Below are positions 1 to 64,000 of a DNA stretch of 64,000 nucleotides, one piece after another (the stretch's first letter is position 1; the number at the start of each line of letters is the position of its first letter). Source of the stretch: Candidatus Geothermocultor quzhuomuensis (GTDB taxonomy: Bacteria > Actinomycetota > Aquicultoria > Geothermocultorales > Geothermocultoraceae); the NCBI GenBank assembly GCA_015711795.1, contig JACVJC010000002.1, positions 35,649 to 99,648 on the forward strand, given 5' to 3'. The notes beneath the pieces were generated by a model. The model did no database searches, was not told the DNA's origin, and saw only the letters and a program-made list of their open reading frames with translations. The position numbers were made by a program, and so were the translations under genes.

Positions 1-2
1 AG

Positions 3-2357
3 TTAGCTTGTTGGTTAGAGGAAAAACTTGGTTTTAGAAATAATTCTGTTTTAGGTAGCTTTCAGAGTTATCTAAAAAACATTTTATCAGAGGAGATTTC
101 TTCCAAGTTAAAAGAAAAAGTTTCTTTTTTGTCTTGGACTTATTCAACTCTTTCCAGAGAAGAAAGAAGTCAAGTAATAAAAGAGATAAATCAACTCTTA
201 GAGTCTTTTCCTTTAGATGGTGAACTTTTTAATAAGGAAGTGATTAAAAATACTTTATTTTTAGAAAATTCAGTTGATAAGGTAAAGTTTGTTGGTAAAA
301 AAGTAGCTTCCGAGTTAAAAAAATTAAAGATAGAAACGGTTGAGGATCTTTTAAGTCACTATCCCTATAAATATCTTGATCGGAGAAATCTTCAATCCAT
401 CGGGGAGCTAAAAGTGGGTGAAGAAGCCACTGTTGTTGGGGTAGTCAAAGATATAAGGAAAAAAATAATTAGAAAAAATTTAAGAATCCTCCAGATTGGA
501 ATATATGATGGGACAGGCTATCTCTTTGGTATTTGGTTTAATCAGGATTATATTGGAAATATTTTAAGGGTAGGAACTCGAGTTGCTTTAAGTGGAAAGG
601 TTGATTACCGTTACAGAAGATTGCAGATGGAGAGCCCATTTTATGATGTCTTGAAAGAAGCAAAAGATTTTGAGGATGAGTGGCTTAACACCGCTCGAAT
701 TATTCCAATTTATCCAGCAACAGCCCAACTTTCGGCTGGAAGATTGAGAAGAATTGTGAGGGAAGCCCTTAAGCAAGCTCGGGTTGTTGATCCTTTACCT
801 TTATCCCTAAAATTAAAACAAGATTTTCCTAATCGAAATGAGGCTTTAAGAGAAATTCATTTTCCCAGCAATGAAGAGAATTTAAGAAAGGCTCGAAATC
901 GTCTTCTCTTTGAAGAACTCTTTTATATTCAAATGGCTCTAGCTTTGAGAAGAAAAAGAATTAAAGAAGAATCAAAAGGGATAAAGCACCAAGTTGAAGG
1001 CGCACTTTTAAATAAGTTTTTAAAAAATCTTTCTTTTGACTTAACAAGTGACCAAAAAAAGGTTTTAGCTGAAATCAAGAAAGATATGTCAAGTAGCCGT
1101 CCAATGAACCGACTTCTTCAAGGAGAAGTTGGTTCAGGGAAAACAGTTATTGCTGTAACTTCAATGGTAATAGCGGTTCAAAGTGGCTATCAAGTAGCAA
1201 TGATGGTTCCAACTGAAGTCTTAGCGGTTCAACATGAACAGCGAATCAATAATTTTTTAAAAGGTTTAGGGATTAAAGTATCTCTTTTAATCGGGAGTTT
1301 ACCTTTAAGAGAGAAAGAAAGAGTTCAAAAAGAAATAAGCGAAGGGAAAATCGATGTGGTTTTAGGAACTCATGCTTTAATTCAAGAAGGGATTAATTTT
1401 AAGAATTTAGGTTTGGTTATCATTGATGAACAGCACCGATTTGGGCTTAGACAGAGGATTATGCTTAAAGAAAAAGGAAATCGAAGAGATGGCAAACTGG
1501 AGAGACCTGATGTTTTAATAATGACAGCTACTCCAATCCCTCGAACCTTTGCTCTCACTCTTTATGGGGATTTAGATATTTCAACTATAAGAGAGTTACC
1601 GACCAATCGGGATATTTATAAGCAGATTGAAACAATCGTTTGTGATAAGAAACATCGCCCTTGGGCTTATCGGAAAATCCGTGAAGAGGTAAAGAAGGGA
1701 AGGCAAGCTTACATTATCTGCCCCTTAATTGAAGAATCTGAAAAGATAGAAGCTAAAGCAGTAGTGAAAGAAGCCAAACGGCTTAAAAATGATGTTTTTC
1801 CCGATTTAAGGGTGGGCATTTTACATAGCAAGATGAAAACTCAAGAAAAAGAGAAGGTAATGAAGGATTTTAGGCAAGGTGAACTTGATATCTTAATTTC
1901 TACTACTGTAATTGAAGTAGGTATTGACATTCCCAATACAACGGTGATGGTAATTGAAAATGCAGATAGGTTTGGCCTTTCTCAGCTTCATCAACTTAGG
2001 GGAAGGATTGGACGAGGAAAGTATAAGTCGTACTCGATTCTCTTTTCTGACCCAACAACTGAAGAAGGAAAATTAAGAATGGAGGCAATCCAAAAGATTA
2101 AAGATGGCTTTAAATTAGCTGAGGAAGATTTAAAAATAAGAGGCGAAGGCCAAATTTTTGGCCTTCGCCAATCAGGATTGCCAGACTTAAAGCTAGCTAA
2201 ATTGACACGTGATTTAGATGTTTTAATTAAGGCAAGAGAAGAAGCCTTTAGGATAATCAATGAAGATCCTAATCTTCAAAGTGAATCTAATCAGCTTTTG
2301 CTTTTTGAAATCAGAAGAAAATTTGCTCATTCAGTTGATTGGCTCTTCCATGCTTAG
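3..2357 (+). CDS. recG: ATP-dependent DNA helicase RecG (5' end probably outside the window)
   Basis: Motifs QGEVGSGKT, DEQH, MTATPIPRT, QLHQLRGRIGRG. The frame is open from position 3 (LACWLEEKLGFRNNSVLG...), so the TTG at 129 is probably internal. Confidence 0.95.
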   Translation, partial: LACWLEEKLGFRNNSVLGSFQSYLKNILSEEISSKLKEKVSFLSWTYSTLSREERSQVIKEINQLLESFPLDGELFNKEVIKNTLFLENSVDKVKFVGKKVASELKKLKIETVEDLLSHYPYKYLDRRNLQSIGELKVGEEATVVGVVKDIRKKIIRKNLRILQIGIYDGTGYLFGIWFNQDYIGNILRVGTRVALSGKVDYRYRRLQMESPFYDVLKEAKDFEDEWLNTARIIPIYPATAQLSAGRLRRIVREALKQARVVDPLPLSLKLKQDFPNRNEALREIHFPSNEENLRKARNRLLFEELFYIQMALALRRKRIKEESKGIKHQVEGALLNKFLKNLSFDLTSDQKKVLAEIKKDMSSSRPMNRLLQGEVGSGKTVIAVTSMVIAVQSGYQVAMMVPTEVLAVQHEQRINNFLKGLGIKVSLLIGSLPLREKERVQKEISEGKIDVVLGTHALIQEGINFKNLGLVIIDEQHRFGLRQRIMLKEKGNRRDGKLERPDVLIMTATPIPRTFALTLYGDLDISTIRELPTNRDIYKQIETIVCDKKHRPWAYRKIREEVKKGRQAYIICPLIEESEKIEAKAVVKEAKRLKNDVFPDLRVGILHSKMKTQEKEKVMKDFRQGELDILISTTVIEVGIDIPNTTVMVIENADRFGLSQLHQLRGRIGRGKYKSYSILFSDPTTEEGKLRMEAIQKIKDGFKLAEEDLKIRGEGQIFGLRQSGLPDLKLAKLTRDLDVLIKAREEAFRIINEDPNLQSESNQLLLFEIRRKFAHSVDWLFHA

Positions 2358-2490
2358 AACAGATGCAGGTGGATAGATACTGTTGGCTAAAGAAGGAGAA
2401 GTGTAAACAGTAAAATATAGAAAAACTGGTTTGGGATACAAACTGAAAGGTAAGAACATTAAGGGCAAAGAGCTAAAAGCTAGGAGCTAA

Positions 2491-3048
2491 GTGATGAGGG
2501 TAATTGGCGGAATTGCTCGGGGGCATCGTCTTTATGCTCCATCTGGTATGAAAATAAGACCTATTTCAGATAAAGTTAAAGAATCTTTATTTAATATAAT
2601 TGCCCCTCAAATTGTAGGGGCAAAGCTTCTTGACCTTTATGCAGGGGTTGGGAATGTTGGTATTGAAGCTTTAAGCCGGGGAGCCAAGAAGGTTTTTTTT
2701 GTTGATAAAAACTCTCAAGCTATAGATTATCTTAAAAGTAATTTAAAAAGGGTAAAGCTTGAAAAAGGCTCAATTGTTTTAAAAGAAGATGTTAGTAGGG
2801 CGATAAGCACTTTTGTATTGAAAAATGAGAAATTTGATTTAATTTTTCTTGACCCCCCTTACAAAGTTGAAGCTAAAAAGCTTAATTTTATTTTGGATAA
2901 AGCTTCAGCAATTCTTAAAGAAGGAGGAATTATTATTTTATCTCATTCTTCCAAGAAGGAATTTTCCCCTTTAGGCTTAAAATTAATTTTTTCTAAGAAG
3001 TATGGCGATACTACTTTGAGTTTTTATAAAAAATGTGGGATAATTTAA
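2491..3048 (+). CDS. rsmD: 16S rRNA m2G966 methyltransferase
   Basis: MRVIGG start, LDLYAGVG SAM motif, DLIFLDPPY; typical recG-rsmD-coaD order. Confidence 0.92.
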   Translation: MMRVIGGIARGHRLYAPSGMKIRPISDKVKESLFNIIAPQIVGAKLLDLYAGVGNVGIEALSRGAKKVFFVDKNSQAIDYLKSNLKRVKLEKGSIVLKEDVSRAISTFVLKNEKFDLIFLDPPYKVEAKKLNFILDKASAILKEGGIIILSHSSKKEFSPLGLKLIFSKKYGDTTLSFYKKCGII

Positions 3049-3065
3049 AACTTGGTGAAGAAATT

Positions 3066-3545
3066 ATGAGAGTTGTTGTTTGTCCCGGAAGTTTTGACCC
3101 AATTACTAATGGCCATATTGATATAATTGAGCGAGCCTGTCAGCTTTTTGATAAAGTAGTGGTTGGTGTAGCTGTAAATCCTGAGAAGCATCCTTTATTT
3201 TCAATTGAGGAAAGATTGAAGTTTGTGAGAAATGCTTTTAAGGGAAAGAGTAAAGTTTTAGTTGAAGCTTATGATACCCTTTTGGTCGATTTTGCTAACC
3301 GTTTTGGGGCTAAAGTTATAATGAGAGGCTTAAGAGCTGTCTCAGATTTTGAGAGAGAATTTCAAATTGCTCAATTAAATAAAAAACTTGACCCAACTAT
3401 TGAAACGCTTTTTATGATGACAAATTATAAATATGCTTATCTAAGTTCAAGTGCTGTTAAGGAAATAGCTCAATATAAAGGTTGTGTGAAAGGGCTTGTC
3501 CCATTAGATGTTGAAGAGCGCCTCTATGAAATATATGGAAAATAG
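3066..3545 (+). CDS. coaD: Phosphopantetheine adenylyltransferase
   Basis: PGSFDPITNGH, RGLRAVSDFEREF, LSSSAVKE; start moved to ATG 3066. Confidence 0.95.
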   Translation: MRVVVCPGSFDPITNGHIDIIERACQLFDKVVVGVAVNPEKHPLFSIEERLKFVRNAFKGKSKVLVEAYDTLLVDFANRFGAKVIMRGLRAVSDFEREFQIAQLNKKLDPTIETLFMMTNYKYAYLSSSAVKEIAQYKGCVKGLVPLDVEERLYEIYGK

Positions 3546-3564
3546 AGGAGCAAGGGGGTAGTTT

Positions 3565-4023
3565 ATGGACATAATGGCTTTAATTGATAAATTAGAAGAG
3601 GTGATTGCAGAGGGAAAAAAAGTTCCGTTTTCCTCATCAGTACTAGTTGCTGAGGAAAAAATTTATGAAATAATCGACGAGATTAGGGCAACTTTACCAG
3701 AAGAATTAAAACAAGCTAGATGGATTGTGAAAGAGAGGCAAGACATGCTTGATGAAGCAGAAAAGGAGGCTCAAAGAGTAATTAACGAAGCAAAGGAAAA
3801 AGCAGCCGCAGCTGCTTCCGAAAGCGAAATAGTCAAACTTGCTGAGGAGAAAGCAGCAGAGATTATTGAAGCAGCTAGGGCAAAGGAAAGAGAAATAAGA
3901 CTCAGTGCTGAAGATTATGCTGATGAAATGTTAGCTAACTTAGAGGTTAATTTAAGCAAACTTCTAGCTGCTGTTCAAAGAGGTAGGGAGCGACTTCAAG
4001 GCAAGACAACTCCTCGAGAGTGA
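3565..4023 (+). CDS. Conserved coiled-coil protein (DivIVA/ATP synthase b-like family found after coaD)
   Basis: LPEELKQARWIVKER...AEDYADEML pattern, helical Glu/Ala-rich sequence, conserved coaD-X-yceD position. Confidence 0.75.
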   Translation: MDIMALIDKLEEVIAEGKKVPFSSSVLVAEEKIYEIIDEIRATLPEELKQARWIVKERQDMLDEAEKEAQRVINEAKEKAAAAASESEIVKLAEEKAAEIIEAARAKEREIRLSAEDYADEMLANLEVNLSKLLAAVQRGRERLQGKTTPRE

Positions 4024-4067
4024 CTCATTCTTAGTCTTTTCTTTTTATTCTCCTTTTAATAAAAGAG

Positions 4068-4676
4068 GTGATAGTGGTGAAGGGCTTTAAGTTTAATTTA
4101 AGCTGTTTGCTTGATTTTCAAGAACCAGAAACGAAAATATGTGGGGAAGAGAAAATCCCTTATCTGGAGGTAGGAAGAAGCAAATTTTCCTTTTCTAAAA
4201 AAGTTAAATTTAATTTAATTGCTCGGAGAATAAGTCAAGGAGTAACTGTTGAAGGGAAAATACAGAGTCAAATTAACTTAAATTGCAGCCGTTGCTTAAA
4301 AAAATTTCCTTTCCCCCTTCATTGTGAAGTTAGAGAAATATTTGCGGAACCAGAAAAGAAAAAATTTTTCTTAGAAGAGGCTGAAACCTTTGAGATAATT
4401 AATGAAAGAATTGACCTTGAACCGATGATTAAGCAACTTTTTATTTTATCTCTTCCTATGAAGCCTCTTTGTAATCAAAATTGCTTAGGCCTTTGCCCTA
4501 AATGTGGAAAAGATTTAAATCAAGGGAATTGTAGTTGTGAAAAGAGTGAAATTGATATAAGATGGGAACCTTTAAAAAAACTGAAAGAAGCCGGAGCAAA
4601 GAGCAGCGAACAGGGAGCAAAGAGCAGCGAACAGGGAGCAAAGAGCATAAAAAGCGGCTTTAGATTGAAGATTTAA
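4068..4676 (+). CDS. yceD: YceD/DUF177 protein
   Basis: CSRCL and LPMKPLCNQNCLGLCPKCG...DIRW motifs; directly upstream of rpmF. Confidence 0.88.
   Translation: MIVVKGFKFNLSCLLDFQEPETKICGEEKIPYLEVGRSKFSFSKKVKFNLIARRISQGVTVEGKIQSQINLNCSRCLKKFPFPLHCEVREIFAEPEKKKFFLEEAETFEIINERIDLEPMIKQLFILSLPMKPLCNQNCLGLCPKCGKDLNQGNCSCEKSEIDIRWEPLKKLKEAGAKSSEQGAKSSEQGAKSIKSGFRLKI
4593..4647 (+). repeat. 21-bp tandem repeat (2.6 copies) in the yceD 3' end
   Basis: GGAGCAAAGAGCAGCGAACAG twice plus GGAGCAAAGAGCA; encodes GAKSSEQ repeats. Confidence 0.9.
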
Positions 4677-4809
4677 AACTTAAGTAAAATCACCAAAAAT
4701 TAAATATTTTTAAAGGAGCTTTTAGCTCTAGTCTTTTAGTTTATGGTCTTGTTTCTTTAGTCCTTATGTTAACTTCAGTCTATTAATAGTTGGGTTAGGG
4801 AGGTGAATG

Positions 4810-4986
4810 ATGGCTGTTCCTAAAAGGAAAACTTCTCGATCAAAAAGGGATAGTAGGCGAGCTCAACATAAGGTAAAACTGGTCAACTTGTCAGAATGCC
4901 CTCAGTGTCATCAGCCTAAGCTTCCTCACTGCGTTTGCCCCAATTGTGGGTATTACAAAGGGCGAGAAGTTATTGAAGTCGAGTAA
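4810..4986 (+). CDS. rpmF: 50S ribosomal protein L32 (58 aa, zinc-ribbon type; not in ORF track)
   Basis: Manual translation MAVPKRKTSRSKRDSRRAQHKVKLVNLSECPQCHQPKLPHCVCPNCGYYKGREVIEVE; SD GGGAGGTG upstream. Confidence 0.97.
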   Translation: MAVPKRKTSRSKRDSRRAQHKVKLVNLSECPQCHQPKLPHCVCPNCGYYKGREVIEVE

Positions 4987-5013
4987 AAAATCCAATAAAA
5001 ATTTTAGAATCTG

Positions 5014-7110
5014 ATGTTAGAAAGGTTATTTTCTCCTTCGAGTTTAGCTGTTATTGGTGTTTCGAGAGATAAAACTAAGGTCGGTAGGGCAGTCTTTGAT
5101 AATATTAGAAGGGCAGGATTCAAGGGCCCTTGTTTTCCAGTAAACCCTCAAACTTCCCAAATTGAAGGGTTGAAGTGTTATCCAACAATTAAAGCTATTC
5201 CTCATCGAGTGGATTTAGCTATTATTGTTATACCCAGCAAATTTGTTCCTCAAGCTGTTTTTGAGTGCGGTGAAAAGGGTGTAAAAGTTGTCATTATTTT
5301 AACGGCTGGATTTCGTGAAGTTGGGCCAGAAGGAGCAAGGCGAGAAAGAGAAATTCTTAAAATTGCTCGGAAATTTAAGATAAGAGTCCTAGGCCCTAAT
5401 GTTTTAGGTTTAATCGATACCCATTCTAAACTTAATGTTTCCTTTGTCAAAGAGATGCCCCCATCGGGTAATATTGCTTTTGTTTCTCAATCAGGAGCTT
5501 TAGGGACATTTCTTCTTGATTGGGCTAAAGAGAAAAAAATTGGTTTTTCCAAATTTGTTAGTTTAGGAAATAAATTAGATATCTCAGAGATTGATTTATT
5601 AAAAGTTTTTTCAAAGGATGAGAGAACGAAAGTAATTGCCTTTTATATTGAGGGAATAAATAATGGACGAGCATTTTTAAAGGAAAGCCAGAGGGTTTTT
5701 AAGAAGAAACCAATTATTGCTATTAAAGCTGGAACAACTACCCAAGGAGCGAGAGTTGTTTCTTCTCATACTGGAAGTTTGTCTGGCTCGCTCCAATGTT
5801 ATCGAGCTGCTTTTAGACAAGGGGGGATAATTCAAGCTGAGACTGTTGAAGATTTAGTTGATTTAATTAATGCTTTCTCTCTCCTCCCATTAGCTAAGAG
5901 GAAAGAGGTTGCAATTGTAACCAATGCGGGAGGACCTGCTATTTTAGCTACTGATGCATGTGGGGAATATGGTTTACCTCTTGCATCTTTTTCTTCTCGA
6001 ACTTTAAATTATTTAAGAAAAAATCTTCCTTCTTATGCTAATATTTACAATCCCATTGATGTTTTAGGAGATGCTTTAGAAGATCGCTACGCACTAGCAA
6101 TTAAGGGAGTTTTACAAGATTCAAATGTTGGTTCTCTCATAGTTATCTTAACTCCCCAAGCAATGACTCAACCAGAAGGAACCGCTAAAGTGATAATTGA
6201 ACTTTCTAAAGAATTTAAAAAGCCTATTGTTTCCTGTTTTATGGGAGGAGGTCAAGTTGAAAAAGGTATTGAAATTTTAAGCAAGAAGGGTATTCCTAAT
6301 TATCTTACTCCTGAGCGGGCGGTAAAAGTTTTAAAGAAGCTGAATGAATATACTTTTTATTTAAAAAGAAGAAAGAAAGAGTTTTTCCATTTTGAGGTAG
6401 AGAAGGAAAGAGCGAAAAAAATTGTTGAAGAAAAATTGGAAGAACGAATTTTAACGGGTCCCTTAGCTAATGAGCTTCTTGAAGTATATGGCATTAAGAC
6501 TGCCCGAATGAAATTAGCAAGAACTTTAATTGATGCTGAGAGAATTGTTGATGAGATTGGTTATCCAGTTGCCCTAAAATTATTTTCACCTGATATTTTA
6601 CATAAGTCTGACGTTGGAGGAGTTGTCTTAAATATTTCTTCTGATCAAGAATTGGCTCAAAACTATTATGAGCTGCGTTTTCGAGCCAAGAAATTTTTTC
6701 CTGAAGCCCTCATTAAAGGCATCTTGGTTCAAGAGATGGTAAAAAAAGGGAGAGAGGTTATTATAGGAGTTAACAAAGACCCTCAATTTGGTCCCTTAAT
6801 CATGTTTGGATTGGGTGGAATATATGTCGAGACATTCAAGGATGTTTCCTTTGGTTTAGCTCCTCTCTCCTTAGAAGATGCTAAAGAGATGGTCGAGGAG
6901 GTTCGCTCATCCGATTTACTGAGAGGGGTAAGGGGAGAGAGGAGAGCTGACATAAGTGCAATTATTGATACTTTGCTTAGGGTTTCTCAAATGGTAATCG
7001 ACTTACCAGAAATTTTGGAAATGGATATTAACCCTTTAGTTGTTTTTGAGGAAGGGGAAGGGTGTAAAGCAATTGATGTTAGAATATCAATTGGAGGTGA
7101 GGGAAAGTGA
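5014..7110 (+). CDS. ADP-forming acetate/acyl-CoA ligase, fused alpha-beta
   Basis: CoA-binding N-terminus, SQSGA, SHTGSL catalytic His, NPIDVLGDA, ATP-grasp HKSDVGGV and EMDINPL. Confidence 0.88.
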   Translation: MLERLFSPSSLAVIGVSRDKTKVGRAVFDNIRRAGFKGPCFPVNPQTSQIEGLKCYPTIKAIPHRVDLAIIVIPSKFVPQAVFECGEKGVKVVIILTAGFREVGPEGARREREILKIARKFKIRVLGPNVLGLIDTHSKLNVSFVKEMPPSGNIAFVSQSGALGTFLLDWAKEKKIGFSKFVSLGNKLDISEIDLLKVFSKDERTKVIAFYIEGINNGRAFLKESQRVFKKKPIIAIKAGTTTQGARVVSSHTGSLSGSLQCYRAAFRQGGIIQAETVEDLVDLINAFSLLPLAKRKEVAIVTNAGGPAILATDACGEYGLPLASFSSRTLNYLRKNLPSYANIYNPIDVLGDALEDRYALAIKGVLQDSNVGSLIVILTPQAMTQPEGTAKVIIELSKEFKKPIVSCFMGGGQVEKGIEILSKKGIPNYLTPERAVKVLKKLNEYTFYLKRRKKEFFHFEVEKERAKKIVEEKLEERILTGPLANELLEVYGIKTARMKLARTLIDAERIVDEIGYPVALKLFSPDILHKSDVGGVVLNISSDQELAQNYYELRFRAKKFFPEALIKGILVQEMVKKGREVIIGVNKDPQFGPLIMFGLGGIYVETFKDVSFGLAPLSLEDAKEMVEEVRSSDLLRGVRGERRADISAIIDTLLRVSQMVIDLPEILEMDINPLVVFEEGEGCKAIDVRISIGGEGK

Positions 7111-8168
7111 AAGGATTTTATTTTATTTCGACTGAATCTTATTCGGGAAAGACAGGGTTGATTTTAGGCCTTGGCTTAAAGCTGAAAGAGAAAAATTACT
7201 TAATAGGGTATTTTAAACCAATTGGGAATCTGCCTAAGAGATTTAAAAATATGACTATTGATGAGGATGCTGACTATATTGCTCAAGTTTTAGAGCTTAA
7301 AGAACCGCTTCAATCTATCTCTCCTATTGTTCTTACTGAAGAAACCATTGAGGAAATTTTAAGAGAGGGAGACTTTGGTTATGAAGAAAGGATAAAAGAA
7401 TCTTTTGACCATATTTCTCAAGGCAAAGATGTAGTTTTAGTTGAAGGCGGGAGTGGTTTAGCTGAGGGTAAATTTATTAAACTAGCGACTAAAGATATTC
7501 CTAACCTTCTTGACCTTTTAGTTATTTTAGTGGCTAAAGGTGACAATCTTCGGGTTATTGACGAGATTTTAGAGGCAAAAGAGGAGTTAAAGGAACGACT
7601 TTTTGGTGTTATTTTTAACTACCTTCCACCTGGTAGTGAAGAGAAGATGGAGGGGGTAGTTAAACCATTTGTTAAGGAAAAAGGAATTAATGTTCTTGGG
7701 GTTATTCCTATGGATAAAACACTTTTAGGCGTAACCATTGAAGAAATTGTTTCTTCTCTAAAAGGGAAGTTTCTTTGTTGCCCTGAAAAGGGAAGTGAAT
7801 TAGTTGAGACTTTTATGGTTGGGGCAATGGGTCAAGAAAAAGCACTTAGATTTTTCCGTCGCAAAGGCGAAAAAGCAGTGATTACGGGGGGAGATCGAGC
7901 TGATGTTCAACTAGCAGCTTTGGAAACACCAACAAAATGTCTTATTTTGACCGGAAATCTTCATCCCAGCCCTGTCGTTGTTTCTCGCTCTGAAGAGTTA
8001 GGTGTCCCTATTGTTCTTGTTCCTGATGATACTTTCACTACTATTGAAAAGATGGAAATGCTCATTGGAAGAGTCAGAGTTCACGAACCCCAAAAGCTTA
8101 AAAAAATGAAAACTTTAGTTGAGGAACATGTTGATTTAGAGCAGATTTATCAAGCCATTAAACAATAA
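7107..8168 (+). CDS. Phosphotransacetylase N-terminal-like protein (BioD-like P-loop plus DRTGG domain)
   Basis: SYSGKT, GYFKPIG, VLVEGG, ITGGDRADVQLAAL; no PTA catalytic domain; 4-nt overlap with the upstream ligase. Confidence 0.85.
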   Translation: MKGFYFISTESYSGKTGLILGLGLKLKEKNYLIGYFKPIGNLPKRFKNMTIDEDADYIAQVLELKEPLQSISPIVLTEETIEEILREGDFGYEERIKESFDHISQGKDVVLVEGGSGLAEGKFIKLATKDIPNLLDLLVILVAKGDNLRVIDEILEAKEELKERLFGVIFNYLPPGSEEKMEGVVKPFVKEKGINVLGVIPMDKTLLGVTIEEIVSSLKGKFLCCPEKGSELVETFMVGAMGQEKALRFFRRKGEKAVITGGDRADVQLAALETPTKCLILTGNLHPSPVVVSRSEELGVPIVLVPDDTFTTIEKMEMLIGRVRVHEPQKLKKMKTLVEEHVDLEQIYQAIKQ

Positions 8169-8396
8169 CTATTAGTTTGTAGTATGAGCTGAATTTTGTT
8201 TTAAAGTAATTCTCTTAGTATAACAAATCCCATTCTCACCTTATTACTTCAATATTCTTAAGAATTTGAAGATTGTGTGTAATGAGGAGATTGAGGTTTT
8301 AGGAAACGATAACCATAAAAGTGTCCCCAAAAACCTTTTTAAAAAATTTAAAGTTATGTTATAATACTTCCTCGTTTAGATTGGGAGAGGAATTCG

Positions 8397-8894
8397 TTGA
8401 GTAAGATTAAAGTAATTGAGGAGAAACTTAAAAATAAAGAGTTACCATTATTTAAACCTGGTGATTTAGTTAAAGTTCATTATAAGGTAGTTGAAGCTGG
8501 GAGGGAGCGAGTCCAAGTTTTTCAAGGTACTGTCCTTAAAATTCGAGGTAAAGGTGCTAAAAAAACCTTTACTGTTCGCAAAATATCCTTTGGTGTTGGT
8601 GTTGAGCGTATTTTTCCTCTTTATTCGCCTCGAATTGCCAAAATTGAAGTAGTGAGAAAGGGGAAAGTTCGTCGAGCTAAGCTCTATTACCTCAGGGAAA
8701 GAGTAGGTAAGGCGACTAAGGTTAAGGAAAAGAGAATGTTGGAAACCTCAGGGGTTAAAGTAGCAGAGAAGTTAGACGAAGAACCTAAAGAGGAAGTAAA
8801 GGAAGAACCGATAAAAAAGAGGGGAATTTTAAGAGGACGTTTTCACCCAAGAAGTCAAAAAGCAAATTCTAAGAAAAAAACAAGTGAGAGTTAG
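8397..8894 (+). CDS. rplS: 50S ribosomal protein L19 with charged C-terminal extension
   Basis: [36 protein letters not shown]. Confidence 0.96.
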
Positions 8895-8916
8895 TACTCT
8901 TTAATCAGGAGATTTT

Positions 8917-9444
8917 ATGCAAGACCGCGAGGGTTCTCTTCTTTCTTTTTTAAGAGAGTTGCCATTTTTGATAATTTTAGCTGTTGTAATTGCTTGGTTT
9001 GTTAAATCCTTTATTTTTCAGCCTTTTTATATTCCTTCAGGCTCAATGGAGCCAACCCTTTTACCGCAAGATAGAGTGATTGTTAATAAGTTTATTTATC
9101 GTTTTCGACCTCCTCAAAAAGGTGATATTGTTGTTTTTGTCCCTCCAAATGATTTAAAGAGAGATTATATTAAAAGAGTTGTTGCGGTGGGCGGAGAAAC
9201 ACTTGAAATTATTGAAAATGAAGTTTATATTAACGGGAAAAAAATAGTTGAGCCTTATCGGATTAATTCTTCTGACTTTTCCCACTATGGACCAATCAAA
9301 GTGCCCAAAAATTGTGTCTTTGTCATGGGGGATAATCGCCCTAATAGTTTAGATAGTCGAGTTTTTGGTCCTTTAAAAACCTCACAAATTTTAGGAAAAG
9401 CAATAGCCGTTTATTGGCCACCCTGGCGAATTAAAATACTTTAA
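8917..9444 (+). CDS. lepB: Signal peptidase I
   Basis: PSGSMEPTL, YIKRVV, MGDNRPNSLDSR. Confidence 0.95.
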   Translation: MQDREGSLLSFLRELPFLIILAVVIAWFVKSFIFQPFYIPSGSMEPTLLPQDRVIVNKFIYRFRPPQKGDIVVFVPPNDLKRDYIKRVVAVGGETLEIIENEVYINGKKIVEPYRINSSDFSHYGPIKVPKNCVFVMGDNRPNSLDSRVFGPLKTSQILGKAIAVYWPPWRIKIL

Positions 9445-9502
9445 TTTACTTGTTTTATAGCTAGCAAGTTTAGTTCTAACTTAATAACTTTTTGGAGGCA
9501 AA

Positions 9503-10504
9503 GTGGCAAAGAGGCATGCTGGTATTGTTGGTTTAGGAACATATCTTCCTTCTCGAATTTTAACAAATTTTGATTTAGAAAAGATGGTTTCCACTTCCAA
9601 CCAGTGGATTTTGGAAAGAACAGGAATCGCGGAAAGAAGAATTGTCGATAAAGAAACAACTTCAGATTTAGCAGCTAAAGCTGGGCTTAGAGCTTTAAAT
9701 GATGCTAAAGTTAAAAATAAAGTTAGGAAAAAAGATGTTGATTTAGTTATTGTTGCTACTGCTTCTCCTGATATGATTTTTCCATCAACTGCCTGTTTAG
9801 CTCAGGAAAAATTGGGTCTTAAAAATGTTCCTGCTTTTGATATTTTGGCTGCTTGTTCAGGCTTTAGTTATGGTTTAGTCATTGCTGAAAGCCTTATTAG
9901 CTCGGGTATTTATCGAACAATTCTTCTTATTGGAGCTGAAGCAATTTCTCGCTTTGTTGATTGGCAGGATCGCAGTACCTGTATTCTTTTTGGAGATGGG
10001 GCTGGCGCTGTTGTTATGCAGGAAACTGAGGAGGGCTATGGAGTTCTTTCTTCTTACTTAGCAGCTGATGGCGGAGGAAAGGATTTGTTAAAAATTCCAG
10101 CTGGTGGTGCTTTTAAACCAGCTTCTTTTGATACAGTTGAAAGAAGGCTTCATTATATCAAGATGAATGGTCGAGAGGTTTTTAAGTTTGCTGTTCAGTC
10201 AATATTTGATGCTTCTGTTAAGGCTTTAGAATTAGCTGGACTGAAAGTCTCTGATATTGATTTTTTCATTCCTCATCAGGCAAATAAAAGAATCATTGAC
10301 TCAGTGGCTAAAAAGCTCAAAATTGATTCAAAAAAGATTATTTGCAATATTTATAATTATGGAAACACCTCAACAGCTTCAATTCCTTTAGCTTTGGAGG
10401 AGATTTATCGCTCAGGTAAACTTCAAAGAGGGGATTTTATTTTAACCGTTAGCTTTGGAGGGGGTTTGGTTTGGGGAGCCAATGTTATAAGGTGGAGTTA
10501 CTAG
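9503..10504 (+). CDS. fabH: Beta-ketoacyl-ACP synthase III
   Basis: AACSGF Cys, PHQAN His, GNTSTASIP Asn triad. Confidence 0.96.
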   Translation: MAKRHAGIVGLGTYLPSRILTNFDLEKMVSTSNQWILERTGIAERRIVDKETTSDLAAKAGLRALNDAKVKNKVRKKDVDLVIVATASPDMIFPSTACLAQEKLGLKNVPAFDILAACSGFSYGLVIAESLISSGIYRTILLIGAEAISRFVDWQDRSTCILFGDGAGAVVMQETEEGYGVLSSYLAADGGGKDLLKIPAGGAFKPASFDTVERRLHYIKMNGREVFKFAVQSIFDASVKALELAGLKVSDIDFFIPHQANKRIIDSVAKKLKIDSKKIICNIYNYGNTSTASIPLALEEIYRSGKLQRGDFILTVSFGGGLVWGANVIRWSY

Positions 10505-10525
10505 TGAGAAGTGAAAGGAGAGGGG

Positions 10526-11683
10526 ATGAACTATTTTTTGACTGAAGAACAGGAAATGATTAAAAACTTAGCCCGAAAAATTACAGACGAGAAAGTCATC
10601 CCAATTAGGCAGGAACTAGATGAAAAAGAAGAATTTCCTTGGGAAGTATTAAAAGTTCTCAGCCAATCGGATTTGATGGGTTTATTTATACCTCCTGAAT
10701 ATGGAGGTTTTGGTTTTGGTTGTTTTGAGATGTGTCTGGTCATTGAAGAACTAAGTCGTGGATGTGGAGGAGTAGCTGTAACTTTTGCTGCCAATGCTCT
10801 TGGCGCTTATCCTATTTTCTTGTTCGGAAACGAAGAGCAAAAAAAGAAATATTTACCTGATGTTGCTCGAGGGAAAAAGATTTGTGCCTTTGGCTTAACC
10901 GAAGCAGAAGCAGGAAGTGATGCAGCTGCCATTAGAACTTCAGCGATTAAGCAAGGGAACGAGTACATCCTTAATGGAACAAAACAATGGATTACCAATG
11001 GTGGAGAAGCAGATATTTATACTGTCATTGCTTTAACTGACAAATCGAAAGGCATACGGGGAGCAAGTGCTTTTATTCTTGAGAAAGGCATGGATGGTTT
11101 TTCTTTTGGCAAGAAAGAGAAGAAAATGGGCATAAGATGTTCGGCAACGAGAGAACTAGTTTTTGAAGATTGTCGAGTTCCTCAAGAAAATCTAATTGGA
11201 CGAGAAGGAATGGGATTTTTAATTGCAATGAAAACCTTAGATATGACCCGTCCAGGCATTGGAGCTCAAAGTGTTGGTATTGCTCAAGGGGCTTTTGAAG
11301 AAGCCCTTAAATATTCTCGAGAGCGAAAACAATTTGGGCAATCTATCTCATCTTTCCAAGCCATTCAGCATATGTTAGCAGATATGGCAACTCAAATTGA
11401 GGCAGCCCGTGCCCTGGTCTATGCAGTAGCTCGATTCATTGATTCCGGAGCTAAAGAGTTTTCTCGAGAATCAGCGATGGCAAAACTTTTTGCTTCCGAT
11501 ATAGCAATGAATGTTACCACTAATGCAGTTCAGATAATGGGAGGTTATGGCTATATGCGTGATTATCCTGTTGAGAAAATGATGAGAGACGCTAAGATTA
11601 CTCAAATTTATGAAGGAACTAATCAAATTCAAAGGAATATTATTGCTTTAAGTTTAATCAAAGAAGCTAGCTCTTGGAGATAA
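10526..11683 (+). CDS. Acyl-CoA dehydrogenase (butyryl-CoA dehydrogenase-like)
   Basis: FGLTEAEAGSD, LNGTKQWITNG, RKQFG, IYEGTNQIQR; start moved to ATG 10526. Confidence 0.93.
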   Translation: MNYFLTEEQEMIKNLARKITDEKVIPIRQELDEKEEFPWEVLKVLSQSDLMGLFIPPEYGGFGFGCFEMCLVIEELSRGCGGVAVTFAANALGAYPIFLFGNEEQKKKYLPDVARGKKICAFGLTEAEAGSDAAAIRTSAIKQGNEYILNGTKQWITNGGEADIYTVIALTDKSKGIRGASAFILEKGMDGFSFGKKEKKMGIRCSATRELVFEDCRVPQENLIGREGMGFLIAMKTLDMTRPGIGAQSVGIAQGAFEEALKYSRERKQFGQSISSFQAIQHMLADMATQIEAARALVYAVARFIDSGAKEFSRESAMAKLFASDIAMNVTTNAVQIMGGYGYMRDYPVEKMMRDAKITQIYEGTNQIQRNIIALSLIKEASSWR

Positions 11684-11687
11684 TTCA

Positions 11688-12473
11688 GTGGAGATAATTG
11701 TTTGTATAAAGCAAGTTCCTGAATCAACCGAGGTCAAGATTAACCCCCAAACCAAAACTTTAGTTCGGGAAAGTGTTAAAGGGATTATTAATCCCTTTGA
11801 TATGTACGCTATTGAGGAAGCTTTAAGACTAAAGGAGAAGTTGGGGGGGAAGGTGACTGCTTTAAGTATGGGTCCACCTCAAGCTGAAGAATCTTTAAGA
11901 GAAGCAATTTCACTCGGTGTTGATGAGGCTATTCTCTTAAGTGATAAAAGTTTTGCTGGTGCTGATACATTAGCTACTGCTTATACTTTAGCCCAGGCAA
12001 TTAAAAGAATTTCTCAATTTGACTTGATAATTTGTGGTAAACAAACTATGGATGGCGATACAGCTCAAGTTGGACCAAGTTTAGCTGAAAAACTTGGTAT
12101 TCCTCATGTTGCTTATGTGAGGAAAATTAATGAGGTTAAAACGGATTCAATTATCTTAGAGCAGATGGTTGAGGAAGGTTATCGGCGTATCAAGATGAGC
12201 CTACCTGGTCTAATTACGGTGGTTAAGGAAATAAATGAGCCAAGATTACCTTCCCTTCGCGGAAAAATGAGGGCTAAAAGCGTTGAGATTTTAATTTGGG
12301 GTGTTAATGATTTTAATATTGAGAAGGAAAAGGTTGGACTTGAAGGTTCTCCAACTCAAGTCATTAAGATTTTTGCTCCTCAGAGGAGGAAGAAGGGCGA
12401 AATTCTCCAAGGTGACATTGATAGTCAGGTTGAACAGTTGGTTAATAAGTTAAAAGAGAGTAGGGTCATTTAA
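11688..12473 (+). CDS. etfB: Electron transfer flavoprotein beta subunit
   Basis: VCIKQVP, INPFD, GADTLATA, DGDTAQVGP, INEPRLPS. Confidence 0.95.
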   Translation: MEIIVCIKQVPESTEVKINPQTKTLVRESVKGIINPFDMYAIEEALRLKEKLGGKVTALSMGPPQAEESLREAISLGVDEAILLSDKSFAGADTLATAYTLAQAIKRISQFDLIICGKQTMDGDTAQVGPSLAEKLGIPHVAYVRKINEVKTDSIILEQMVEEGYRRIKMSLPGLITVVKEINEPRLPSLRGKMRAKSVEILIWGVNDFNIEKEKVGLEGSPTQVIKIFAPQRRKKGEILQGDIDSQVEQLVNKLKESRVI

Positions 12474-13670
12474 GTGAAAACTTTGGATATTTGGGTGATT
12501 GAAGAGAAGTGTAACGGTTGTCAGCTTTGTTTTAAAGCTTGTCCTTACAATGCTATAGAGATAATTAAAAAAAAGGCTGTCATAAAAAAAGAAAATTGTA
12601 ATTTATGTGGTGCTTGTGTTAATGCCTGTCGTTTTGAAGCAATCTTTATAGCTTGCAAGGTTCCGTTAGAACCCGTAGTGGGTTATGAGGGAATTTGGGT
12701 CTTTGTTGAACAAAAGAATGGGAAGTTAGCTCCAGTTGTTTATGAGATTATTGGAGAAGGGAGGAGATTAGCTCAAAAGCTAGGAGCATCTCTTTCAGCT
12801 GTTCTTTTAGGAAGTAAGCTGGAACACCTTGTGGATGAACTAAAGTTTTATCATTTAGACCGGATTTACCTGGTAGATGACCCGGCTCTTAGTGTTTTTA
12901 TGGATGAACCTTACTCCTTTGTTCTTTCCAATCTTATTAAGAAATATAAACCAGAGATTTTTTTAGGGGGGGCTACTTCAATTGGTCGCTCTTTAATCCC
13001 GAGGGTTGCTTCCATTCTTGAAACTGGTTTGACCGCTGATTGCACTTCCTTAGATGTTGATGTGGCTAAAAGACTTTTATTACAAACTCGCCCCGCCTTT
13101 GGTGGCAATATAATGGCAACGATTATTTGCCCTGAAAAACGCCCACAGATGGCAACGGTTCGACCTCATGTAATGAAAAGAGCAGCTAAAAGTTCTGAGG
13201 GCAAATGTGAAATCATAAAAGAAAAATTTGCTATCCCTCCCTTTAAGACACATTATCTTGATTTTATCGAGGACATAATGGAAAATGTTAAGCTGGAAGA
13301 CGCTGATATTATTGTTTCAGGCGGGAGAGGTTTAGGGAAAGCTGAAAACTTTATCATTCTTCAAGAGTTAGCCGATGTTTTAGGGGCAGCTATTGGTGCT
13401 TCCCGAGCAGCCGTTGACGCAGGATGGATATCTTACTCACATCAAATAGGCCAAACAGGAAAAACCGTCAGTCCCAAGGTGTATATTGCCTGTGGCATTT
13501 CTGGGGCTATTCAACATTTAGCTGGGATGCAGACCTCAGAAATCATTATTGCGATTAATAAAGACCCAGATGCCCCCATTTTTCAAAGTGCTACTTATGG
13601 AATTGTTGGTGACTTGTTTGAAATTATTCCCAAACTTACTAAGAAACTTAAAGAAATTTTAGGGAATTAA
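12474..13670 (+). CDS. etfA: Electron transfer flavoprotein alpha subunit with N-terminal 2x[4Fe-4S] ferredoxin domain
   Basis: CNGCQLCFKAC and CNLCGACVNAC, then GLTADCT, RPAFGGN, QIGQTGKTV, GISGAIQH. Confidence 0.95.
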   Translation: MKTLDIWVIEEKCNGCQLCFKACPYNAIEIIKKKAVIKKENCNLCGACVNACRFEAIFIACKVPLEPVVGYEGIWVFVEQKNGKLAPVVYEIIGEGRRLAQKLGASLSAVLLGSKLEHLVDELKFYHLDRIYLVDDPALSVFMDEPYSFVLSNLIKKYKPEIFLGGATSIGRSLIPRVASILETGLTADCTSLDVDVAKRLLLQTRPAFGGNIMATIICPEKRPQMATVRPHVMKRAAKSSEGKCEIIKEKFAIPPFKTHYLDFIEDIMENVKLEDADIIVSGGRGLGKAENFIILQELADVLGAAIGASRAAVDAGWISYSHQIGQTGKTVSPKVYIACGISGAIQHLAGMQTSEIIIAINKDPDAPIFQSATYGIVGDLFEIIPKLTKKLKEILGN

Positions 13671-13688
13671 AAGGGAGCTTGTTAAAGA

Positions 13689-14624
13689 GTGAGGAAAATT
13701 GCCTTTCTCTTCCCAGGTCAAGGTTCGCAGTATGTCGGCATGGGTCTATCTTTTTATCAGAACTTCTCTTTAGCCCAAGAAATTTTTGAGCGATCAGAAA
13801 AAATTTTAAAATGGGAAATAAAAAAAATTTGTTTTGAAGGACCACTTGAAGAACTTTCTCAAACATACTACTCCCAGTTAGCCATCTTTATCGTTGATTA
13901 CATTGCTTATCTTCTAATTAGTCAAAAAGGATTAAAGGCAAGTTTCTTAGCTGGTCATAGTCTTGGAGAATATGTTGCAGTTGTAGCATCTGGAGCTTTA
14001 AGTTTTGAGGAAGGCTTAAAGTTGGTTAATGAGAGAGCAAAGCTTATGGACGAAGCATCAAGAGAGATTTCAGGAGGAATGGTTGCTGTTCTTGGGCTTC
14101 AAACTGATAAGGTTGAAAAAATAGTTAAAAAGCACGGAGTCCAAATTGCTAATTACAATTGCCCTGGCCAAGTAGTTGTTTCAGGAAAAGAAGAAAACCT
14201 CCAAAAATTTTCCCAAGAGATAAAAGGAGCTGGAGCTAGGAAAGTGGTAAGGCTTATGGTCAGCGGGCCTTTTCATTCAAAATATATGAAAAAAACTTCG
14301 GAGAAATTTAAATTGATTTTAAATAAAGTCAAATTTCAAGATAGTCAAATACCAATCATTTCAAATTTTTCCGCTAAAAAGGTTTACAGAAGCGAGGAAA
14401 TTAGAGAAAATTTAGCCAATCAATTAGCAGGTTCGGTGCTTTGGCAAGATTCGATGGAATTGATTTTGAAGGAAGGAGCTTCAATTTTTATCGAGCTTGG
14501 TCCGGGTAAGGTTCTTTCTCGGATAATTAGGAGGATAGCTCAAGATATTTTAGTCTTTAATGTCGAGAATAAAGATTCACTAATTATCTTGGAGGATTCT
14601 TTGAAAGGAATTGGTGAAATTTAA
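13689..14624 (+). CDS. fabD: Malonyl-CoA:ACP transacylase
   Basis: FPGQGSQ, GHSLGEY, VSGPFHS. Confidence 0.96.
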   Translation: MRKIAFLFPGQGSQYVGMGLSFYQNFSLAQEIFERSEKILKWEIKKICFEGPLEELSQTYYSQLAIFIVDYIAYLLISQKGLKASFLAGHSLGEYVAVVASGALSFEEGLKLVNERAKLMDEASREISGGMVAVLGLQTDKVEKIVKKHGVQIANYNCPGQVVVSGKEENLQKFSQEIKGAGARKVVRLMVSGPFHSKYMKKTSEKFKLILNKVKFQDSQIPIISNFSAKKVYRSEEIRENLANQLAGSVLWQDSMELILKEGASIFIELGPGKVLSRIIRRIAQDILVFNVENKDSLIILEDSLKGIGEI

Positions 14625-15370
14625 TGGACTTAAAAGGTAAATCAGCTATTGTTACTGGTGGTTCTAGGGGAATTGGACGAGCAATTTGCCTTAAGTTAGC
14701 TAAATTGGGTGCCGATGTCGCTATCAACTATTATCCTGGTTTAAAGGAGGAAGCAGAGGAACTTAAAAAAGAGATAGAAAAGATTGGTTCTAGAGGATAC
14801 CCAATTGAAGCTGATATATCCAAAATGGATGAAGCAAAAAAGTTAATTGAGCAAGCTGTTGCCACGATGGGGAAAGTAGATATTTTAGTCAATAATGCAG
14901 GAATTACTAGAGATAGTTTAATTTTAAGAATGAGTGAGGATGATTGGGAGAGTGTCCTAGCAGTTAATTTAAAAGGGGTTTTCAATTGTTCACAGGCTGT
15001 TGCTAAGTATATGGTTAAAGAAAGGAAAGGAGTTATAATAAATATTTCATCCGTAGTTGGTTTACGAGGCAATATTGGTCAGGCAAATTATGCAGCTTCA
15101 AAAGCTGGTGTCATTGGATTTACTAAGTCACTAGCCAAAGAGCTGGGCTCAAGAGGGATTAGAGTTAATGCGGTTGCTCCGGGATTTATCGAAACAGGTA
15201 TGACTCAAGGATTCCCTCAAGAATATCGAGAGAAGATTTTAAAGCAAATACCATTAGGCCGTTTTGGATTGCCTAAAGATGTTGCTTCTTTAGTAGCTTT
15301 CCTCGCTTCTGATGAGGCAAGTTATATTACTGGTGAAGTAATTTCAGTTAACGGGGGAATTATACTTTAA
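14624..15370 (+). CDS. fabG: 3-oxoacyl-ACP reductase
   Basis: TGGSRGIG, NNAGITRD, YAASK, VNAVAPGFI. Confidence 0.95.
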   Translation: MDLKGKSAIVTGGSRGIGRAICLKLAKLGADVAINYYPGLKEEAEELKKEIEKIGSRGYPIEADISKMDEAKKLIEQAVATMGKVDILVNNAGITRDSLILRMSEDDWESVLAVNLKGVFNCSQAVAKYMVKERKGVIINISSVVGLRGNIGQANYAASKAGVIGFTKSLAKELGSRGIRVNAVAPGFIETGMTQGFPQEYREKILKQIPLGRFGLPKDVASLVAFLASDEASYITGEVISVNGGIIL

Positions 15371-15415
15371 CTTACTTATTTTTAATTAAGTACGGGGGAA
15401 ATGGGAGGTGATTAA

Positions 15416-15655
15416 ATGGACGAGCGAATTTTTGAAAAAGTTAAAAAGATTGTTTCTACCCAGTTAAGTGTGGCTGAAGATGAAGTAAAAAAAGATTCGT
15501 CTTTTGTTGATGATTTAGGGGCTGATTCTCTTGATCTTGTTGAATTAATTATGGCTCTTGAGGAAGAATTTGCTATTCAAATCTCTGATGAAGAGGCTCA
15601 AGGGATTCGAACAGTTGGGGAAGCAGTCGATTTTATTGAACAAAAGATGGTATAA
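15416..15655 (+). CDS. acpP: Acyl carrier protein
   Basis: [14 protein letters not shown] phosphopantetheine site. Confidence 0.97.
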
Positions 15656-15678
15656 GTTACTGTAAAAGGAGTAAAGAT

Positions 15679-16665
15679 TTGAGCTTAATTCCTTTAAGAA
15701 TTGGAAAACTAGAAGTTCCTTTGCCAATTATTCAAGGGGGAATGGCAGTAAGAATTTCTCTTTCACCACTGGCAGCAGCTGTAGCTAATGAAGGTGGGAT
15801 AGGTTTAATTGGTGTTTCTGGCATGGATGTTCAAGAAATGGTTGAAGAAATTAGAAAAGCTAAGTGGCTTTCTCGAGGAGTTATAGGTATTAATGTTATG
15901 GTTGCGGTCTCTCAATTTTCTGAGCTAGTTAAGGCAGCCATTCGTGAAAAGATTGACTTAATTGTCGCTGGAGCGGGTTTCTCTAGAGAGGCTTTTGGTT
16001 GGGCTAAGGAAGCAGGGATTCCTTTTATCCCAATTGTTTCTTCCTTAAAAGCAGCTTTACTAGCTGAAAGGTGTGGGGCTGATGCGGTTATTGTTGAGGG
16101 GAAAGAAGCAGGTGGCCATTTAGGAACAGAAAAATCCTTGTTTTCCATTTTACCTGATATTATTAAAGCTCTTAAAATACCTGTAATAGCTGCTGGAGGC
16201 ATTTTAAAAGGCAAGGATATTTGGCGAGCTCTTTCGGCAGGAGCTAAAGGAGTCCAAATTGGCACTCGATTTGCAGCGAGTTTTGAATCTAGTGCTCACA
16301 AAACTTGGAAAGAAACTTATCTCAAAGCTCGGCCAGAGGATATTGTCTTAATTAATAGTCCAGTGGGCATGATTGGAAGAGCTATTCGAACCCTTTTTGT
16401 CGAGGAAATTTTAAAAGGGAAAGCGCCAAAGCCAATTAATTACAAAAGATGTGTCAAGTGTCTCAAATACTGTCAAAAAGATTATTGTATTATTGATGCT
16501 CTTACTCTTGCCCAACAAGGAGATATTGAGAGAGGGTTAGTTTTTTCAGGGGAGCGGGTTGGAGAAATAAATGAGATTTTGCCTGTTAAAAAAATAATTA
16601 AAAATCTTCTAGCTGAAGTTAAGATATATCAATCAGGGGTGAATGAGGTTTGTCAAGAAGGGTAG
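15679..16665 (+). CDS. Nitronate monooxygenase/FabK-family flavoprotein with C-terminal Cys cluster (FabX-like)
   Basis: [53 protein letters not shown]. Confidence 0.8.
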
Positions 16666-17888
16666 TGGTTACTGGCTTAGGTCCGATTTCACCTAATGGG
16701 ATAGGGAAAGAATCATTTTGGCACGCGCTTATTAATGGTTATTCGGGAATTGATAAGATTTCATTTTTTGATACTTCTGATTACCCCTCTCAGATCGCTG
16801 GTGAAGTCAGAGATTTTAATCCTCTTGATTTTCTTGATGCTAAGGAATGCAAAAGACTAGACCGATTTAGTCATTTTGCTCTTGCTGCAACCAAATTAGC
16901 TCTTGAAGATGCTAATTTAAAAATTGATGCCAGTAACGCTGAAAGAGTAGGAGTAATTGTTGGTTCAGGCATAGGGGGCCTTTTTACATTAGAAAAGGAA
17001 CATCAAATTTTATTGGAGAAAGGACCGAGAAGGGTAAGCCCCTTTTTGATTCCTATGATGATTGCTAATATGGCAGCGGGCAACATAGCTATTTATAGTG
17101 GGGCAAAGGGGCCAAATAGTTGTGTTGTAACTGCTTGTGCAACTAGTACCCACGCAATTGGAGAGGCCTTTGAGTTAATTAAAAGAGGGGCAGCGGAAGT
17201 TTGCATCACTGGTGGAGCAGAGGCACCTATTACTCCTTTAAGCTTAGCCGGCTTTTGTGCTCTTCGAGCTCTTTCAACTCGTAATGAGGAGCCTCAAAAA
17301 GCTAGTCGTCCTTTTGATGCTAAAAGGGATGGGTTTGTTATCAGCGAAGGAGCAGGAATTTTAGTTTTAGAAGAGATGAACGCAGCTCTCAAGAGAGGGG
17401 CTCATATTTATTGTGAAATTGTTGGTTATGGGATGAGCGGAGATGCTTATCATATTACAGCCCCTGACCCTGAAGGTAAAGGAGCTGCTCGAGCCATGCA
17501 AAATGCTTTAAATGAAGCCAACATCGAGGCTTCATTAGTAAATTACATTAATGCCCATGGAACTTCTACTCCCTACAATGACGAGTTTGAAACTTTAGCC
17601 ATTAAAAATGTCTTCGGCTCACACGCTTACAACCTCATTGTTTCTTCAACAAAATCTATGACTGGTCATCTACTAGGAGCAGCTGGAGGGCTAGAGGCAA
17701 TAATTTGCTCTCTTGTAATTGAGAGAAGTGTTATCCCTCCAACCATAAATTATGAATTCCCTGACCCCCTTTGCGATTTAAATTATGCTCCCAATAAAGC
17801 GATTAATAGGGAAGTTAAGGTGGCTTTGTCGAACTCTCTCGGATTCGGTGGTCATAATGCCACCCTTTGCTTTAAAAAGTTTGAGTAG
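16650..17888 (+). CDS. fabF: Beta-ketoacyl-ACP synthase II
   Basis: [34 protein letters not shown]. Confidence 0.96.
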
Positions 17889-18584
17889 ATGGAAGAGTTT
17901 CTAAACCACTTAAAAAAAGCAGAAAAAAGAATCGGAGTTAAATTTAAGGATAAATTTTTTCTTTTCCAAGCTTTAGTCCACAATTCTTTTGCTTTTGAGA
18001 GGAATATCTCTTCATCATTTCAAAAATTAGAATTTTTAGGAGATGCTGTTTTAAACCTTGTGGTTGCGGAATTTGTTTTTTTTCGCTTTCCCCATTATGA
18101 CGAGGGAAAATTAGCTAAAATGAGAGCGAAATTAGTTAATAAGGTAGTTCTCTCCGAGGTGGCTTTTAAGATTGGGCTTGATGAGCTGATTCTTCTCGGG
18201 AAAGGGGCTAAAGGAGATGAAAGAGGAAAAATAAGTTCAATTTTTTCCGATTCAGTTGAAGCTTTAATTGGAGCTATCTTCTTAGACCAGGGGCTAGCTA
18301 AAGCTAAAAACTTTATTTTAACTTATTTTCAAGATTTTCTCTTTGGGAAGGAAAGAGTTGAAGAGGATTACAAGACTGAGCTCCAGGAGCTCTCTATAAA
18401 GAAATTAGGTGCTTTGCCAGTTTACAATCTTGTAGAAGAGGAGGGTCCTGTTCATTCGCGTATTTTTACAACAGAGGTCAAAATTAAAAGGAAAAAGTAT
18501 GGAGTGGGAAAAGGGATGAGTAAAAAAACTTCTGAACAGCAAGCAGCCAAAGAAGCTTTAAAAAAACTAAGAGAAATGAAATAA
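17889..18584 (+). CDS. rnc: Ribonuclease III
   Basis: KLEFLGDAVL signature, SDSVEALIGA, C-terminal dsRBD. Confidence 0.95.
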   Translation: MEEFLNHLKKAEKRIGVKFKDKFFLFQALVHNSFAFERNISSSFQKLEFLGDAVLNLVVAEFVFFRFPHYDEGKLAKMRAKLVNKVVLSEVAFKIGLDELILLGKGAKGDERGKISSIFSDSVEALIGAIFLDQGLAKAKNFILTYFQDFLFGKERVEEDYKTELQELSIKKLGALPVYNLVEEEGPVHSRIFTTEVKIKRKKYGVGKGMSKKTSEQQAAKEALKKLREMK

Positions 18585-18808
18585 ATCTTCAAGAGAGAGG
18601 TTTGGATTTTGCATAAAAAGCCCTATTAATTTTGGGTTTTGAATAATTAATGTTTATTTGGCTTTAGTTTTGGTAAACTTGTTACCCTTTTAGCTTTAAA
18701 TTTAGTGATTATTTCACTTTGCTAAGTCTATTAAATGAATAATTAATGAATATAATTCCCTTTATTGATTAAAAATTCTAAGATACTGGAAATGTTTAAA
18801 AAATAGTA

Positions 18809-18837
18809 TTGACAAAAAAAAAATTTCGTTATATACT
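18809..18837 (+). promoter_or_regulatory. Sigma70-type promoter
   Basis: TTGACA (18809-14), 17-nt spacer, TATACT (18832-37). Confidence 0.8.
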
Positions 18838-18843
18838 ATGCAG

Positions 18844-18892
18844 CGTAGGAGAACGGGCTTTCGCCTCCTTTCACCCGTTCTCCGGTTTTTTT
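18844..18892 (+). ncRNA. Putative ~50-nt single-hairpin small RNA or attenuated leader with anti-SD loop
   Basis: 10-bp stem GGAGAACGGG/CCCGTTCTCC, loop CTTTCGCCTCCTTTCA, T7 tract, immediately after the promoter. Confidence 0.55.
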
Positions 18893-18975
18893 AACATACC
18901 AGAAATATACCCCTTTTTCAAGAATATTTTTATCTATGGTAAAATAACTTTTCAGAACAAGTTTCGGAGGTTGGT

Positions 18976-21900
18976 TTGTATTTAAAATCTTTATCTGTTC
19001 GGGGATTTAAATCTTTTGCGGATAAAGTTGTTTTACTCTTTGAACCTGGAATTTCAGTAATTGTTGGTCCTAATGGTAGCGGAAAGAGTAACTTAATCGA
19101 TGCAATCCTTTGGGTTTTAGGTGAACAAAGTCCACATTCCTTGAGAGGGGGAGCGATGGAAGATGTTATTTTTGCTGGTAGCTCTTCTCGTGCTCCTCTT
19201 GGTGTCGCTGAAGCCTCTTTAACTTTAGACAACTCTGATGGCTTTTTACCCATTGATTTTTCCGAGGTTTGCATCTCAAGAAGGATTTATCGTTCTGGCG
19301 AAAGTGACTATTTTCTTAATGGAAGCCCTTGTCGACTTTTAGATATTCAAGAACTCCTCTCTGACTCTGGCATTAGTCAAAGATTACATACCATAGTAGG
19401 GCAGGGGCAGATGGAAGAGATAATTAATAGTAAACCTGAGGAGAGAAGAGTTTTAATTGAAGAAGTAGCTGGCATTTTTAAGTATCGGAGGAGAAAGGAA
19501 AAAGCTTTAAAGAAACTTTCTTCAATTGATGAGAAGTTAGTAAGATTGAAGGATATTATTTATGAGCTTAATCGTCAGTTGAAACCACTCCAGGAACAAG
19601 CTTCCAAGGCTGAAAGATTTCAAAAAATTCAAGATGAACTTAGGAACTTGCAAGTGGGTTTAGCTGTTTCTAGATTAAGAGCTTTTCAAAAGGAATGGCA
19701 AAGATTAAAAGAGAATCAAAAAAATAAGGAGAAAGAATATTTAAGCTCAAAGAAAGCGTTGGAGAGGAACATTAAATGGATTGAAAGCTTGCAGGTTGAA
19801 CTGGAAAAAAAAGGTCTCTTTGTCGGTGATTTAACTGAAAAAAAAGAGAAATTAAGAAGCATTTATGACCGCTTAAACTCAGGCCTTCTTCTCTTAGAAG
19901 AAAAGGGGAAAAATTTGGTGGAGAAACTTTCAGAGATTCGTCGGAAGATTTACCAAGTTGATATGGGGAAAAGAGCAAACGAGGAGAGGTTATCAGCTAT
20001 TCGAGGGGAAAAAGCCACTATTGACAATCACCTTGCAGATATTCATCAAGCCCTTGCTGACCTTCGGAGAAGAAGCGAACAGATAAAGAAAGACCGAAAG
20101 CAAATTGAGGAAGAGGAAAAACTACTTGAAAGGAAGATTAGACTCGCTCGAGAAAACTTGAGAGAGAAAAGACAGCTTTTCGAAGAAAGAGGCTTAGAGA
20201 GGGTTAAGCTAGAATCTAATTTAACCTTTTTGGATTGGCAGAAAAATGAGCTTAAAAAGAAAGAGAAAGAAATTTTAAGTAGATTAAAAGAGATTGAAAG
20301 TGAGGAAGCTAAGCTAAAAATTAATCTAGATAAAATGAGAAAGTCTTTCAGTTCTTTCGATAAAGAGGAGGAGGTAACTCAAGAAAAAATTAGTTTAGAG
20401 AAAGAGAAAAGAGAAAAATTAGAGAAAGAGCAAGATGAAATTAATTTTCAAAAAAGGGCTCTTGAGACAGAAGCAAAGTTCCCTTTTGAAGTTCCTGAAT
20501 TTAATAATCTTAACACTCTTGGATTTTTATCAGATTTTTTAGAAATTTCCCCAGGATATGAAAGATTTGTTGAAATATTTTTAAGTGATTATTTCTTCTC
20601 ACTGCTTGTTGGAAAGGGAAGCGAAGTCAAAACTATTTTTTCCAAACTTAAAAAAGCTGAAACTTTTCTTTCCCTTTTTTCATTAGAAAAAATTAAAGAA
20701 AATGTTGCTTCTCTAAAAATTAATCCTGGTTTTCCCTTGAGAGATGTAGTTAAAGCAAAAGGAGAAGCTAAAAAGGTAGTTGATTTTCTTTTTAAAGATG
20801 TTTTTTTAGTAGATGATTTTAAAGTTGCTTTAAAACTTGCTAAAACTTACCCCGAAGCAACTTTTGTCAGCAAAGATGGCATGGTTGTTTATCCTCATGG
20901 TCTTTTTAGGCTTGATACTCGCCGAGGCGGGGGATTAATAACTAAAAGGAAAATTGCCCTTGAGCTTAATTCAAAAGAAGCTTCTTTAAGAGCAGAAATT
21001 AATCATTGTGAAGAGGAAATAGCTCGCTTAGTTAAATGGAAAAAGAATATTGAGAGCAAGAAAGATAATTTGTTAAAAAATTTAAGGGAGGAAGAAGGGA
21101 AAATCCACTTTTTAAGAGCAGAGAAGGTTCAACTTGAGGAAAGGTTAGGGGAATTAAACCAAAAATTAGAAGAGATTTCCAAGGAGATCAAAGAAGAAAG
21201 TTTAAAATTGGAAGAAGAAAAGAAAAACTTAGCTCGAAGTCGAGAAGGGATTGCTTTAATGGAAAAAAACTTAATTGAGATAGAGGCTTTAAGAGCGAAG
21301 CTAGGGAAAAGAAAGGAAGAAAAAATTGAAGAAGAAGGAAAAATTAGTCAGGAAATCAGTGATTGCCAAGTTGAAATGGCGACTTTAATTGAGAAGCAAG
21401 GTTTTTTCAAAAAGGAGTTAATTTCTTTAGAAAAAGAAATTCAAGAAGGAGAGAACTTCCTTTTAACTGAGGGGAAAATAGTAGATTCCCTTGAAAGATT
21501 AAAAGATAGGATCGAACCCCTTAATAAGGTTTATCTTCAGCATCTGGAGTTTGTGGAAGAAAAACTTTCTTTTTTAGAAAACTTAAAAGAAATTGAAAAG
21601 GATAAGGTCTTTAATGTTAAAGATAAGATTGTCCAACTTCAAGAGGAGTGTAAAGCCCAATCTGATTTAATCGAGAAACTACAGCAAGAAATGGAAGAAG
21701 CAAAGATTTTAAAGGTTCAATTGGAAGAAAAGGTTTCTTCAGTAGCGAGAAAAATTCTTGATGAGTTTAATCTCCCAGTTGAGACAGCCTTAGAAAAGTA
21801 TTCTAATTTTGAGTTAAGGGAGGAGGTTTGCGAGGAGAGAATTAAAAAACTAAAGGCTGACATGGAAAGTATTGGTCAAGTTAATCCTTTAGCAATTAAA

Positions 21901-22488
21901 GAATATTCTTCTCTTTTAGAAAGAAAGAAATTCCTTAGTGACCAAATTAATGACTTAGAAGAAGGCAAAAAAGCTATTGGGACAATAGTTAGAGCAATTG
22001 ACCGAAAGATAAAAGAGAAATTTTTAGAGGCTTTTGAAAAGTTAAATCAGAATTTTCAAGAAGTTTTTCTATCCCTTTTCCCCAGTGGGAAAGCTGAGTT
22101 AATTCTTGTTCCTTCTGATGACCCTCTGGAAGCTGGAGTTGAGATTATCGCTCAACCCCAAGGGAAAAAGCTTAAAAGGATGAGCCTGTTGTCGGGTGGA
22201 GAAAGAGCTCTGGTTGCTTTAAGTCTTCTCTTTGCCTTTCACTTCACTTCTCCTAGTCCCTTTTACATTTTAGATGAAGTAGAGCCTTCTTTGGATGACC
22301 TTAACCTTCAGCGATTTATTAATTTGCTTAAGAAAATTAAGGAAGAAGCACAAATTTTAATTGTAACTCACCAGAGGAGAACAATGGAGATAGGAGATAT
22401 AATTTATGGAGTTTCGATGCAAGCTGATGGTGTTTCTAAGGTATTTTCACAAAAGATGCTTTACCTCGAGGAGGCTCAAGGATATTGA
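18976..22488 (+). CDS. smc: Chromosome segregation protein SMC
   Basis: GFKSFAD, GPNGSGKSN, long coiled coils, LSGGE, LDEVE, IVTH. Confidence 0.96.
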   Translation: MYLKSLSVRGFKSFADKVVLLFEPGISVIVGPNGSGKSNLIDAILWVLGEQSPHSLRGGAMEDVIFAGSSSRAPLGVAEASLTLDNSDGFLPIDFSEVCISRRIYRSGESDYFLNGSPCRLLDIQELLSDSGISQRLHTIVGQGQMEEIINSKPEERRVLIEEVAGIFKYRRRKEKALKKLSSIDEKLVRLKDIIYELNRQLKPLQEQASKAERFQKIQDELRNLQVGLAVSRLRAFQKEWQRLKENQKNKEKEYLSSKKALERNIKWIESLQVELEKKGLFVGDLTEKKEKLRSIYDRLNSGLLLLEEKGKNLVEKLSEIRRKIYQVDMGKRANEERLSAIRGEKATIDNHLADIHQALADLRRRSEQIKKDRKQIEEEEKLLERKIRLARENLREKRQLFEERGLERVKLESNLTFLDWQKNELKKKEKEILSRLKEIESEEAKLKINLDKMRKSFSSFDKEEEVTQEKISLEKEKREKLEKEQDEINFQKRALETEAKFPFEVPEFNNLNTLGFLSDFLEISPGYERFVEIFLSDYFFSLLVGKGSEVKTIFSKLKKAETFLSLFSLEKIKENVASLKINPGFPLRDVVKAKGEAKKVVDFLFKDVFLVDDFKVALKLAKTYPEATFVSKDGMVVYPHGLFRLDTRRGGGLITKRKIALELNSKEASLRAEINHCEEEIARLVKWKKNIESKKDNLLKNLREEEGKIHFLRAEKVQLEERLGELNQKLEEISKEIKEESLKLEEEKKNLARSREGIALMEKNLIEIEALRAKLGKRKEEKIEEEGKISQEISDCQVEMATLIEKQGFFKKELISLEKEIQEGENFLLTEGKIVDSLERLKDRIEPLNKVYLQHLEFVEEKLSFLENLKEIEKDKVFNVKDKIVQLQEECKAQSDLIEKLQQEMEEAKILKVQLEEKVSSVARKILDEFNLPVETALEKYSNFELREEVCEERIKKLKADMESIGQVNPLAIKEYSSLLERKKFLSDQINDLEEGKKAIGTIVRAIDRKIKEKFLEAFEKLNQNFQEVFLSLFPSGKAELILVPSDDPLEAGVEIIAQPQGKKLKRMSLLSGGERALVALSLLFAFHFTSPSPFYILDEVEPSLDDLNLQRFINLLKKIKEEAQILIVTHQRRTMEIGDIIYGVSMQADGVSKVFSQKMLYLEEAQGY

Positions 22489-23375
22489 ATCTGTTAGAAA
22501 AACTGAAAAAGGGGTTGAGCAAAAGCCGCTATCAAATTAGGGGAAGCATTACTTCTTTAATTAATCGAACGAAAAAAATTTCTGAAGAGACCTGGGGTGA
22601 TTTAGAGGAAATTCTTGTTCAAGCAGATGTTGGAGTTGAGACAACTTTAAAATTGATTCAATCTTTGCGAGAGAAAAGGGTTTCAAAGGAAAATCTTTTG
22701 GCTGAACTAAAAGAAGAAATCCTCAAAGATTTAGATAACCAAAATTCTTTAGAGTTAAAAGAGGGGCTTAATATATTACTGATTGTAGGAGTTAATGGGA
22801 CAGGGAAAACAACTTCAATTGCCAAAATTAGTTACTTATATAAGAAAAGAGGAAAGAAAGTCATTTTAGCTGCGGCTGATACTTTTAGAGCTGCAGCAAT
22901 TGAACAGCTAGAGGAATGGGCAAAAAAGATAGAAGTTGACTTGGTGAAACATCAAAGAGGGGGTAGCCCTGCAGCCGTTGTTTATGATGCTGTTGAAGCT
23001 GCTTCAAAGAGAGATGCTGACCTTCTTATTATTGATACAGCTGGTCGCCTCCATACTTACTCTCATTTAATAGAAGAATTAAAGAAAATAAAGCGGGTGA
23101 TTTTAAAGCTTTCACCCCAAGCTAACTTAAAAATCCTTTTAGTTCTTGATGCTACCTTTGGTGAAAATGCACTTTCCCAAGCAAAAACCTTCCAAGAAGG
23201 ATTAGGACTTGATGGAATTATTTTAACTAAAATGGATGGAACAGCCAAAGGTGGAATCGTTATTCCACTGCGAAAAAAATTAGGCATTCCCATTAATTTT
23301 CTTGGGATTGGAGAAAACCTCGAAGATTTGGTTAGTTTTGAAGCCAAAGCCTTTATAGAAGCTCTCTTTTCTTAA
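22485..23375 (+). CDS. ftsY: SRP receptor FtsY (short NG form)
   Basis: GVNGTGKTT, DTFRAAA, DTAGR, TKMDGTAKGG. Confidence 0.96.
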   Translation: MNLLEKLKKGLSKSRYQIRGSITSLINRTKKISEETWGDLEEILVQADVGVETTLKLIQSLREKRVSKENLLAELKEEILKDLDNQNSLELKEGLNILLIVGVNGTGKTTSIAKISYLYKKRGKKVILAAADTFRAAAIEQLEEWAKKIEVDLVKHQRGGSPAAVVYDAVEAASKRDADLLIIDTAGRLHTYSHLIEELKKIKRVILKLSPQANLKILLVLDATFGENALSQAKTFQEGLGLDGIILTKMDGTAKGGIVIPLRKKLGIPINFLGIGENLEDLVSFEAKAFIEALFS

Positions 23376-26300
23376 TCACCTTTTCTAGGTTCTTCTAGAG
23401 CTTCACCTTTTTCCATCGATTTCAAGGCTTCAAGAGCGATTAATCGGATTTTCCTTTTTTTGTCTTTAGTTAATCTTTTAAGACCTTTAATTGCTTCTTC
23501 ATTCTTAAAATGACTAAGCGCCCAGGCACATGCTGTTCTGACATCCTCACTCTTTGACCATTTTAAAAGGAATTTTTTTTCAAAAAGAGCTTTTAATAGG
23601 ACTGGAATTGAGGACTCGTCTCCAATTTTCCCTAAAGTTAAACAAATTTCTATTTGTATAGGTTCGGGGGATGAATCTAAAAGTTCGTATAAGGAAGGGA
23701 GAGATTCTTTTGACTTAAGCTCACCTAGGGCTTTAACAGCCTCGAGGGCAACTGAAATGTTCTTATCGTAAATGAAAGGGAGAATGTATTTTGCTTCTTC
23801 AGGTTGGGAAATTTTAGTAAATACATGGATAATTTTTTTTCTAATAAAGGGATTTGGGTGAGAGATAAGTCTGGAAAAAGCTTCAAGAATTTGGGGGTTG
23901 CTAATTGAACTGAGAATGTCAATCAAAGCTATCAAAATTCTGGGAGAAGTTTTCGGAGTTAAAGCTTTTAAGGCAGGCTCAATAATTTTTTCCCTCATTA
24001 AATAAAGAGTTTTAACGATAATTTTATAAATTTCTACATCTTCTTTGGAAAGAAGTTCAATTAAATTGGGAGCAGCCTTTTCCCCTAATTTTGCTAAAAC
24101 AAGAGATGCCCCTTTTTGAGTTTCTTCGTTTCTTGATTTAAGGTCATTAATGAGGATATTGATAGTTTCGTTTTTAATTTTTTCCATTGCTTGGTTAACG
24201 GTTTCTTTTACTCTTTCAGCTTTTGCTTTTTTCTCTAACAACTCAAGAGATCGAGTTGCTTTAGAAAATTCCCCTCCTTTAATTTCTTGGACAATTTGTT
24301 TAGTTAAAATATTGACAAGAGGTGAAAGAACTTCATTTTCTTCTTCCTCTTCGATTATATGGTTCAAGCGTTCTGCCATTTGAATAAGGATATCCTTTTT
24401 CTTTTCCAGAAGCGGGCTTACTTCCTCAATTTTTTGAGCTATATCTTTTCTGTTAGGCGATGGATAACTTAATTCATCAAGAAGCTTACTGATAATATTT
24501 TGAGTTAAATTTTCCTTCCCTTCTTCAGTTAAAAGTTGTTCAACTATTTTGGGAATTTCCTTTAATCTTTCAGGTGTTAAGCTTTTTCTTAAAACTTCTT
24601 CTGCTTTTTGAGAAGCAACAAAGGGTGAGGTTTCTGGAGCTTCTTTTAACTGGTAAATTCCTCTTTTTTGGGCTAAGTCTATTAGCTTGTTCATAATTTT
24701 CTCAATTTCACTCTTTTTTATAGGTAATTCAGCTTTCCTCCCCGTCTCTTCGAGGGATCTTGCCATTAATTTAGTTATTTTTTCAATTTTGTCATTGGGA
24801 AGAGTTGAAAAGATGATATCTTGAAAGCTTTCTTTGCCAGTTGTTTTTTTCAATAAAGAAACGATTTTTTCAGGGGCAAAAGAAGTGATAGTTTGACTAA
24901 TTTGTTTATTTAATTTTTCTTGATCCTTAAGGTCAAGAGAGGATTTTAGTTTTTCCATTTTTTCAAGGATCTCTGCTGCCTTCTCTTCTTGAGATAAAAT
25001 CTCGGAGAGAAAGAGAGAAAAGGAAGGTGATTGAGAAGGGCTAAGAAGCTGAATTAAGGCTTCTCTCCCTTCCTCCTCAGCAACTTTACCTTCCAAAACT
25101 TCACTTAAAATCTTTTGAAAATCGAGAGGAGAAGGGATAGTTTCAGGTATTTCTAGAGGAGGAATTTCTTTTGGCTGAATTGAAATTTTTGGTTCCCCTG
25201 CCTTGATCATCTCTTTTTCTTCTAGAGTGACATAGATTTTTTCATTTACTTTAATGTGAGTGATGGAACTTTCTTTAAGCAGAGCTTCTACGCCACCCTT
25301 TTCTTTAACAGTGGCAGGATTACTACTTAGCACCTTCAAAAGAGAGATAATTTCTTCTTCTGTTAACCCTTTTTTAAAGGTGATACTTTTGATTCCTTGT
25401 TCAATAAAAATAGATGTAACAGCGGAAACATAAGTTTTCCCTTTTGCGTCAAGTTCATCTCCTTCTACTAAAAGTTCTTTTTCCACTTCGCTCATTGTAA
25501 GGGAGCCCCTTTCATTTAAAAGGGGATTTAGGTTTTGTAAAGCTGTTTCAATAGAATCAACGATTAAGTGACTGGTTGGAGGATAAAGTTTGAGATTGAT
25601 AAGAGCGGCTCTAAATGAGCGAAGAAATTCAGAAGTTTGCTCCAATTCCTCCCGGCTTAGGGGCTTTTTTGGTGGTATAACTTCTGGAGTGGGTAAAGAG
25701 GGAAGAAGCTGGTTTATCTTCTGCCAGATTTGATTGTGGTAAGAAAGAGCTTTTTCTCGATTATCTGACTTTGTAAAATGGTAAGCAAGAAAAGGAGCTG
25801 CTTCCTCAATCTTAGAAGCATAAAGCGCTTCGATAATTTCTCCAATTTTGTTGTGAAGAAGTTTCTTCTCTTTTTCTTCAACAATTTCAGAGAGCGCTTT
25901 TAATATTTCCTGACTTGTAAAATCAAACCTTTCATCACTTAAAGGTTTTTCTTCTTCAACTAATCCAATTTTTTTTATCTTATCAACTAGCTCAAGTACT
26001 TCGCTTTCACTTTTTTTACCTAATCCTTTAAGTATCTTTAAATCAATTCCTTTGCCTATAATTGATGCTTGAACTAATGTTTCTTTAACCTCTTCATCTA
26101 ATTTCTGGAGTCTTTGCTTAATTACATCTTTCAGGGTTGTTGGAAGTTTGCTTGGTTCAATTGAGCCAAATAACCAGCGGCCATTTTCAAAATAAATGAG
26201 TTTTTCCTCAACTAAAAGGTTAAGAAGCTGTTCAATGAAAAGGGGATTACCAGAAGTAATTTCAAAGAAAGTTTCGAGAAAGCTAGGCTCCAGGGATATT

Positions 26301-27544
26301 TGAGGGAAGTTTAATTCAATAATTTCTTTTGTCTTTTCTTTACTTAAGTTTTCAAGTGAAATTTCGTCAATAAGCCCTTTTTCTTTAAGCTCTTCTTTTA
26401 TTTCTAAAAGCTTTTCTCCTTTAAACTCAAAAGGGGTGTAGGTAGCTAGAACAATAAGGGGTGATTGAAGAAGTGACTGAGCTAGAAGAGGGATTAATTC
26501 AAGTGATAACTCATCAGCTAATTGAAAATCGTCAATAGCGAGGAGGGTAGTTCTTTCTGTTGAGATCTCTTTAAATGTTTTGATAATAACCTCGGGTAAA
26601 CTTTCTCCACTTTCTTGAGAAGGGATTGGGAAGGCTAAATCTTTAAGTTCTGGTATTATTTTTAATAAATCTTTTCCAAAAAGAGACAATATTTTTTGGG
26701 AAGTTTTGCTTTCTTTATTTTGAATAAGATAATTCTTAATAAGCGAGGCAAAGAGGTAGAAAGGTTCGAGCATTTTTATTTCTTCGCCTGATGTAAATAA
26801 GTAGGCAAAGCCCCTCTCTTCAGCTTTTTTGAGGATTTCAGTTAACAACCTTGTTTTACCAACTCCATGTTCACCTTTAATTAAAGTGAAATTCCATTTA
26901 CCTTGTTTAGCTAAATCAAGGAGAGAATTGATTTGAGATATTTGCTCATCTCGACCGACTAATGCTTTAAAACTAGGAAGAATTGGAGGGGCAACCTCTT
27001 TTGGTATTAAGGAAAAGAGAGAGACACGATTTCTTCCCATCTTTTTAGAGGCATAGAGAGCCTTATCAGCTGCTTCAATTAAATCTTTTGCCGTTTGAGC
27101 GTCATCGGGGAAGGAAGCTAAACCAGCACTTAAAGTAACCTTAAGGTTAAACTGAGGAAGACAAGGGGTATCCGCAACAATTTGAACAAGTTTATTGAGA
27201 ATTGGTTGAGCTTCTTCCTTTGATGTTTCTGGAAAAAGGATGGCAAATTCATCGCCAGCGTATCTTGTTACAATATCTTTATCTCTAACATTTTCTTTTA
27301 AAAGTAAGGCAACTTTGCTTAAAACTTCATCACCAGCTAAATGGCCATAAGTGTCATTAATTTCTTTAAAGTGGTCAACATCAATCATACAAAAAGAGAA
27401 GGGATAGTTTTTAGTTTGATTTTTTTTAATTATTTGAGGAAGTTGTTGGAAAAGATACCGCCGATTGTAAAGGTTAGTTAATTCATCTGTGAGCGCTAAA
27501 TAGATTAAGCTTTCTGGTGAAGGTTTTAATTCGTTATCTTTCAT
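23372..27544 (-). CDS. Multidomain diguanylate cyclase: GGDEF, AAA_16-like NTPase, unknown middle region, HEAT repeats
   Basis: DELTNLYNRR, DVDHFK, RDKD I-site, RYAGDEF; LVGRDEQ, GEHGVGKTRL, LAIDDFQLAD, GNPLFIEQL; C-terminal ALGEL/TLGKI HEAT-like repeats. Confidence 0.85.
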   Translation of the reverse strand: MKDNELKPSPESLIYLALTDELTNLYNRRYLFQQLPQIIKKNQTKNYPFSFCMIDVDHFKEINDTYGHLAGDEVLSKVALLLKENVRDKDIVTRYAGDEFAILFPETSKEEAQPILNKLVQIVADTPCLPQFNLKVTLSAGLASFPDDAQTAKDLIEAADKALYASKKMGRNRVSLFSLIPKEVAPPILPSFKALVGRDEQISQINSLLDLAKQGKWNFTLIKGEHGVGKTRLLTEILKKAEERGFAYLFTSGEEIKMLEPFYLFASLIKNYLIQNKESKTSQKILSLFGKDLLKIIPELKDLAFPIPSQESGESLPEVIIKTFKEISTERTTLLAIDDFQLADELSLELIPLLAQSLLQSPLIVLATYTPFEFKGEKLLEIKEELKEKGLIDEISLENLSKEKTKEIIELNFPQISLEPSFLETFFEITSGNPLFIEQLLNLLVEEKLIYFENGRWLFGSIEPSKLPTTLKDVIKQRLQKLDEEVKETLVQASIIGKGIDLKILKGLGKKSESEVLELVDKIKKIGLVEEEKPLSDERFDFTSQEILKALSEIVEEKEKKLLHNKIGEIIEALYASKIEEAAPFLAYHFTKSDNREKALSYHNQIWQKINQLLPSLPTPEVIPPKKPLSREELEQTSEFLRSFRAALINLKLYPPTSHLIVDSIETALQNLNPLLNERGSLTMSEVEKELLVEGDELDAKGKTYVSAVTSIFIEQGIKSITFKKGLTEEEIISLLKVLSSNPATVKEKGGVEALLKESSITHIKVNEKIYVTLEEKEMIKAGEPKISIQPKEIPPLEIPETIPSPLDFQKILSEVLEGKVAEEEGREALIQLLSPSQSPSFSLFLSEILSQEEKAAEILEKMEKLKSSLDLKDQEKLNKQISQTITSFAPEKIVSLLKKTTGKESFQDIIFSTLPNDKIEKITKLMARSLEETGRKAELPIKKSEIEKIMNKLIDLAQKRGIYQLKEAPETSPFVASQKAEEVLRKSLTPERLKEIPKIVEQLLTEEGKENLTQNIISKLLDELSYPSPNRKDIAQKIEEVSPLLEKKKDILIQMAERLNHIIEEEEENEVLSPLVNILTKQIVQEIKGGEFSKATRSLELLEKKAKAERVKETVNQAMEKIKNETINILINDLKSRNEETQKGASLVLAKLGEKAAPNLIELLSKEDVEIYKIIVKTLYLMREKIIEPALKALTPKTSPRILIALIDILSSISNPQILEAFSRLISHPNPFIRKKIIHVFTKISQPEEAKYILPFIYDKNISVALEAVKALGELKSKESLPSLYELLDSSPEPIQIEICLTLGKIGDESSIPVLLKALFEKKFLLKWSKSEDVRTACAWALSHFKNEEAIKGLKRLTKDKKRKIRLIALEALKSMEKGEALEEPRKGD

Positions 27545-27904
27545 TTGAATCCCTAATAAATAAAAAACTTAGGCTTTAATTTTATAATTGTAATTTATAA
27601 ATCCTTTTCATAAATCCTCAACCTAGATCATTTTTAAATTCGAATATCGAAATTCTAAATTCCTGCTTGCAACAGAAAAGCGAAACAAATTTCAAATTTT
27701 ATTTCCATTCGTATTCCTTCTTTCTCCCTTAATCCTATCTTTTCTTCCACCTTGGCCCAAAAAGCTTGAGCACTTTTAAAGGTAATTTATGTCAATATAA
27801 TTATATCAATATTTGAATTGTTCCTCACCTATGATAAGTTATTAGAGGATAGAGAACAAGTAACAGGTAACAACAAATAACTGCTAATTGTGTTAGTTAG
27901 ATAG

Positions 27905-29044
27905 GTGGGTAGTGTGAAAGATTTGCCTAGGGCTGTTCAGACATTTATTGAGTTAGTTAAGATTCCAAGTCCTTCTTTTAGAGAAAAAGATTTTTGTTTT
28001 CACCTTAAAAAAATTTTAGAAGAGTTAGGGTTGGAAGTATTTATTGATGATGCCGGAGAAAAGATCGGTGGCAATTGTGGAAATTTAATTGCTATTTTAC
28101 CTTCAAATGAGCCATCTTATCCGCCTCTTTTGTTTAATTCTCACTTGGACACAGTTGAGCCATGCGATGACATTAAACCAGTAATTGAGGGAGATTTAAT
28201 TAAAAGTGACGGTAAAACTATCTTAGGAGCGGATGACAAAGTTGGAATTGCAGCTATTATCGAAGCATTAAAGAGGGTGATTGAAAATAATTTAAATCAT
28301 GGGAGGTTAGAATTAGTTTTTACAGTGGGGGAAGAAAAAGGGCTTTTGGGAGCGAAAAATCTTGACCTATCGATTTTTCAAGCTCAAGCCGGCTTTGTTC
28401 TCGACTCAGAAGGGGAAGTTGGGAAGGTAGTCATTAAGGCTCCTTCACAGGATTATTTCAAAGCTACTTTCAAAGGTAAAGCTGCTCATGCAGGCGTTTG
28501 CCCAGAAAGCGGCGTAAATTCAATTCAAATTGCTTCTCGAGCAATCTCCAAAATGAAATTGGGTCGGATTGATTATGAAACGACAGCTAACATTGGTTTA
28601 ATCAAAGGAGGACTGGCAATTAACATTGTTCCAGAAGAAACTGTGATTGAGGGGGAAGCAAGAAGCCATAATGAGAGAAAACTAACTTGTCAAATCGAAA
28701 AGATGAGAAGAGAAGCTGAGAAAGAAGCTAAAAAAATGGGTGGGGAAGTGAAGGTAGAAGTAACTCGCCTTTACAATTCCTTTCATCTTGATAAAAAGAG
28801 CCTTCCCTTAAGAATTGCCTCAAAAGCCTTGAAGCTACTTGGTGTGAAACCTATATATTTTTCAACCGGTGGCGGCTCCGATACCAACATCTTCAATCAA
28901 AAAAATATTCCTTGCTTAAGTTTAGGGGTTGGAGCTTCTAATGTTCATACAACTGCAGAAACAACAACCATTAGTTCGCTTGAAAAATTAACTGCTCTCA
29001 TTTTAAAGATAATTGAAGTGAGTAAGGATTTTAAAGATGGCTGA
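27905..29044 (+). CDS. M20 family metallopeptidase (peptidase T-like)
   Basis: SHLDTV, LGADDKVG, GEEKG, GGGSD, NVHT. Confidence 0.9.
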   Translation: MGSVKDLPRAVQTFIELVKIPSPSFREKDFCFHLKKILEELGLEVFIDDAGEKIGGNCGNLIAILPSNEPSYPPLLFNSHLDTVEPCDDIKPVIEGDLIKSDGKTILGADDKVGIAAIIEALKRVIENNLNHGRLELVFTVGEEKGLLGAKNLDLSIFQAQAGFVLDSEGEVGKVVIKAPSQDYFKATFKGKAAHAGVCPESGVNSIQIASRAISKMKLGRIDYETTANIGLIKGGLAINIVPEETVIEGEARSHNERKLTCQIEKMRREAEKEAKKMGGEVKVEVTRLYNSFHLDKKSLPLRIASKALKLLGVKPIYFSTGGGSDTNIFNQKNIPCLSLGVGASNVHTTAETTTISSLEKLTALILKIIEVSKDFKDG

Positions 29045-30140
29045 AGAGAGAATCAATTTTAAAAAAGGAAAGGTCATTAAGATTATTAAAGCTTATGAGG
29101 GACTAACCTTAGTTGAAGTGAAAGTCGATGGACTTAAAAATCAAGCTATTAACTATGAGTATTTAACTGGAGCTATTTCACCAGGTGATGAAGTTATTTT
29201 AAACACAACCGCACTTGACTTAGGGCTAGGCTCTGGGGGTTTCCATTTCGTTCTTTGGAATACCAGATATTCTCGCTTAAGCTTTCCTGCTCCAGGTCAT
29301 ATAATGAAGCTGAGGTATACACCTTTTCAGTTAAAGTGCCTGGCTTTTGAAGAAAGGGAAAGCCCTTACCATTACGATATAAAAAATAAAGTAAATCTGG
29401 AAAAAATGCCCGTTATTATAGGTTCTCTTCATAGTCAACTTCCAGCTATTGCATTAACCTTAAAAAAACTTCTGCCTAAGTTGAAGATTTCTTATATTAT
29501 GACTGATGGGGGAGCTTTACCCATTTATTTTAGTGACAATGTTAGGTATTTAAAAGAAAGAGGAGTAATTGATAAAACTATCACCATTGGAAATGCTTTT
29601 GGCGGTGACCTTGAAGCCGTTAATATCTATTCTGGTCTTATCGCAGCTAAAGAAGTGGTTCAGTCTGATGTTGCAATCGTCATTATGGGTCCAGGTATTT
29701 TAGGGACTGGGACAGCCCTAGGTCACACTGGTTTGGAGCAAGGAGAAATTATCAATGCAGTTAATATCTTGAAAGGATTTCCCATTGCTGTTCCTCGAAT
29801 GCATTTTAAGGAAAAACGAAAGAGACATTATGGTATAAGCCATCATACGATAACTTCTCTTTCCCTTATTGCTTTAACCCCTTGTGTTCTTCCTTTGCCT
29901 CAAATTGAGAGAGGTAAAATGGATTATGTTCTTAATCAATTAGAAGAGTCAGGCATTAGCTTGATGCATAAAATTGAAATTGTTGATGCTTCTATAACTT
30001 TATCGGTTTTAAAGGAGGTTCCTCTCAGTTTAAACACTATGGGGCGGGGAATTGATGAAGAACCAGAATTTTTCATGGCAGCTGGCTCTTCTGCCGTTTA
30101 CTTAAGGGAAAAGCTAAAAAACAAAGAAAGTGAAAAGTAA
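29037..30140 (+). CDS. DUF3866 family protein
   Basis: LNTTALDLGLGSGG, GHIMKLRYTP, LHSQL, MTDGGALP, FGGDLEAVN, GISHH. Confidence 0.82.
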   Translation: MAEERINFKKGKVIKIIKAYEGLTLVEVKVDGLKNQAINYEYLTGAISPGDEVILNTTALDLGLGSGGFHFVLWNTRYSRLSFPAPGHIMKLRYTPFQLKCLAFEERESPYHYDIKNKVNLEKMPVIIGSLHSQLPAIALTLKKLLPKLKISYIMTDGGALPIYFSDNVRYLKERGVIDKTITIGNAFGGDLEAVNIYSGLIAAKEVVQSDVAIVIMGPGILGTGTALGHTGLEQGEIINAVNILKGFPIAVPRMHFKEKRKRHYGISHHTITSLSLIALTPCVLPLPQIERGKMDYVLNQLEESGISLMHKIEIVDASITLSVLKEVPLSLNTMGRGIDEEPEFFMAAGSSAVYLREKLKNKESEK

Positions 30141-30286
30141 AAGGGGAGTGGAGAGCAGCGAAAAGCGAGTTGAAAATGATGGGGCTAGCACCTTGCCCAG
30201 CTTAGGGATAAGTTTGTCAGAAGGGAGCGAAAAAGTAGGTATCAGATACTCGATGGAGAAAAGGTAAAGGGTAAAAATTAAAAAGG

Positions 30287-30859
30287 TTGGTGAGTATGGA
30301 CAAAGTTAAAGGTTATAAAGTGCTCAATTCTGAGCTTAAATATCAAGGAATAGTTCTTAATGTCTTTCTTGATAAAGTAAAGTTCCCTAATGGTAAGGTA
30401 TTTTTGAGAGAAGTTGTTAAGCATCGAGGAGCAGTTGGAATTGTTCCCTTAAATTTAAAAAATGAAGTTATTTTAGTTAGGCAATATCGTCATCCTGTTA
30501 GTGAGGAATTATTAGAGATTCCTGCCGGCTTGCTTGATAAAGGCGAATCTCCACTTGATTGTGTTCGTCGTGAAGTAGAGGAAGAAACTGGCTTTACTTG
30601 TTCTCAAATCATTGAAATGGCTAGATTTTATACTACTCCTGGCTGTAGTGATGAGACTTTTTATCTCTACCTAGGCTTAAATGCTCAAGCTGGTGAGAGA
30701 AGACTTGAAGAGGATGAGATAATTGAAGTGGAAACTTATCCCATTAAGAAGGCAATTGAGTTAATTAATCAAGGGAAAATAAAGGATGGAAAAACAATCA
30801 TTGGTTTACTAATGGCTTACAACTATCTTCAGCAGAAGGAAGAGATAAGAGATGAATAA
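30287..30859 (+). CDS. nudF: ADP-ribose pyrophosphatase (NUDIX)
   Basis: Nudix box PAGLLDKGESPLDCVRREVEEETG, RQYRHP, TPG, IKDGKT; start may be ATG 30296. Confidence 0.85.
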   Translation: MVSMDKVKGYKVLNSELKYQGIVLNVFLDKVKFPNGKVFLREVVKHRGAVGIVPLNLKNEVILVRQYRHPVSEELLEIPAGLLDKGESPLDCVRREVEEETGFTCSQIIEMARFYTTPGCSDETFYLYLGLNAQAGERRLEEDEIIEVETYPIKKAIELINQGKIKDGKTIIGLLMAYNYLQQKEEIRDE

Positions 30860-31736
30860 GGAGTTTAGAGAATACTTAAATTATTTGCTTGTTGAAAAAG
30901 GGGTTTCTCGAAATACATTTCAATCTTACCAAAGGGATTTATTAGATTATCTCTTATTTTTAAGAAAGAAAGGCTTATCTCTTAATAAGGCTCAAGATGA
31001 GGATTTAATAGCTTTTTTATCTCAAAAGAAATATTCACCCACAACAGCTAGGAGAAAAATCTCTTCAGTTAAGGGATTTTATCGGTTTTTACTGATGGAG
31101 GGAAAAATTACCCAGCTTAATTTAGATTTTTCTTTGCCCAAAATTCCCAAGAAATTACCTGAAGTCCTTACTATTAGAGAGATAAATAAACTTTTAAATA
31201 CTCCTCAGGGAGATAGTCCAGTGTCTTTTCGAGACCGCGCTCTTCTTGAGGTTTTATATGGGGCTGGCTTGAGGGTTTCTGAACTTATTTCCTTAAATCT
31301 CGGAGACATTAGTTTGAAAAAGGGCAATTTAAGGTGTTTTGGCAAAGGGGCTAAAGAAAGAATTGTCCCCTTGGGAAGATATGCTATCCACGCTCTTTCC
31401 CATTATTTAGTTCGGGGGAGACCCTTGCTCGTTAAAGGCTTAAGAGAATCAGCTCTCTTTGTTAATCAGCGAGGCAAGAGGTTAACCCGTCAGGGATGCT
31501 GGTTGATTTTAAAAAAATATGCAAAACAAGCAGGGATAAAGAAAATTCATCCTCATTCTCTTAGACACTCATTTGCTTCTCACTTGCTAGAAGGTGGGGC
31601 TGATTTACGCTCTGTTCAAGAGCTTTTAGGCCATTCAAGCATTACCACAACTCAAATCTACACTCATCTGAGCAAAGGTAAATTGAGAGAGATTTATGAA
31701 GCAGCTCACCCCCGAGCGAGAATGGAGAAAGATTAA
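30852..31736 (+). CDS. xerD: Tyrosine recombinase XerD
   Basis: RDRALLEVLYGAGLRVSEL, GKGAKERIVP, HSLRHSFASHLL, LLGH, TTQIYTH; nudF-xerD-deoB context. Confidence 0.9.
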   Translation: MNKEFREYLNYLLVEKGVSRNTFQSYQRDLLDYLLFLRKKGLSLNKAQDEDLIAFLSQKKYSPTTARRKISSVKGFYRFLLMEGKITQLNLDFSLPKIPKKLPEVLTIREINKLLNTPQGDSPVSFRDRALLEVLYGAGLRVSELISLNLGDISLKKGNLRCFGKGAKERIVPLGRYAIHALSHYLVRGRPLLVKGLRESALFVNQRGKRLTRQGCWLILKKYAKQAGIKKIHPHSLRHSFASHLLEGGADLRSVQELLGHSSITTTQIYTHLSKGKLREIYEAAHPRARMEKD

Positions 31737-31739
31737 CCA

Positions 31740-32930
31740 ATGAGATCTCAACTTTTCAAAAGAGCTATTATTATTGTTCTTGATAGTCTTGGCGTTGGTG
31801 AGCTACCCGATGCTTATTTGTATGGTGACGAGGGAAGCAATACTTTAGCTAACACAGCAGCGGCTGTTGGGGGTCTTAATTTACCTAATTTCCAGCGACT
31901 TGGACTGGGCAATATCGTTAAGGTTAAGGGTGTCTCTTCAGCTAGCCGGCCCTTGGCTTGTTATGGAAAAATGGCTGAAAAATCAGCTGGTAAGGATACT
32001 ACAACTGGACATTGGGAGATGATGGGTCTTTATCTTGAGAAGCCCTTTCCTACTTATCCTAACGGCTTTCCTCCTCGAATAATTGAAGCTTTTGAAAAGA
32101 AAATTAAAACTAAAATTTTAGGTAATAAACCAGCCTCAGGGACGGAAATTATCCAAGAGTTAGGAGAAGAGCATTTGATAACGGGTTATCCAATTGTTTA
32201 TACCTCAGCTGATAGTGTCTTCCAAGTTGCAGCACATGAGGAAGTTGTTCCGGTTAAAAAACTTTATAGGATTTGCCAAATGGCAAGAGAGATTTTAAAG
32301 GGAGAAGATGCAGTAGGAAGGGTTATTGCTCGGCCCTTTATTGGTCAACCTGGCAGTTTTTCTCGAACTGAAAGGAGAAAAGACTTTTCTCTTCCTCCAC
32401 CTTCAAAAACTGCTCTTGATTATGCTCATGAAAATGGTATACCTGTCATGGGTGTTGGGAAAATAGGACAAATTTTTGTCGGAAGGGGAATCAGTAAAAC
32501 TTTTCATATTACTAATAACCAGGAAGGGCTTATTAAAACAATCGATTTAATGAAAAAAATTAAGAGGGGAATCGTTTTTACTAATCTGGTTGATTTCGAT
32601 ATGCTTTGGGGCCATCGAAATGACCCTCAGGCTTATGCTAAAGGCTTGGAAGAAGTTGATAGCTTTCTTCCTCAAATATTTAATATTTTAAGGCAGGATG
32701 ATGTTTTGTTCTTCACCGCTGACCATGGTTGCGACCCAACGACTAAAAGTACAGACCACTCTCGTGAGTATGTTCCTCTTTTAGTTCTAGGCTTGAGAAT
32801 TCGTCAAGGGGTAAATTTAGGAATCCGTCAAACATTTTCTGATTTAGGAAAGACTTTATCGGAACTTCTCGGCTTTGAAGCAAAAATCGAGGGGAAAAGC
32901 TTTGCTTCAGAGATTTTAAAGCAACCTTAA
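31740..32930 (+). CDS. deoB: Phosphopentomutase
   Basis: [44 protein letters not shown]. Confidence 0.96.
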
Positions 32931-34867
32931 ACTTTTATGGGTATATCGAGCTTTATTTTTGTTCCCTTACCTGATTGGCTTTCAATAGTTATTTTCCCCC
33001 CGATAATACTTGCTCTTTCTTCCATGGCTAGCAAGCCATAGTGACCAGGAGCTTTCCTAATTACTTTTTTATCAAATCCAATTCCATCATCTCTGATTTC
33101 AAGCTTTAGCTTATCTTTATTAGTAAAGAACTTAATCCAAACTTGGCTTGCTTTTGAGTGCTTGAGAATGTTTATAAGAGCTTCTTGGATAATTCGGAAA
33201 AGATTAATTTCCATCTCTTTATTTAAAGAAGGGATTTTTTGGGGGAATTCAAAGTTGAATTTTATTTTTGAACTTGCAAAGTGAAGATTAACTATCTTTT
33301 TTATTGCTTCAACAAGTCCGAAATCGGGCTGGCGAACTGGCTCAAGCTGAGTGAGTAGGTCTCGTCCTTGCCTAATACTCGATTGAAGAATTTCTATCAA
33401 CCTATTTCTTCGACTTAAAGTTTTTTGGTTGAGTTGCGAAAGGTCAAGAGATTGAAGAAAGTATGTAGTGGCAACGAGACTTTGAATTAAATCATCATGA
33501 ATATCAGCAGCGAGCATAAGACGTTCTCTTTCCCTTGTTTTAATAATATTTTTAGTCAGTTCTCTTATTTTATTCCTTTCAATTTTCAGTGCTTTTAGGG
33601 TTGCTCTGAGTTCTTTTTCTACTTTTCTTCGCGAAATACTAGAGACGATAATTTCCCCAACGGTCCGGAGGCAATCAATATCTTCTTTTGTCCAGCTTCG
33701 AACTTTTTTAGTTGTTGCTAAGCCAATGAAGCCGTAAAGTTTATCATTGAGGTAGAGTGGGGTGGCTAAAAAAGCTTTAACATTAAGAGACTTAATCATC
33801 TTTTTTCCCCAAAAGGCTTCCAGCGGCAACTTTTTGGTATCAGAAATAACAATATTTTCTTTTCTTTGAAGCTTTGACACCAGCCAGGGAAAGTTTTCCA
33901 GTTTTATCGGTGGGATTTTTTTCTTTTCTTTCTTTTCCCTGTGAGAAGTCCAAAGGTGGGTATTGTGTAGTTGTTTGCTGTCTTCTTTGAACTGAAAGAA
34001 ATAACATAGATCAGCATCAAAGAGTTTTCCAAGATAAGAAAGGGCTCTTTTTATACCTAGGTCAATTTCTTGGAGTTGGATAAACTCGCTTGAGATTTTA
34101 CTGATAACTCTTTCTACCTCCAAATAGTGGTGGAGTTTTTCTTCATCCTCTTTACGCTTGGTAATATCTTGAACTAATTCAATTACTGAAACGACATTTC
34201 CCCTTTCATCCTTAAGGGGGGTGGTTGTAACTTCAAAGAAACGAATTGTTTTACCAGTTGGTGTTTTGGTAATTGCTGAGTAGACTTTGCCATCTTTAAA
34301 AGTTTTAATTGTCGGGCAATATGAGCAAATCTTTTTTCGAGGCGGATCGTTAAAAGATTGATAACAAATGGGCTGGCTAGCTAAATCGATTTTTGGAAAC
34401 CATTCTTTCATTTGGCGGTTCATATCAAGAATTTTCATTCCTTGCCCGATGATGCTAATCCCAAAGTTTATATTATCTTGAATTTTTTGGAGCTTATCCC
34501 GCTCTAAGCGAAGAAGATTTTCTAACTCTTTTTCAGCAGTTATATCTTTGACCTTGTGAACTGCTAATTCAATTTCTCCTTTTTTGTCAAAAATGGGATA
34601 GACTTCAACTCTTAAGTACCGTCCGAGATTTTCAGCATAAAATTCGAGACTTTCACTCTTTTTGCTCTTAAGCATTTGCTTAAAAGAACAATTTGGGACT
34701 GGTTTATCACTTTGGTGGAAGAGACGGTAAAAAGTTTCTCCGATAATTTTTTCTTTAGGTATGCCAAGAAGGGAAGCGGTAGCTGAATTGGTTACAAGAA
34801 TATGAAAATCGGAATCGGTGAGAAAGATACTTTCATCAATTACTTCGAAGATTTTCTCCCAAACCAT
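32927..34867 (-). CDS. Soluble PAS-PAS-GAF sensor histidine kinase (HisKA_3/NarX type)
   Basis: Two PAS/PAC-like segments, GAF-like region, [43 protein letters not shown]. Confidence 0.88.
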
Positions 34868-34898
34868 TCTAACTACTCTCTAAATTTATCATATTTTA

Positions 34899-34954
34899 CT
34901 TATCAAAGTAAGTCTTATCAAAGTAAGTTTTCCGCTTATCAAAGTAAGTTTTCC
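34899..34954. repeat. Three direct copies of CTTATCAAAGTAAGT upstream of the kinase
   Basis: Copies start at 34899, 34914 and 34935; each contains CTTA-N6-TAAG dyad symmetry. Confidence 0.85.
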
Positions 34955-35122
34955 TCAAAAGAGGAATTTTGCTAAAAATAAAGAACGAAATTCAAAATTT
35001 ACTCGCCTTAAAAAGTGATGATTTATAAGGGAACTTTCTGGAATTATGCCTTGACATTAAATGATGATAAGATAGTTAGTAAATGAAAACAGGCTTATTT
35101 TGAGAGAAAGGGGGTGAAGGGG

Positions 35123-35511
35123 ATAAAAAAGGACTTTGCTTTTTTCTGATCATCTCTTTAGCTTCCTTAAATCTTTCAGTAACTGTTAGTGGAACTACTA
35201 CTCAAATAGTAGAAAACAATCGAATTGAGATAGCCATTGGGATTTCCAAGGAGACATTTACTAACACTGATTCAGCTACTTATGTTGTTTTGGCTTGTTT
35301 CAATGCCTTTCCTGATGCTTTAGCTGGCGGTCCTTTTAGCAGCCAAGAAAACGCATCGTTACTTTTAACCCAGCCGTCAAATATTCCTTCAGTGGTCAGT
35401 AATTATTTTACTTCTCTTGGCTATAGTGGCAATGCTCCTCCTAAGCTTTATATCTTGGGTGGCGGAGATTACTATGATTTCTTATATAGCCAAGGTCCTG
35501 GTTGCTCATAA
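35123..35511 (+). pseudogene. Remnant of a cell-wall-binding repeat 2 (CWB2) surface protein
   Basis: Open frame KKGLCFFLIISLASL...NNRIEIAIGIS...FPDALAGGP...LLLT...YILGG matches the CWB2 pattern. After the SD (GGGGTG) the sequence reads AT-AAAAAA where ATG would be, and it stops after about one repeat. Confidence 0.65.
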
Positions 35512-35736
35512 CCGATTGAAGCATAGAAGAAAATTAAGCTAAGGTTTAGTCTTAAATTAAGCAATTTAAAAACTTTTAACTTTACATAAACTTAAACTGA
35601 ATTGTTTACAAGTCACAAAACGCAACTTAGAAGTGATGTTTAGATTGCCTCTTGCCTGCCTGTCGGCTGACAGGGCAAAGAGGAGTTTACTAACTTGCTT
35701 TCTGAACTTACTCTAAGCCATTCTAAAGGTGTAAAA

Positions 35737-37041
35737 ATGCGAGCATATGAAATTATTGCTAAGAAACGAGACAATTTTCCCTTGAGTTATGAGGAGATTA
35801 ACTTTATGATTCAGGGCTTTGTTGAGGGAAAAATCCCTGACTATCAAATGGCTGCTTTCTTGATGGCAGTTTTTATTCGTGGTTTAAGCCTTGAAGAACT
35901 TGTTAACTTGACTAGTTCGATGGTTTCTTCTGGTAAAACCATCGATTTAACTTTAGTTAAAGGAGTTAAAGTTGACAAACACAGCACAGGTGGTATTGGC
36001 GATAAAACCACCTTAGTTGTTGCTCCTCTTGTTGCTTCCTGCGGTCTCAAGGTAGCTAAACTTACTGGGAGAGCCTTAGGTCATACTGGTGGAACTATCG
36101 ATAAGCTTCATTCAATTCCAGGTTTACGGACTGACCTTTCAACTGAAGAGTTTATTAATCAAGTTAATCAAATTGGTATAGCTTTGTCTGAAGCGACCGA
36201 AGATATTGCCCCAGCCGATAAAAAAATTTACTCTTTGAGAGATTTAACGGCCACTGTATCTTCTATCCCTCTCATTGCTTCCAGTGTTATGAGTAAGAAA
36301 ATAGCTGGCGGAGCTGATAAAATTGTCATTGATGTCAAGTGCGGCTCAGGTGCCTTTATGAAGTCGCTTGAAGAAGCGGAAGAGTTAGCTCAGATTCTTG
36401 TTTTAATTGGGAAAAAAATGGAAAGAGAAACTCACGCTCTCATTACCAATATGGATGAACCTTTAGGTAAGGGAGTAGGAAATGCTCTCGAAGTAAAAGA
36501 AGCAATTGAGACTCTTAAGGGGAAAGGCCCCCCTGATCTTACTCAACTCTCTCTTCAAATAGCTTCTGAAATGCTGATATTAGGTGGAATTGCTTCTAAT
36601 CAAGAAGAAGCTCAAGATATTCTCACTCAAAATATTATAACGGGCAAAGCAATTAAAAAGTTAGAAGAAATGATAAAATTTCAAAATGGTGATCCTGAGG
36701 TTGTAAAATTTCCCGAAAAGCTCCCAACCGCCTCACTTATTTCTGAATTCCCTGCCTCAGAAGAAGGTTATCTAACTACTATTGATGCTGAGAAAGTTGG
36801 CTGGATAGTTCATGACCTTGGAGCTGGAAGAAAAAAAAAGGAAGATAAAATTGATTACTCTGTGGGGTTAGTTTTTCATAAAAAAGTCGGTGATTATCTT
36901 AAGAAAGGTGACTTAATTGCTGAAATTCATGCTAATACTTATGAATCACTTGATTTGGCTGATACTAGGTTAGGGGAAGCAATTGTTATTAGCTCTCATA
37001 AACCTGCTCCAAAACCTCTTGTTTACAAGATTATCAAATAA
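35737..37041 (+). CDS. pdp: Pyrimidine-nucleoside phosphorylase
   Basis: DKHSTGGIGDK, GRALGHTGGTIDKL, SSVMSKKIA, DVKCGSGAFMK; start moved to ATG 35737. Confidence 0.95.
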   Translation: MRAYEIIAKKRDNFPLSYEEINFMIQGFVEGKIPDYQMAAFLMAVFIRGLSLEELVNLTSSMVSSGKTIDLTLVKGVKVDKHSTGGIGDKTTLVVAPLVASCGLKVAKLTGRALGHTGGTIDKLHSIPGLRTDLSTEEFINQVNQIGIALSEATEDIAPADKKIYSLRDLTATVSSIPLIASSVMSKKIAGGADKIVIDVKCGSGAFMKSLEEAEELAQILVLIGKKMERETHALITNMDEPLGKGVGNALEVKEAIETLKGKGPPDLTQLSLQIASEMLILGGIASNQEEAQDILTQNIITGKAIKKLEEMIKFQNGDPEVVKFPEKLPTASLISEFPASEEGYLTTIDAEKVGWIVHDLGAGRKKKEDKIDYSVGLVFHKKVGDYLKKGDLIAEIHANTYESLDLADTRLGEAIVISSHKPAPKPLVYKIIK

Positions 37042-37152
37042 AAATTGCTCTATCATGGTAGGTAAATTTCAAGTGAGAGCATTATCAAAACATAAACCTT
37101 GATGTTTCCTTGGAAATGAGGTATAAGAAAGAAAATTTTAAGAAAGGGAAAT

Positions 37153-38043
37153 ATGAGTAAAATTTTAGATACTATTGGAAAAACACCAGTTGTTGAAATC
37201 ACTAAGTTAAATCCCAATCCTAAGGTAAAAATCTTGGCTAAACTTGAAGGATTCAATCCAGCTGGTTCAGTTAAGGATAGAATTTGCCTCTATATGATTA
37301 AATATGCTGAAAAAGAAGGAAAATTGACCAAAGATAAAATAATTCTTGAAGCAACCAGTGGAAATACAGGAATTGGTTTGGCAATGGTTGGAGCAATTAA
37401 AGGTTACACTGTTCAAGTAGTTATGCCTGAAACAATGAGTGAAGAGAAGAAAACAATTCTTAGAGCATTTGGAGTTTGTATTATTTTAACACCAGGCGAA
37501 AAAGGGATGAGTGGAGCAATTGAGCGGGTAAAGGAACTTGCTAAAAATACCAAAAGGTATTTTGTTCCTAATCAATTTGAAAATCCTTACAATGTTTTAG
37601 CTCACTATGAAACAACTGGAAAAGAAATTCTTGAACAAGTAGGTAAGGTTGATGTCTTTGTGGCAGGAATTGGAACTGGTGGAACCATTACTGGAGTAGG
37701 ACGACGCTTAAAAGAAGTTTATCCCCAAACAAAAGTTGTTGGTGTCGAACCTAAGCAAGGTTCAAAGATACAAGGACTAAGAAATCTTTTAGATTATACA
37801 CCCCCCATTATCGATTTAAACCTAATCGATGAGAGAGTTATTGTCGAGGATGAATCGGCATTTGAGATGACTAGAGAACTAACTAAGCGCGAAGGAATTT
37901 TTGTTGGCATTTCTTCAGGTGCTGCTATGGTTGAAGCTTATCGCCAAGCTAGTCTTTTAAAAGAAGGGGTTGTTTTAGTTATTTTTCCTGATCGAGGGGA
38001 TAAATATTTAAGCACTGAATTATTTAGTGAACCATCTATTTAG
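37153..38043 (+). CDS. PLP-dependent cysteine synthase (CysM/CysK family)
   Basis: NPAGSVKDR, EATSGNTG, GTGGTITG, GISSGA, PDRGDKYLS. Confidence 0.92.
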   Translation: MSKILDTIGKTPVVEITKLNPNPKVKILAKLEGFNPAGSVKDRICLYMIKYAEKEGKLTKDKIILEATSGNTGIGLAMVGAIKGYTVQVVMPETMSEEKKTILRAFGVCIILTPGEKGMSGAIERVKELAKNTKRYFVPNQFENPYNVLAHYETTGKEILEQVGKVDVFVAGIGTGGTITGVGRRLKEVYPQTKVVGVEPKQGSKIQGLRNLLDYTPPIIDLNLIDERVIVEDESAFEMTRELTKREGIFVGISSGAAMVEAYRQASLLKEGVVLVIFPDRGDKYLSTELFSEPSI

Positions 38044-38146
38044 TCTGATAACTAATTGAAGAGCATAAGAATCTTAAATTAAAACCCAACAACTTTTGAG
38101 GATTTGAGAAAGAAAAAAGTAAGCACCGCAGCTAATAAAGGATTAC

Positions 38147-38168
38147 TGTCAGACAGGCATGATAAAAT
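38147..38168 (+). promoter_or_regulatory. Candidate PafBC-type promoter (TGTCAG-N10-TAAAAT)
   Basis: Matches the TGTCRG-N10-TAnnnT geometry, 50 nt upstream of the thymidylate synthase start. Confidence 0.45.
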
Positions 38169-38217
38169 TAAACTTCAAAAGCGAAAATTTTTAATCTATT
38201 AAAGGGTAAGTTCACAA

Positions 38218-38886
38218 ATGTTAGAACCAGTAGTAGTTAAGGCAACAACTCTAGAAGATGCTTGGTTTCAGCTGATAAAAGAGTGTGTTGAAAAAGGCTA
38301 TGTTTACACTATTGACCAGGGAAGTTATGCTGGGCAAAAAAGGAAGCAGCTTTACTCTGCTCTAGTTCATATAAAGTATCCCTGGACTCGTCCCTTAGCT
38401 CCTCAAATGCCCCCAAGTTGTCCCATTAATCCCCCCACCACAGATGAGAAAATTGAGGAATATTTTTGTGAGTATTTGATGAACCCAAAACTTTTACCTA
38501 ATGAAGAGTACCGCTATTCTACCTGGATTGTTCCTCAAGTCGAAGAAGCCATTAAAAAGTTTAAGAAACATGGTTTTGGCACCAATCAGTGCTGTATCAA
38601 TGTGGGTGATAGTGAGTCGGCAAAGCTTGATGACCCTCCTTGTCTCCGAGTGATTGATATGAAAGTGGTTGAAGGTAAACTTCACTTTCATGTTCTATTC
38701 CGTTCCTGGGATTTATTTGCCGCTTTCCCTGAAAATATGGGAGGGTTGGAACTTTTAAAAGAATATGTCGCTTCCGAAATCGGTGCTGAGAATGGAGAGT
38801 TAAATGCCTATAGCGCCGGCTTACACTTATATGACCATTTTTGGAAATTAGCCGACCTCCGCCTTGGAAAAACCAGTAGCGAGTAG
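38218..38886 (+). CDS. thyA: Short archaeal-type thymidylate synthase
   Basis: DPPCLRVID catalytic Cys, FRSWDLFAAFPEN with the dUMP-specifying Asn, GLHLY. Confidence 0.75.
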   Translation: MLEPVVVKATTLEDAWFQLIKECVEKGYVYTIDQGSYAGQKRKQLYSALVHIKYPWTRPLAPQMPPSCPINPPTTDEKIEEYFCEYLMNPKLLPNEEYRYSTWIVPQVEEAIKKFKKHGFGTNQCCINVGDSESAKLDDPPCLRVIDMKVVEGKLHFHVLFRSWDLFAAFPENMGGLELLKEYVASEIGAENGELNAYSAGLHLYDHFWKLADLRLGKTSSE

Positions 38887-38953
38887 CTTGGAGCGAGTAT
38901 AAAGAAAAATTACAACGTTTTATCTTATTAATCGGTAATTTTGGACAAATGAG

Positions 38954-39376
38954 ATGAAGCAGGTAAAACAGCGAGTTTTATTTGTTTGTTATGGGAATAC
39001 TTGCCGGAGCCCAATGGCTGAGGGTCTTGCTAAGAAAATACTTGGCAATTCTTACCACATTGAAAGCGCTGGACTAATCACTCCAAGCTGGGATAATGCA
39101 GCTGAAAATGCTATTAGAGTTATGAAGGAAGATTTCGGTATTGATATATCTTCTCATCGACCCAGGAATATTGCCAGTGTTAACCTTGAGGACTTTGACC
39201 GCATTGTTGCTCTGGATTTATATGTAGGTGAGAGACTCGAAAGAGACTATCCATTTATTCAGGAAAAACTAGTTACATGGGAAGTCGAAGACCCAATCGG
39301 TCAAGACATAGAAGTTTATAGAAGGTGTGCAAAAGCCATTGAAAAACTCTTGATGGAAATAAGTCTTAACATTTAG
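38954..39376 (+). CDS. Low-molecular-weight phosphatase / ArsC family
   Basis: VCYGNTCRSPMAE P-loop, DISSHRP, EDPIG. Confidence 0.88.
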   Translation: MKQVKQRVLFVCYGNTCRSPMAEGLAKKILGNSYHIESAGLITPSWDNAAENAIRVMKEDFGIDISSHRPRNIASVNLEDFDRIVALDLYVGERLERDYPFIQEKLVTWEVEDPIGQDIEVYRRCAKAIEKLLMEISLNI

Positions 39377-39625
39377 TTTTATGGATAAGTTTGGAAACCA
39401 CCATTTTTAACTGAAAGGTAGGCTAGGGACCCCGGCTTTGATTCTGCGACGAGCAAGGAAATTGCTGGTTACTTTTTTAGTTGATAAAAAGTGGTGTTTT
39501 AAATCTTGGGCTCATTTTGGGGAAGGATTAAGTGAAGGGTGATTGATGGATTAATGGGTTTGCTTGACAATCTTACATTTGTTTTGTAACTTTAAATTGT
39601 AATATTAGTTTGAGGAGTTGAGTTA

Positions 39626-39787
39626 ATGATTAAAATCGTTAAAGGAGCAACACTCCGTGGCTACTTTAGCGATGTACTAAATGAGGTTTTAAAGGGCAGA
39701 GGTTATTTTATTGTAACCAAAAGAGGGCGCCCTGTATCTGCCTTGGTAAATCTTGATTTTTTAAGCTTTTACCGGATGGCCAATTGA
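39626..39787 (+). pseudogene. Orphan, apparently truncated Phd/YefM-type antitoxin (53 aa; not in ORF track)
   Basis: MIKIVKGATLRGYFSDVLNEVLKGRGYFIVTKRGRPVSALVNLDF matches the Phd N-terminal pattern; SD GAGGAG and a TTGACA upstream; no toxin follows. Confidence 0.65.
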
Positions 39788-39819
39788 GCGGCAACTTAAA
39801 AATCTAATTAGCGTTAAAA

Positions 39820-40461
39820 ATGAATATGAGAAAAGCTGAGATTACTATCTTGTGCTTAGTTTTATTCTCTTTCCTGTTAGGTGTTTACTTTTATCCTCAA
39901 ATGCCAGAAACAATGGCTTCTCATTGGAATGCTCAAGGAGAAGTAAATGGGTATATGTCTAAGTTCTGGGGATTGTTTTTGATGCCTCTTATTTTTCTCG
40001 GGCTTGCTTTGTTTTTCATTGCTATCCCCAGAATAGACCCATTAAAAGCAAATATTGAAAAGTTTAGAGAGTACTACGATCTTTTTATCATTTTGTTTTT
40101 TCTCTTCATGCTTGCCATTTACCTTCAAACAATTCTCTGGAGTTTGGGAATTAAAATAAGCCCTAATGCCTTTTCCCCTGTTGGGCTTGGTGTCTTTTTT
40201 TTCTATACCGGTATTTTGCTGGAAAATGCCAAAAGAAACTGGTTTATCGGTTTTAGAACTCCTTGGACTCTGAGCAGTGAGAAAGTGTGGGATAAAACTC
40301 ATCAAATTGGTAGTAAACTCTTTAAGATTTCTGGCATAATCGCTTTCTTAGGAGTTTTTTTCCAACCTCTTGCAGTTTATTTTGTTCTTATTCCAATTAT
40401 TTCAGCCGTTACTTATCTAACTATTTATTCTTATCTTGAATATCAAAAAGAAGTACATTAA
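39820..40461 (+). CDS. SdpI/DUF1648 membrane protein
   Basis: PETMASHWNAQGEVNG, RNWFIGFRTPWTLSSEKVWDKTH, multiple TM helices. Confidence 0.88.
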   Translation: MNMRKAEITILCLVLFSFLLGVYFYPQMPETMASHWNAQGEVNGYMSKFWGLFLMPLIFLGLALFFIAIPRIDPLKANIEKFREYYDLFIILFFLFMLAIYLQTILWSLGIKISPNAFSPVGLGVFFFYTGILLENAKRNWFIGFRTPWTLSSEKVWDKTHQIGSKLFKISGIIAFLGVFFQPLAVYFVLIPIISAVTYLTIYSYLEYQKEVH

Positions 40462-40509
40462 TAAGGAAAAAGCTCTAAGATACTTTTAGCTTTCGATCTT
40501 AGGTGTGGT

Positions 40510-41265
40510 ATGAAAATATATGTTGGATGCTGTGGTATACCTCAAGGACTCTCAAAGTATTCTCAGGTTTTAAAAGTTGTTGAAATAAACTCTACTTTTT
40601 ACAAGCTACCTCAGCTCAAAACAGTTCAAAAATGGAGGGAAATGGTACCAAAAGACTTCATTTTTACAATTAAAGCTTATCAAGGAATAACTCACCCCAT
40701 TACTTCGCCAACTTGGAGGAAAAGCGGGATTAGGGAGCTTGAGAAGTTAAAGGATAAAGTAGGTTTTTTAAAGCCAACCAATGAAGTTTTTCAATTTTGG
40801 AGTGAAACCTTAAAAATCTCTACAACTTTAAATTCTCCTATTTGCTTAATCCAACTACCAGCCAGTTTTAAGGAAAGTAAAGAAAACATAGAAAACGCTG
40901 GAGAATTTTTCTCTGCAATCGAGAGGAGAAAAGTTTCTATTGCTTTAGAGTTAAGAGGATGGAGTCAAGAAAGATTTAGAGAAATTTGTCAAAAATTTGA
41001 TTTAATTAGTTGCACCGACCTTTTTGAGTCTGAGCCTCTTTGGTTTTCGGAAAGAGAAATTGGTTATTTTAGGCTGCACGGGAGTTATGAAAAGGGAAGA
41101 ATTAATTACAATTACAAATATACTCAAAAGGAATTAAAATGGCTGATTCGTAAAATTGAAAGTTTACAAAAATTAAAAGAGGTTTACTGCTTTTTTAATA
41201 ACTTTTGGATGTGGGAAGATGCAATTCAGCTTCAAAATCTTTTAAAAATGGAAGGGTATGAGTAA
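40510..41265 (+). CDS. DUF72 family protein
   Basis: IYVGCCG, VEINSTFY, QLPASF, YFRLHG, YCFFNN. Confidence 0.88.
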   Translation: MKIYVGCCGIPQGLSKYSQVLKVVEINSTFYKLPQLKTVQKWREMVPKDFIFTIKAYQGITHPITSPTWRKSGIRELEKLKDKVGFLKPTNEVFQFWSETLKISTTLNSPICLIQLPASFKESKENIENAGEFFSAIERRKVSIALELRGWSQERFREICQKFDLISCTDLFESEPLWFSEREIGYFRLHGSYEKGRINYNYKYTQKELKWLIRKIESLQKLKEVYCFFNNFWMWEDAIQLQNLLKMEGYE

Positions 41266-41354
41266 TTTATATTGGAGTGTTACTAACTTATCTAAGGTTT
41301 ACATTTAATAACTAGAGTTACAATTTACTTTCTAAAATTATCCTTCAGGCATAC

Positions 41355-41368
41355 TTATTATATAATAA
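41355..41368. promoter_or_regulatory. AT-rich palindrome, possible Fur/PerR-family operator
   Basis: Perfect 14-bp palindrome TTATTATATAATAA overlapping a TATAAT, upstream of an oxidative-stress operon. Confidence 0.35.
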
Positions 41369-41406
41369 AGAAGTGACAACCTCCATAAGAGTGAAGATTT
41401 AAAGGG

Positions 41407-41577
41407 GTGAAAAAAATAGCTAAATATCGTTGTACTGTTTGCGATTATATCTATGACCCTGAGCTTGGTGACCCGGATTCAGGGATAAAACCAGGAACAC
41501 CATTTGAAGATTTGCCAGATGATTGGGTTTGTCCAATCTGTGGTGTTGATAAGAATATGTTTGAAAGGGAAAGTTAA
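41407..41577 (+). CDS. Rubredoxin (not in ORF track; start GTG 41407 or ATA 41416)
   Basis: [41 protein letters not shown]. Confidence 0.95.
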
Positions 41578-41579
41578 GA

Positions 41580-42752
41580 GTGGGAGTTAGAGAAATAAAA
41601 CCACGAATTTATTCAGTTGCTCTTATGGACTGGGATCGGAGATTATTTGATGGGCTTATACCTCTTCCAAATGGAACAAGTTACAACTCTTACTTGATAA
41701 AAGGGAGTCAAAGAAATGTTCTAATTGATACTGTTGACTTATCTAAAGGTCAAGAATTTATCGATATACTTAAGAAGCAAGGAATCAATCGGATTGATTA
41801 TGTTATTGCTAACCATGCTGAACAAGACCATTCTGGTGCTTTATCTCTTGTGCTTGAAGTTTACCCCAACGCTAAAGTAATAACTAATTCGAAATGCCAA
41901 GACATGCTGATGAATTTGCTTTTAATCCCTGAGAGTAAGTTTTTTACAGTCAAAGATGAAGGAACTATTTCTTTAGGAGATAAAACATTAGAGTTTATTT
42001 TAACACCATGGGTTCACTGGCCTGAGACAATGTTGACTTACCTAAAAGAAGATAAAATCCTCTTTACTTGTGATTTGTTCGGCTCCCATCTGGCAACTAG
42101 TTATCTCTGGGTAAGCGATGAAACAAAAGCTTATCAATCTGCCAAGCGTTATTATGCTGAGATAATGATGCCATTTAGGAAAAGCATTAAAAAGCATCTC
42201 GAGAGGATTGAGGGATTGGATATTGAGATAATTGCTCCAAGTCATGGCCCTATTTACAACAAACCTCGTTTTATTCTCGATGCTTACAAAGATTGGGTTT
42301 CCGACGAAGTAAGAAGTGAGGTAGTTATATCTTATATTTCAATGCATGGTAGCACTGAGAAAATGGTAAAATACTTAGTTGATGCTTTAATTACAAGGGG
42401 CTTTATTGTAAAACCGTTTAATTTAACCCAAACCGATGTTGGGGAATTAGCGATGGCATTGGTTGATGCCTCGACGATAATAATTGCTTCGCCTACGGTT
42501 CTAGTCGGACCCCATCCCCTTGTTTTTTATATAACTTATCTTGTTAATGCTTTAAAGCCAAAATTAAAATTCGCTTCTATCATTGGCTCCTATGGGTGGG
42601 GTGGTAAGATGGCGGAGCAAATTATTGGTCTGTTAAACAATTTAAAATTAGAGATTATTGAGCCAGTTATTGTTAGGGGGTATCCGAAAGGTGAAGACTT
42701 AAAAGCATTGGATAGATTAGCTGATGAAATTCAAAATAAACATGGGGGCTAA
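41580..42752 (+). CDS. fprA: Flavodiiron protein (FprA, O2/NO reductase)
   Basis: GTSYNSYL, NHAEQDHSG, HWPET, TCDLFG, PSHG, flavodoxin SMHGST and GSYGWGG. Confidence 0.93.
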   Translation: MGVREIKPRIYSVALMDWDRRLFDGLIPLPNGTSYNSYLIKGSQRNVLIDTVDLSKGQEFIDILKKQGINRIDYVIANHAEQDHSGALSLVLEVYPNAKVITNSKCQDMLMNLLLIPESKFFTVKDEGTISLGDKTLEFILTPWVHWPETMLTYLKEDKILFTCDLFGSHLATSYLWVSDETKAYQSAKRYYAEIMMPFRKSIKKHLERIEGLDIEIIAPSHGPIYNKPRFILDAYKDWVSDEVRSEVVISYISMHGSTEKMVKYLVDALITRGFIVKPFNLTQTDVGELAMALVDASTIIIASPTVLVGPHPLVFYITYLVNALKPKLKFASIIGSYGWGGKMAEQIIGLLNNLKLEIIEPVIVRGYPKGEDLKALDRLADEIQNKHGG

Positions 42753-42780
42753 ATCCTTTTTAGAAGGGAGGTTGAATTAA

Positions 42781-43155
42781 ATGGCTGAAAGATTACAAGT
42801 TTATAAATGTGAAGTTTGTGGACATGTTATTGAAGTCTTACATAGTGGCAAAGGGCAACTGGTTTGTTGTAATCAGCCAATGAAACTTATGGTAGAAAAC
42901 ACAGTCGAAGCTTCTTTTGAAAAACATGTACCAGTTATTGAAAGGACTGCGGATAGCATTAGAGTAAGAGTAGGAAGCATTCCTCACCCCATGGAGGAAG
43001 CTCACTATATTGAGTGGATTGAGTTAATCGCTGATGGGAATACTTATCACTGCTTTCTTAAGCCAGGTGATGTACCTGAGGCTATCTCGCAAGTAGAAGG
43101 AGAAAAGACAATGGCACGGGCTTATTGTAACCTCCATGGCTTGTGGAAGAGCTAG
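42781..43155 (+). CDS. dfx: Desulfoferrodoxin (2Fe superoxide reductase)
   Basis: YKCEVCG...[26 protein letters not shown]. Confidence 0.95.
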
Positions 43156-43501
43156 AGATTTACTGTGATTAACAATAAAGTTCAAAGATTCAATTGAGAG
43201 GTTATAAGCACTCGACCTTGAACTTGGGAAGCGAATGTTTAATCTACCCAAAGTGTCCGAAAAGAGTTAAAAGCTTGGTTTTCCCCCTTGAAATCTCATC
43301 ATGACCAAGTAAATTTCCTCCAACCCAAAACTCAAAAAGGATTTAATAAATTAAGCAAACAGCTATTTAATTGTTAAAGTCACAATCCATCTCAAAATTA
43401 TTTTAGCCGAAACAAATCCTTGAAAAGATATTTCAAAGAGGAGTAGAATTAACCACAATCAAAACCTTTCTTAACTTATAATTCCGTTAGAGGAGAAGGA
43501 A

Positions 43502-44218
43502 TTGGAGTTTGACTTTAAATTGTTGGAGGAATTACAAGATTTAGACTTAAAGATTGAAAAGATGGAAGAAGAGAAGTCAAACCTTCTTGAATTCAGTGAA
43601 GTTAAGGAATTAGAAAAAGAACTCCGTCACCTTAAAACTCTTTTTGAAGAAAAGGGAAATCAGCATGGTAAGGAAAATCTCAAATTAAAAAAGTTGGAGG
43701 GAGAGTTAGATTTACTGGAGATAAAGATTCAAAAAGAAGAAAAAAGACTTTACAATGGGACAGTGTCAAACCCTAAAGAACTATCTTCTTTGGAGGGAGA
43801 AGTAAAGTTACTCAAAGCCAAGAAAGATTTTATGGAGACAGAACTTTTGATTCAAATGGATAAGGTAGATGCTCTTACCAAAGAGCAAAATGACCTTTCT
43901 TTAAAGGTGAGTGAGTACACCCAAAAAATCAAGGAAATGGAAGAAGAGCTTAAGAGAAAATTAGAAGAGGTTGAAAAGAGCCTAAATGCCTTTAAGGGTT
44001 CAAAATCTGAAATTACCCCGAAAATTCCTGATGAAATTTTAAAAGCTTATAACAACTTAAGAGGGAAAAAGAGCGGGCGAGTGGTGGTTGATTTAGAAGA
44101 TGGTGTTTGCCAAGGATGTTTTATGGCTTTGCCCGCTGAAAAAGTTGACAAAATGATTTTACAGAAAGAGAAACTTTGGTTTTGCCCCCACTGCCAGAGA
44201 ATTTTAATTGTAAAGTGA
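43502..44218 (+). CDS. Coiled-coil protein with C4-type zinc ribbon
   Basis: LQDLDLKI, SNPKELSSL, CQGC...CPHCQRIL. Confidence 0.88.
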   Translation: MEFDFKLLEELQDLDLKIEKMEEEKSNLLEFSEVKELEKELRHLKTLFEEKGNQHGKENLKLKKLEGELDLLEIKIQKEEKRLYNGTVSNPKELSSLEGEVKLLKAKKDFMETELLIQMDKVDALTKEQNDLSLKVSEYTQKIKEMEEELKRKLEEVEKSLNAFKGSKSEITPKIPDEILKAYNNLRGKKSGRVVVDLEDGVCQGCFMALPAEKVDKMILQKEKLWFCPHCQRILIVK

Positions 44219-44219
44219 A

Positions 44220-45023
44220 ATGGAAAATAAAAGTAGAGATGTTCTTTTTCTTTATATTGATGGAGCTGCTCGGGGAAATCCAGGACCAGCTGGCATTGGC
44301 TTAGTTTTATTTGATGAGGAAGAGAGAGAAATTGAAAGTTATAATGAATTTATTGGAGTGAAAACTAATAATTTTGCAGAATATACTGCTTTAAAGATTG
44401 GTCTTGAAAAAGCTAAAAAATATAAGCCTTTAAAACTCACTATTTTTTCCGACAGCGAGCTTTTAGTCTCCCATTTAACGGGAAAATACAAGGTTAGAAG
44501 TTCTAACTTGTTAAAAATTTTTCAGGAGGTCAAGGAAAAGATAAAGGACTTCAATCAAGTTAAAATTAAAAATATTTCCCGTGAAGAAAACTTTCGAGCT
44601 GATAAATTAGCTAATCAGGCTATCGATAATCATTTAAATCGCAATGAAAAGGAAGGAATATTTGAGCTAACTGTTAAAAGTCATTTTGACGCAGCTCATT
44701 TTTTGAGAGGTTATCCTGGTGAGTGTTCTAAGCTACATGGTCATACCTGGGAAGTAGAGGTAACAATTGGTGGAAGGAAACTTAATGAGATTGAGATTTT
44801 ATATGATTTTCGAGATTTAAAGCAAGAATTAAAAAAGTTATTAAATAAGTTTGACCATAAATACTTAAACGAAATTCCCCCTTTTGATAATATTTCTCCA
44901 ACTGGTGAAAATCTAGCTCGCCAACTCTTTTATGAAATTGAGGCTCTTTTGCCGTCAGGGATTTTTTTAAAAGAAGTGAGTGTTTGGGAATCCCCTGAAG
45001 CAAAGGTTACTTACCATCGCTAA
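44220..45023 (+). CDS. Fusion of ribonuclease HI and 6-carboxytetrahydropterin synthase (QueD)
   Basis: N-part YIDGAARGNPGPAG, TNNFAEY, SDSELL, NFRADKLANQA; C-part FDAAH, CSKLHGHTW, DHKYLN, PTGENLA, VWES; one continuous frame. Confidence 0.9.
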   Translation: MENKSRDVLFLYIDGAARGNPGPAGIGLVLFDEEEREIESYNEFIGVKTNNFAEYTALKIGLEKAKKYKPLKLTIFSDSELLVSHLTGKYKVRSSNLLKIFQEVKEKIKDFNQVKIKNISREENFRADKLANQAIDNHLNRNEKEGIFELTVKSHFDAAHFLRGYPGECSKLHGHTWEVEVTIGGRKLNEIEILYDFRDLKQELKKLLNKFDHKYLNEIPPFDNISPTGENLARQLFYEIEALLPSGIFLKEVSVWESPEAKVTYHR

Positions 45024-45135
45024 CCCAACAGCTAAACAGCACTCTGTTTAGTTACTTTGTTAGTCTGCTTGCTTGTTCGCCTAACGGCTGGTTAGCTGCT
45101 GGCTTGTTGGTTGGTCAGCCTATAGCTGAAGGAAG

Positions 45136-45315
45136 TGAGCCCCAAGTAGATTGGTAATTCTTACTTACTTAACAGTTTCCATTTCGTGCTCTTCAAATTA
45201 AGGTTTTGCTCACCCCCCCGCGTTCGGGTGAGGAAACGCGGACAAAAACCTATTAGATTTTCAGAGCCGCTTCTGGTACCTGTTAAGGGTAAGAGCCAAT
45301 ACTTCTTGGGGCTCA
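45136..45315 (-). ncRNA. Putative 6S RNA-like rod-shaped RNA (180 nt)
   Basis: Ends pair (TGAGCCCCAAG/CTTGGGGCTCA); nested helices ATTGG/CCAAT, TCTTAC/GTAAGA, CTTAACAG/CTGTTAAG; 12x12-nt bubble; GCTCT/AGAGC and AGGTTTT/AAAACCT; own promoter. Confidence 0.7.
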
Positions 45316-45320
45316 AACCA

Positions 45321-45349
45321 ATCTTAAATATTGACTCCAAAGTTGTCAA
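45321..45349 (-). promoter_or_regulatory. Sigma70-type promoter of the 6S-like RNA
   Basis: Minus strand TTGACA, 17-nt spacer, TAAGAT; the rod begins 6 nt after the -10. Confidence 0.75.
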
Positions 45350-45393
45350 GGATTTTTTTAATAAAAATTTTTAATAGTTAGTTTAGTTAAAGC

Positions 45394-45528
45394 TTAATAA
45401 AAACGGGTAATTACTAGAACGAAGATAAAAAAAACAATAGTTATAATAGTAGCAATGATAAGACTTTGCCAGACTACTGGATCTTCTTTACGAACAAAAT
45501 TTCTAACTACTTCAATAAACTTTTCCAT
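45394..45528 (-). CDS. Small single-pass membrane protein (44 aa; not in ORF track)
   Basis: MEKFIEVVRNFVRKEDPVVWQSLIIATIITIVFFIFVLVITRFY; AAAGGA close upstream; promoter about 130 nt upstream. Confidence 0.55.
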   Translation of the reverse strand: MEKFIEVVRNFVRKEDPVVWQSLIIATIITIVFFIFVLVITRFY

Positions 45529-45576
45529 TTTCCTTTAAATATTCCTTTTTGGGAGACTCTTTAAAACCTTTATTAA

Positions 45577-45684
45577 GCCCCCAGTGGGTTCTCGCCACGC
45601 AATCTGGCTATCAACCATGGGGGAGGGAAAGAACCCTCCAATGGAGGGCAAACTAATCGTATCGGTTATTAAATTAAGTGTCAA
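45577..45684 (-). promoter_or_regulatory. Promoter plus structured GC-rich leader or sRNA
   Basis: Minus strand TTGACA (45684-79), 17 nt, TACGAT; then hairpin GCCCTCCATTGGAGGGT, linker TCTTTCCCT and a second stem CCCCCA.../...TGGGGG. Confidence 0.55.
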
Positions 45685-45781
45685 CCAATCTGAAGTGAAG
45701 CTTTAAAAAATTTTCATTTTGTCTTTGACCTTCAATTTTGTTAAAATAAGATTACTTTCTTTAAAATTTTTGGTGAGCAAA

Positions 45782-46141
45782 ATGCTTCATATTGACTTTA
45801 TCTCTTTTGGTAAGGTAGTAGTGAGTGGTCAATCATTCAAGGACATCTTGATAATTGAGGAGCAGGTAATTCCAAGGAACAAAGGGACTCTTAAGGCTAT
45901 TTATGGAACAAGCCATTTGATTAGAAAAGAAGAAGTGGAAACACTTCTTAAAGGGAAACCTGAGGCAATTGTTATTGGAACTGGCTTTGCTGGAATGGTT
46001 AGGGTGGATAAAGATTTGATAAAAAAACTTGAAAAGAAAGGAAGTAAAGTTTACGCTCTTAATTCCCGAGATGCAGTTAATAAGTTTAATGAGCTTGCTG
46101 GTAAGAAGAGGGTAAATGCTTTAATCCATACTACCTGTTAA
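45782..46141 (+). CDS. Mth938/DUF498-like protein
   Basis: SFGKVVV, GTSHLI, PEAIVIGTG, NALIHTTC; start moved to ATG 45782. Confidence 0.8.
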   Translation: MLHIDFISFGKVVVSGQSFKDILIIEEQVIPRNKGTLKAIYGTSHLIRKEEVETLLKGKPEAIVIGTGFAGMVRVDKDLIKKLEKKGSKVYALNSRDAVNKFNELAGKKRVNALIHTTC

Positions 46142-46153
46142 ATAAGTTAAACT

Positions 46154-47194
46154 GTGATTTCTCCAACTTACAATTTACCAACTATTAAGGAAGCGCTTCT
46201 CTACCGAAAGTTAAAAAAAGGAAAAGTTAAATGCGGTCTTTGCGAGAGAAAGTGTACTGTCTTTCCAGGCAAAAATGGGTTTTGTCAAGTCAGAGTAAAT
46301 CTTAATGGAACTTATTACACTTTAGTTTATGGTAATATTGCAGCTCTTGAGAGCCGACCAATTGAAATTAAACCATTTTTCCATTTTTATCCTGGTACAA
46401 CTGCTTTAACTTTTTCAACATGGTCCTGTAATTTTAACTGCCCATGGTGTCAAAATTATACTCTTTCAAAGAGAAAGCTGGAATTAACTAGAGGTAATTA
46501 TATTTCCCCAGAAGAAATAGTTAAGACAGCTCTTAATCATCAAGATGAAGGAATTTGTCTTAGTTTTACCGAGCCGACTTTACTCTTTGAATACGCATTA
46601 GATGTTTTTCCCCTCGCTCAAAGGAATAATCTTTACAACTGCATTGTTTCTAATGGCTACATGTCGTTAAAAGCTCTTTATTCTTTAAAGGAAGCGGGTC
46701 TGGATGGGATAAAAATTGATTTAAAAGGAGACGAAAAATTTTATCGGCAATTTGGCTTGGAAGCGCAAGTTGTTTTAAGAAATGCTCAAAAAGCAAAGGA
46801 AATTGGTCTCCATCTTGAGATTGTTAATTTGCTCATTACAGATTTAAATGATAGCGATGATTGCATAGATTGGGTAATTGAGAATCACCTCAAATTTCTA
46901 GGCGAGGAAGTTCCTCTTCATTTTACTCGCTACTATCCTGCATACCAATATTTTGCTCCCTCAACGAGAATAGAGATTTTAGAAAAAGCTTATGAAAAAG
47001 CAAAAAAAGCTGGGGTTCTTTATCCTTACTTGGGCAATGTTCCTGGTCATAAAGGGGAGAATACTTATTGTCCAAGATGTGGTTTCCTTTTGATGAAAAG
47101 GTATGGGCCCAATTTGATTAAGGTTAATCTTGATGGAAAAAGCTGTCCCAAATGCCATTTTAAGATTTCAATAGTTTTAAAGAGTAAGGATTGA
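46154..47194 (+). CDS. AmmeMemoRadiSam-type radical SAM enzyme
   Basis: CGLCERKC, GFCQVR, PIEIKPFFHF, CNFNCPWCQN, HFTRYYP, YLGNVPG, NTYCPRC. Confidence 0.85.
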   Translation: MISPTYNLPTIKEALLYRKLKKGKVKCGLCERKCTVFPGKNGFCQVRVNLNGTYYTLVYGNIAALESRPIEIKPFFHFYPGTTALTFSTWSCNFNCPWCQNYTLSKRKLELTRGNYISPEEIVKTALNHQDEGICLSFTEPTLLFEYALDVFPLAQRNNLYNCIVSNGYMSLKALYSLKEAGLDGIKIDLKGDEKFYRQFGLEAQVVLRNAQKAKEIGLHLEIVNLLITDLNDSDDCIDWVIENHLKFLGEEVPLHFTRYYPAYQYFAPSTRIEILEKAYEKAKKAGVLYPYLGNVPGHKGENTYCPRCGFLLMKRYGPNLIKVNLDGKSCPKCHFKISIVLKSKD

Positions 47195-47530
47195 AGAGGT
47201 ACAGAAAATTTGAAGCTCGAAGCACCTGTCGGCCAATGTCAATGGTGTTAAGAGTTTACAAGTGGTATTGTTAAGGTAATCAGCTATTGGCTTTGATTGA
47301 AGAGTATAGGGCAGATTAGCTCTGACAGGAGGGCGAAATTTGAAACAAAATATTAAATTAAATGACTCAAAATTTTAAATATTTTTCCTTAAAATTGGAA
47401 AATTAAAAATAAATTTGTTTAGAGTTTCCAATTTCGATTTTAAGAAACCATGTTGATACGGGATTTAAAGCAACCAGAACTTACAATTTTTTTGGAATTA
47501 TCCCTAGAATATAATTAATTTTGAGAGAAT

Positions 47531-49003
47531 ATGGCAAGAGATTTTGATGTTATTGTCATTGGGGCAGGAATTGGTGGTTTATCAGCTAGTGCTTTACTAG
47601 CTAGGCGAGGTTTTAAGGTTCTTCTTTTAGAGCAAGGAGCAAAAGCAGGTGGTTGTTGCCAAAGTTTTCAGAGAAACGGCTATCTCTTTGATGTAGGTTC
47701 TACTCTTTTTGCTGGGCTGGAAGAAGAAGGGGTATTACAAAGAATTCTTAAGGAGTTAAAGGCAAGGATTGTTTACCAGCAGGTAGATGGCAACTTTGGG
47801 ATTCTTATCGGTGATAAGAAAATAAGATTTTTTTCTCAACGAGCAAGATTTTTTGAGGAAATTAGAAGATCTTTCCCAAAAGATTATCGAGAAATTCTAG
47901 AGCCTTATCCTAAATTTGAAGAACTGGCTGATTTAGTTTGGGATATTCTCAAAAAAGAGCCAATTTTTCCTCCTCACGGAGGGTATAGAAGTTTAATCAC
48001 AAGGCATTTTAAAAAGTTGCAACCCCTTTTTATTTCTCAAAATTTGGTCGCTGGCAATCTTTTAAAAATTAAAAACCCGGAAATTAAAAGACTAGTTGAT
48101 GGCTACCTATTTTTTAATACTCAAAGAGAGACAAGCCAAAGTGCGCTTTTAAATGCTTCTCTTGTCCTAACTCAGCACTTTAAAGGGCTTTTTTCACTTA
48201 GAGGAGGCTTGCAAACTTTCGTTTTAGCTTTGGTTGAAGCTATTAAGTCTAATGGGGGAAAAATTAGTTATCAAACGAGAGTCGATAAAATTTTACTTAA
48301 AAAAGGAGAAGCTTTTGGAGTGAGACTAGCTAATGGAGAGGTAATTTCATCTTGGTCGATTATAAGTGACGCCACCATTTGGAATACATTTGAAAAACTT
48401 TTAGATGAAGAAGAGGTAAATAAAAGAATAAGAAAGAAGCTAAGGCAAATACCTCAACCTTGGGGAGTTTTTTGTCTTTATTTAGGATTGAGCGAGAAGG
48501 CAATTCCTCCAAAACTGATGGACTTCAATCAAATTCACTTATCTAAAAATTCTTCTCATTGGGAAGGAAATACTTTGTTTATTTCTCTTTCTCCATTAGA
48601 TGATTTTACTAGAGCGCCCCAAGGAAAAAGAGCGGTAACTGTTACTCAGCTTACTTTTTTAGATAGCTGGGCTCGGGATTCAACTTATCACCAGATGAAG
48701 GAAGACTATATTAAAAGAACTATTCGGTTATTGGAAGGAATTTTTTTCGATTTTAAAAGAAATATCGATTTTTTGGATGCAGCTACTCCTTGCACTTTTG
48801 AAAATCATACTTTAAGACCAAAAGGAGCTATCTGGGGTATCCCTCAGGTTCCACAATTTTCTGGCTTGAGAGGATTTCCTATTAAAACGGAGATTAAAAA
48901 TCTTTTAATGGTTGGGGACTCAGTCTTTGTCGGCAAAGGAGTAGCTACTAGCGCTTTATCAGGCTATTACGCAGCTAATTTATTGACTGACTATTTTATT
49001 TAA
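47531..49003 (+). CDS. Phytoene desaturase/carotenoid isomerase-family FAD oxidoreductase
   Basis: VIGAGIGGL, GGCCQSFQRNGYLFDVG, GGLQ, ATPCTF, GDSVFVGKG. Confidence 0.8.
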   Translation: MARDFDVIVIGAGIGGLSASALLARRGFKVLLLEQGAKAGGCCQSFQRNGYLFDVGSTLFAGLEEEGVLQRILKELKARIVYQQVDGNFGILIGDKKIRFFSQRARFFEEIRRSFPKDYREILEPYPKFEELADLVWDILKKEPIFPPHGGYRSLITRHFKKLQPLFISQNLVAGNLLKIKNPEIKRLVDGYLFFNTQRETSQSALLNASLVLTQHFKGLFSLRGGLQTFVLALVEAIKSNGGKISYQTRVDKILLKKGEAFGVRLANGEVISSWSIISDATIWNTFEKLLDEEEVNKRIRKKLRQIPQPWGVFCLYLGLSEKAIPPKLMDFNQIHLSKNSSHWEGNTLFISLSPLDDFTRAPQGKRAVTVTQLTFLDSWARDSTYHQMKEDYIKRTIRLLEGIFFDFKRNIDFLDAATPCTFENHTLRPKGAIWGIPQVPQFSGLRGFPIKTEIKNLLMVGDSVFVGKGVATSALSGYYAANLLTDYFI

Positions 49004-49067
49004 AAAAAATTCCCAATTTTAATTTCAAATGGTATAATTTTCTAAATCTATAAGATAAGGTTTAAAT

Positions 49068-50168
49068 ATGCTCTTTTGTCCTAAGTGTGGTGCTCAAAAT
49101 GAGGAGGGGTGGGAAAGCTGCGTTAAATGCCAGCGAGACCTGGTTAAAGCACAAAGCTCTATTGAGACGGGCTTAAGTTGCTTGCACTGTGGTCGCGAAA
49201 TTGAGAGAGAGTGGAGCTTTTGCCCAGGCTGCGGTCAGGGTATTGACTTAAAACAGTTTGAGGGAAAAAAGCCAGAAATTACTGAGCAAACCCAGTCAGA
49301 AACCTCTCCTTTACCAATTTTAATTGATGAAAAAACAAGGCTAACTCGAGAAAAAAGTGAAGCGCTCAGAACATATAGATGGTTAATCATAGCTGGTAGC
49401 TTAATACTCACAGGTCTTATAGTTAGCTTTGTTACCTGGTTTGCCATTGGGAGTCGCGCAATTTACACCAGTAATGCCTCTTCGATACTTCTTGGACTTA
49501 ATAAAACCAAAGCTGACCTTCTGCAAATTACTGCAACTCTTTATCCTCAAGAAGGGGGAGTTCCTCAAGAAAGCTTAGTGGAACTCCGAACTTGCAGAGA
49601 AAAGTTTAATAATTTGTATGAGCTAGCAAACAAGCTCAAACCTCCTTCTGAAGCCCGAGAATCTCATAAGCAATTAGTTGAAACCATATCGCAATGTTTA
49701 TCAATTTCAGATAAGCTCGTAAGGGCTTTAGAAAATAATGACGCTGCTCTTTACGGAGAAGCACTGGCTGAACTAGATAAAGTTAGGGAGACACAAGTTG
49801 CCCCTGTTGGATTTCCTGCTATTTATATGGCTCAAGAAGTTACAGTAAAAGCTGACTTGTATCAAATTAGGATGGATGTTAGGCGAATTGTTGCTACCGA
49901 GGAACCTCAACAAGGTGGAGGCAGCCAACAAGCCGTGAATGACCTTCAAGTCGATAAAGAAAAATTAGATAAATTGCTGAAGCAATTAAATTTACTAAAA
50001 CCTTCTTCGGGTTCTGAGGAGAATCATCAGCGCTTGTTAGAAGTCGTTACTCAGTATCAAGGTATTGTCGAAAAGCTAATCAGGGCTTATCAAAGTAATG
50101 ATACAAGCCTTTATTTTGAAGCCCTTCGTGAATTAGATAAAGCTGAGCAAATACCACTTGAGTTTTAA
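49068..50168 (+). CDS. Double zinc-ribbon membrane protein with duplicated helical C-terminal domain
   Basis: CPKC/CVKC/CLHC/CPGC, one TM helix, two related units (KADL.QI...LKP...H..L.E...ND..LY.EAL.ELDK). Confidence 0.7.
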   Translation: MLFCPKCGAQNEEGWESCVKCQRDLVKAQSSIETGLSCLHCGREIEREWSFCPGCGQGIDLKQFEGKKPEITEQTQSETSPLPILIDEKTRLTREKSEALRTYRWLIIAGSLILTGLIVSFVTWFAIGSRAIYTSNASSILLGLNKTKADLLQITATLYPQEGGVPQESLVELRTCREKFNNLYELANKLKPPSEARESHKQLVETISQCLSISDKLVRALENNDAALYGEALAELDKVRETQVAPVGFPAIYMAQEVTVKADLYQIRMDVRRIVATEEPQQGGGSQQAVNDLQVDKEKLDKLLKQLNLLKPSSGSEENHQRLLEVVTQYQGIVEKLIRAYQSNDTSLYFEALRELDKAEQIPLEF

Positions 50169-50299
50169 TATTGCTTGAATAAAGCCTTTCTTCAATACTT
50201 TAAAAATTGATAAACCGAAGCCATTTTGCCAAACTAAATTGTTTACTTGACTTGATTTGTTTTTGGTGTTAAGTTTAAGGTGAACTTTCAAATTTAGTT

Positions 50300-50380
50300 A
50301 AATTATTGTGGGGTGCGAGGAATCACAGTCTCTAGTTTGGGCGCACTTGGGCTGTGAGGAGCAAATAGTGAAACCGACCC
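50300..50380 (+). ncRNA. Cyclic di-GMP-II riboswitch
   Basis: TCACAGTC/GGCTGTGA stem, TTGGGCGCACTTG, GAG, TAGTGAAACCGACC (CACT/AGTG pseudoknot), resembling the class II consensus; overlaps a terminator. Confidence 0.78.
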
Positions 50381-50399
50381 GAAGGTCGGTTTTCTTTTT
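50371..50399 (+). terminator. Intrinsic terminator (riboswitch expression platform)
   Basis: AAACCGACC-CGAA-GGTCGGTTT followed by TCTTTTT. Confidence 0.85.
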
Positions 50400-50435
50400 A
50401 AGAAATCAAAATTTTGGAAAGGAGGTGACTGAAGG

Positions 50436-51653
50436 GTGAAGTTAAGAGTTTTTTTAGGAGTTGTTTTTATTATTGCCCTTGTTGTCATTTTTTATACCCT
50501 GGTGGGATTTGCTTTTGGAAGAAGTGGTAGGATGGAGCGAAAGATAGTTGTTTTTAAATCAGGTATTTTGAACGAGCCAGCTCGAGAAGTTTTAGTAAAA
50601 CAGTTTGGCGGGGTTAAGATTAAGGATTTGACTTTAATCGATGGAATGGCTGTGCTTTTACCACCTCAAGCAGAGGAAGCTTTAGTCCATCAGGCGGGAG
50701 TTTTAAGAATTGATGATGACATTATAGTTGAAGCTTTAATTAAGGGTGGCGTGGCTGGAAAACCAGCTCCTCCTCAACCAGTTGAAAGTTTACCTTGGGG
50801 TGTCAATCGAATTGATGCTGACTTAGCATGGGGCACGAGTACGGGTGACCCGATTAAAGTTGCTATCATTGATACTGGAATTGATTTAGCCCATCCTGAT
50901 TTGAAAGCCAATATTAAGGGTGGATACAATGCTATTAATCCAACCAAATCTCCTAATGATGATAATGGCCATGGCACTCATGTAGCTGGAATTGTTGCTG
51001 CCATCGATAATGAAATTGGAGTGATTGGCGTTGGTCCACAAATTGACCTTTATGCAGTCAAAGTTTTGAGTCGCACCGGTTCTGGCTACCTCTCTGATGT
51101 GATTGAAGGACTTGACTGGGCAATTTCTAATGGAATGCAAGTTGTTAATATGAGTTTGGGCACAAATACTGATGTTCAATCTTTCCGCGATGCGGTAATA
51201 CGAGTTAGTCAAGCTGGTATTATTCAAGTCGCTGCTGCAGGCAATAATTCTGGTGGTTCAGTTACTTATCCAGCGGCTTATCCAGAAGTAATTGCTGTTT
51301 CTGCTACTGATTCTAGTGATTTAATTGCTTCTTTTTCTTCAGTTGGTCCTGAGATTGATTTAGCGGCACCAGGGGTAAATATTTATTCAACCTATAAAGG
51401 TTCAACTTATAAAACATTATCAGGGACTTCTATGGCTTCTCCTCATGTCGCTGGAACAGTAGCTGATATTTTAGCAACACCAGCTCGAGCTCCTTATGAC
51501 AGTAATCTCAATGGAGTTTGGGAACCATCTGAAGTAAAAGCAGTTTTACAGGCAACAGCTGATGATTTAGGAGTAGTTGGTTTTGATAATTATTATGGCT
51601 ACGGCTTAGTCGATACCGAAGAAAGTGTCACGGGAATTCAAACTAATCTCTAA
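50436..51653 (+). CDS. Secreted subtilisin-like S8 serine protease
   Basis: Signal peptide, propeptide, IIDTG, HGTHVAG, GTSMASPHVAG. Confidence 0.95.
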   Translation: MKLRVFLGVVFIIALVVIFYTLVGFAFGRSGRMERKIVVFKSGILNEPAREVLVKQFGGVKIKDLTLIDGMAVLLPPQAEEALVHQAGVLRIDDDIIVEALIKGGVAGKPAPPQPVESLPWGVNRIDADLAWGTSTGDPIKVAIIDTGIDLAHPDLKANIKGGYNAINPTKSPNDDNGHGTHVAGIVAAIDNEIGVIGVGPQIDLYAVKVLSRTGSGYLSDVIEGLDWAISNGMQVVNMSLGTNTDVQSFRDAVIRVSQAGIIQVAAAGNNSGGSVTYPAAYPEVIAVSATDSSDLIASFSSVGPEIDLAAPGVNIYSTYKGSTYKTLSGTSMASPHVAGTVADILATPARAPYDSNLNGVWEPSEVKAVLQATADDLGVVGFDNYYGYGLVDTEESVTGIQTNL

Positions 51654-51718
51654 GGAGAGAGCTAAGTAGCCAAACAGCTTATAAATCTGTAAAGCTTTAT
51701 ATGTGATATAATAATTGT

Positions 51719-52121
51719 GGGAAGTAGACCGGGTGGTCACTCCCTGATAATAAAGCTTATCAGGGAGAGGAAAGTCCGGGCTTCACAGGGCGAGGTGGCT
51801 GCTAACAGCAGCTCGTTGTGAGACGAGGAAAGTGCCACAGAGAGCAAACCGCCTCTTATTATGTTGAGGTAAGGGTGAAAGGGTGGTGTAAGAGACCACC
51901 GCTCTGGTGGTAACATCAGAGGCATGGTAAACCCCACCTGGAGCAAGGCCAAATAGAGAAGGAAGGTTATCTGCTTTGAGCGGAGAGCCTGCCATGTTGC
52001 CCGCATGGCTATAACTTCTGGGTTGGCTGCTTGAGTCCAATGGCAACATTGGACCTAGATAGATGACCACCACCCCTTGTTAAAAATGGGGTACAGAACC
52101 CGGCTTATAGGTCTGCTTCCC
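51719..52121 (+). ncRNA. rnpB: RNase P RNA (type A)
   Basis: GAGGAAAGTCCGGGC, GGAAAGTGCCACAG, GGTAAACCCC, GGAGCAAG, ACAGAACCCGGCTTA; terminal helix GGGAAGTAGACC/GGTCTGCTTCCC; extended -10 upstream. Confidence 0.97.
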
Positions 52122-52340
52122 TTTTTTAGTTAGAAGTTAACAGTAAGGAGAGAGCAGAAAATAGTTAGCAGATAGCAGTGAGCAGACTGAAGAGCTGAAG
52201 CTTGTCCCTTCATTGCATTCAAGGCAAGCTTTAGGCCGAAGCCCTGAGTAAAGCGAAGGAACTAGGGATTAAAAGGTAGGCAGGGCAGATAGGTCGGGCA
52301 GTCAAAATTTATTAGTTTAGTGTCTTGTTTATTGATGATA

Positions 52341-52356
52341 TATATGCTAGCATATA
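52341..52356. promoter_or_regulatory. Perfect 16-bp palindrome, likely TA autoregulatory operator
   Basis: TATATGCTAGCATATA ending 3 nt before the antitoxin ATG. Confidence 0.6.
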
Positions 52357-52359
52357 AAG

Positions 52360-52599
52360 ATGAGGCGCACTATGATTTATTTAAAAGACAATCAATATAC
52401 TCAGCTCGTGAAGCTAGCTAAAGAGGAAAAAAGGAGCTTAGCCGAGCTTATTAGGCTGGCGGTTGATTCTCTTCTAAAAAAGAAAGAAAGAAAAATTAAT
52501 TATCTTTCAATTGTTGGTATTGCTGAAGGTGAACCAGGGCGAATCTCTGAAAATGCGGAATCCTATTTAAAGGAATTGTTTCAAAAGAAAAAAGAATGA
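52360..52599 (+). CDS. Ribbon-helix-helix (CopG) antitoxin, VapB-like
   Basis: MRRTMIYL...LAKEEKRSLAELIRLAVD; ATGA overlap with the PIN gene. Confidence 0.85.
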   Translation: MRRTMIYLKDNQYTQLVKLAKEEKRSLAELIRLAVDSLLKKKERKINYLSIVGIAEGEPGRISENAESYLKELFQKKKE

Positions 52600-53012
52600 T
52601 TTTAATTGACACTGGTGCCATATATGCAATTCTTGATAAAAATGATGCAAATCACAAAAGGGCAGTTGACTTATATCGTTCAGTCGCTGGTAAAGAAGAA
52701 CTAGTTTTGCTTTCGCTAGTTTTAGTTGAAACTTGGTTTTTGTTAGATTCCAGGCTGGGCAGTTATGTAGCAAGCCGTTTTATTTCTTCAGTTAATGAAG
52801 GAATCTTTAGTTTTCATGAGATAAGTTTGGATGACATCTCACGAGCCATTGAGATTGAAAAGAGGTATAAAAGAGCGAAGTTTGGTTTAATTGATTCTGT
52901 CTGCTTTGCCTTTGCTGAAAGAAAAAATATCAGGGAAATTTTTACATTTGATAATCACTTCTCAATCTATAAACCAAATCATGTGAAGCAATTTAATATT
53001 TATCCTTTTTAA
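52596..53012 (+). CDS. vapC: PIN-domain toxin, VapC-like
   Basis: ILIDTG, VLVET, GLIDS, IFTFDNHF acidic tetrad. Confidence 0.88.
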   Translation: MILIDTGAIYAILDKNDANHKRAVDLYRSVAGKEELVLLSLVLVETWFLLDSRLGSYVASRFISSVNEGIFSFHEISLDDISRAIEIEKRYKRAKFGLIDSVCFAFAERKNIREIFTFDNHFSIYKPNHVKQFNIYPF

Positions 53013-53027
53013 GCTGACCGGTTTTCT

Positions 53028-54299
53028 TTAGAAATTTTTGAGGTTATACTCTTTTTCCAATGAATTAGCCATTATGCTTGCTTTCCTTATTTCTTCATAG
53101 GAAAAAGATTGATTTGAGATGATGTAGTGGGGTGGAGCATCATAAAATACTAGTCCTAATTTTTGAGCATTTTCATGAAGATGAGTTCCGGGTAAAACAT
53201 GAAGAGTTGAAAAAATTATGGTTGAAGGTTTAAGGTTAAAAACAAATTTGATAGATTTAACGAAACTGAAAAAATTATCTCCAGGCAAGCCAATAATTAA
53301 GTCAGAAATAACCTTGATATCATTCTTGAGCAAAAGTTCGATGCCCTTTTTAAATTTGCTTTTATCAAATTCCCGTTTAACATTTCTTAATACTTGAGCA
53401 TTAATCGTCTGAGGCCCAGTTTCTACACTAACGACATTGGCTTTTTTGAGCAGTGAAACGGTTGCCTTATTAACTTTTTCGCAAGCAATCTCAATGGTGT
53501 GGAGTTTAGTATCAAATTTGTTTAACTTTGAAATCATTGAGGAAAGCTTCTTGACATTTTTTTGATTGAGATTAAAAACGGGGTCGATGAAGGAAAAACT
53601 CTTTACATTTTCTTGGCTTAGGATAAATTCGAGATCACTTTTAACCCTTTCATCAGAGAAGAATCTAAGTTTAGGATAATTTTTCCCTTCGTAGCAGTAA
53701 GCACAACTGAAAGGGCAACCTCGGTATGTTTCAAGGTAAGTTACTTTGTCTTGAGGAACTATTGTTTTAGTTAAAAAAGGAGAGGGAATTTCATCGAGAT
53801 TTTCTATTAAAGGTTGGTCAGGATTAGAGAAGATTTTGCCATTCTTTCGGTAAGAAATTCCTTTGATCTTTTCTAATTTTCCCTCATTAAGTGCAAAATG
53901 CTTAATAATTTGGGAAAATGTAACTTCACCTTCACCCCTAACGATAATGTCAATTGCAGGATTTTCTTGAAGATATTTTTTACTAATCGGACCTACTTCA
54001 GGTCCACCCAAAACAATTTTAATTTCAGGGTTTAACTGTTTAATTAAAGGAGAGAGTTTTAAAATTTTTTCCATATTCCAGCAGTAACAAGAGAAACCTA
54101 CGATTTTGGGGGAGATACGAGAGATGGAAAATAAAGCTTGTTCGATATCATTGCAATCTTTACAGAGGTCAAGTATATCGATAATTACCCTTTCCCGTAT
54201 TAACTTATCCTTAAGGGCATAAGCTTTTAAATAGCCAAAAGCCAGAGAAAAATTTCCACAAACATTAAAGGTTAAAAGCAATACCTTAGTTTTATTCAT
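53028..54299 (-). CDS. Cobalamin-binding radical SAM protein
   Basis: VGFSCYCWN, LGGPEV, GEGEVTF, RGCPFSCAYC, IIGLPGD; start moved to ATG 54299 (SD GAGGTG). Confidence 0.88.
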   Translation of the reverse strand: MNKTKVLLLTFNVCGNFSLAFGYLKAYALKDKLIRERVIIDILDLCKDCNDIEQALFSISRISPKIVGFSCYCWNMEKILKLSPLIKQLNPEIKIVLGGPEVGPISKKYLQENPAIDIIVRGEGEVTFSQIIKHFALNEGKLEKIKGISYRKNGKIFSNPDQPLIENLDEIPSPFLTKTIVPQDKVTYLETYRGCPFSCAYCYEGKNYPKLRFFSDERVKSDLEFILSQENVKSFSFIDPVFNLNQKNVKKLSSMISKLNKFDTKLHTIEIACEKVNKATVSLLKKANVVSVETGPQTINAQVLRNVKREFDKSKFKKGIELLLKNDIKVISDLIIGLPGDNFFSFVKSIKFVFNLKPSTIIFSTLHVLPGTHLHENAQKLGLVFYDAPPHYIISNQSFSYEEIRKASIMANSLEKEYNLKNF

Positions 54300-55155
54300 T
54301 TTTAAGCACCTCAATATAGCCAATCTTTTCTCTTTTTGAAACGGGCTTAAATTCTTCTGCACCGTTCTTTTCTAAGTAGTCTTGGATAATACCGGGACAA
54401 ACTAAATTGTAAGAGCACTTAAGACAGTTTTTATTTTTTTTATAAAGCCAGTTAAAGGGTTGATAAAGCTCAAGCACATGATGTTCATATTTTTTCATTA
54501 AGCATAAAGGAATTTTTTCCGTTAGAATCCAGATACGATTTAGAATGCTTAAATCTATAGCATTTTTCACAAAGGGCATTACTTCGCTTATTTTAAGGTT
54601 AAGGTCAGAAAAAGAAAGAATGATTTTATCTACTTTTAAAGGAATGACAAACTTAACTATCTCTTCAATATTTTCAAAATTTTCTTTTGAAATAGGAATT
54701 CTAATAGTGATGTGGGGGCTGAAGGGTTGATTATTGAGGTTATTTATGCTTTTCAAATTGTGAATCCCTGAAACTGTCTGCCAAAAGCTTCCCAAAGTTT
54801 GAGTAATTGAATCATGTTGGTAATTGTAATAACCATGAAGTTTGATTTCAAAGATGAAATTGCCACTCTCAATAGCTGCGCAGGCAAAATTCCAGTCAGA
54901 AAAAGCTCTCCCGTTAGTGACAATCTTAATCCTTTTAAAGTTTCTCATTCTTGCTATTGATATTAACTCAAAGAAGTCTTCTCTTATTGTTGGTTCTCCT
55001 CCAAAGAATTCAATATTTTCATCACCAGGAGAGTTTTCTATTTCTTTTCTTATCTCTTCAAATGGCCTCTGTTCTCGAGATATAAAAAGGTATTTGCAGT
55101 TTACACAGTTATTATTGCAGGAACTTCCGACAAAAATTTTTTTATATTTAATCAT
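54292..55155 (-). CDS. Radical SAM protein with C-terminal CxxCx5CxG motif (HxsC-like)
   Basis: CNNNCVNC, FGGEPTIR, VTNGR, HDSIT...GSFWQT, IPLCL, CLKCSYNLVCPG. Confidence 0.8.
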   Translation of the reverse strand: MIKYKKIFVGSSCNNNCVNCKYLFISREQRPFEEIRKEIENSPGDENIEFFGGEPTIREDFFELISIARMRNFKRIKIVTNGRAFSDWNFACAAIESGNFIFEIKLHGYYNYQHDSITQTLGSFWQTVSGIHNLKSINNLNNQPFSPHITIRIPISKENFENIEEIVKFVIPLKVDKIILSFSDLNLKISEVMPFVKNAIDLSILNRIWILTEKIPLCLMKKYEHHVLELYQPFNWLYKKNKNCLKCSYNLVCPGIIQDYLEKNGAEEFKPVSKREKIGYIEVLKNE

Positions 55156-55314
55156 CTTCTAGCTTTTCTCCTACTTCACGGTGATTTTTTCAATAATACC
55201 TAATAAGCTTGGGGTTAGCAAATTAAATCTTTGGGCTAACAAATGAACAAGCAACAAGTTGAGGGAGGATTAAGGTAGGGTAAAGTAATTGCCATCCATT
55301 TTATTGAGCTTCAT

Positions 55315-56925
55315 TTATAGATTGAAGTAATGGGCTTCTGTCTCAAGGGAATACGAGCGAACATTTAGAGCCCCCTCATTTGATAAAATTTTAAACTCAA
55401 AAGTTGCTGTTTTACCGGGCTCAATTGTGTTAGTAGAAGGGTAGGTAAAATCAACGCCAACCACTGTATCAGTTGAACTGTAAAAAGTTCCAATGATTTT
55501 AATGAAGTAAGCCTTTGAGTTTCCTGTGTTTTTTATTTCCCCATGGACAAAGTAATTTCCAAAGTCGTCTCTTGATGCCCAATGATTAGTAATCTGAATG
55601 TTTTTATCTGGAGGTTCTTGCGTTGTTTGATAACTCACTCCCAATCGATATGTTTTCCAGCCTTCTTCTAAGGAGATGAAACTTGTTTCAAAAGGGCTTT
55701 TTTCTGATGGTCCAATGATATCCCTAATAGTGTAGGTAAATTTAGTTGCTATAGCGACATTAAGCTTGTTGTAAAAAGTGGCATTGATTTTAGTAAATCT
55801 TATATTACTTGAAGTTTCATTCTTAACCTCCCCGACTAGGTGAAAAGTTCCGTGGGAATCTTGATAAACTCGATGACTAGTAATAACAACTCCACTTGGT
55901 TGGGGTTGAGTAGTTGAAGTAATGACACCTGTTTCAATCCAAAAAGCAATGTCTTCTGAGATAACACCAGTTCCACCTAAAATAATTGAGTTTAAAATGG
56001 AGGTGCGTTTTTGGTCCATCCAAATCTTGGAAATTTCAGGTGGAGGAGTTTGCTGGCTTATTAAAAGAAGAGGGGAACCTTTCTTTCCAGCTAAAGCCCC
56101 GCCAGTTAAAGCATCAGGATAGTCTTGACCTGTGGCTACATAAAGGGAATTTAAATTTAAACCAAGCTGAACCGAATAATTAATTATCGCTATGTTAGTT
56201 TCGTATCTATTGTTACCTGAAAGTCTAGTAGGGTTAGGAAGTTGGTTTTGAACATTTTCCGAAATAATCCCTGCTCCTCCAAGGATGATTGTTTTGGTTA
56301 TTGCTAAAAAGCTTAGGGCTTTCTTAGTTGAAGAGGGAATAGAATCTTTGGATACCAGGAGGATAGGGTACCTTTTAAATGAAACAAGAGGGGAGATGGA
56401 AAGAGCATCTGGAAAATTAAAGCCATTAGTAATGATAGCAGTTTTATCAGGAATAGACCCTTTTAATTTTTCCTTTAAAGATAAGGCAATTTCCTGGGCA
56501 GTTGCAAATCTATCCTGACCAGAAATTCTTTTTACGGAAAGACCAAGGGAAAGCAGTTCATTAGTGACATTATTAGAAACAGCTCCTTCCCCTCCTAGAA
56601 CAAAAGCATTTTTTGCTTTTAGTCTTTTAATTTCTTCTTTGACACCTTGAGGGAGGGAATTCTTTTGAGTGAGGAGGATAGGAGCTTCATAAGCACCAGC
56701 CAGGGAAGAGCCAGCTAAAGCATCTGCGAAGCCTTCACCTGTAGCAATAAAAACATAATCACAAGAATTCCAGCCATTGTAAGAAATTTCAGTCGAAGTT
56801 GTATAGCGATCATTTCCAGTTAAGCGGGTTACAGAAATATTTTGAGCAAAGGAGAGGGGTGGAAAGATTAATTTTAAGGTGAGGAAAAAGACCAATAATT
56901 TCTTGGATTTGGTAAGTTTTTTCAC
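55315..56925 (-). CDS. Secreted surface protein: three CWB2 repeats plus two FxLYD-like Ig-type domains
   Basis: Signal peptide; GNDRY/GQDRF/GNNRY and FADAL/FPDAL/YPDAL repeats; twice GE(V/I)KN...I.(A/G)TFY. Confidence 0.85.
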   Translation of the reverse strand: MKKLTKSKKLLVFFLTLKLIFPPLSFAQNISVTRLTGNDRYTTSTEISYNGWNSCDYVFIATGEGFADALAGSSLAGAYEAPILLTQKNSLPQGVKEEIKRLKAKNAFVLGGEGAVSNNVTNELLSLGLSVKRISGQDRFATAQEIALSLKEKLKGSIPDKTAIITNGFNFPDALSISPLVSFKRYPILLVSKDSIPSSTKKALSFLAITKTIILGGAGIISENVQNQLPNPTRLSGNNRYETNIAIINYSVQLGLNLNSLYVATGQDYPDALTGGALAGKKGSPLLLISQQTPPPEISKIWMDQKRTSILNSIILGGTGVISEDIAFWIETGVITSTTQPQPSGVVITSHRVYQDSHGTFHLVGEVKNETSSNIRFTKINATFYNKLNVAIATKFTYTIRDIIGPSEKSPFETSFISLEEGWKTYRLGVSYQTTQEPPDKNIQITNHWASRDDFGNYFVHGEIKNTGNSKAYFIKIIGTFYSSTDTVVGVDFTYPSTNTIEPGKTATFEFKILSNEGALNVRSYSLETEAHYFNL

Positions 56926-57109
56926 ATTAGGTCCCTTTAATTACTTTTAATTAAGGAGAATAAAATTAAGAATTTAAATGAAATCTTATGCCCTTAAGAA
57001 AAAATTGTCAAACAATAATGTTATAATTGTTTCAGCTTCTTTTATTATGGTAAAAAAAGTGATATTCTTAAAAGGAATAAGCTCCTGAAAATGGAGGGAG
57101 GCGAAGATA

Positions 57110-57886
57110 ATGAAATGTCCAGTTTGTGGCAATGAGATGAAGGAAGGAGAAGAACATTGCTCAGTTTGTGGAGCTAGGATTGTTAGTGAGGCGGAGGCGC
57201 CTACTGTTCCTTCAGAGCAAGTAAGGGAAGGTGTTTCTGCTGGAGAAGAAAGACCAGAAGAAATAGCCAAACCAGCTGAGGAAGTTCCTCCTTTTGAAAC
57301 AGGTCCACCTGAGGCAGGTCCACCTGAGGCAGGTCCACCTGAGGCAGGTCCACCTGAGCCGGTGAAGGAGGAAGAAAAAGTATTTGAAGGAGTTGCTCCA
57401 CAGGAAGTTATCCCAACTCCATCAGAAGCAATGCCCCCAACTCCTTCAGCTCCATCCGAACCAGTTATCGGGCAACCTCCAGCTGTTGAAGAGACAAAAG
57501 TACCTGAACCTTCTGAACCTGCACCAGTGGAAGGTACTCTACCAACTACTCCTACTTATGAATCAATTTCTCCACCTGTTACTGAGCAACCTCAACCACC
57601 TGTTGAGCCTTTATATGCACCACCTACAGAGCCAACAGTAGCTAGACCATCTGAACCAACTCCTCCACCTGAAGCAGTTCAACCAGCTGTTGAGCAACCT
57701 CCAACAGCGCCTGAGGTAGTGGCACCAACTGAGCAAGCAGTCGCCCCTGTAGCAGAGGAGGTTGCTCCACCCAAGAAAAAGCGAGGAATATTTCGTTACC
57801 TTCTTATTGCTTGGGTAATTATTATGATCCTGCTTGCTCTTGTTTTAGTAACAATTATTGCCTTTCCTAATCTCCTTTCCCGTTAA
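57110..57886 (+). CDS. Zinc-ribbon, Pro/Glu-rich, C-terminally anchored membrane protein
   Basis: CPVC...CSVC, about 190-aa low-complexity linker, KKKR followed by a hydrophobic helix at the C-terminus. Confidence 0.75.
   Translation: MKCPVCGNEMKEGEEHCSVCGARIVSEAEAPTVPSEQVREGVSAGEERPEEIAKPAEEVPPFETGPPEAGPPEAGPPEAGPPEPVKEEEKVFEGVAPQEVIPTPSEAMPPTPSAPSEPVIGQPPAVEETKVPEPSEPAPVEGTLPTTPTYESISPPVTEQPQPPVEPLYAPPTEPTVARPSEPTPPPEAVQPAVEQPPTAPEVVAPTEQAVAPVAEEVAPPKKKRGIFRYLLIAWVIIMILLALVLVTIIAFPNLLSR
57300..57358 (+). repeat. 15-bp tandem repeat (about 4 copies)
   Basis: CAGGTCCACCTGAGG repeated, encoding GPPEA. Confidence 0.92.
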
Positions 57887-57961
57887 AACCATTTTGAAAC
57901 TTTTATCACCTTCTTTCGTTTAATTCGATAGAGAAATTAAAAGGGAAGGAGGTAAAGGAAT

Positions 57962-58666
57962 ATGAAAAAATTTCTTGCTGGTGTTCTTGTTTTGCTTCTT
58001 ATTTTTCCAGCCTTAGCTATGGCAGCTGAAGAATCAGGTAAAGAAGCTGTTTTATCTGAATCAATTTCTTTAACCGAGACCTCAGTAGGAGAAACTACTG
58101 AAACAACACAACTACCTAAATCAGCTCTTTCAACTACAGAGACAACTCCTCCTGCTTATGTTATTAGTATTTTCAGCTATCAAATAATTATTGTCCCGCC
58201 AACTCAAGAGGGTGAGTCTGTCTCAATTGGTCTTTTTAAAGTTAGTGAGAGCGGAGAAGGTGAAGAAATTGCTAATTTTACAGTTGGCGGAATTGTTGGT
58301 AAGGCTGTTTCGGCTGCTGCTAGAGCAATAGCCCCTGGTGTTGAGCATGGTAAGGTAGTTAGTGCTTATGTCCATAAAATAAATGAAGAACGAAAGAAAG
58401 CTCGAGAGGAAGCAAAAGAGGAAAAGAAGGAAGAAAAAAAAGAAGCAAAAGAGGAAAAGAGAAAGGAAAAAGAGCTTAGAAAGAGGGAAAGAAAGGAAGA
58501 GACAACTGAGACTGTTCAAGAGGAAGAAGCTGATTCAACGGAAATAATAAAAGGAAAAGTCGAAAAGGAAGGTAAAGTTGAAAAGGAAGGAAAAGGTAAA
58601 GGTGATAAAGGAGGCAAGGGAAAAGATAAAGGCAAAGAAAGCGAGAAAGAGACTGAAGAAGATTAA
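57962..58666 (+). CDS. Secreted hypothetical protein with Lys/Glu-rich tail
   Basis: Signal peptide MKKFLAG...AMA, HGKVVSA motif, highly charged C-terminus; strong SD. Confidence 0.7.
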   Translation: MKKFLAGVLVLLLIFPALAMAAEESGKEAVLSESISLTETSVGETTETTQLPKSALSTTETTPPAYVISIFSYQIIIVPPTQEGESVSIGLFKVSESGEGEEIANFTVGGIVGKAVSAAARAIAPGVEHGKVVSAYVHKINEERKKAREEAKEEKKEEKKEAKEEKRKEKELRKRERKEETTETVQEEEADSTEIIKGKVEKEGKVEKEGKGKGDKGGKGKDKGKESEKETEED

Positions 58667-58690
58667 ATAAGCTGCTTACTTTAAAACTGC

Positions 58691-58718
58691 AAAGCCCTCG
58701 ACCGATCGGGGGCTTTTT
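58691..58718. terminator. Probable bidirectional intrinsic terminator
   Basis: AAAGCCCTCGA-CCGA-TCGGGGGCTTTTT between convergent genes. Confidence 0.8.
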
Positions 58719-59142
58719 ATTCTAAGGAAATAATTCGCGCAATTCTTGAAAGAGGATGACCCTTAGCTTTAATTTCTAGGGAATTAAACCAGCCAAAGGG
58801 GGTTCTCGTTACTTCAAAACCTTTATTTTTTAATTTTATCTCAATTTTTTTTAGGAGATTGAGAGCAGTTTCAGGGCTTGAGAGTTCTCCAAAAAGATGA
58901 GCGAAAGAATGAAGGACTACTTTTTTCACTCCAAGTAGAGCCAAGTGATTTTCGATTTCTTTTACGGTTTTTTCCGCTACCAGTTCAGGATTAGTTTCGT
59001 CTTTTTTCTCGGAACTAGCCAGGATAAGGAGGGCATCAGTGACTTCAGTTACTGGGTTGTCATATTCTTCAATCACTTTCGAGCGCCCTTTTTCCGTTAT
59101 TGTGCATTTAAAATATTCTACATGCCAGCCTAGAAATCTCAT
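58717..59142 (-). CDS. Stand-alone archaeal-type threonyl-tRNA synthetase editing domain
   Basis: MRFLGWHVEYF, EKKD, HSFAHL, LSSP, PFGW, KGHPLS match the tRNA-Thr editing domain pattern. Confidence 0.82.
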   Translation of the reverse strand: MRFLGWHVEYFKCTITEKGRSKVIEEYDNPVTEVTDALLILASSEKKDETNPELVAEKTVKEIENHLALLGVKKVVLHSFAHLFGELSSPETALNLLKKIEIKLKNKGFEVTRTPFGWFNSLEIKAKGHPLSRIARIISLE

Positions 59143-59267
59143 TTTTCACCTTCTTTAACGATATCATAATTGACCTTCTCGAGTAATTCTAGAAGGCATT
59201 TAATAAGCTGAACAGATGGCATGGGAGCAAGTTCTTTGGTAGGATATTTGAGGGGAAATAAAACAAG

Positions 59268-60056
59268 GTGAGTCGCATAGTTAAAGTTTGCTGTGTGCAA
59301 ATGGATATAGCTTTGGGAAAGCCACAAGAAAATCTGGGAAAGACTTTGCGAAAAATTGATGAAGCTAGTAAGGATTCTCCAGATATTATTTGCTTGCCTG
59401 AGCTTTTCACCACAGGTTATTACCTTGAAGAAGCCAATGATTTAGCTGAGCCAATTCCTGGAGCAACAACTGAGGCACTTTCAAAAAAGGCTAAAACCAT
59501 TAACTCTTTTATAATTGCTGGTAGTATCCTAGAAAAAAGTAGCAACGGGATTTATAACACTAGCGTAGTTATTAACCTAGAAGGCAAAACTGTTGGGAAA
59601 TACAGCAAAATTCATCTTTTTCCCCTTTTTAATGAGGACAAGTATTTAAAAGCCGGGAATGAAAGTTTTTGTTTAGATTTAGGGATAGCAAAGATTGGCA
59701 TAATGATTTGCTACGATTTGAGATTTCCCGAACTTGCAAGAAAATTGGCTCTTCAAGATGGAGAAATTCTCTTTATTCCATCAGAGTTTCCTAATCCTCG
59801 CCTTTCCCATTGGCGCCATCTTTTAATTGCTCGGGCAATTGAAAACCAGCTTTTTGTTGTTGGAGTAAATCGAGTTGGAGAAGATGAAAAAACAAGTTAT
59901 TTCGGGCACTCGATGATTGTTAACCCCATGGGAGAAGTTCTTGTAGAAGCAGATGAGAATGAGAAAATTATTTACGCGGAAATAAATTTAGATGAAATAA
60001 AGAGAGTTCGTTCTTCGCTTCCCACCTTGACCGAACGCCGCCCCGAAACTTACTAA
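59268..60056 (+). CDS. Carbon-nitrogen hydrolase (nitrilase/omega-amidase family)
   Basis: LPELF, YSKIHLF, ICYDLRFPE, ARAIENQ. Confidence 0.92.
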   Translation: MSRIVKVCCVQMDIALGKPQENLGKTLRKIDEASKDSPDIICLPELFTTGYYLEEANDLAEPIPGATTEALSKKAKTINSFIIAGSILEKSSNGIYNTSVVINLEGKTVGKYSKIHLFPLFNEDKYLKAGNESFCLDLGIAKIGIMICYDLRFPELARKLALQDGEILFIPSEFPNPRLSHWRHLLIARAIENQLFVVGVNRVGEDEKTSYFGHSMIVNPMGEVLVEADENEKIIYAEINLDEIKRVRSSLPTLTERRPETY

Positions 60057-60129
60057 CTGAAAAGTGATGAGTAAACACTAAACAAGATGAAGAGCTAAAG
60101 TTGAAAGTCACTGATCATGAACAACGAAG

Positions 60130-60843
60130 CTATAAATAAACAAAGAGTTCTTCGAGGGTGGATATCTTGGGGCAGGTGGGGCAATTGGCTTCATTAAATT
60201 TGCCCCAGCGGTTAATTAAGATGGGCTTTAAGCCAACTTTTTCTGCTCCTTCGACATCGGCATACCAGTGGTCACCAACATGAAGAGTTTCTTCAGGAAG
60301 TGAGCCAACTTTTTCTAGACCAAGCTCAAAAATTTTTGGGTCAGGCTTGGCTATTCCAACAGCCGCTGAAGCAAAGATAAATTTAAAATATTTATCAAGT
60401 TTCAAGCCTTGAAAGATATGCTTGAGACGACTATCCCAGTTAGAAATAACTCCAAGCTTGAGACCCCTCTTTCTCATTTTATTTAAAGCTGGAATAACAT
60501 CAGAAAAGGGTCTCCATCTTTCTGGTTTGCCAAATTCTTGGTAAATCAACTTTCCAAAGTAACAGCTATCGCCATCAATTCCCACCAATTCCATCCAGTA
60601 ACGGTACATATCTGTCCAGACACCAGAAGCTCCTTCTTCAGTTTTCCAAAAGCTATCATCACGCCAATAAATTTCTTCGTAGTAATCATTAACTTTAGGA
60701 AGGGTATCTTTTAACCGGCTTAAATCTACTTCTATTTTATGTTTGATTAAAACCTCTCTAGCTACCTCTTCTACAGAGGGGTAGGGAAAAAGTAAAGTAT
60801 TTCCCACATCAAAGAAGATTGCTTTCACTTTATTCAACTCCAA
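60130..60843 (-). CDS. HAD-IA family hydrolase
   Basis: FFDVGNTL, ISNWD, KPDPKIF, HVGD...DVEGA. Confidence 0.9.
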   Translation of the reverse strand: MELNKVKAIFFDVGNTLLFPYPSVEEVAREVLIKHKIEVDLSRLKDTLPKVNDYYEEIYWRDDSFWKTEEGASGVWTDMYRYWMELVGIDGDSCYFGKLIYQEFGKPERWRPFSDVIPALNKMRKRGLKLGVISNWDSRLKHIFQGLKLDKYFKFIFASAAVGIAKPDPKIFELGLEKVGSLPEETLHVGDHWYADVEGAEKVGLKPILINRWGKFNEANCPTCPKISTLEELFVYL

Positions 60844-60862
60844 TCATAAAACTTTCAATTTA

Positions 60863-60884
60863 ATAGTAACTTCGAAGAGTGACA
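60863..60884 (-). promoter_or_regulatory. Candidate PafBC-type promoter (TGTCAC-N10-TACTAT)
   Basis: Minus strand TGTCAC-TCTTCGAAGT-TACTAT in the 46-nt gap between pafC and the HAD gene. Confidence 0.4.
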
Positions 60885-60889
60885 TAAAA

Positions 60890-61858
60890 TTAATCATATC
60901 TTTTTTGTATCCTTTTAAGTTCTTCTAAAAACTTCTTGGTCAAATTAGGTGGTTCAAGAATTTTTGCTCGATCACGATAAGGTAGAACACATTGTTTAAT
61001 TAACCAAGGATAATTATTTCTATTAACTTTTAGTGTTAAAATACACTTCCCATCGGGAAATTCTTCAATTCGGCGCTTACTCCATTTGTCTTTAATTAGC
61101 CAGGCAATCTCTTTACTGTATAGTATTTTAACCGTTACATCATCTGGTGATTCAATATAACTTTGATTAATTAAATTTTCAATCTTTAAATCTTTTGGCT
61201 TCTTAAATTTTTTTTCAGTGGGGGTAAATTCCTTTATTCGGTCAATTCTGAACTTTTTAACAACTTTATCTTGATGACAAAAACCAATCAAATACCAAGT
61301 GCTTCGAGCTAGTACCATTTCGTAAGGGTCAACTTCTCTTTCGGTGATTTGGTCTTTACCTAAACCGTGGTAAACAAGTTTTCCTGTGACATTTTTTTTA
61401 ATGGAATAATCGAGATTTTTTAATATTTCTTCACTAGTGTTAGGTTCGACAGTCATACCAACAAGCTTAAAGTGTTGGTCAACTTGTTTAATTGCTTCAT
61501 GGGAAAGGGCTCCTCTCACTTTATTAATTACACTTTTCATGGAATCGATAAGTTCAAGATTAGATTTTTTAAGGAGCTCTGCTCCCATAAGAATTGCAAC
61601 AGCTTCTGATGAAGAGAGGCTTACAGGCCGGGATAAAAAGTCAGCAAATTTTATTTTTACTTGGTCGTCTTGAATATCAACATCAATTAAATCATAGGGG
61701 GTATATTCAGGTAATCCACAAAGGCTAATTGTTTCCAAAAGATGGAGTATTTTTTTTCGTTCTAACTTAAATTTGCGACAAAGATCGTTAATCTTTACAC
61801 CCTGATGTTGAACAATGTATGGAATTAAAAGTAAAGCTTCTCTTATTTCTTCCACCAA
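60890..61858 (-). CDS. pafC: WYL-domain regulator, PafC-like
   Basis: LLIPYI...LCGLPEYTPYDLIDV N-terminus typical of PafC; REVDPY, WYLIGFC, FRIDRI. Confidence 0.82.
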   Translation of the reverse strand: MVEEIREALLLIPYIVQHQGVKINDLCRKFKLERKKILHLLETISLCGLPEYTPYDLIDVDIQDDQVKIKFADFLSRPVSLSSSEAVAILMGAELLKKSNLELIDSMKSVINKVRGALSHEAIKQVDQHFKLVGMTVEPNTSEEILKNLDYSIKKNVTGKLVYHGLGKDQITEREVDPYEMVLARSTWYLIGFCHQDKVVKKFRIDRIKEFTPTEKKFKKPKDLKIENLINQSYIESPDDVTVKILYSKEIAWLIKDKWSKRRIEEFPDGKCILTLKVNRNNYPWLIKQCVLPYRDRAKILEPPNLTKKFLEELKRIQKRYD

Positions 61859-61863
61859 GTCAC

Positions 61864-62874
61864 CTAATATAAAGATTCAATAGATTTAAGGATTTTTTTC
61901 ATCTCTTTTCTTAAGTGAGTTGGTTCTAAGATTTCAATATCATTTCCCAAGGTTAAAGCAAAATCAATAAAATTTGAGAGGTTAAAAACCCTTACTTTAA
62001 CAGTACTGCTTCCATCAGGAAAATCCTTAAGCTCTAGGCTATTTTTAAAAATTCTCTTAACCCAAAATGATACTTTGGGAGAGAGCCAAACTTTCACTTG
62101 TTCTTCTTCATCTTGCTCATATTCCCAAGGTTGGATATCATGATATTTTTCAGGACGAAAATCTTGAGGAATTTCAAAGTCAGGCTCCACGCTTTTTCTT
62201 GTGATTATTTTTAAATTTCTCATTCGTTCGACTTTATATGTTCTGATGTGTTGATGAAGGTGACAGAATCCAACTAAATACCATGACCATCTTTCGTAAA
62301 AGATATGATAGGGGTCGACCTTCCTTTGGCTGGTTTCTCCTGTTTGAATATAGTAATAGGAAAAAGTAATCCTTTTACGGTTTCTAATTGCTTCGTCGAG
62401 TATTTCAACATATTGAGCAACTCTTTCATGGTAGCGGGAGGAAAAATCAAAGTATCGAGGGAATGACTCTCTTGCCTTTTCTTCATTAATTTCACTTTCA
62501 GGAAAAGTTGAAGATATTTTTAAAAGAGCACTTTCTAAGTTTTCTTGGAATGGATAGCCGCGTTGTTTAGCTAAGAAATAAAATAAGCTTTGTAAAGCAA
62601 TAATTTCTTCAGGGGAAAAGCTAATATCAGGCAAATAGCGTTTTTCTAAAGGAATAAGGTAACCTCTTTCCGATTCTGGAACATTACCAATATAGTCAAT
62701 CTGAATGCCTAATTCAATTAGTTCTTTTTTATCTCGGTGAAACATTTGGTGGAGAGCTTCAAAGGTTTTTCCTTGGTATCCTAAGACTTTGTCTCCAATC
62801 TCTTCTAGCGATACAGGTCTTTTTAAAGAATAAAGGAAGCTGAGGAGATTAAGTTGCCTTTCAATTTTCCTCAT
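61864..62874 (-). CDS. pafB: WYL-domain regulator, PafB-like
   Basis: KIERQLNL...V.GY...MFHRDKKELIELGI N-terminus typical of PafB; RKVDPY, WYLVGFC. Confidence 0.82.
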   Translation of the reverse strand: MRKIERQLNLLSFLYSLKRPVSLEEIGDKVLGYQGKTFEALHQMFHRDKKELIELGIQIDYIGNVPESERGYLIPLEKRYLPDISFSPEEIIALQSLFYFLAKQRGYPFQENLESALLKISSTFPESEINEEKARESFPRYFDFSSRYHERVAQYVEILDEAIRNRKRITFSYYYIQTGETSQRKVDPYHIFYERWSWYLVGFCHLHQHIRTYKVERMRNLKIITRKSVEPDFEIPQDFRPEKYHDIQPWEYEQDEEEQVKVWLSPKVSFWVKRIFKNSLELKDFPDGSSTVKVRVFNLSNFIDFALTLGNDIEILEPTHLRKEMKKILKSIESLY

Positions 62875-63118
62875 TCTTGAAACACCATGCCTTTAATTTT
62901 TAAGATACCATACCTATTTTTATTTTTCTATTAGGTTTTCTTAAGGTGTTTAATTAAGATATGTTAAGAAATAAAAAGAGGGAAGGGCTTTAGATCTCTT
63001 ATTTATTGAAAGAATTAAAACTTCATCGTCTTTAAATAGAAGTTGTTGAGAAAGCCAAAATATGTAAAAATATATCAGTATTATTTAAGATGAAAGTTAA
63101 AATTGGAAGGAGATAGGT

Positions 63119-63343
63119 TTGCTGACAGTAGTAATTGTAATTCATATTTTAGTTTGTCTCGGTTTGATTGTGGCGATTTTGCTTCATTCGGGGAAAGGAA
63201 GTGGGCTTTCTCCTTCCATTTCAGGTAGCTTGTCAACTTTTGCTGGAACAACTCTCATTGAAAAGTATCTTGACCGAATTACCATTGGTTTATCAATTGT
63301 CTTTGCCGTCACAACCATTATTTTGGTCATTTACTTAAAATAA
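63119..63343 (+). CDS. secG: Preprotein translocase subunit SecG
   Basis: Two TM helices, ILLHSGKGSGLS, EKYLDRIT. Confidence 0.92.
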   Translation: MLTVVIVIHILVCLGLIVAILLHSGKGSGLSPSISGSLSTFAGTTLIEKYLDRITIGLSIVFAVTTIILVIYLK

Positions 63344-63396
63344 TTTTAAAAAGCCAAAAATTTAAAAAGCTGTTAATTGAAGCGGAGTTTAATTTT

Positions 63397-64000
63397 TTGA
63401 AAAAAAATTCTCTATGGTTAACAATCTTTATAATTACTGCTTTATCAGTCTCTGTTGTCGCTGGCTGCCAAAGGAAGGAAAAACTCTCCAGGGAATCTTT
63501 AACTGAGGGAAAACCTGTTAAAGGGGGCCAAATTATCTATGGAATGCTTGAGGAACCTGATAAACTTGACCCCTATAGCTCTCAAATGCTTTCTTCCGCT
63601 AATGTTTGCAACCTTTGCTTTGATGGCTTAATTAAGGTTGATAATGAGTCAAGGGTAATTTCCTGGTTGGCTGAAGAGGTTCCGACCATTGCTAATGGGG
63701 GAATATCGGAAGACGGCTTAACCATTACTTATAAACTTAAAAAGGCTATCAAGTGGCAAGATGGCAAGCCTTTAACTTCGGGTGATGTCAAGTTTACCTG
63801 GGAGGTAATAATGGGTAAGCATGGCAAATACACCCCTGTTACAACAATTGGCTATGATAGGGTGGAATTAGTTAAAACTCCAGATGAAAGGACGGTTATT
63901 TTTCATCTCAAAGAAGTTTATGCTCCTTTTGTTAATACCCTTTTTCAATTTGCGATTTTCCCAAAGCACCTTTTAGAAAAATCTCAAGACCTCAATAAAG
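63397..64000 (+). CDS. Peptide/nickel ABC transporter substrate-binding lipoprotein (family 5), runs off the right edge
   Basis: MKKNSLWL...VAGC lipobox, KGG, EEPDKLDP, FDGL, LAEEVP, KWQDGKPLTSGDVKFTW; no stop before the window end. Confidence 0.88.
   Translation, partial: MKKNSLWLTIFIITALSVSVVAGCQRKEKLSRESLTEGKPVKGGQIIYGMLEEPDKLDPYSSQMLSSANVCNLCFDGLIKVDNESRVISWLAEEVPTIANGGISEDGLTITYKLKKAIKWQDGKPLTSGDVKFTWEVIMGKHGKYTPVTTIGYDRVELVKTPDERTVIFHLKEVYAPFVNTLFQFAIFPKHLLEKSQDLNK

What the first reader, a model, noticed from the sequence alone, without database searches (positions are those of the whole stretch)
9503..17888. Electron-bifurcating-type Bcd/EtfAB module inside a fatty-acid synthesis operon with no recognisable enoyl-ACP reductase
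Seen: fabH, acyl-CoA dehydrogenase, etfB, ferredoxin-etfA, fabD, fabG, acpP, flavoprotein, fabF, with gaps of 0-45 nt, so one transcript is likely. No fabI or fabZ is present. Known: Bcd-EtfAB and CarCDE (whose EtfA also carries two [4Fe-4S] clusters) reduce enoyl-CoA with NADH while reducing ferredoxin; the EtfB motifs NPFD and DGDTAQVGP fit that group. Inference: the complex may be a bifurcating enoyl-ACP reductase that couples lipid synthesis to ferredoxin reduction. Alternatives are supplying short acyl-CoA primers to FabH or exchanging electrons with the FabX-like enzyme. I know of no described FAS II with this layout.
Basis: partly seen in the sequence, partly recalled or inferred. Interest (0 to 1): 0.85.

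Follow-up and report, generated by a model that had tools for sequence, protein, structure and literature searches.

The report
Flavoprotein complex replacing lipid-synthesis reductase FabK
In this anaerobe's fatty-acid synthesis operon, a butyryl-CoA-dehydrogenase-like enzyme with its electron-transfer flavoprotein sits exactly where relatives carry the enoyl reductase FabK, so it is probably a new kind of enoyl-ACP reductase, and the same enzyme is found in many anaerobic phyla that lack every known one.

Summary
The gene order is as reported: fabH, acd, etfB, ferredoxin-etfA, fabD, fabG, acpP, an NMO flavoprotein, fabF, rnc, with gaps of -16 to 45 nt. The Etf is of the bifurcating type, and EtfA carries a CarE-like 2x[4Fe-4S] domain.

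In 41 same-class genomes, 27 carry a high-scoring FabK and none of these has the Acd. Eleven carry the Acd and none of these has such a FabK. In the FabK genomes the operon is fabH-fabK-fabD-fabG-acpP-(NMO)-fabF-rnc, so acd-etfBA fills the FabK slot.

The own genome (100% complete) has one SDR (FabG), no FabI/L/V hit, and no crotonase or thiolase.

Of 50 other Acd-bearing genomes from several phyla, 47 have FabZ. Two have FabI, one has FabK over cut-off, and none has FabL or FabV. In a Nitrospirota class the counts are Acd 56/64, FabI 0/64 and FabK 0/64.

The operon's NMO protein is a separate FabX-like paralogue with a 4-Cys insert.

Best reading: Acd/EtfBA is the enoyl-ACP reductase and probably bifurcates. 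No biochemistry exists, and nine paper searches found no description.

The parts
9503..10504 (+). fabH, beta-ketoacyl-ACP synthase III
   Evidence: TIGR00747 406 bits, over the cut-off of 292. It directly precedes acd, gap 6 nt.
10511..11683 (+). acd, acyl-CoA dehydrogenase family protein of the Bcd type, with catalytic Glu368 in YEGT; the proposed enoyl-ACP reductase catalytic subunit
   Evidence: Four ACAD Pfam domains. Best NCBIfam hit is AcrC at 479 bits, below its cut-off of 640. Best PDB hits are C. difficile Bcd 5ol2_C at 434 bits and A. fermentans Bcd 4l1f. E368 is invariant in 35 sequences. It is the only ACAD match in the genome at E<=1e-60. It occupies the FabK slot.
11688..12473 (+). 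etfB, small subunit of a bifurcating-type electron-transfer flavoprotein (NPFD at residue 35, DGDTAQVGP at residue 122)
   Evidence: PF01012. The five best PDB hits are the bifurcating ETFs LctB, CarD, A. fermentans, T. maritima and C. difficile at 229-242 bits; canonical ETFs score 97 bits or less. Motif positions.
12474..13670 (+). etfA with an N-terminal 2x[4Fe-4S] ferredoxin domain (residues about 1-65, nt 12474-12670), CarE-like
   Evidence: Fer4, ETF and ETF_alpha domains. Full-length match to CarE 6fah_A at 430 bits, residues 6-395. Cys at 13, 16, 19, 23 and at 42, 45, 48, 52. It is the only EtfA match in the genome.
13689..14624 (+). fabD, malonyl-CoA:ACP transacylase
   Evidence: TIGR00128 335 bits, over the cut-off.
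14624..15370 (+). fabG, 3-oxoacyl-ACP reductase; the only SDR found in the genome
   Evidence: TIGR01830 346 bits. The PF13561 search of the whole genome gave this one match.
15416..15655 (+). acpP, acyl carrier protein
   Evidence: TIGR00517 112 bits. The DSL motif is invariant in 35 sequences.
15679..16665 (+). NMO2, a FabK/FabX-family FMN protein with catalytic His147 and a Cys insert C258-x2-C261-x3-C265-x4-C270 (nt 16450-16488); not the FabK orthologue
   Evidence: PF03060 195 bits. TIGR03151 206 bits against a cut-off of 453. PDB: T. maritima FabK E 1e-49, H. pylori FabX E 2e-40. The four Cys are invariant in 19 of 19 orthologues and absent from 13 of 13 true FabKs. The C-terminal part matches FabX best, and three of FabX's cluster Cys align. 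Residue positions.
16650..17888 (+). fabF, beta-ketoacyl-ACP synthase II
   Evidence: TIGR03150 646 bits.
17889..18584 (+). rnc, ribonuclease III; conserved 3' neighbour of the operon
   Evidence: TIGR02191 230 bits. It follows fabF in the relatives.

Best explanation
acd-etfB-etfA encodes the enoyl-ACP reductase of this organism's type II fatty-acid synthase. It has displaced FabK at FabK's own place in the operon.

Proposed mechanism, inferred from the Bcd/EtfAB and CarCDE complexes:
- NADH reduces the bifurcating FAD on EtfB.
- One electron goes through the EtfA FAD to the Acd FAD, which reduces trans-2-enoyl-ACP to acyl-ACP. Glu368 acts as the acid/base.
- The other electron goes, probably through the two [4Fe-4S] clusters fused to EtfA, to ferredoxin.

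Each elongation cycle would then yield reduced ferredoxin, which the cell's [FeFe]-hydrogenase could reoxidise.

Shown here: gene content, the family and type of each subunit, positional replacement of FabK, mutual exclusion with canonical reductases, and absence of a CoA-level pathway. Inferred: the ACP thioester as substrate, and bifurcation.

My odds are about 0.7 for the reductase role and about 0.7 for bifurcation given that role. The confidence of 0.5 given for this entry is for both together.
For: 1. Slot replacement. Twelve FabK-type clusters from same-class genomes read fabH-fabK-fabD-fabG-acpP-(NMO2)-fabF-rnc. Here and in eight relatives, acd-etfB-etfA stands between fabH and fabD instead.

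2. Mutual exclusion in 41 same-class genomes. Twenty-seven have a FabK of 426 bits or more and 0 of these have the Acd. Eleven have the Acd and 0 of these have such a FabK.

3. Own genome (100% complete):
- one SDR, which is FabG
- no FabV hit (no positive control)
- the only strong FabK-family hit is NMO2
- FabZ is present

4. No route to enoyl-CoA in the own genome. ECH_1 gave 0 hits. 3HCDH_N gave only hits of 28 bits or less. Thiolase_N hit only FabH. There is a single ACAD and a single Etf.

5. G009 (99% complete) has the module in the slot, no NMO-family hit at all, and only FabG plus one generic SDR.

6. Fifty Acd-bearing genomes from other phyla:
- FabZ in 47 of 50
- strong FabI in 2 of 50
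- FabK over cut-off in 1 of 50
- FabL over cut-off in 0 of 50, with the B. subtilis control ringing
- FabV in 0 of 50
- 29 of 50 have no hit in any of the four reductase searches

7. The three genomes with strong FabI or FabK fall in one starred subclade of the Acd tree. I then predicted that the fourth member, L100, would have a canonical reductase. It has a FabI at 44% identity. Four others tested in the same call have none.

8. Class of G041: Acd in 56 of 64, FabI in 0 of 64, FabK over cut-off in 0 of 64.

9. Of 80 loci, 46 have fab genes within 6 kb on the same strand. Sixteen read fabH|acd|etfB.

10. The Etf is of the bifurcating type. A CarE-like Fd domain is present here and in 39 of 40 EtfAs in the 80 loci.

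11. ACAD-fold enzymes acting on carrier-protein thioesters exist. The hit lists include prolyl-ACP dehydrogenase 4irn, and the NCBIfam models for prolyl-PCP dehydrogenase and MbtN acyl-ACP dehydrogenase.

12. Ferredoxin metabolism is present: an [FeFe]-hydrogenase and a 2-oxoacid:ferredoxin oxidoreductase.
Against: - There is no biochemical or genetic test of any member.
- The Acd is most similar to CoA-dependent Bcds. I could show no ACP-specific feature.
- The own genome also holds NMO2, a FabK-family protein. G017 (100% complete) has neither FabK nor Acd, only an NMO2-like gene, beside a fabH-fabD-fabG-acpP-fabF-rnc operon. NMO2 may therefore be able to act as a reductase.
- Some Acd-bearing genomes have other candidates:
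  - four of 50 have NMO proteins of 260-358 bits
  - two have weak FabI-like hits at 28-32% identity
  - three have FabL-like hits of 208-212 bits
- G043 (L080), G067 (L058), G085 (L076) and G153 (L100) have the Acd/Etf together with FabK or FabI.
- Thirty-four of 80 loci show no fab gene near acd. Many are cut by contig ends, but L037, L070 and L080 have full flanks of housekeeping genes.
- The FabV searches had no positive control.
- Completeness is not given for genomes reached through loci.
- Related genomes are not independent observations.
- A Bcd with a canonical, non-bifurcating ETF has been described in F. nucleatum (abstract of PMC12630350, seen in the listing). Etf type alone therefore does not prove bifurcation.
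Confidence: 0.5

Rival explanations
1. Acd/EtfBA is the enoyl-ACP reductase but does not bifurcate. Electrons pass from NADH (or from reduced ferredoxin through the fused clusters) via Etf to the Acd, with no net ferredoxin reduction.
For: All the genomic evidence for the reductase role applies equally. G009 and G002 carry EtfAs without the ferredoxin domain, with matches starting at query residues 68 and 72. A Bcd working with a non-bifurcating ETF is reported in F. nucleatum (abstract of PMC12630350 in the listing).
Against: EtfB scores 229-242 bits against the five solved bifurcating ETFs and 97 bits or less against canonical ones. It also carries the bifurcating-type motifs. The CarE-like cluster domain is kept in 39 of 40 EtfAs in the 80 loci.
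Confidence: 0.2
2. NMO2 (15679-16665) is the working enoyl-ACP reductase here. It would be a FabK variant, perhaps fed by ferredoxin through an Fe-S cluster. Acd/EtfBA would have another role, such as redox balancing.
For: NMO2 is full-length homologous to T. maritima FabK at E 1e-49 and keeps the catalytic His. G017 has an NMO2-like gene as its only FabK-family or Acd candidate.
Against: NMO2 coexists with a true FabK in 7 of 12 FabK-type clusters fetched, so it is not FabK's equivalent. It scores 206 against a cut-off of 453. Its Cys insert lies where FabX has its [4Fe-4S] loop. According to passages of PMC8626469, that loop replaces FabK's NAD(P)H motif. G009 has none, and 33 of 50 other Acd-bearing genomes have no NMO hit at E<=1e-30. 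This reading does not explain why Acd/EtfBA excludes FabK and takes its slot.
Confidence: 0.15
3. Acd/EtfBA runs in the oxidative direction on acyl-ACP. It would make trans-2-enoyl-ACP for anaerobic unsaturated fatty-acid synthesis, alone or with the FabX-like NMO2.
For: NMO2 resembles FabX, a dehydrogenase/isomerase. Bifurcating ETFs are reversible in principle; this is recalled knowledge, not a tool result.
Against: This leaves the genome, and most Acd-bearing genomes, with no enoyl reductase at all. The module replaces FabK, not a FabA/FabM-type gene. Most carriers lack NMO2.
Confidence: 0.05
4. The complex reduces short enoyl-CoAs to supply acyl-CoA primers (for example butyryl-CoA) to the neighbouring FabH.
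For: The closest characterised relatives are butyryl-CoA dehydrogenases and acryloyl-CoA reductase. The gene follows fabH.
Against: The genome has no crotonase, no true 3-hydroxyacyl-CoA dehydrogenase and no thiolase, so it has no evident source of enoyl-CoA. This reading does not explain the exclusion with FabK or the missing reductase. In Omnitrophota the module follows fabF or rnc, not fabH.
Confidence: 0.05

Closest known systems
Bcd/EtfAB, the electron-bifurcating butyryl-CoA dehydrogenase complex of C. difficile and A. fermentans (PDB 5ol2, 4l1f, 4kpu)
   Same: Three-gene module acd-etfB-etfA. The Acd scores 432-434 bits against these Bcds, and its catalytic Glu is in YEGT. EtfB and EtfA give best-class matches to these ETFs.
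   Different: It lies inside a FAS II operon in the FabK slot, in a genome without crotonase, hbd or thiolase. EtfA has an extra 2x[4Fe-4S] domain. The presumed substrate is enoyl-ACP of all chain lengths, not crotonyl-CoA; this is inferred.
CarCDE, the caffeyl-CoA reductase-Etf complex of Acetobacterium woodii (PDB 6fah)
   Same: EtfA (CarE) with the same N-terminal two-cluster ferredoxin domain, matched over residues 6-395 at 430 bits. EtfB matches CarD at 241 bits.
   Different: The Acd is closer to Bcd (434 bits) than to CarC (334 bits). The context is biosynthetic, not respiratory.
FabK, the FMN-dependent enoyl-ACP reductase II (TIGR03151)
   Same: Same operon position and, by inference, the same reaction. 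The two are mutually exclusive in 41 same-class genomes.
   Different: Unrelated fold and cofactors: an ACAD with FAD plus a two-FAD ETF and Fe-S clusters, against a single TIM-barrel FMN protein. It possibly reduces ferredoxin as well.
FabX of Helicobacter pylori, a [4Fe-4S]/FMN acyl-ACP dehydrogenase/isomerase (PDB 7e1q); compared with NMO2, not with the Acd
   Same: NMO fold and catalytic His. The Cys-rich insert lies at the same place, and three of FabX's four cluster Cys align.
   Different: NMO2 has 328 aa against 363, and the spacing is Cx2Cx3Cx4C against Cx3Cx3Cx11C. The whole-protein match to FabX covers only residues 64-310. Its function here is unknown.
ACAD-family carrier-protein dehydrogenases (prolyl-ACP/PCP dehydrogenases such as PDB 4irn; MbtN)
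   Same: They are a precedent for an ACAD fold working on phosphopantetheine-tethered thioesters. They appear as more distant hits: 4irn at 223 bits, NF045652 at 268 bits, MbtN at 79 bits.
   Different: Those enzymes are oxidative, act in secondary metabolism and have no bifurcating ETF. The window's Acd is much closer to Bcd.

Membership tests
Bcd/EtfAB-CarCDE type bifurcating acyl-thioester reductase complexes | ACAD-fold subunit with FAD-binding domains and a catalytic glutamate | tested here: met
   Acyl-CoA_dh_N, _M and _1 domains. Glu368 in YEGT is invariant in 35 sequences. 434 bits to 5ol2_C.
Bcd/EtfAB-CarCDE type bifurcating acyl-thioester reductase complexes | EtfB of the bifurcating type (second FAD and NADH site instead of AMP) | tested here: met
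   By sequence only. The five best PDB hits are bifurcating ETFs at 229-242 bits; canonical ETFs score 97 or less. NPFD and DGDTAQVGP are present. That these motifs mark the bifurcating group is recalled, not from a call.
Bcd/EtfAB-CarCDE type bifurcating acyl-thioester reductase complexes | EtfA with an FAD domain; in CarE also an N-terminal 2x[4Fe-4S] domain | tested here: met
   ETF, ETF_alpha and Fer4 domains. Full-length match to CarE. Eight Cys in two CxxCxxCxxxC motifs.
Bcd/EtfAB-CarCDE type bifurcating acyl-thioester reductase complexes | Substrate is an enoyl-CoA made by a CoA-level pathway | tested here: not met
   Context only. The genome has no crotonase, no true hbd and no thiolase, and the genes sit in the fab operon. 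Enzyme specificity itself is not testable with these tools.
Bcd/EtfAB-CarCDE type bifurcating acyl-thioester reductase complexes | NADH-dependent, substrate-coupled reduction of ferredoxin | not testable with these tools
   Needs an enzyme assay.
FabK (enoyl-ACP reductase II), asked of NMO2 at 15679-16665 | Score over the curated TIGR03151 cut-off | tested here: not met
   206 bits against 453. True FabKs of relatives score 426-508.
FabK (enoyl-ACP reductase II), asked of NMO2 at 15679-16665 | Catalytic histidine next to FMN | tested here: met
   AGGH with His147, conserved in both the NMO2 and FabK groups.
FabK (enoyl-ACP reductase II), asked of NMO2 at 15679-16665 | FabK-type C-terminal region (the NAD(P)H motif, according to PMC8626469) | tested here: not met
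   A 12-residue Cys-rich insert is absent from 13 of 13 true FabKs and from T. maritima FabK. That this region binds NAD(P)H in FabK is the paper's statement.
FabX ([4Fe-4S] NMO dehydrogenase/isomerase), asked of NMO2 | Four cysteines binding a [4Fe-4S] cluster in the C-terminal insert | tested here: inconclusive
   Four Cys are invariant in 19 of 19 orthologues. Three align with FabX C304, C308 and C320; the fourth is displaced. Cluster binding has not been shown.
FabI / FabL / FabV (SDR-type enoyl-ACP reductases), asked of the whole genome | Presence of a homologue | tested here: not met
   The only PF13561 match is FabG. PF12241 gave none, but that search has no positive control.

The most novel reading that the evidence does not exclude
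A fifth, mechanistically distinct class of bacterial enoyl-ACP reductase exists: an acyl-CoA-dehydrogenase-fold enzyme driven by a bifurcating EtfAB, usually with a fused two-cluster ferredoxin domain. It is the housekeeping reductase of whole anaerobic lineages that lack FabI, FabK, FabL and FabV. These include a Nitrospirota class, Omnitrophota, many Desulfobacterota, Elusimicrobiota and part of this Bacillota-like class. It makes every elongation cycle of lipid synthesis produce reduced ferredoxin, so an anabolic pathway feeds energy conservation or hydrogen production. The FabX-like NMO2 next to it may be the missing anaerobic desaturation enzyme of these groups.
Probability: 0.45. Interest if true: 0.9.

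Novelty: new variant of a known kind. Interest (0 to 1): 0.82.

Why it matters
Enoyl-ACP reductase is the step that pulls each cycle of bacterial fatty-acid synthesis forward, and it is a classic antibiotic target. As far as I recall, only the SDR types (FabI, FabL, FabV) and the FMN type (FabK) are known.

The searches here show whole groups of anaerobes with a complete FAS II set but none of these enzymes. They also point to one conserved candidate that fills the gap. That turns a 'missing gene' problem into a direct experiment.

If the complex bifurcates as its relatives do, lipid synthesis in these organisms would cost two NADH per reduction and return a low-potential electron pair. That changes how their redox and energy budgets, and lipid hydrogen-isotope signals, should be modelled.

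It would also mean that these bacteria are blind to FabI- and FabK-directed inhibitors. Genome annotation pipelines currently label a core biosynthetic enzyme as a catabolic butyryl-CoA dehydrogenase.

Tried and rejected
Co-fold of two Acd copies with AcpP (own alignments A2 and A1): no verdict (score 0.01, mark 0.32). I do not use it either way.

Sequencing runs for 9503-17888: none was listed, so no RNA holder is listed and read laying was not used.

Promoter and terminator scan of 8000-19500: 25 promoter-like sites against 25.5 in shuffles, and 11 terminator-like against 9.4. No information on the transcription unit.

FabV searches: 0 of 1, 0 of 41 and 0 of 50. No control genome rang, so these blanks are weak.

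SDRs outside the fab clusters of G009, G017, G041 and G042 (12 proteins): none had a FabI-named family among its listed hits. One protein in G042 hit FabL at 201 bits against a cut-off of 328.

Neighbours of acd where no fab gene is near (L037, L070, L080): housekeeping and unrelated genes, and no crotonase, hbd or thiolase. This neither supports nor contradicts a catabolic role.

G017 neighbourhoods: no alternative oxidoreductase beside its fab operon or beside its NMO2-like gene.

Papers: nine searches found no paper describing an acyl-CoA dehydrogenase/Etf as a fatty-acid-synthesis enoyl-ACP reductase, and none describing this operon layout.
- I read only passages of PMC4478896, PMC4916218 and bioRxiv 10.1101/2024.07.05.601840; none was relevant.
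- I read passages of PMC8626469 for FabX.
- The library lacks most subscription journals, and supplements were closed, so a description may exist that I could not see.

One correction to my notebook: entry 2 says NMO2 accompanies FabK in 8 of 12 clusters. The recount gives 7 of 12, with 4 lacking it in the cluster and 1 truncated.

Full report
**What is in the window**

Coordinates 9503-17888 hold nine genes on the + strand: fabH, an acyl-CoA dehydrogenase (acd), etfB, etfA with an N-terminal ferredoxin domain, fabD, fabG, acpP, an NMO-family flavoprotein and fabF. Then come rnc and, after a 391-nt gap, smc. rplS and lepB lie upstream. The gaps within the set are 6, 4, 0, 18, -1, 45, 23, -16 and 0 nt. 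Consensus scans for promoters and terminators gave no more sites than shuffled sequence, so the single-transcript idea rests on spacing and conserved order.

**The three inserted proteins**

- Acd has all the ACAD domains. It is closest to the butyryl-CoA dehydrogenases of C. difficile (5ol2_C, 434 bits) and A. fermentans (4l1f, 432 bits). CarC scores 334 bits. No NCBIfam equivalog reaches its cut-off; the best is acryloyl-CoA reductase AcrC at 479 against 640. The catalytic glutamate (E368 in YEGT) is invariant in 35 homologues.
- EtfB matches the five solved bifurcating ETFs at 229-242 bits and canonical ETFs at 97 bits or less. It carries NPFD and DGDTAQVGP.
- EtfA matches CarE of the caffeyl-CoA reductase complex over its full length (residues 6-395, 430 bits). 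It has two CxxCxxCxxxC motifs.

**Search for another enoyl-ACP reductase in the own genome**

The genome has 1.76 Mb in 38 contigs and is rated 100% complete.
- The only SDR match in the genome is FabG itself, so there is no FabI or FabL.
- The FabV domain gave nothing, but that search has no positive control.
- FabZ lies on another contig.
- The only strong FabK-family match is the operon's own NMO protein, at 206 bits against a curated cut-off of 453.

**The NMO protein ('NMO2') is a FabK-family member but not the FabK orthologue**

- It aligns over its full length with T. maritima FabK (E 1e-49) and keeps the catalytic His.
- In an alignment of 19 orthologues and 13 true FabKs from related genomes, it has a 12-residue insert with four invariant cysteines (C258-x2-C261-x3-C265-x4-C270). 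No true FabK has this insert.
- Its C-terminal 129 residues match H. pylori FabX best.
- Three of FabX's four [4Fe-4S] cysteines (C304, C308, C320) align with NMO2 cysteines. The FabX residues come from passages of PMC8626469.
- That paper states that this loop replaces the NAD(P)H motif of FabK.

**The decisive comparison is within the class**

The genome search offered 40 relatives, all 'same class' and none closer. With the own genome this gives 41 genomes.
- Twenty-seven have a FabK scoring 426-508 bits. None of these has an Acd match at E<=1e-60.
- Eleven have the Acd at 66-100% identity: G000, G002, G004 (on a cut contig), G009, G011, G012, G019, G024, G029, G034 and G040. None of these has such a FabK. 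They have only NMO2 at 194-214 bits, or no NMO hit at all (G009, G004).
- Three remain. G037 has two FabK-like genes of 342-357 bits. In G033 the contig ends at acpP, before the slot. G017 is discussed below.

I fetched the loci and mapped the window's proteins, plus one true FabK, onto them.
- Twelve FabK-type clusters read fabH-fabK-fabD-fabG-acpP-(NMO2)-fabF-rnc. NMO2 lies between acpP and fabF in 7 of them, is absent from the cluster in 4, and 1 cluster is truncated.
- Eight Acd-type clusters read fabH-acd-etfB-etfA-fabD-fabG-acpP-(NMO2)-fabF-rnc. NMO2 is present in 7 and absent in G009.

So acd-etfB-etfA stands exactly where FabK stands. NMO2 is an independent accessory of both kinds of operon.

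**No CoA-level pathway in the own genome**

- The crotonase family gave 0 matches.
- The 3-hydroxyacyl-CoA dehydrogenase domain gave only Rossmann-level hits of 28 bits or less.
- The thiolase domain hit only FabH (the controls rang in 13-14 of 14 genomes).
- There is one ACAD and one EtfA in the genome.

The only evident source of a 2-enoyl thioester is FabZ acting on ACP esters. This weakens the primer-supply alternative.

**Beyond the class**

A scan of one genome per species with the Acd returned 583 confirmed relatives, of which the best 80 loci were kept. They are 66-76% identical and their records are labelled Nitrospirota/Thermodesulfovibrionia, Omnitrophota, Thermodesulfobacteriota/'Deltaproteobacteria', Elusimicrobiota, Bacillota and others.
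- In 46 of 80, at least one fab gene lies on the same strand within 6 kb of acd.
- Sixteen read fabH|acd|etfB.
- In several Omnitrophota loci the module follows fabF or rnc, and in some 'Deltaproteobacteria' loci acd directly precedes fabD.
- An NMO2-like gene is present in only 1 of the 80 loci.
- Of 40 EtfAs found in these loci, 39 have the ferredoxin domain.
- Thirty-four loci show no fab neighbour. Many are cut by contig ends, but L037, L070 and L080 have full flanks holding unrelated genes and no beta-oxidation genes.

**Canonical reductases in the genomes behind the first 50 of the 80 loci**

The other 30 were not searched, apart from five.

| Search | Result |
|---|---|
| FabZ (control for completeness and for FAS II) | 47 of 50 (41 over cut-off) |
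| FabI (E. coli FabI as query) | 2 strong matches at 45-46% identity; 2 weak at 28-32% |
| FabK | 1 over cut-off; 4 genomes at 260-358 bits; 12 genomes with only weaker NMO hits (130-195 bits); 33 with none at E<=1e-30 |
| FabL | 0 over cut-off; 3 at 208-212 bits; B. subtilis control rang |
| FabV | 0 (no positive control) |

Twenty-nine of the 50 have no hit in any of the four reductase searches.

**A prediction that held**

In a FastTree of 86 Acds, the three genomes with strong FabI or over-cut-off FabK (L058, L076, L080) fall in one well-supported subclade of Bacillota-labelled records. Their acd-etfBA is not next to fab genes. Elsewhere the tree follows the taxonomic labels, and fab-adjacent and non-adjacent members are interleaved.

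I then predicted that the fourth member of that subclade (L100) would carry a canonical reductase. It has a FabI at 44% identity. Four other genomes tested in the same call (L095, L104, L097, L107) have none.

**An independent replicate**

The class of G041, a Nitrospirota-labelled genome with the full fabH-acd-etfB-etfA-fabD-fabG-acpP-fabF-rnc cluster, gave 64 genomes.
- 56 have the Acd, one match in 55 and two pieces on separate contigs in G149, at 61-71% identity.
- 0 have FabI.
- 0 have FabK over cut-off; the best is 258 bits in one genome.

Completeness is not reported for these genomes, and kin are not independent. Still, a whole class without FabI or FabK and with a near-universal Acd is hard to explain otherwise.

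**Caveats**

- G017 (100% complete) has lepB-fabH-fabD-fabG-acpP-fabF-rnc with nothing in the slot. It has no Acd and no high-scoring FabK. Its only candidate is an NMO2-like gene elsewhere. Either NMO2 can serve as a reductase, perhaps fed through its presumed cluster, or G017 has an unknown one. For the own genome, which has both Acd/EtfBA and NMO2, I cannot exclude that NMO2 contributes.
- Some Desulfobacterota-labelled carriers have intermediate NMO proteins.
- Four genomes have the Acd/Etf together with FabI or FabK.
- Nothing here shows that the Acd docks ACP. The co-fold gave no verdict and is not used.
- Bifurcation is inferred from the type of Etf and from the fused cluster domain. 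A Bcd working with a canonical ETF has been described (abstract of PMC12630350, seen in the listing).

**Mechanism proposed**

NADH reduces the EtfB flavin. One electron passes through the EtfA flavin to the Acd flavin, which reduces trans-2-enoyl-ACP. The other passes through the EtfA clusters to ferredoxin. From memory, the enoyl/acyl thioester couple lies near -10 mV, NADH at -320 mV and ferredoxin near -420 to -500 mV, so the coupled reaction is favourable.

The genome has an [FeFe]-hydrogenase and a 2-oxoacid:ferredoxin oxidoreductase, so a ferredoxin pool exists. ACAD-fold enzymes that act on carrier-protein thioesters are known and appear among the more distant hits.

**Novelty**

Nine full-text searches found no paper describing an Acd/Etf as the enoyl-ACP reductase of FAS II, and none describing this operon layout. 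The library is open-access only, and supplements were closed. The enzyme family is known; the biosynthetic, ACP-linked role and its breadth would be new. I rate it a new variant of a known kind, of high interest.

My odds:
- about 0.7 that the complex is the enoyl-ACP reductase
- about 0.5 that it is both the reductase and bifurcating
- 0.15 that NMO2 is the real reductase here

Noticed in passing
window 15679-16665; L115-L118, L121, L127, L128: NMO2, a FabK-family protein with an invariant Cx2Cx3Cx4C insert at the place of FabX's [4Fe-4S] loop. It sits between acpP and fabF in both FabK-type and Acd/Etf-type operons of this class. It may be an anaerobic FabX-like enzyme for unsaturated fatty acids, or a ferredoxin-linked reductase.
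   Followed up: partly
G017: L165 (fab operon), L120 (NMO2-like gene at 8031-8975, minus strand): A 100%-complete same-class genome has a fab operon with neither FabK nor Acd/Etf. Its only FabK-family gene is an NMO2-like one, lying among sugar-nucleotide genes. Its enoyl-ACP reductase is unidentified.
   Followed up: partly
G046, G047, G048, G049, G056, G082, G083, G090: Several Nitrospirota- and Deltaproteobacteria-labelled Acd carriers have NMO-family ORFs of 365-378 aa scoring 130-153 bits to FabK. That is the length class of H. pylori FabX (363 aa). I did not examine them for the Cys motif.
   Followed up: no
L031-L034 (G026, G021, G014, G036): Four FabK-type relatives carry an etfB-etfA pair, 46-54% identical to the window's and without the ferredoxin domain. 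No Acd or fab genes are near it. This is a different Etf system in the same class.
   Followed up: no
window 5014-7110 and 7107-8168: An ADP-forming acetyl-CoA synthetase-type gene (698 aa, TIGR02717 582 bits). It overlaps by 4 nt a 353-aa protein with weak similarity to the N-terminal part of phosphate acetyltransferase and to CBS-domain proteins.
   Followed up: no
window 8397-8894: The rplS ORF is called at 165 aa from a TTG start, but the L19 model covers only residues 3-112 of it, leaving a C-terminal tail of about 50 residues outside the model (a model of 114 positions). The tail is unexplained.
   Followed up: no
window 18809-18837: The best sigma-70-like match in the scanned stretch (TTGACA-17-TATACT, 11 of 12) lies in the 391-nt gap before smc. 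This fits a separate smc promoter after the fab-rnc unit.
   Followed up: no
G076 (genome of L067): Nine NMO/FabK-family matches (183-358 bits), each on a different contig of a 2.8-Mb MAG. That is unusually many and may reflect a mixed bin or a family expansion.
   Followed up: no
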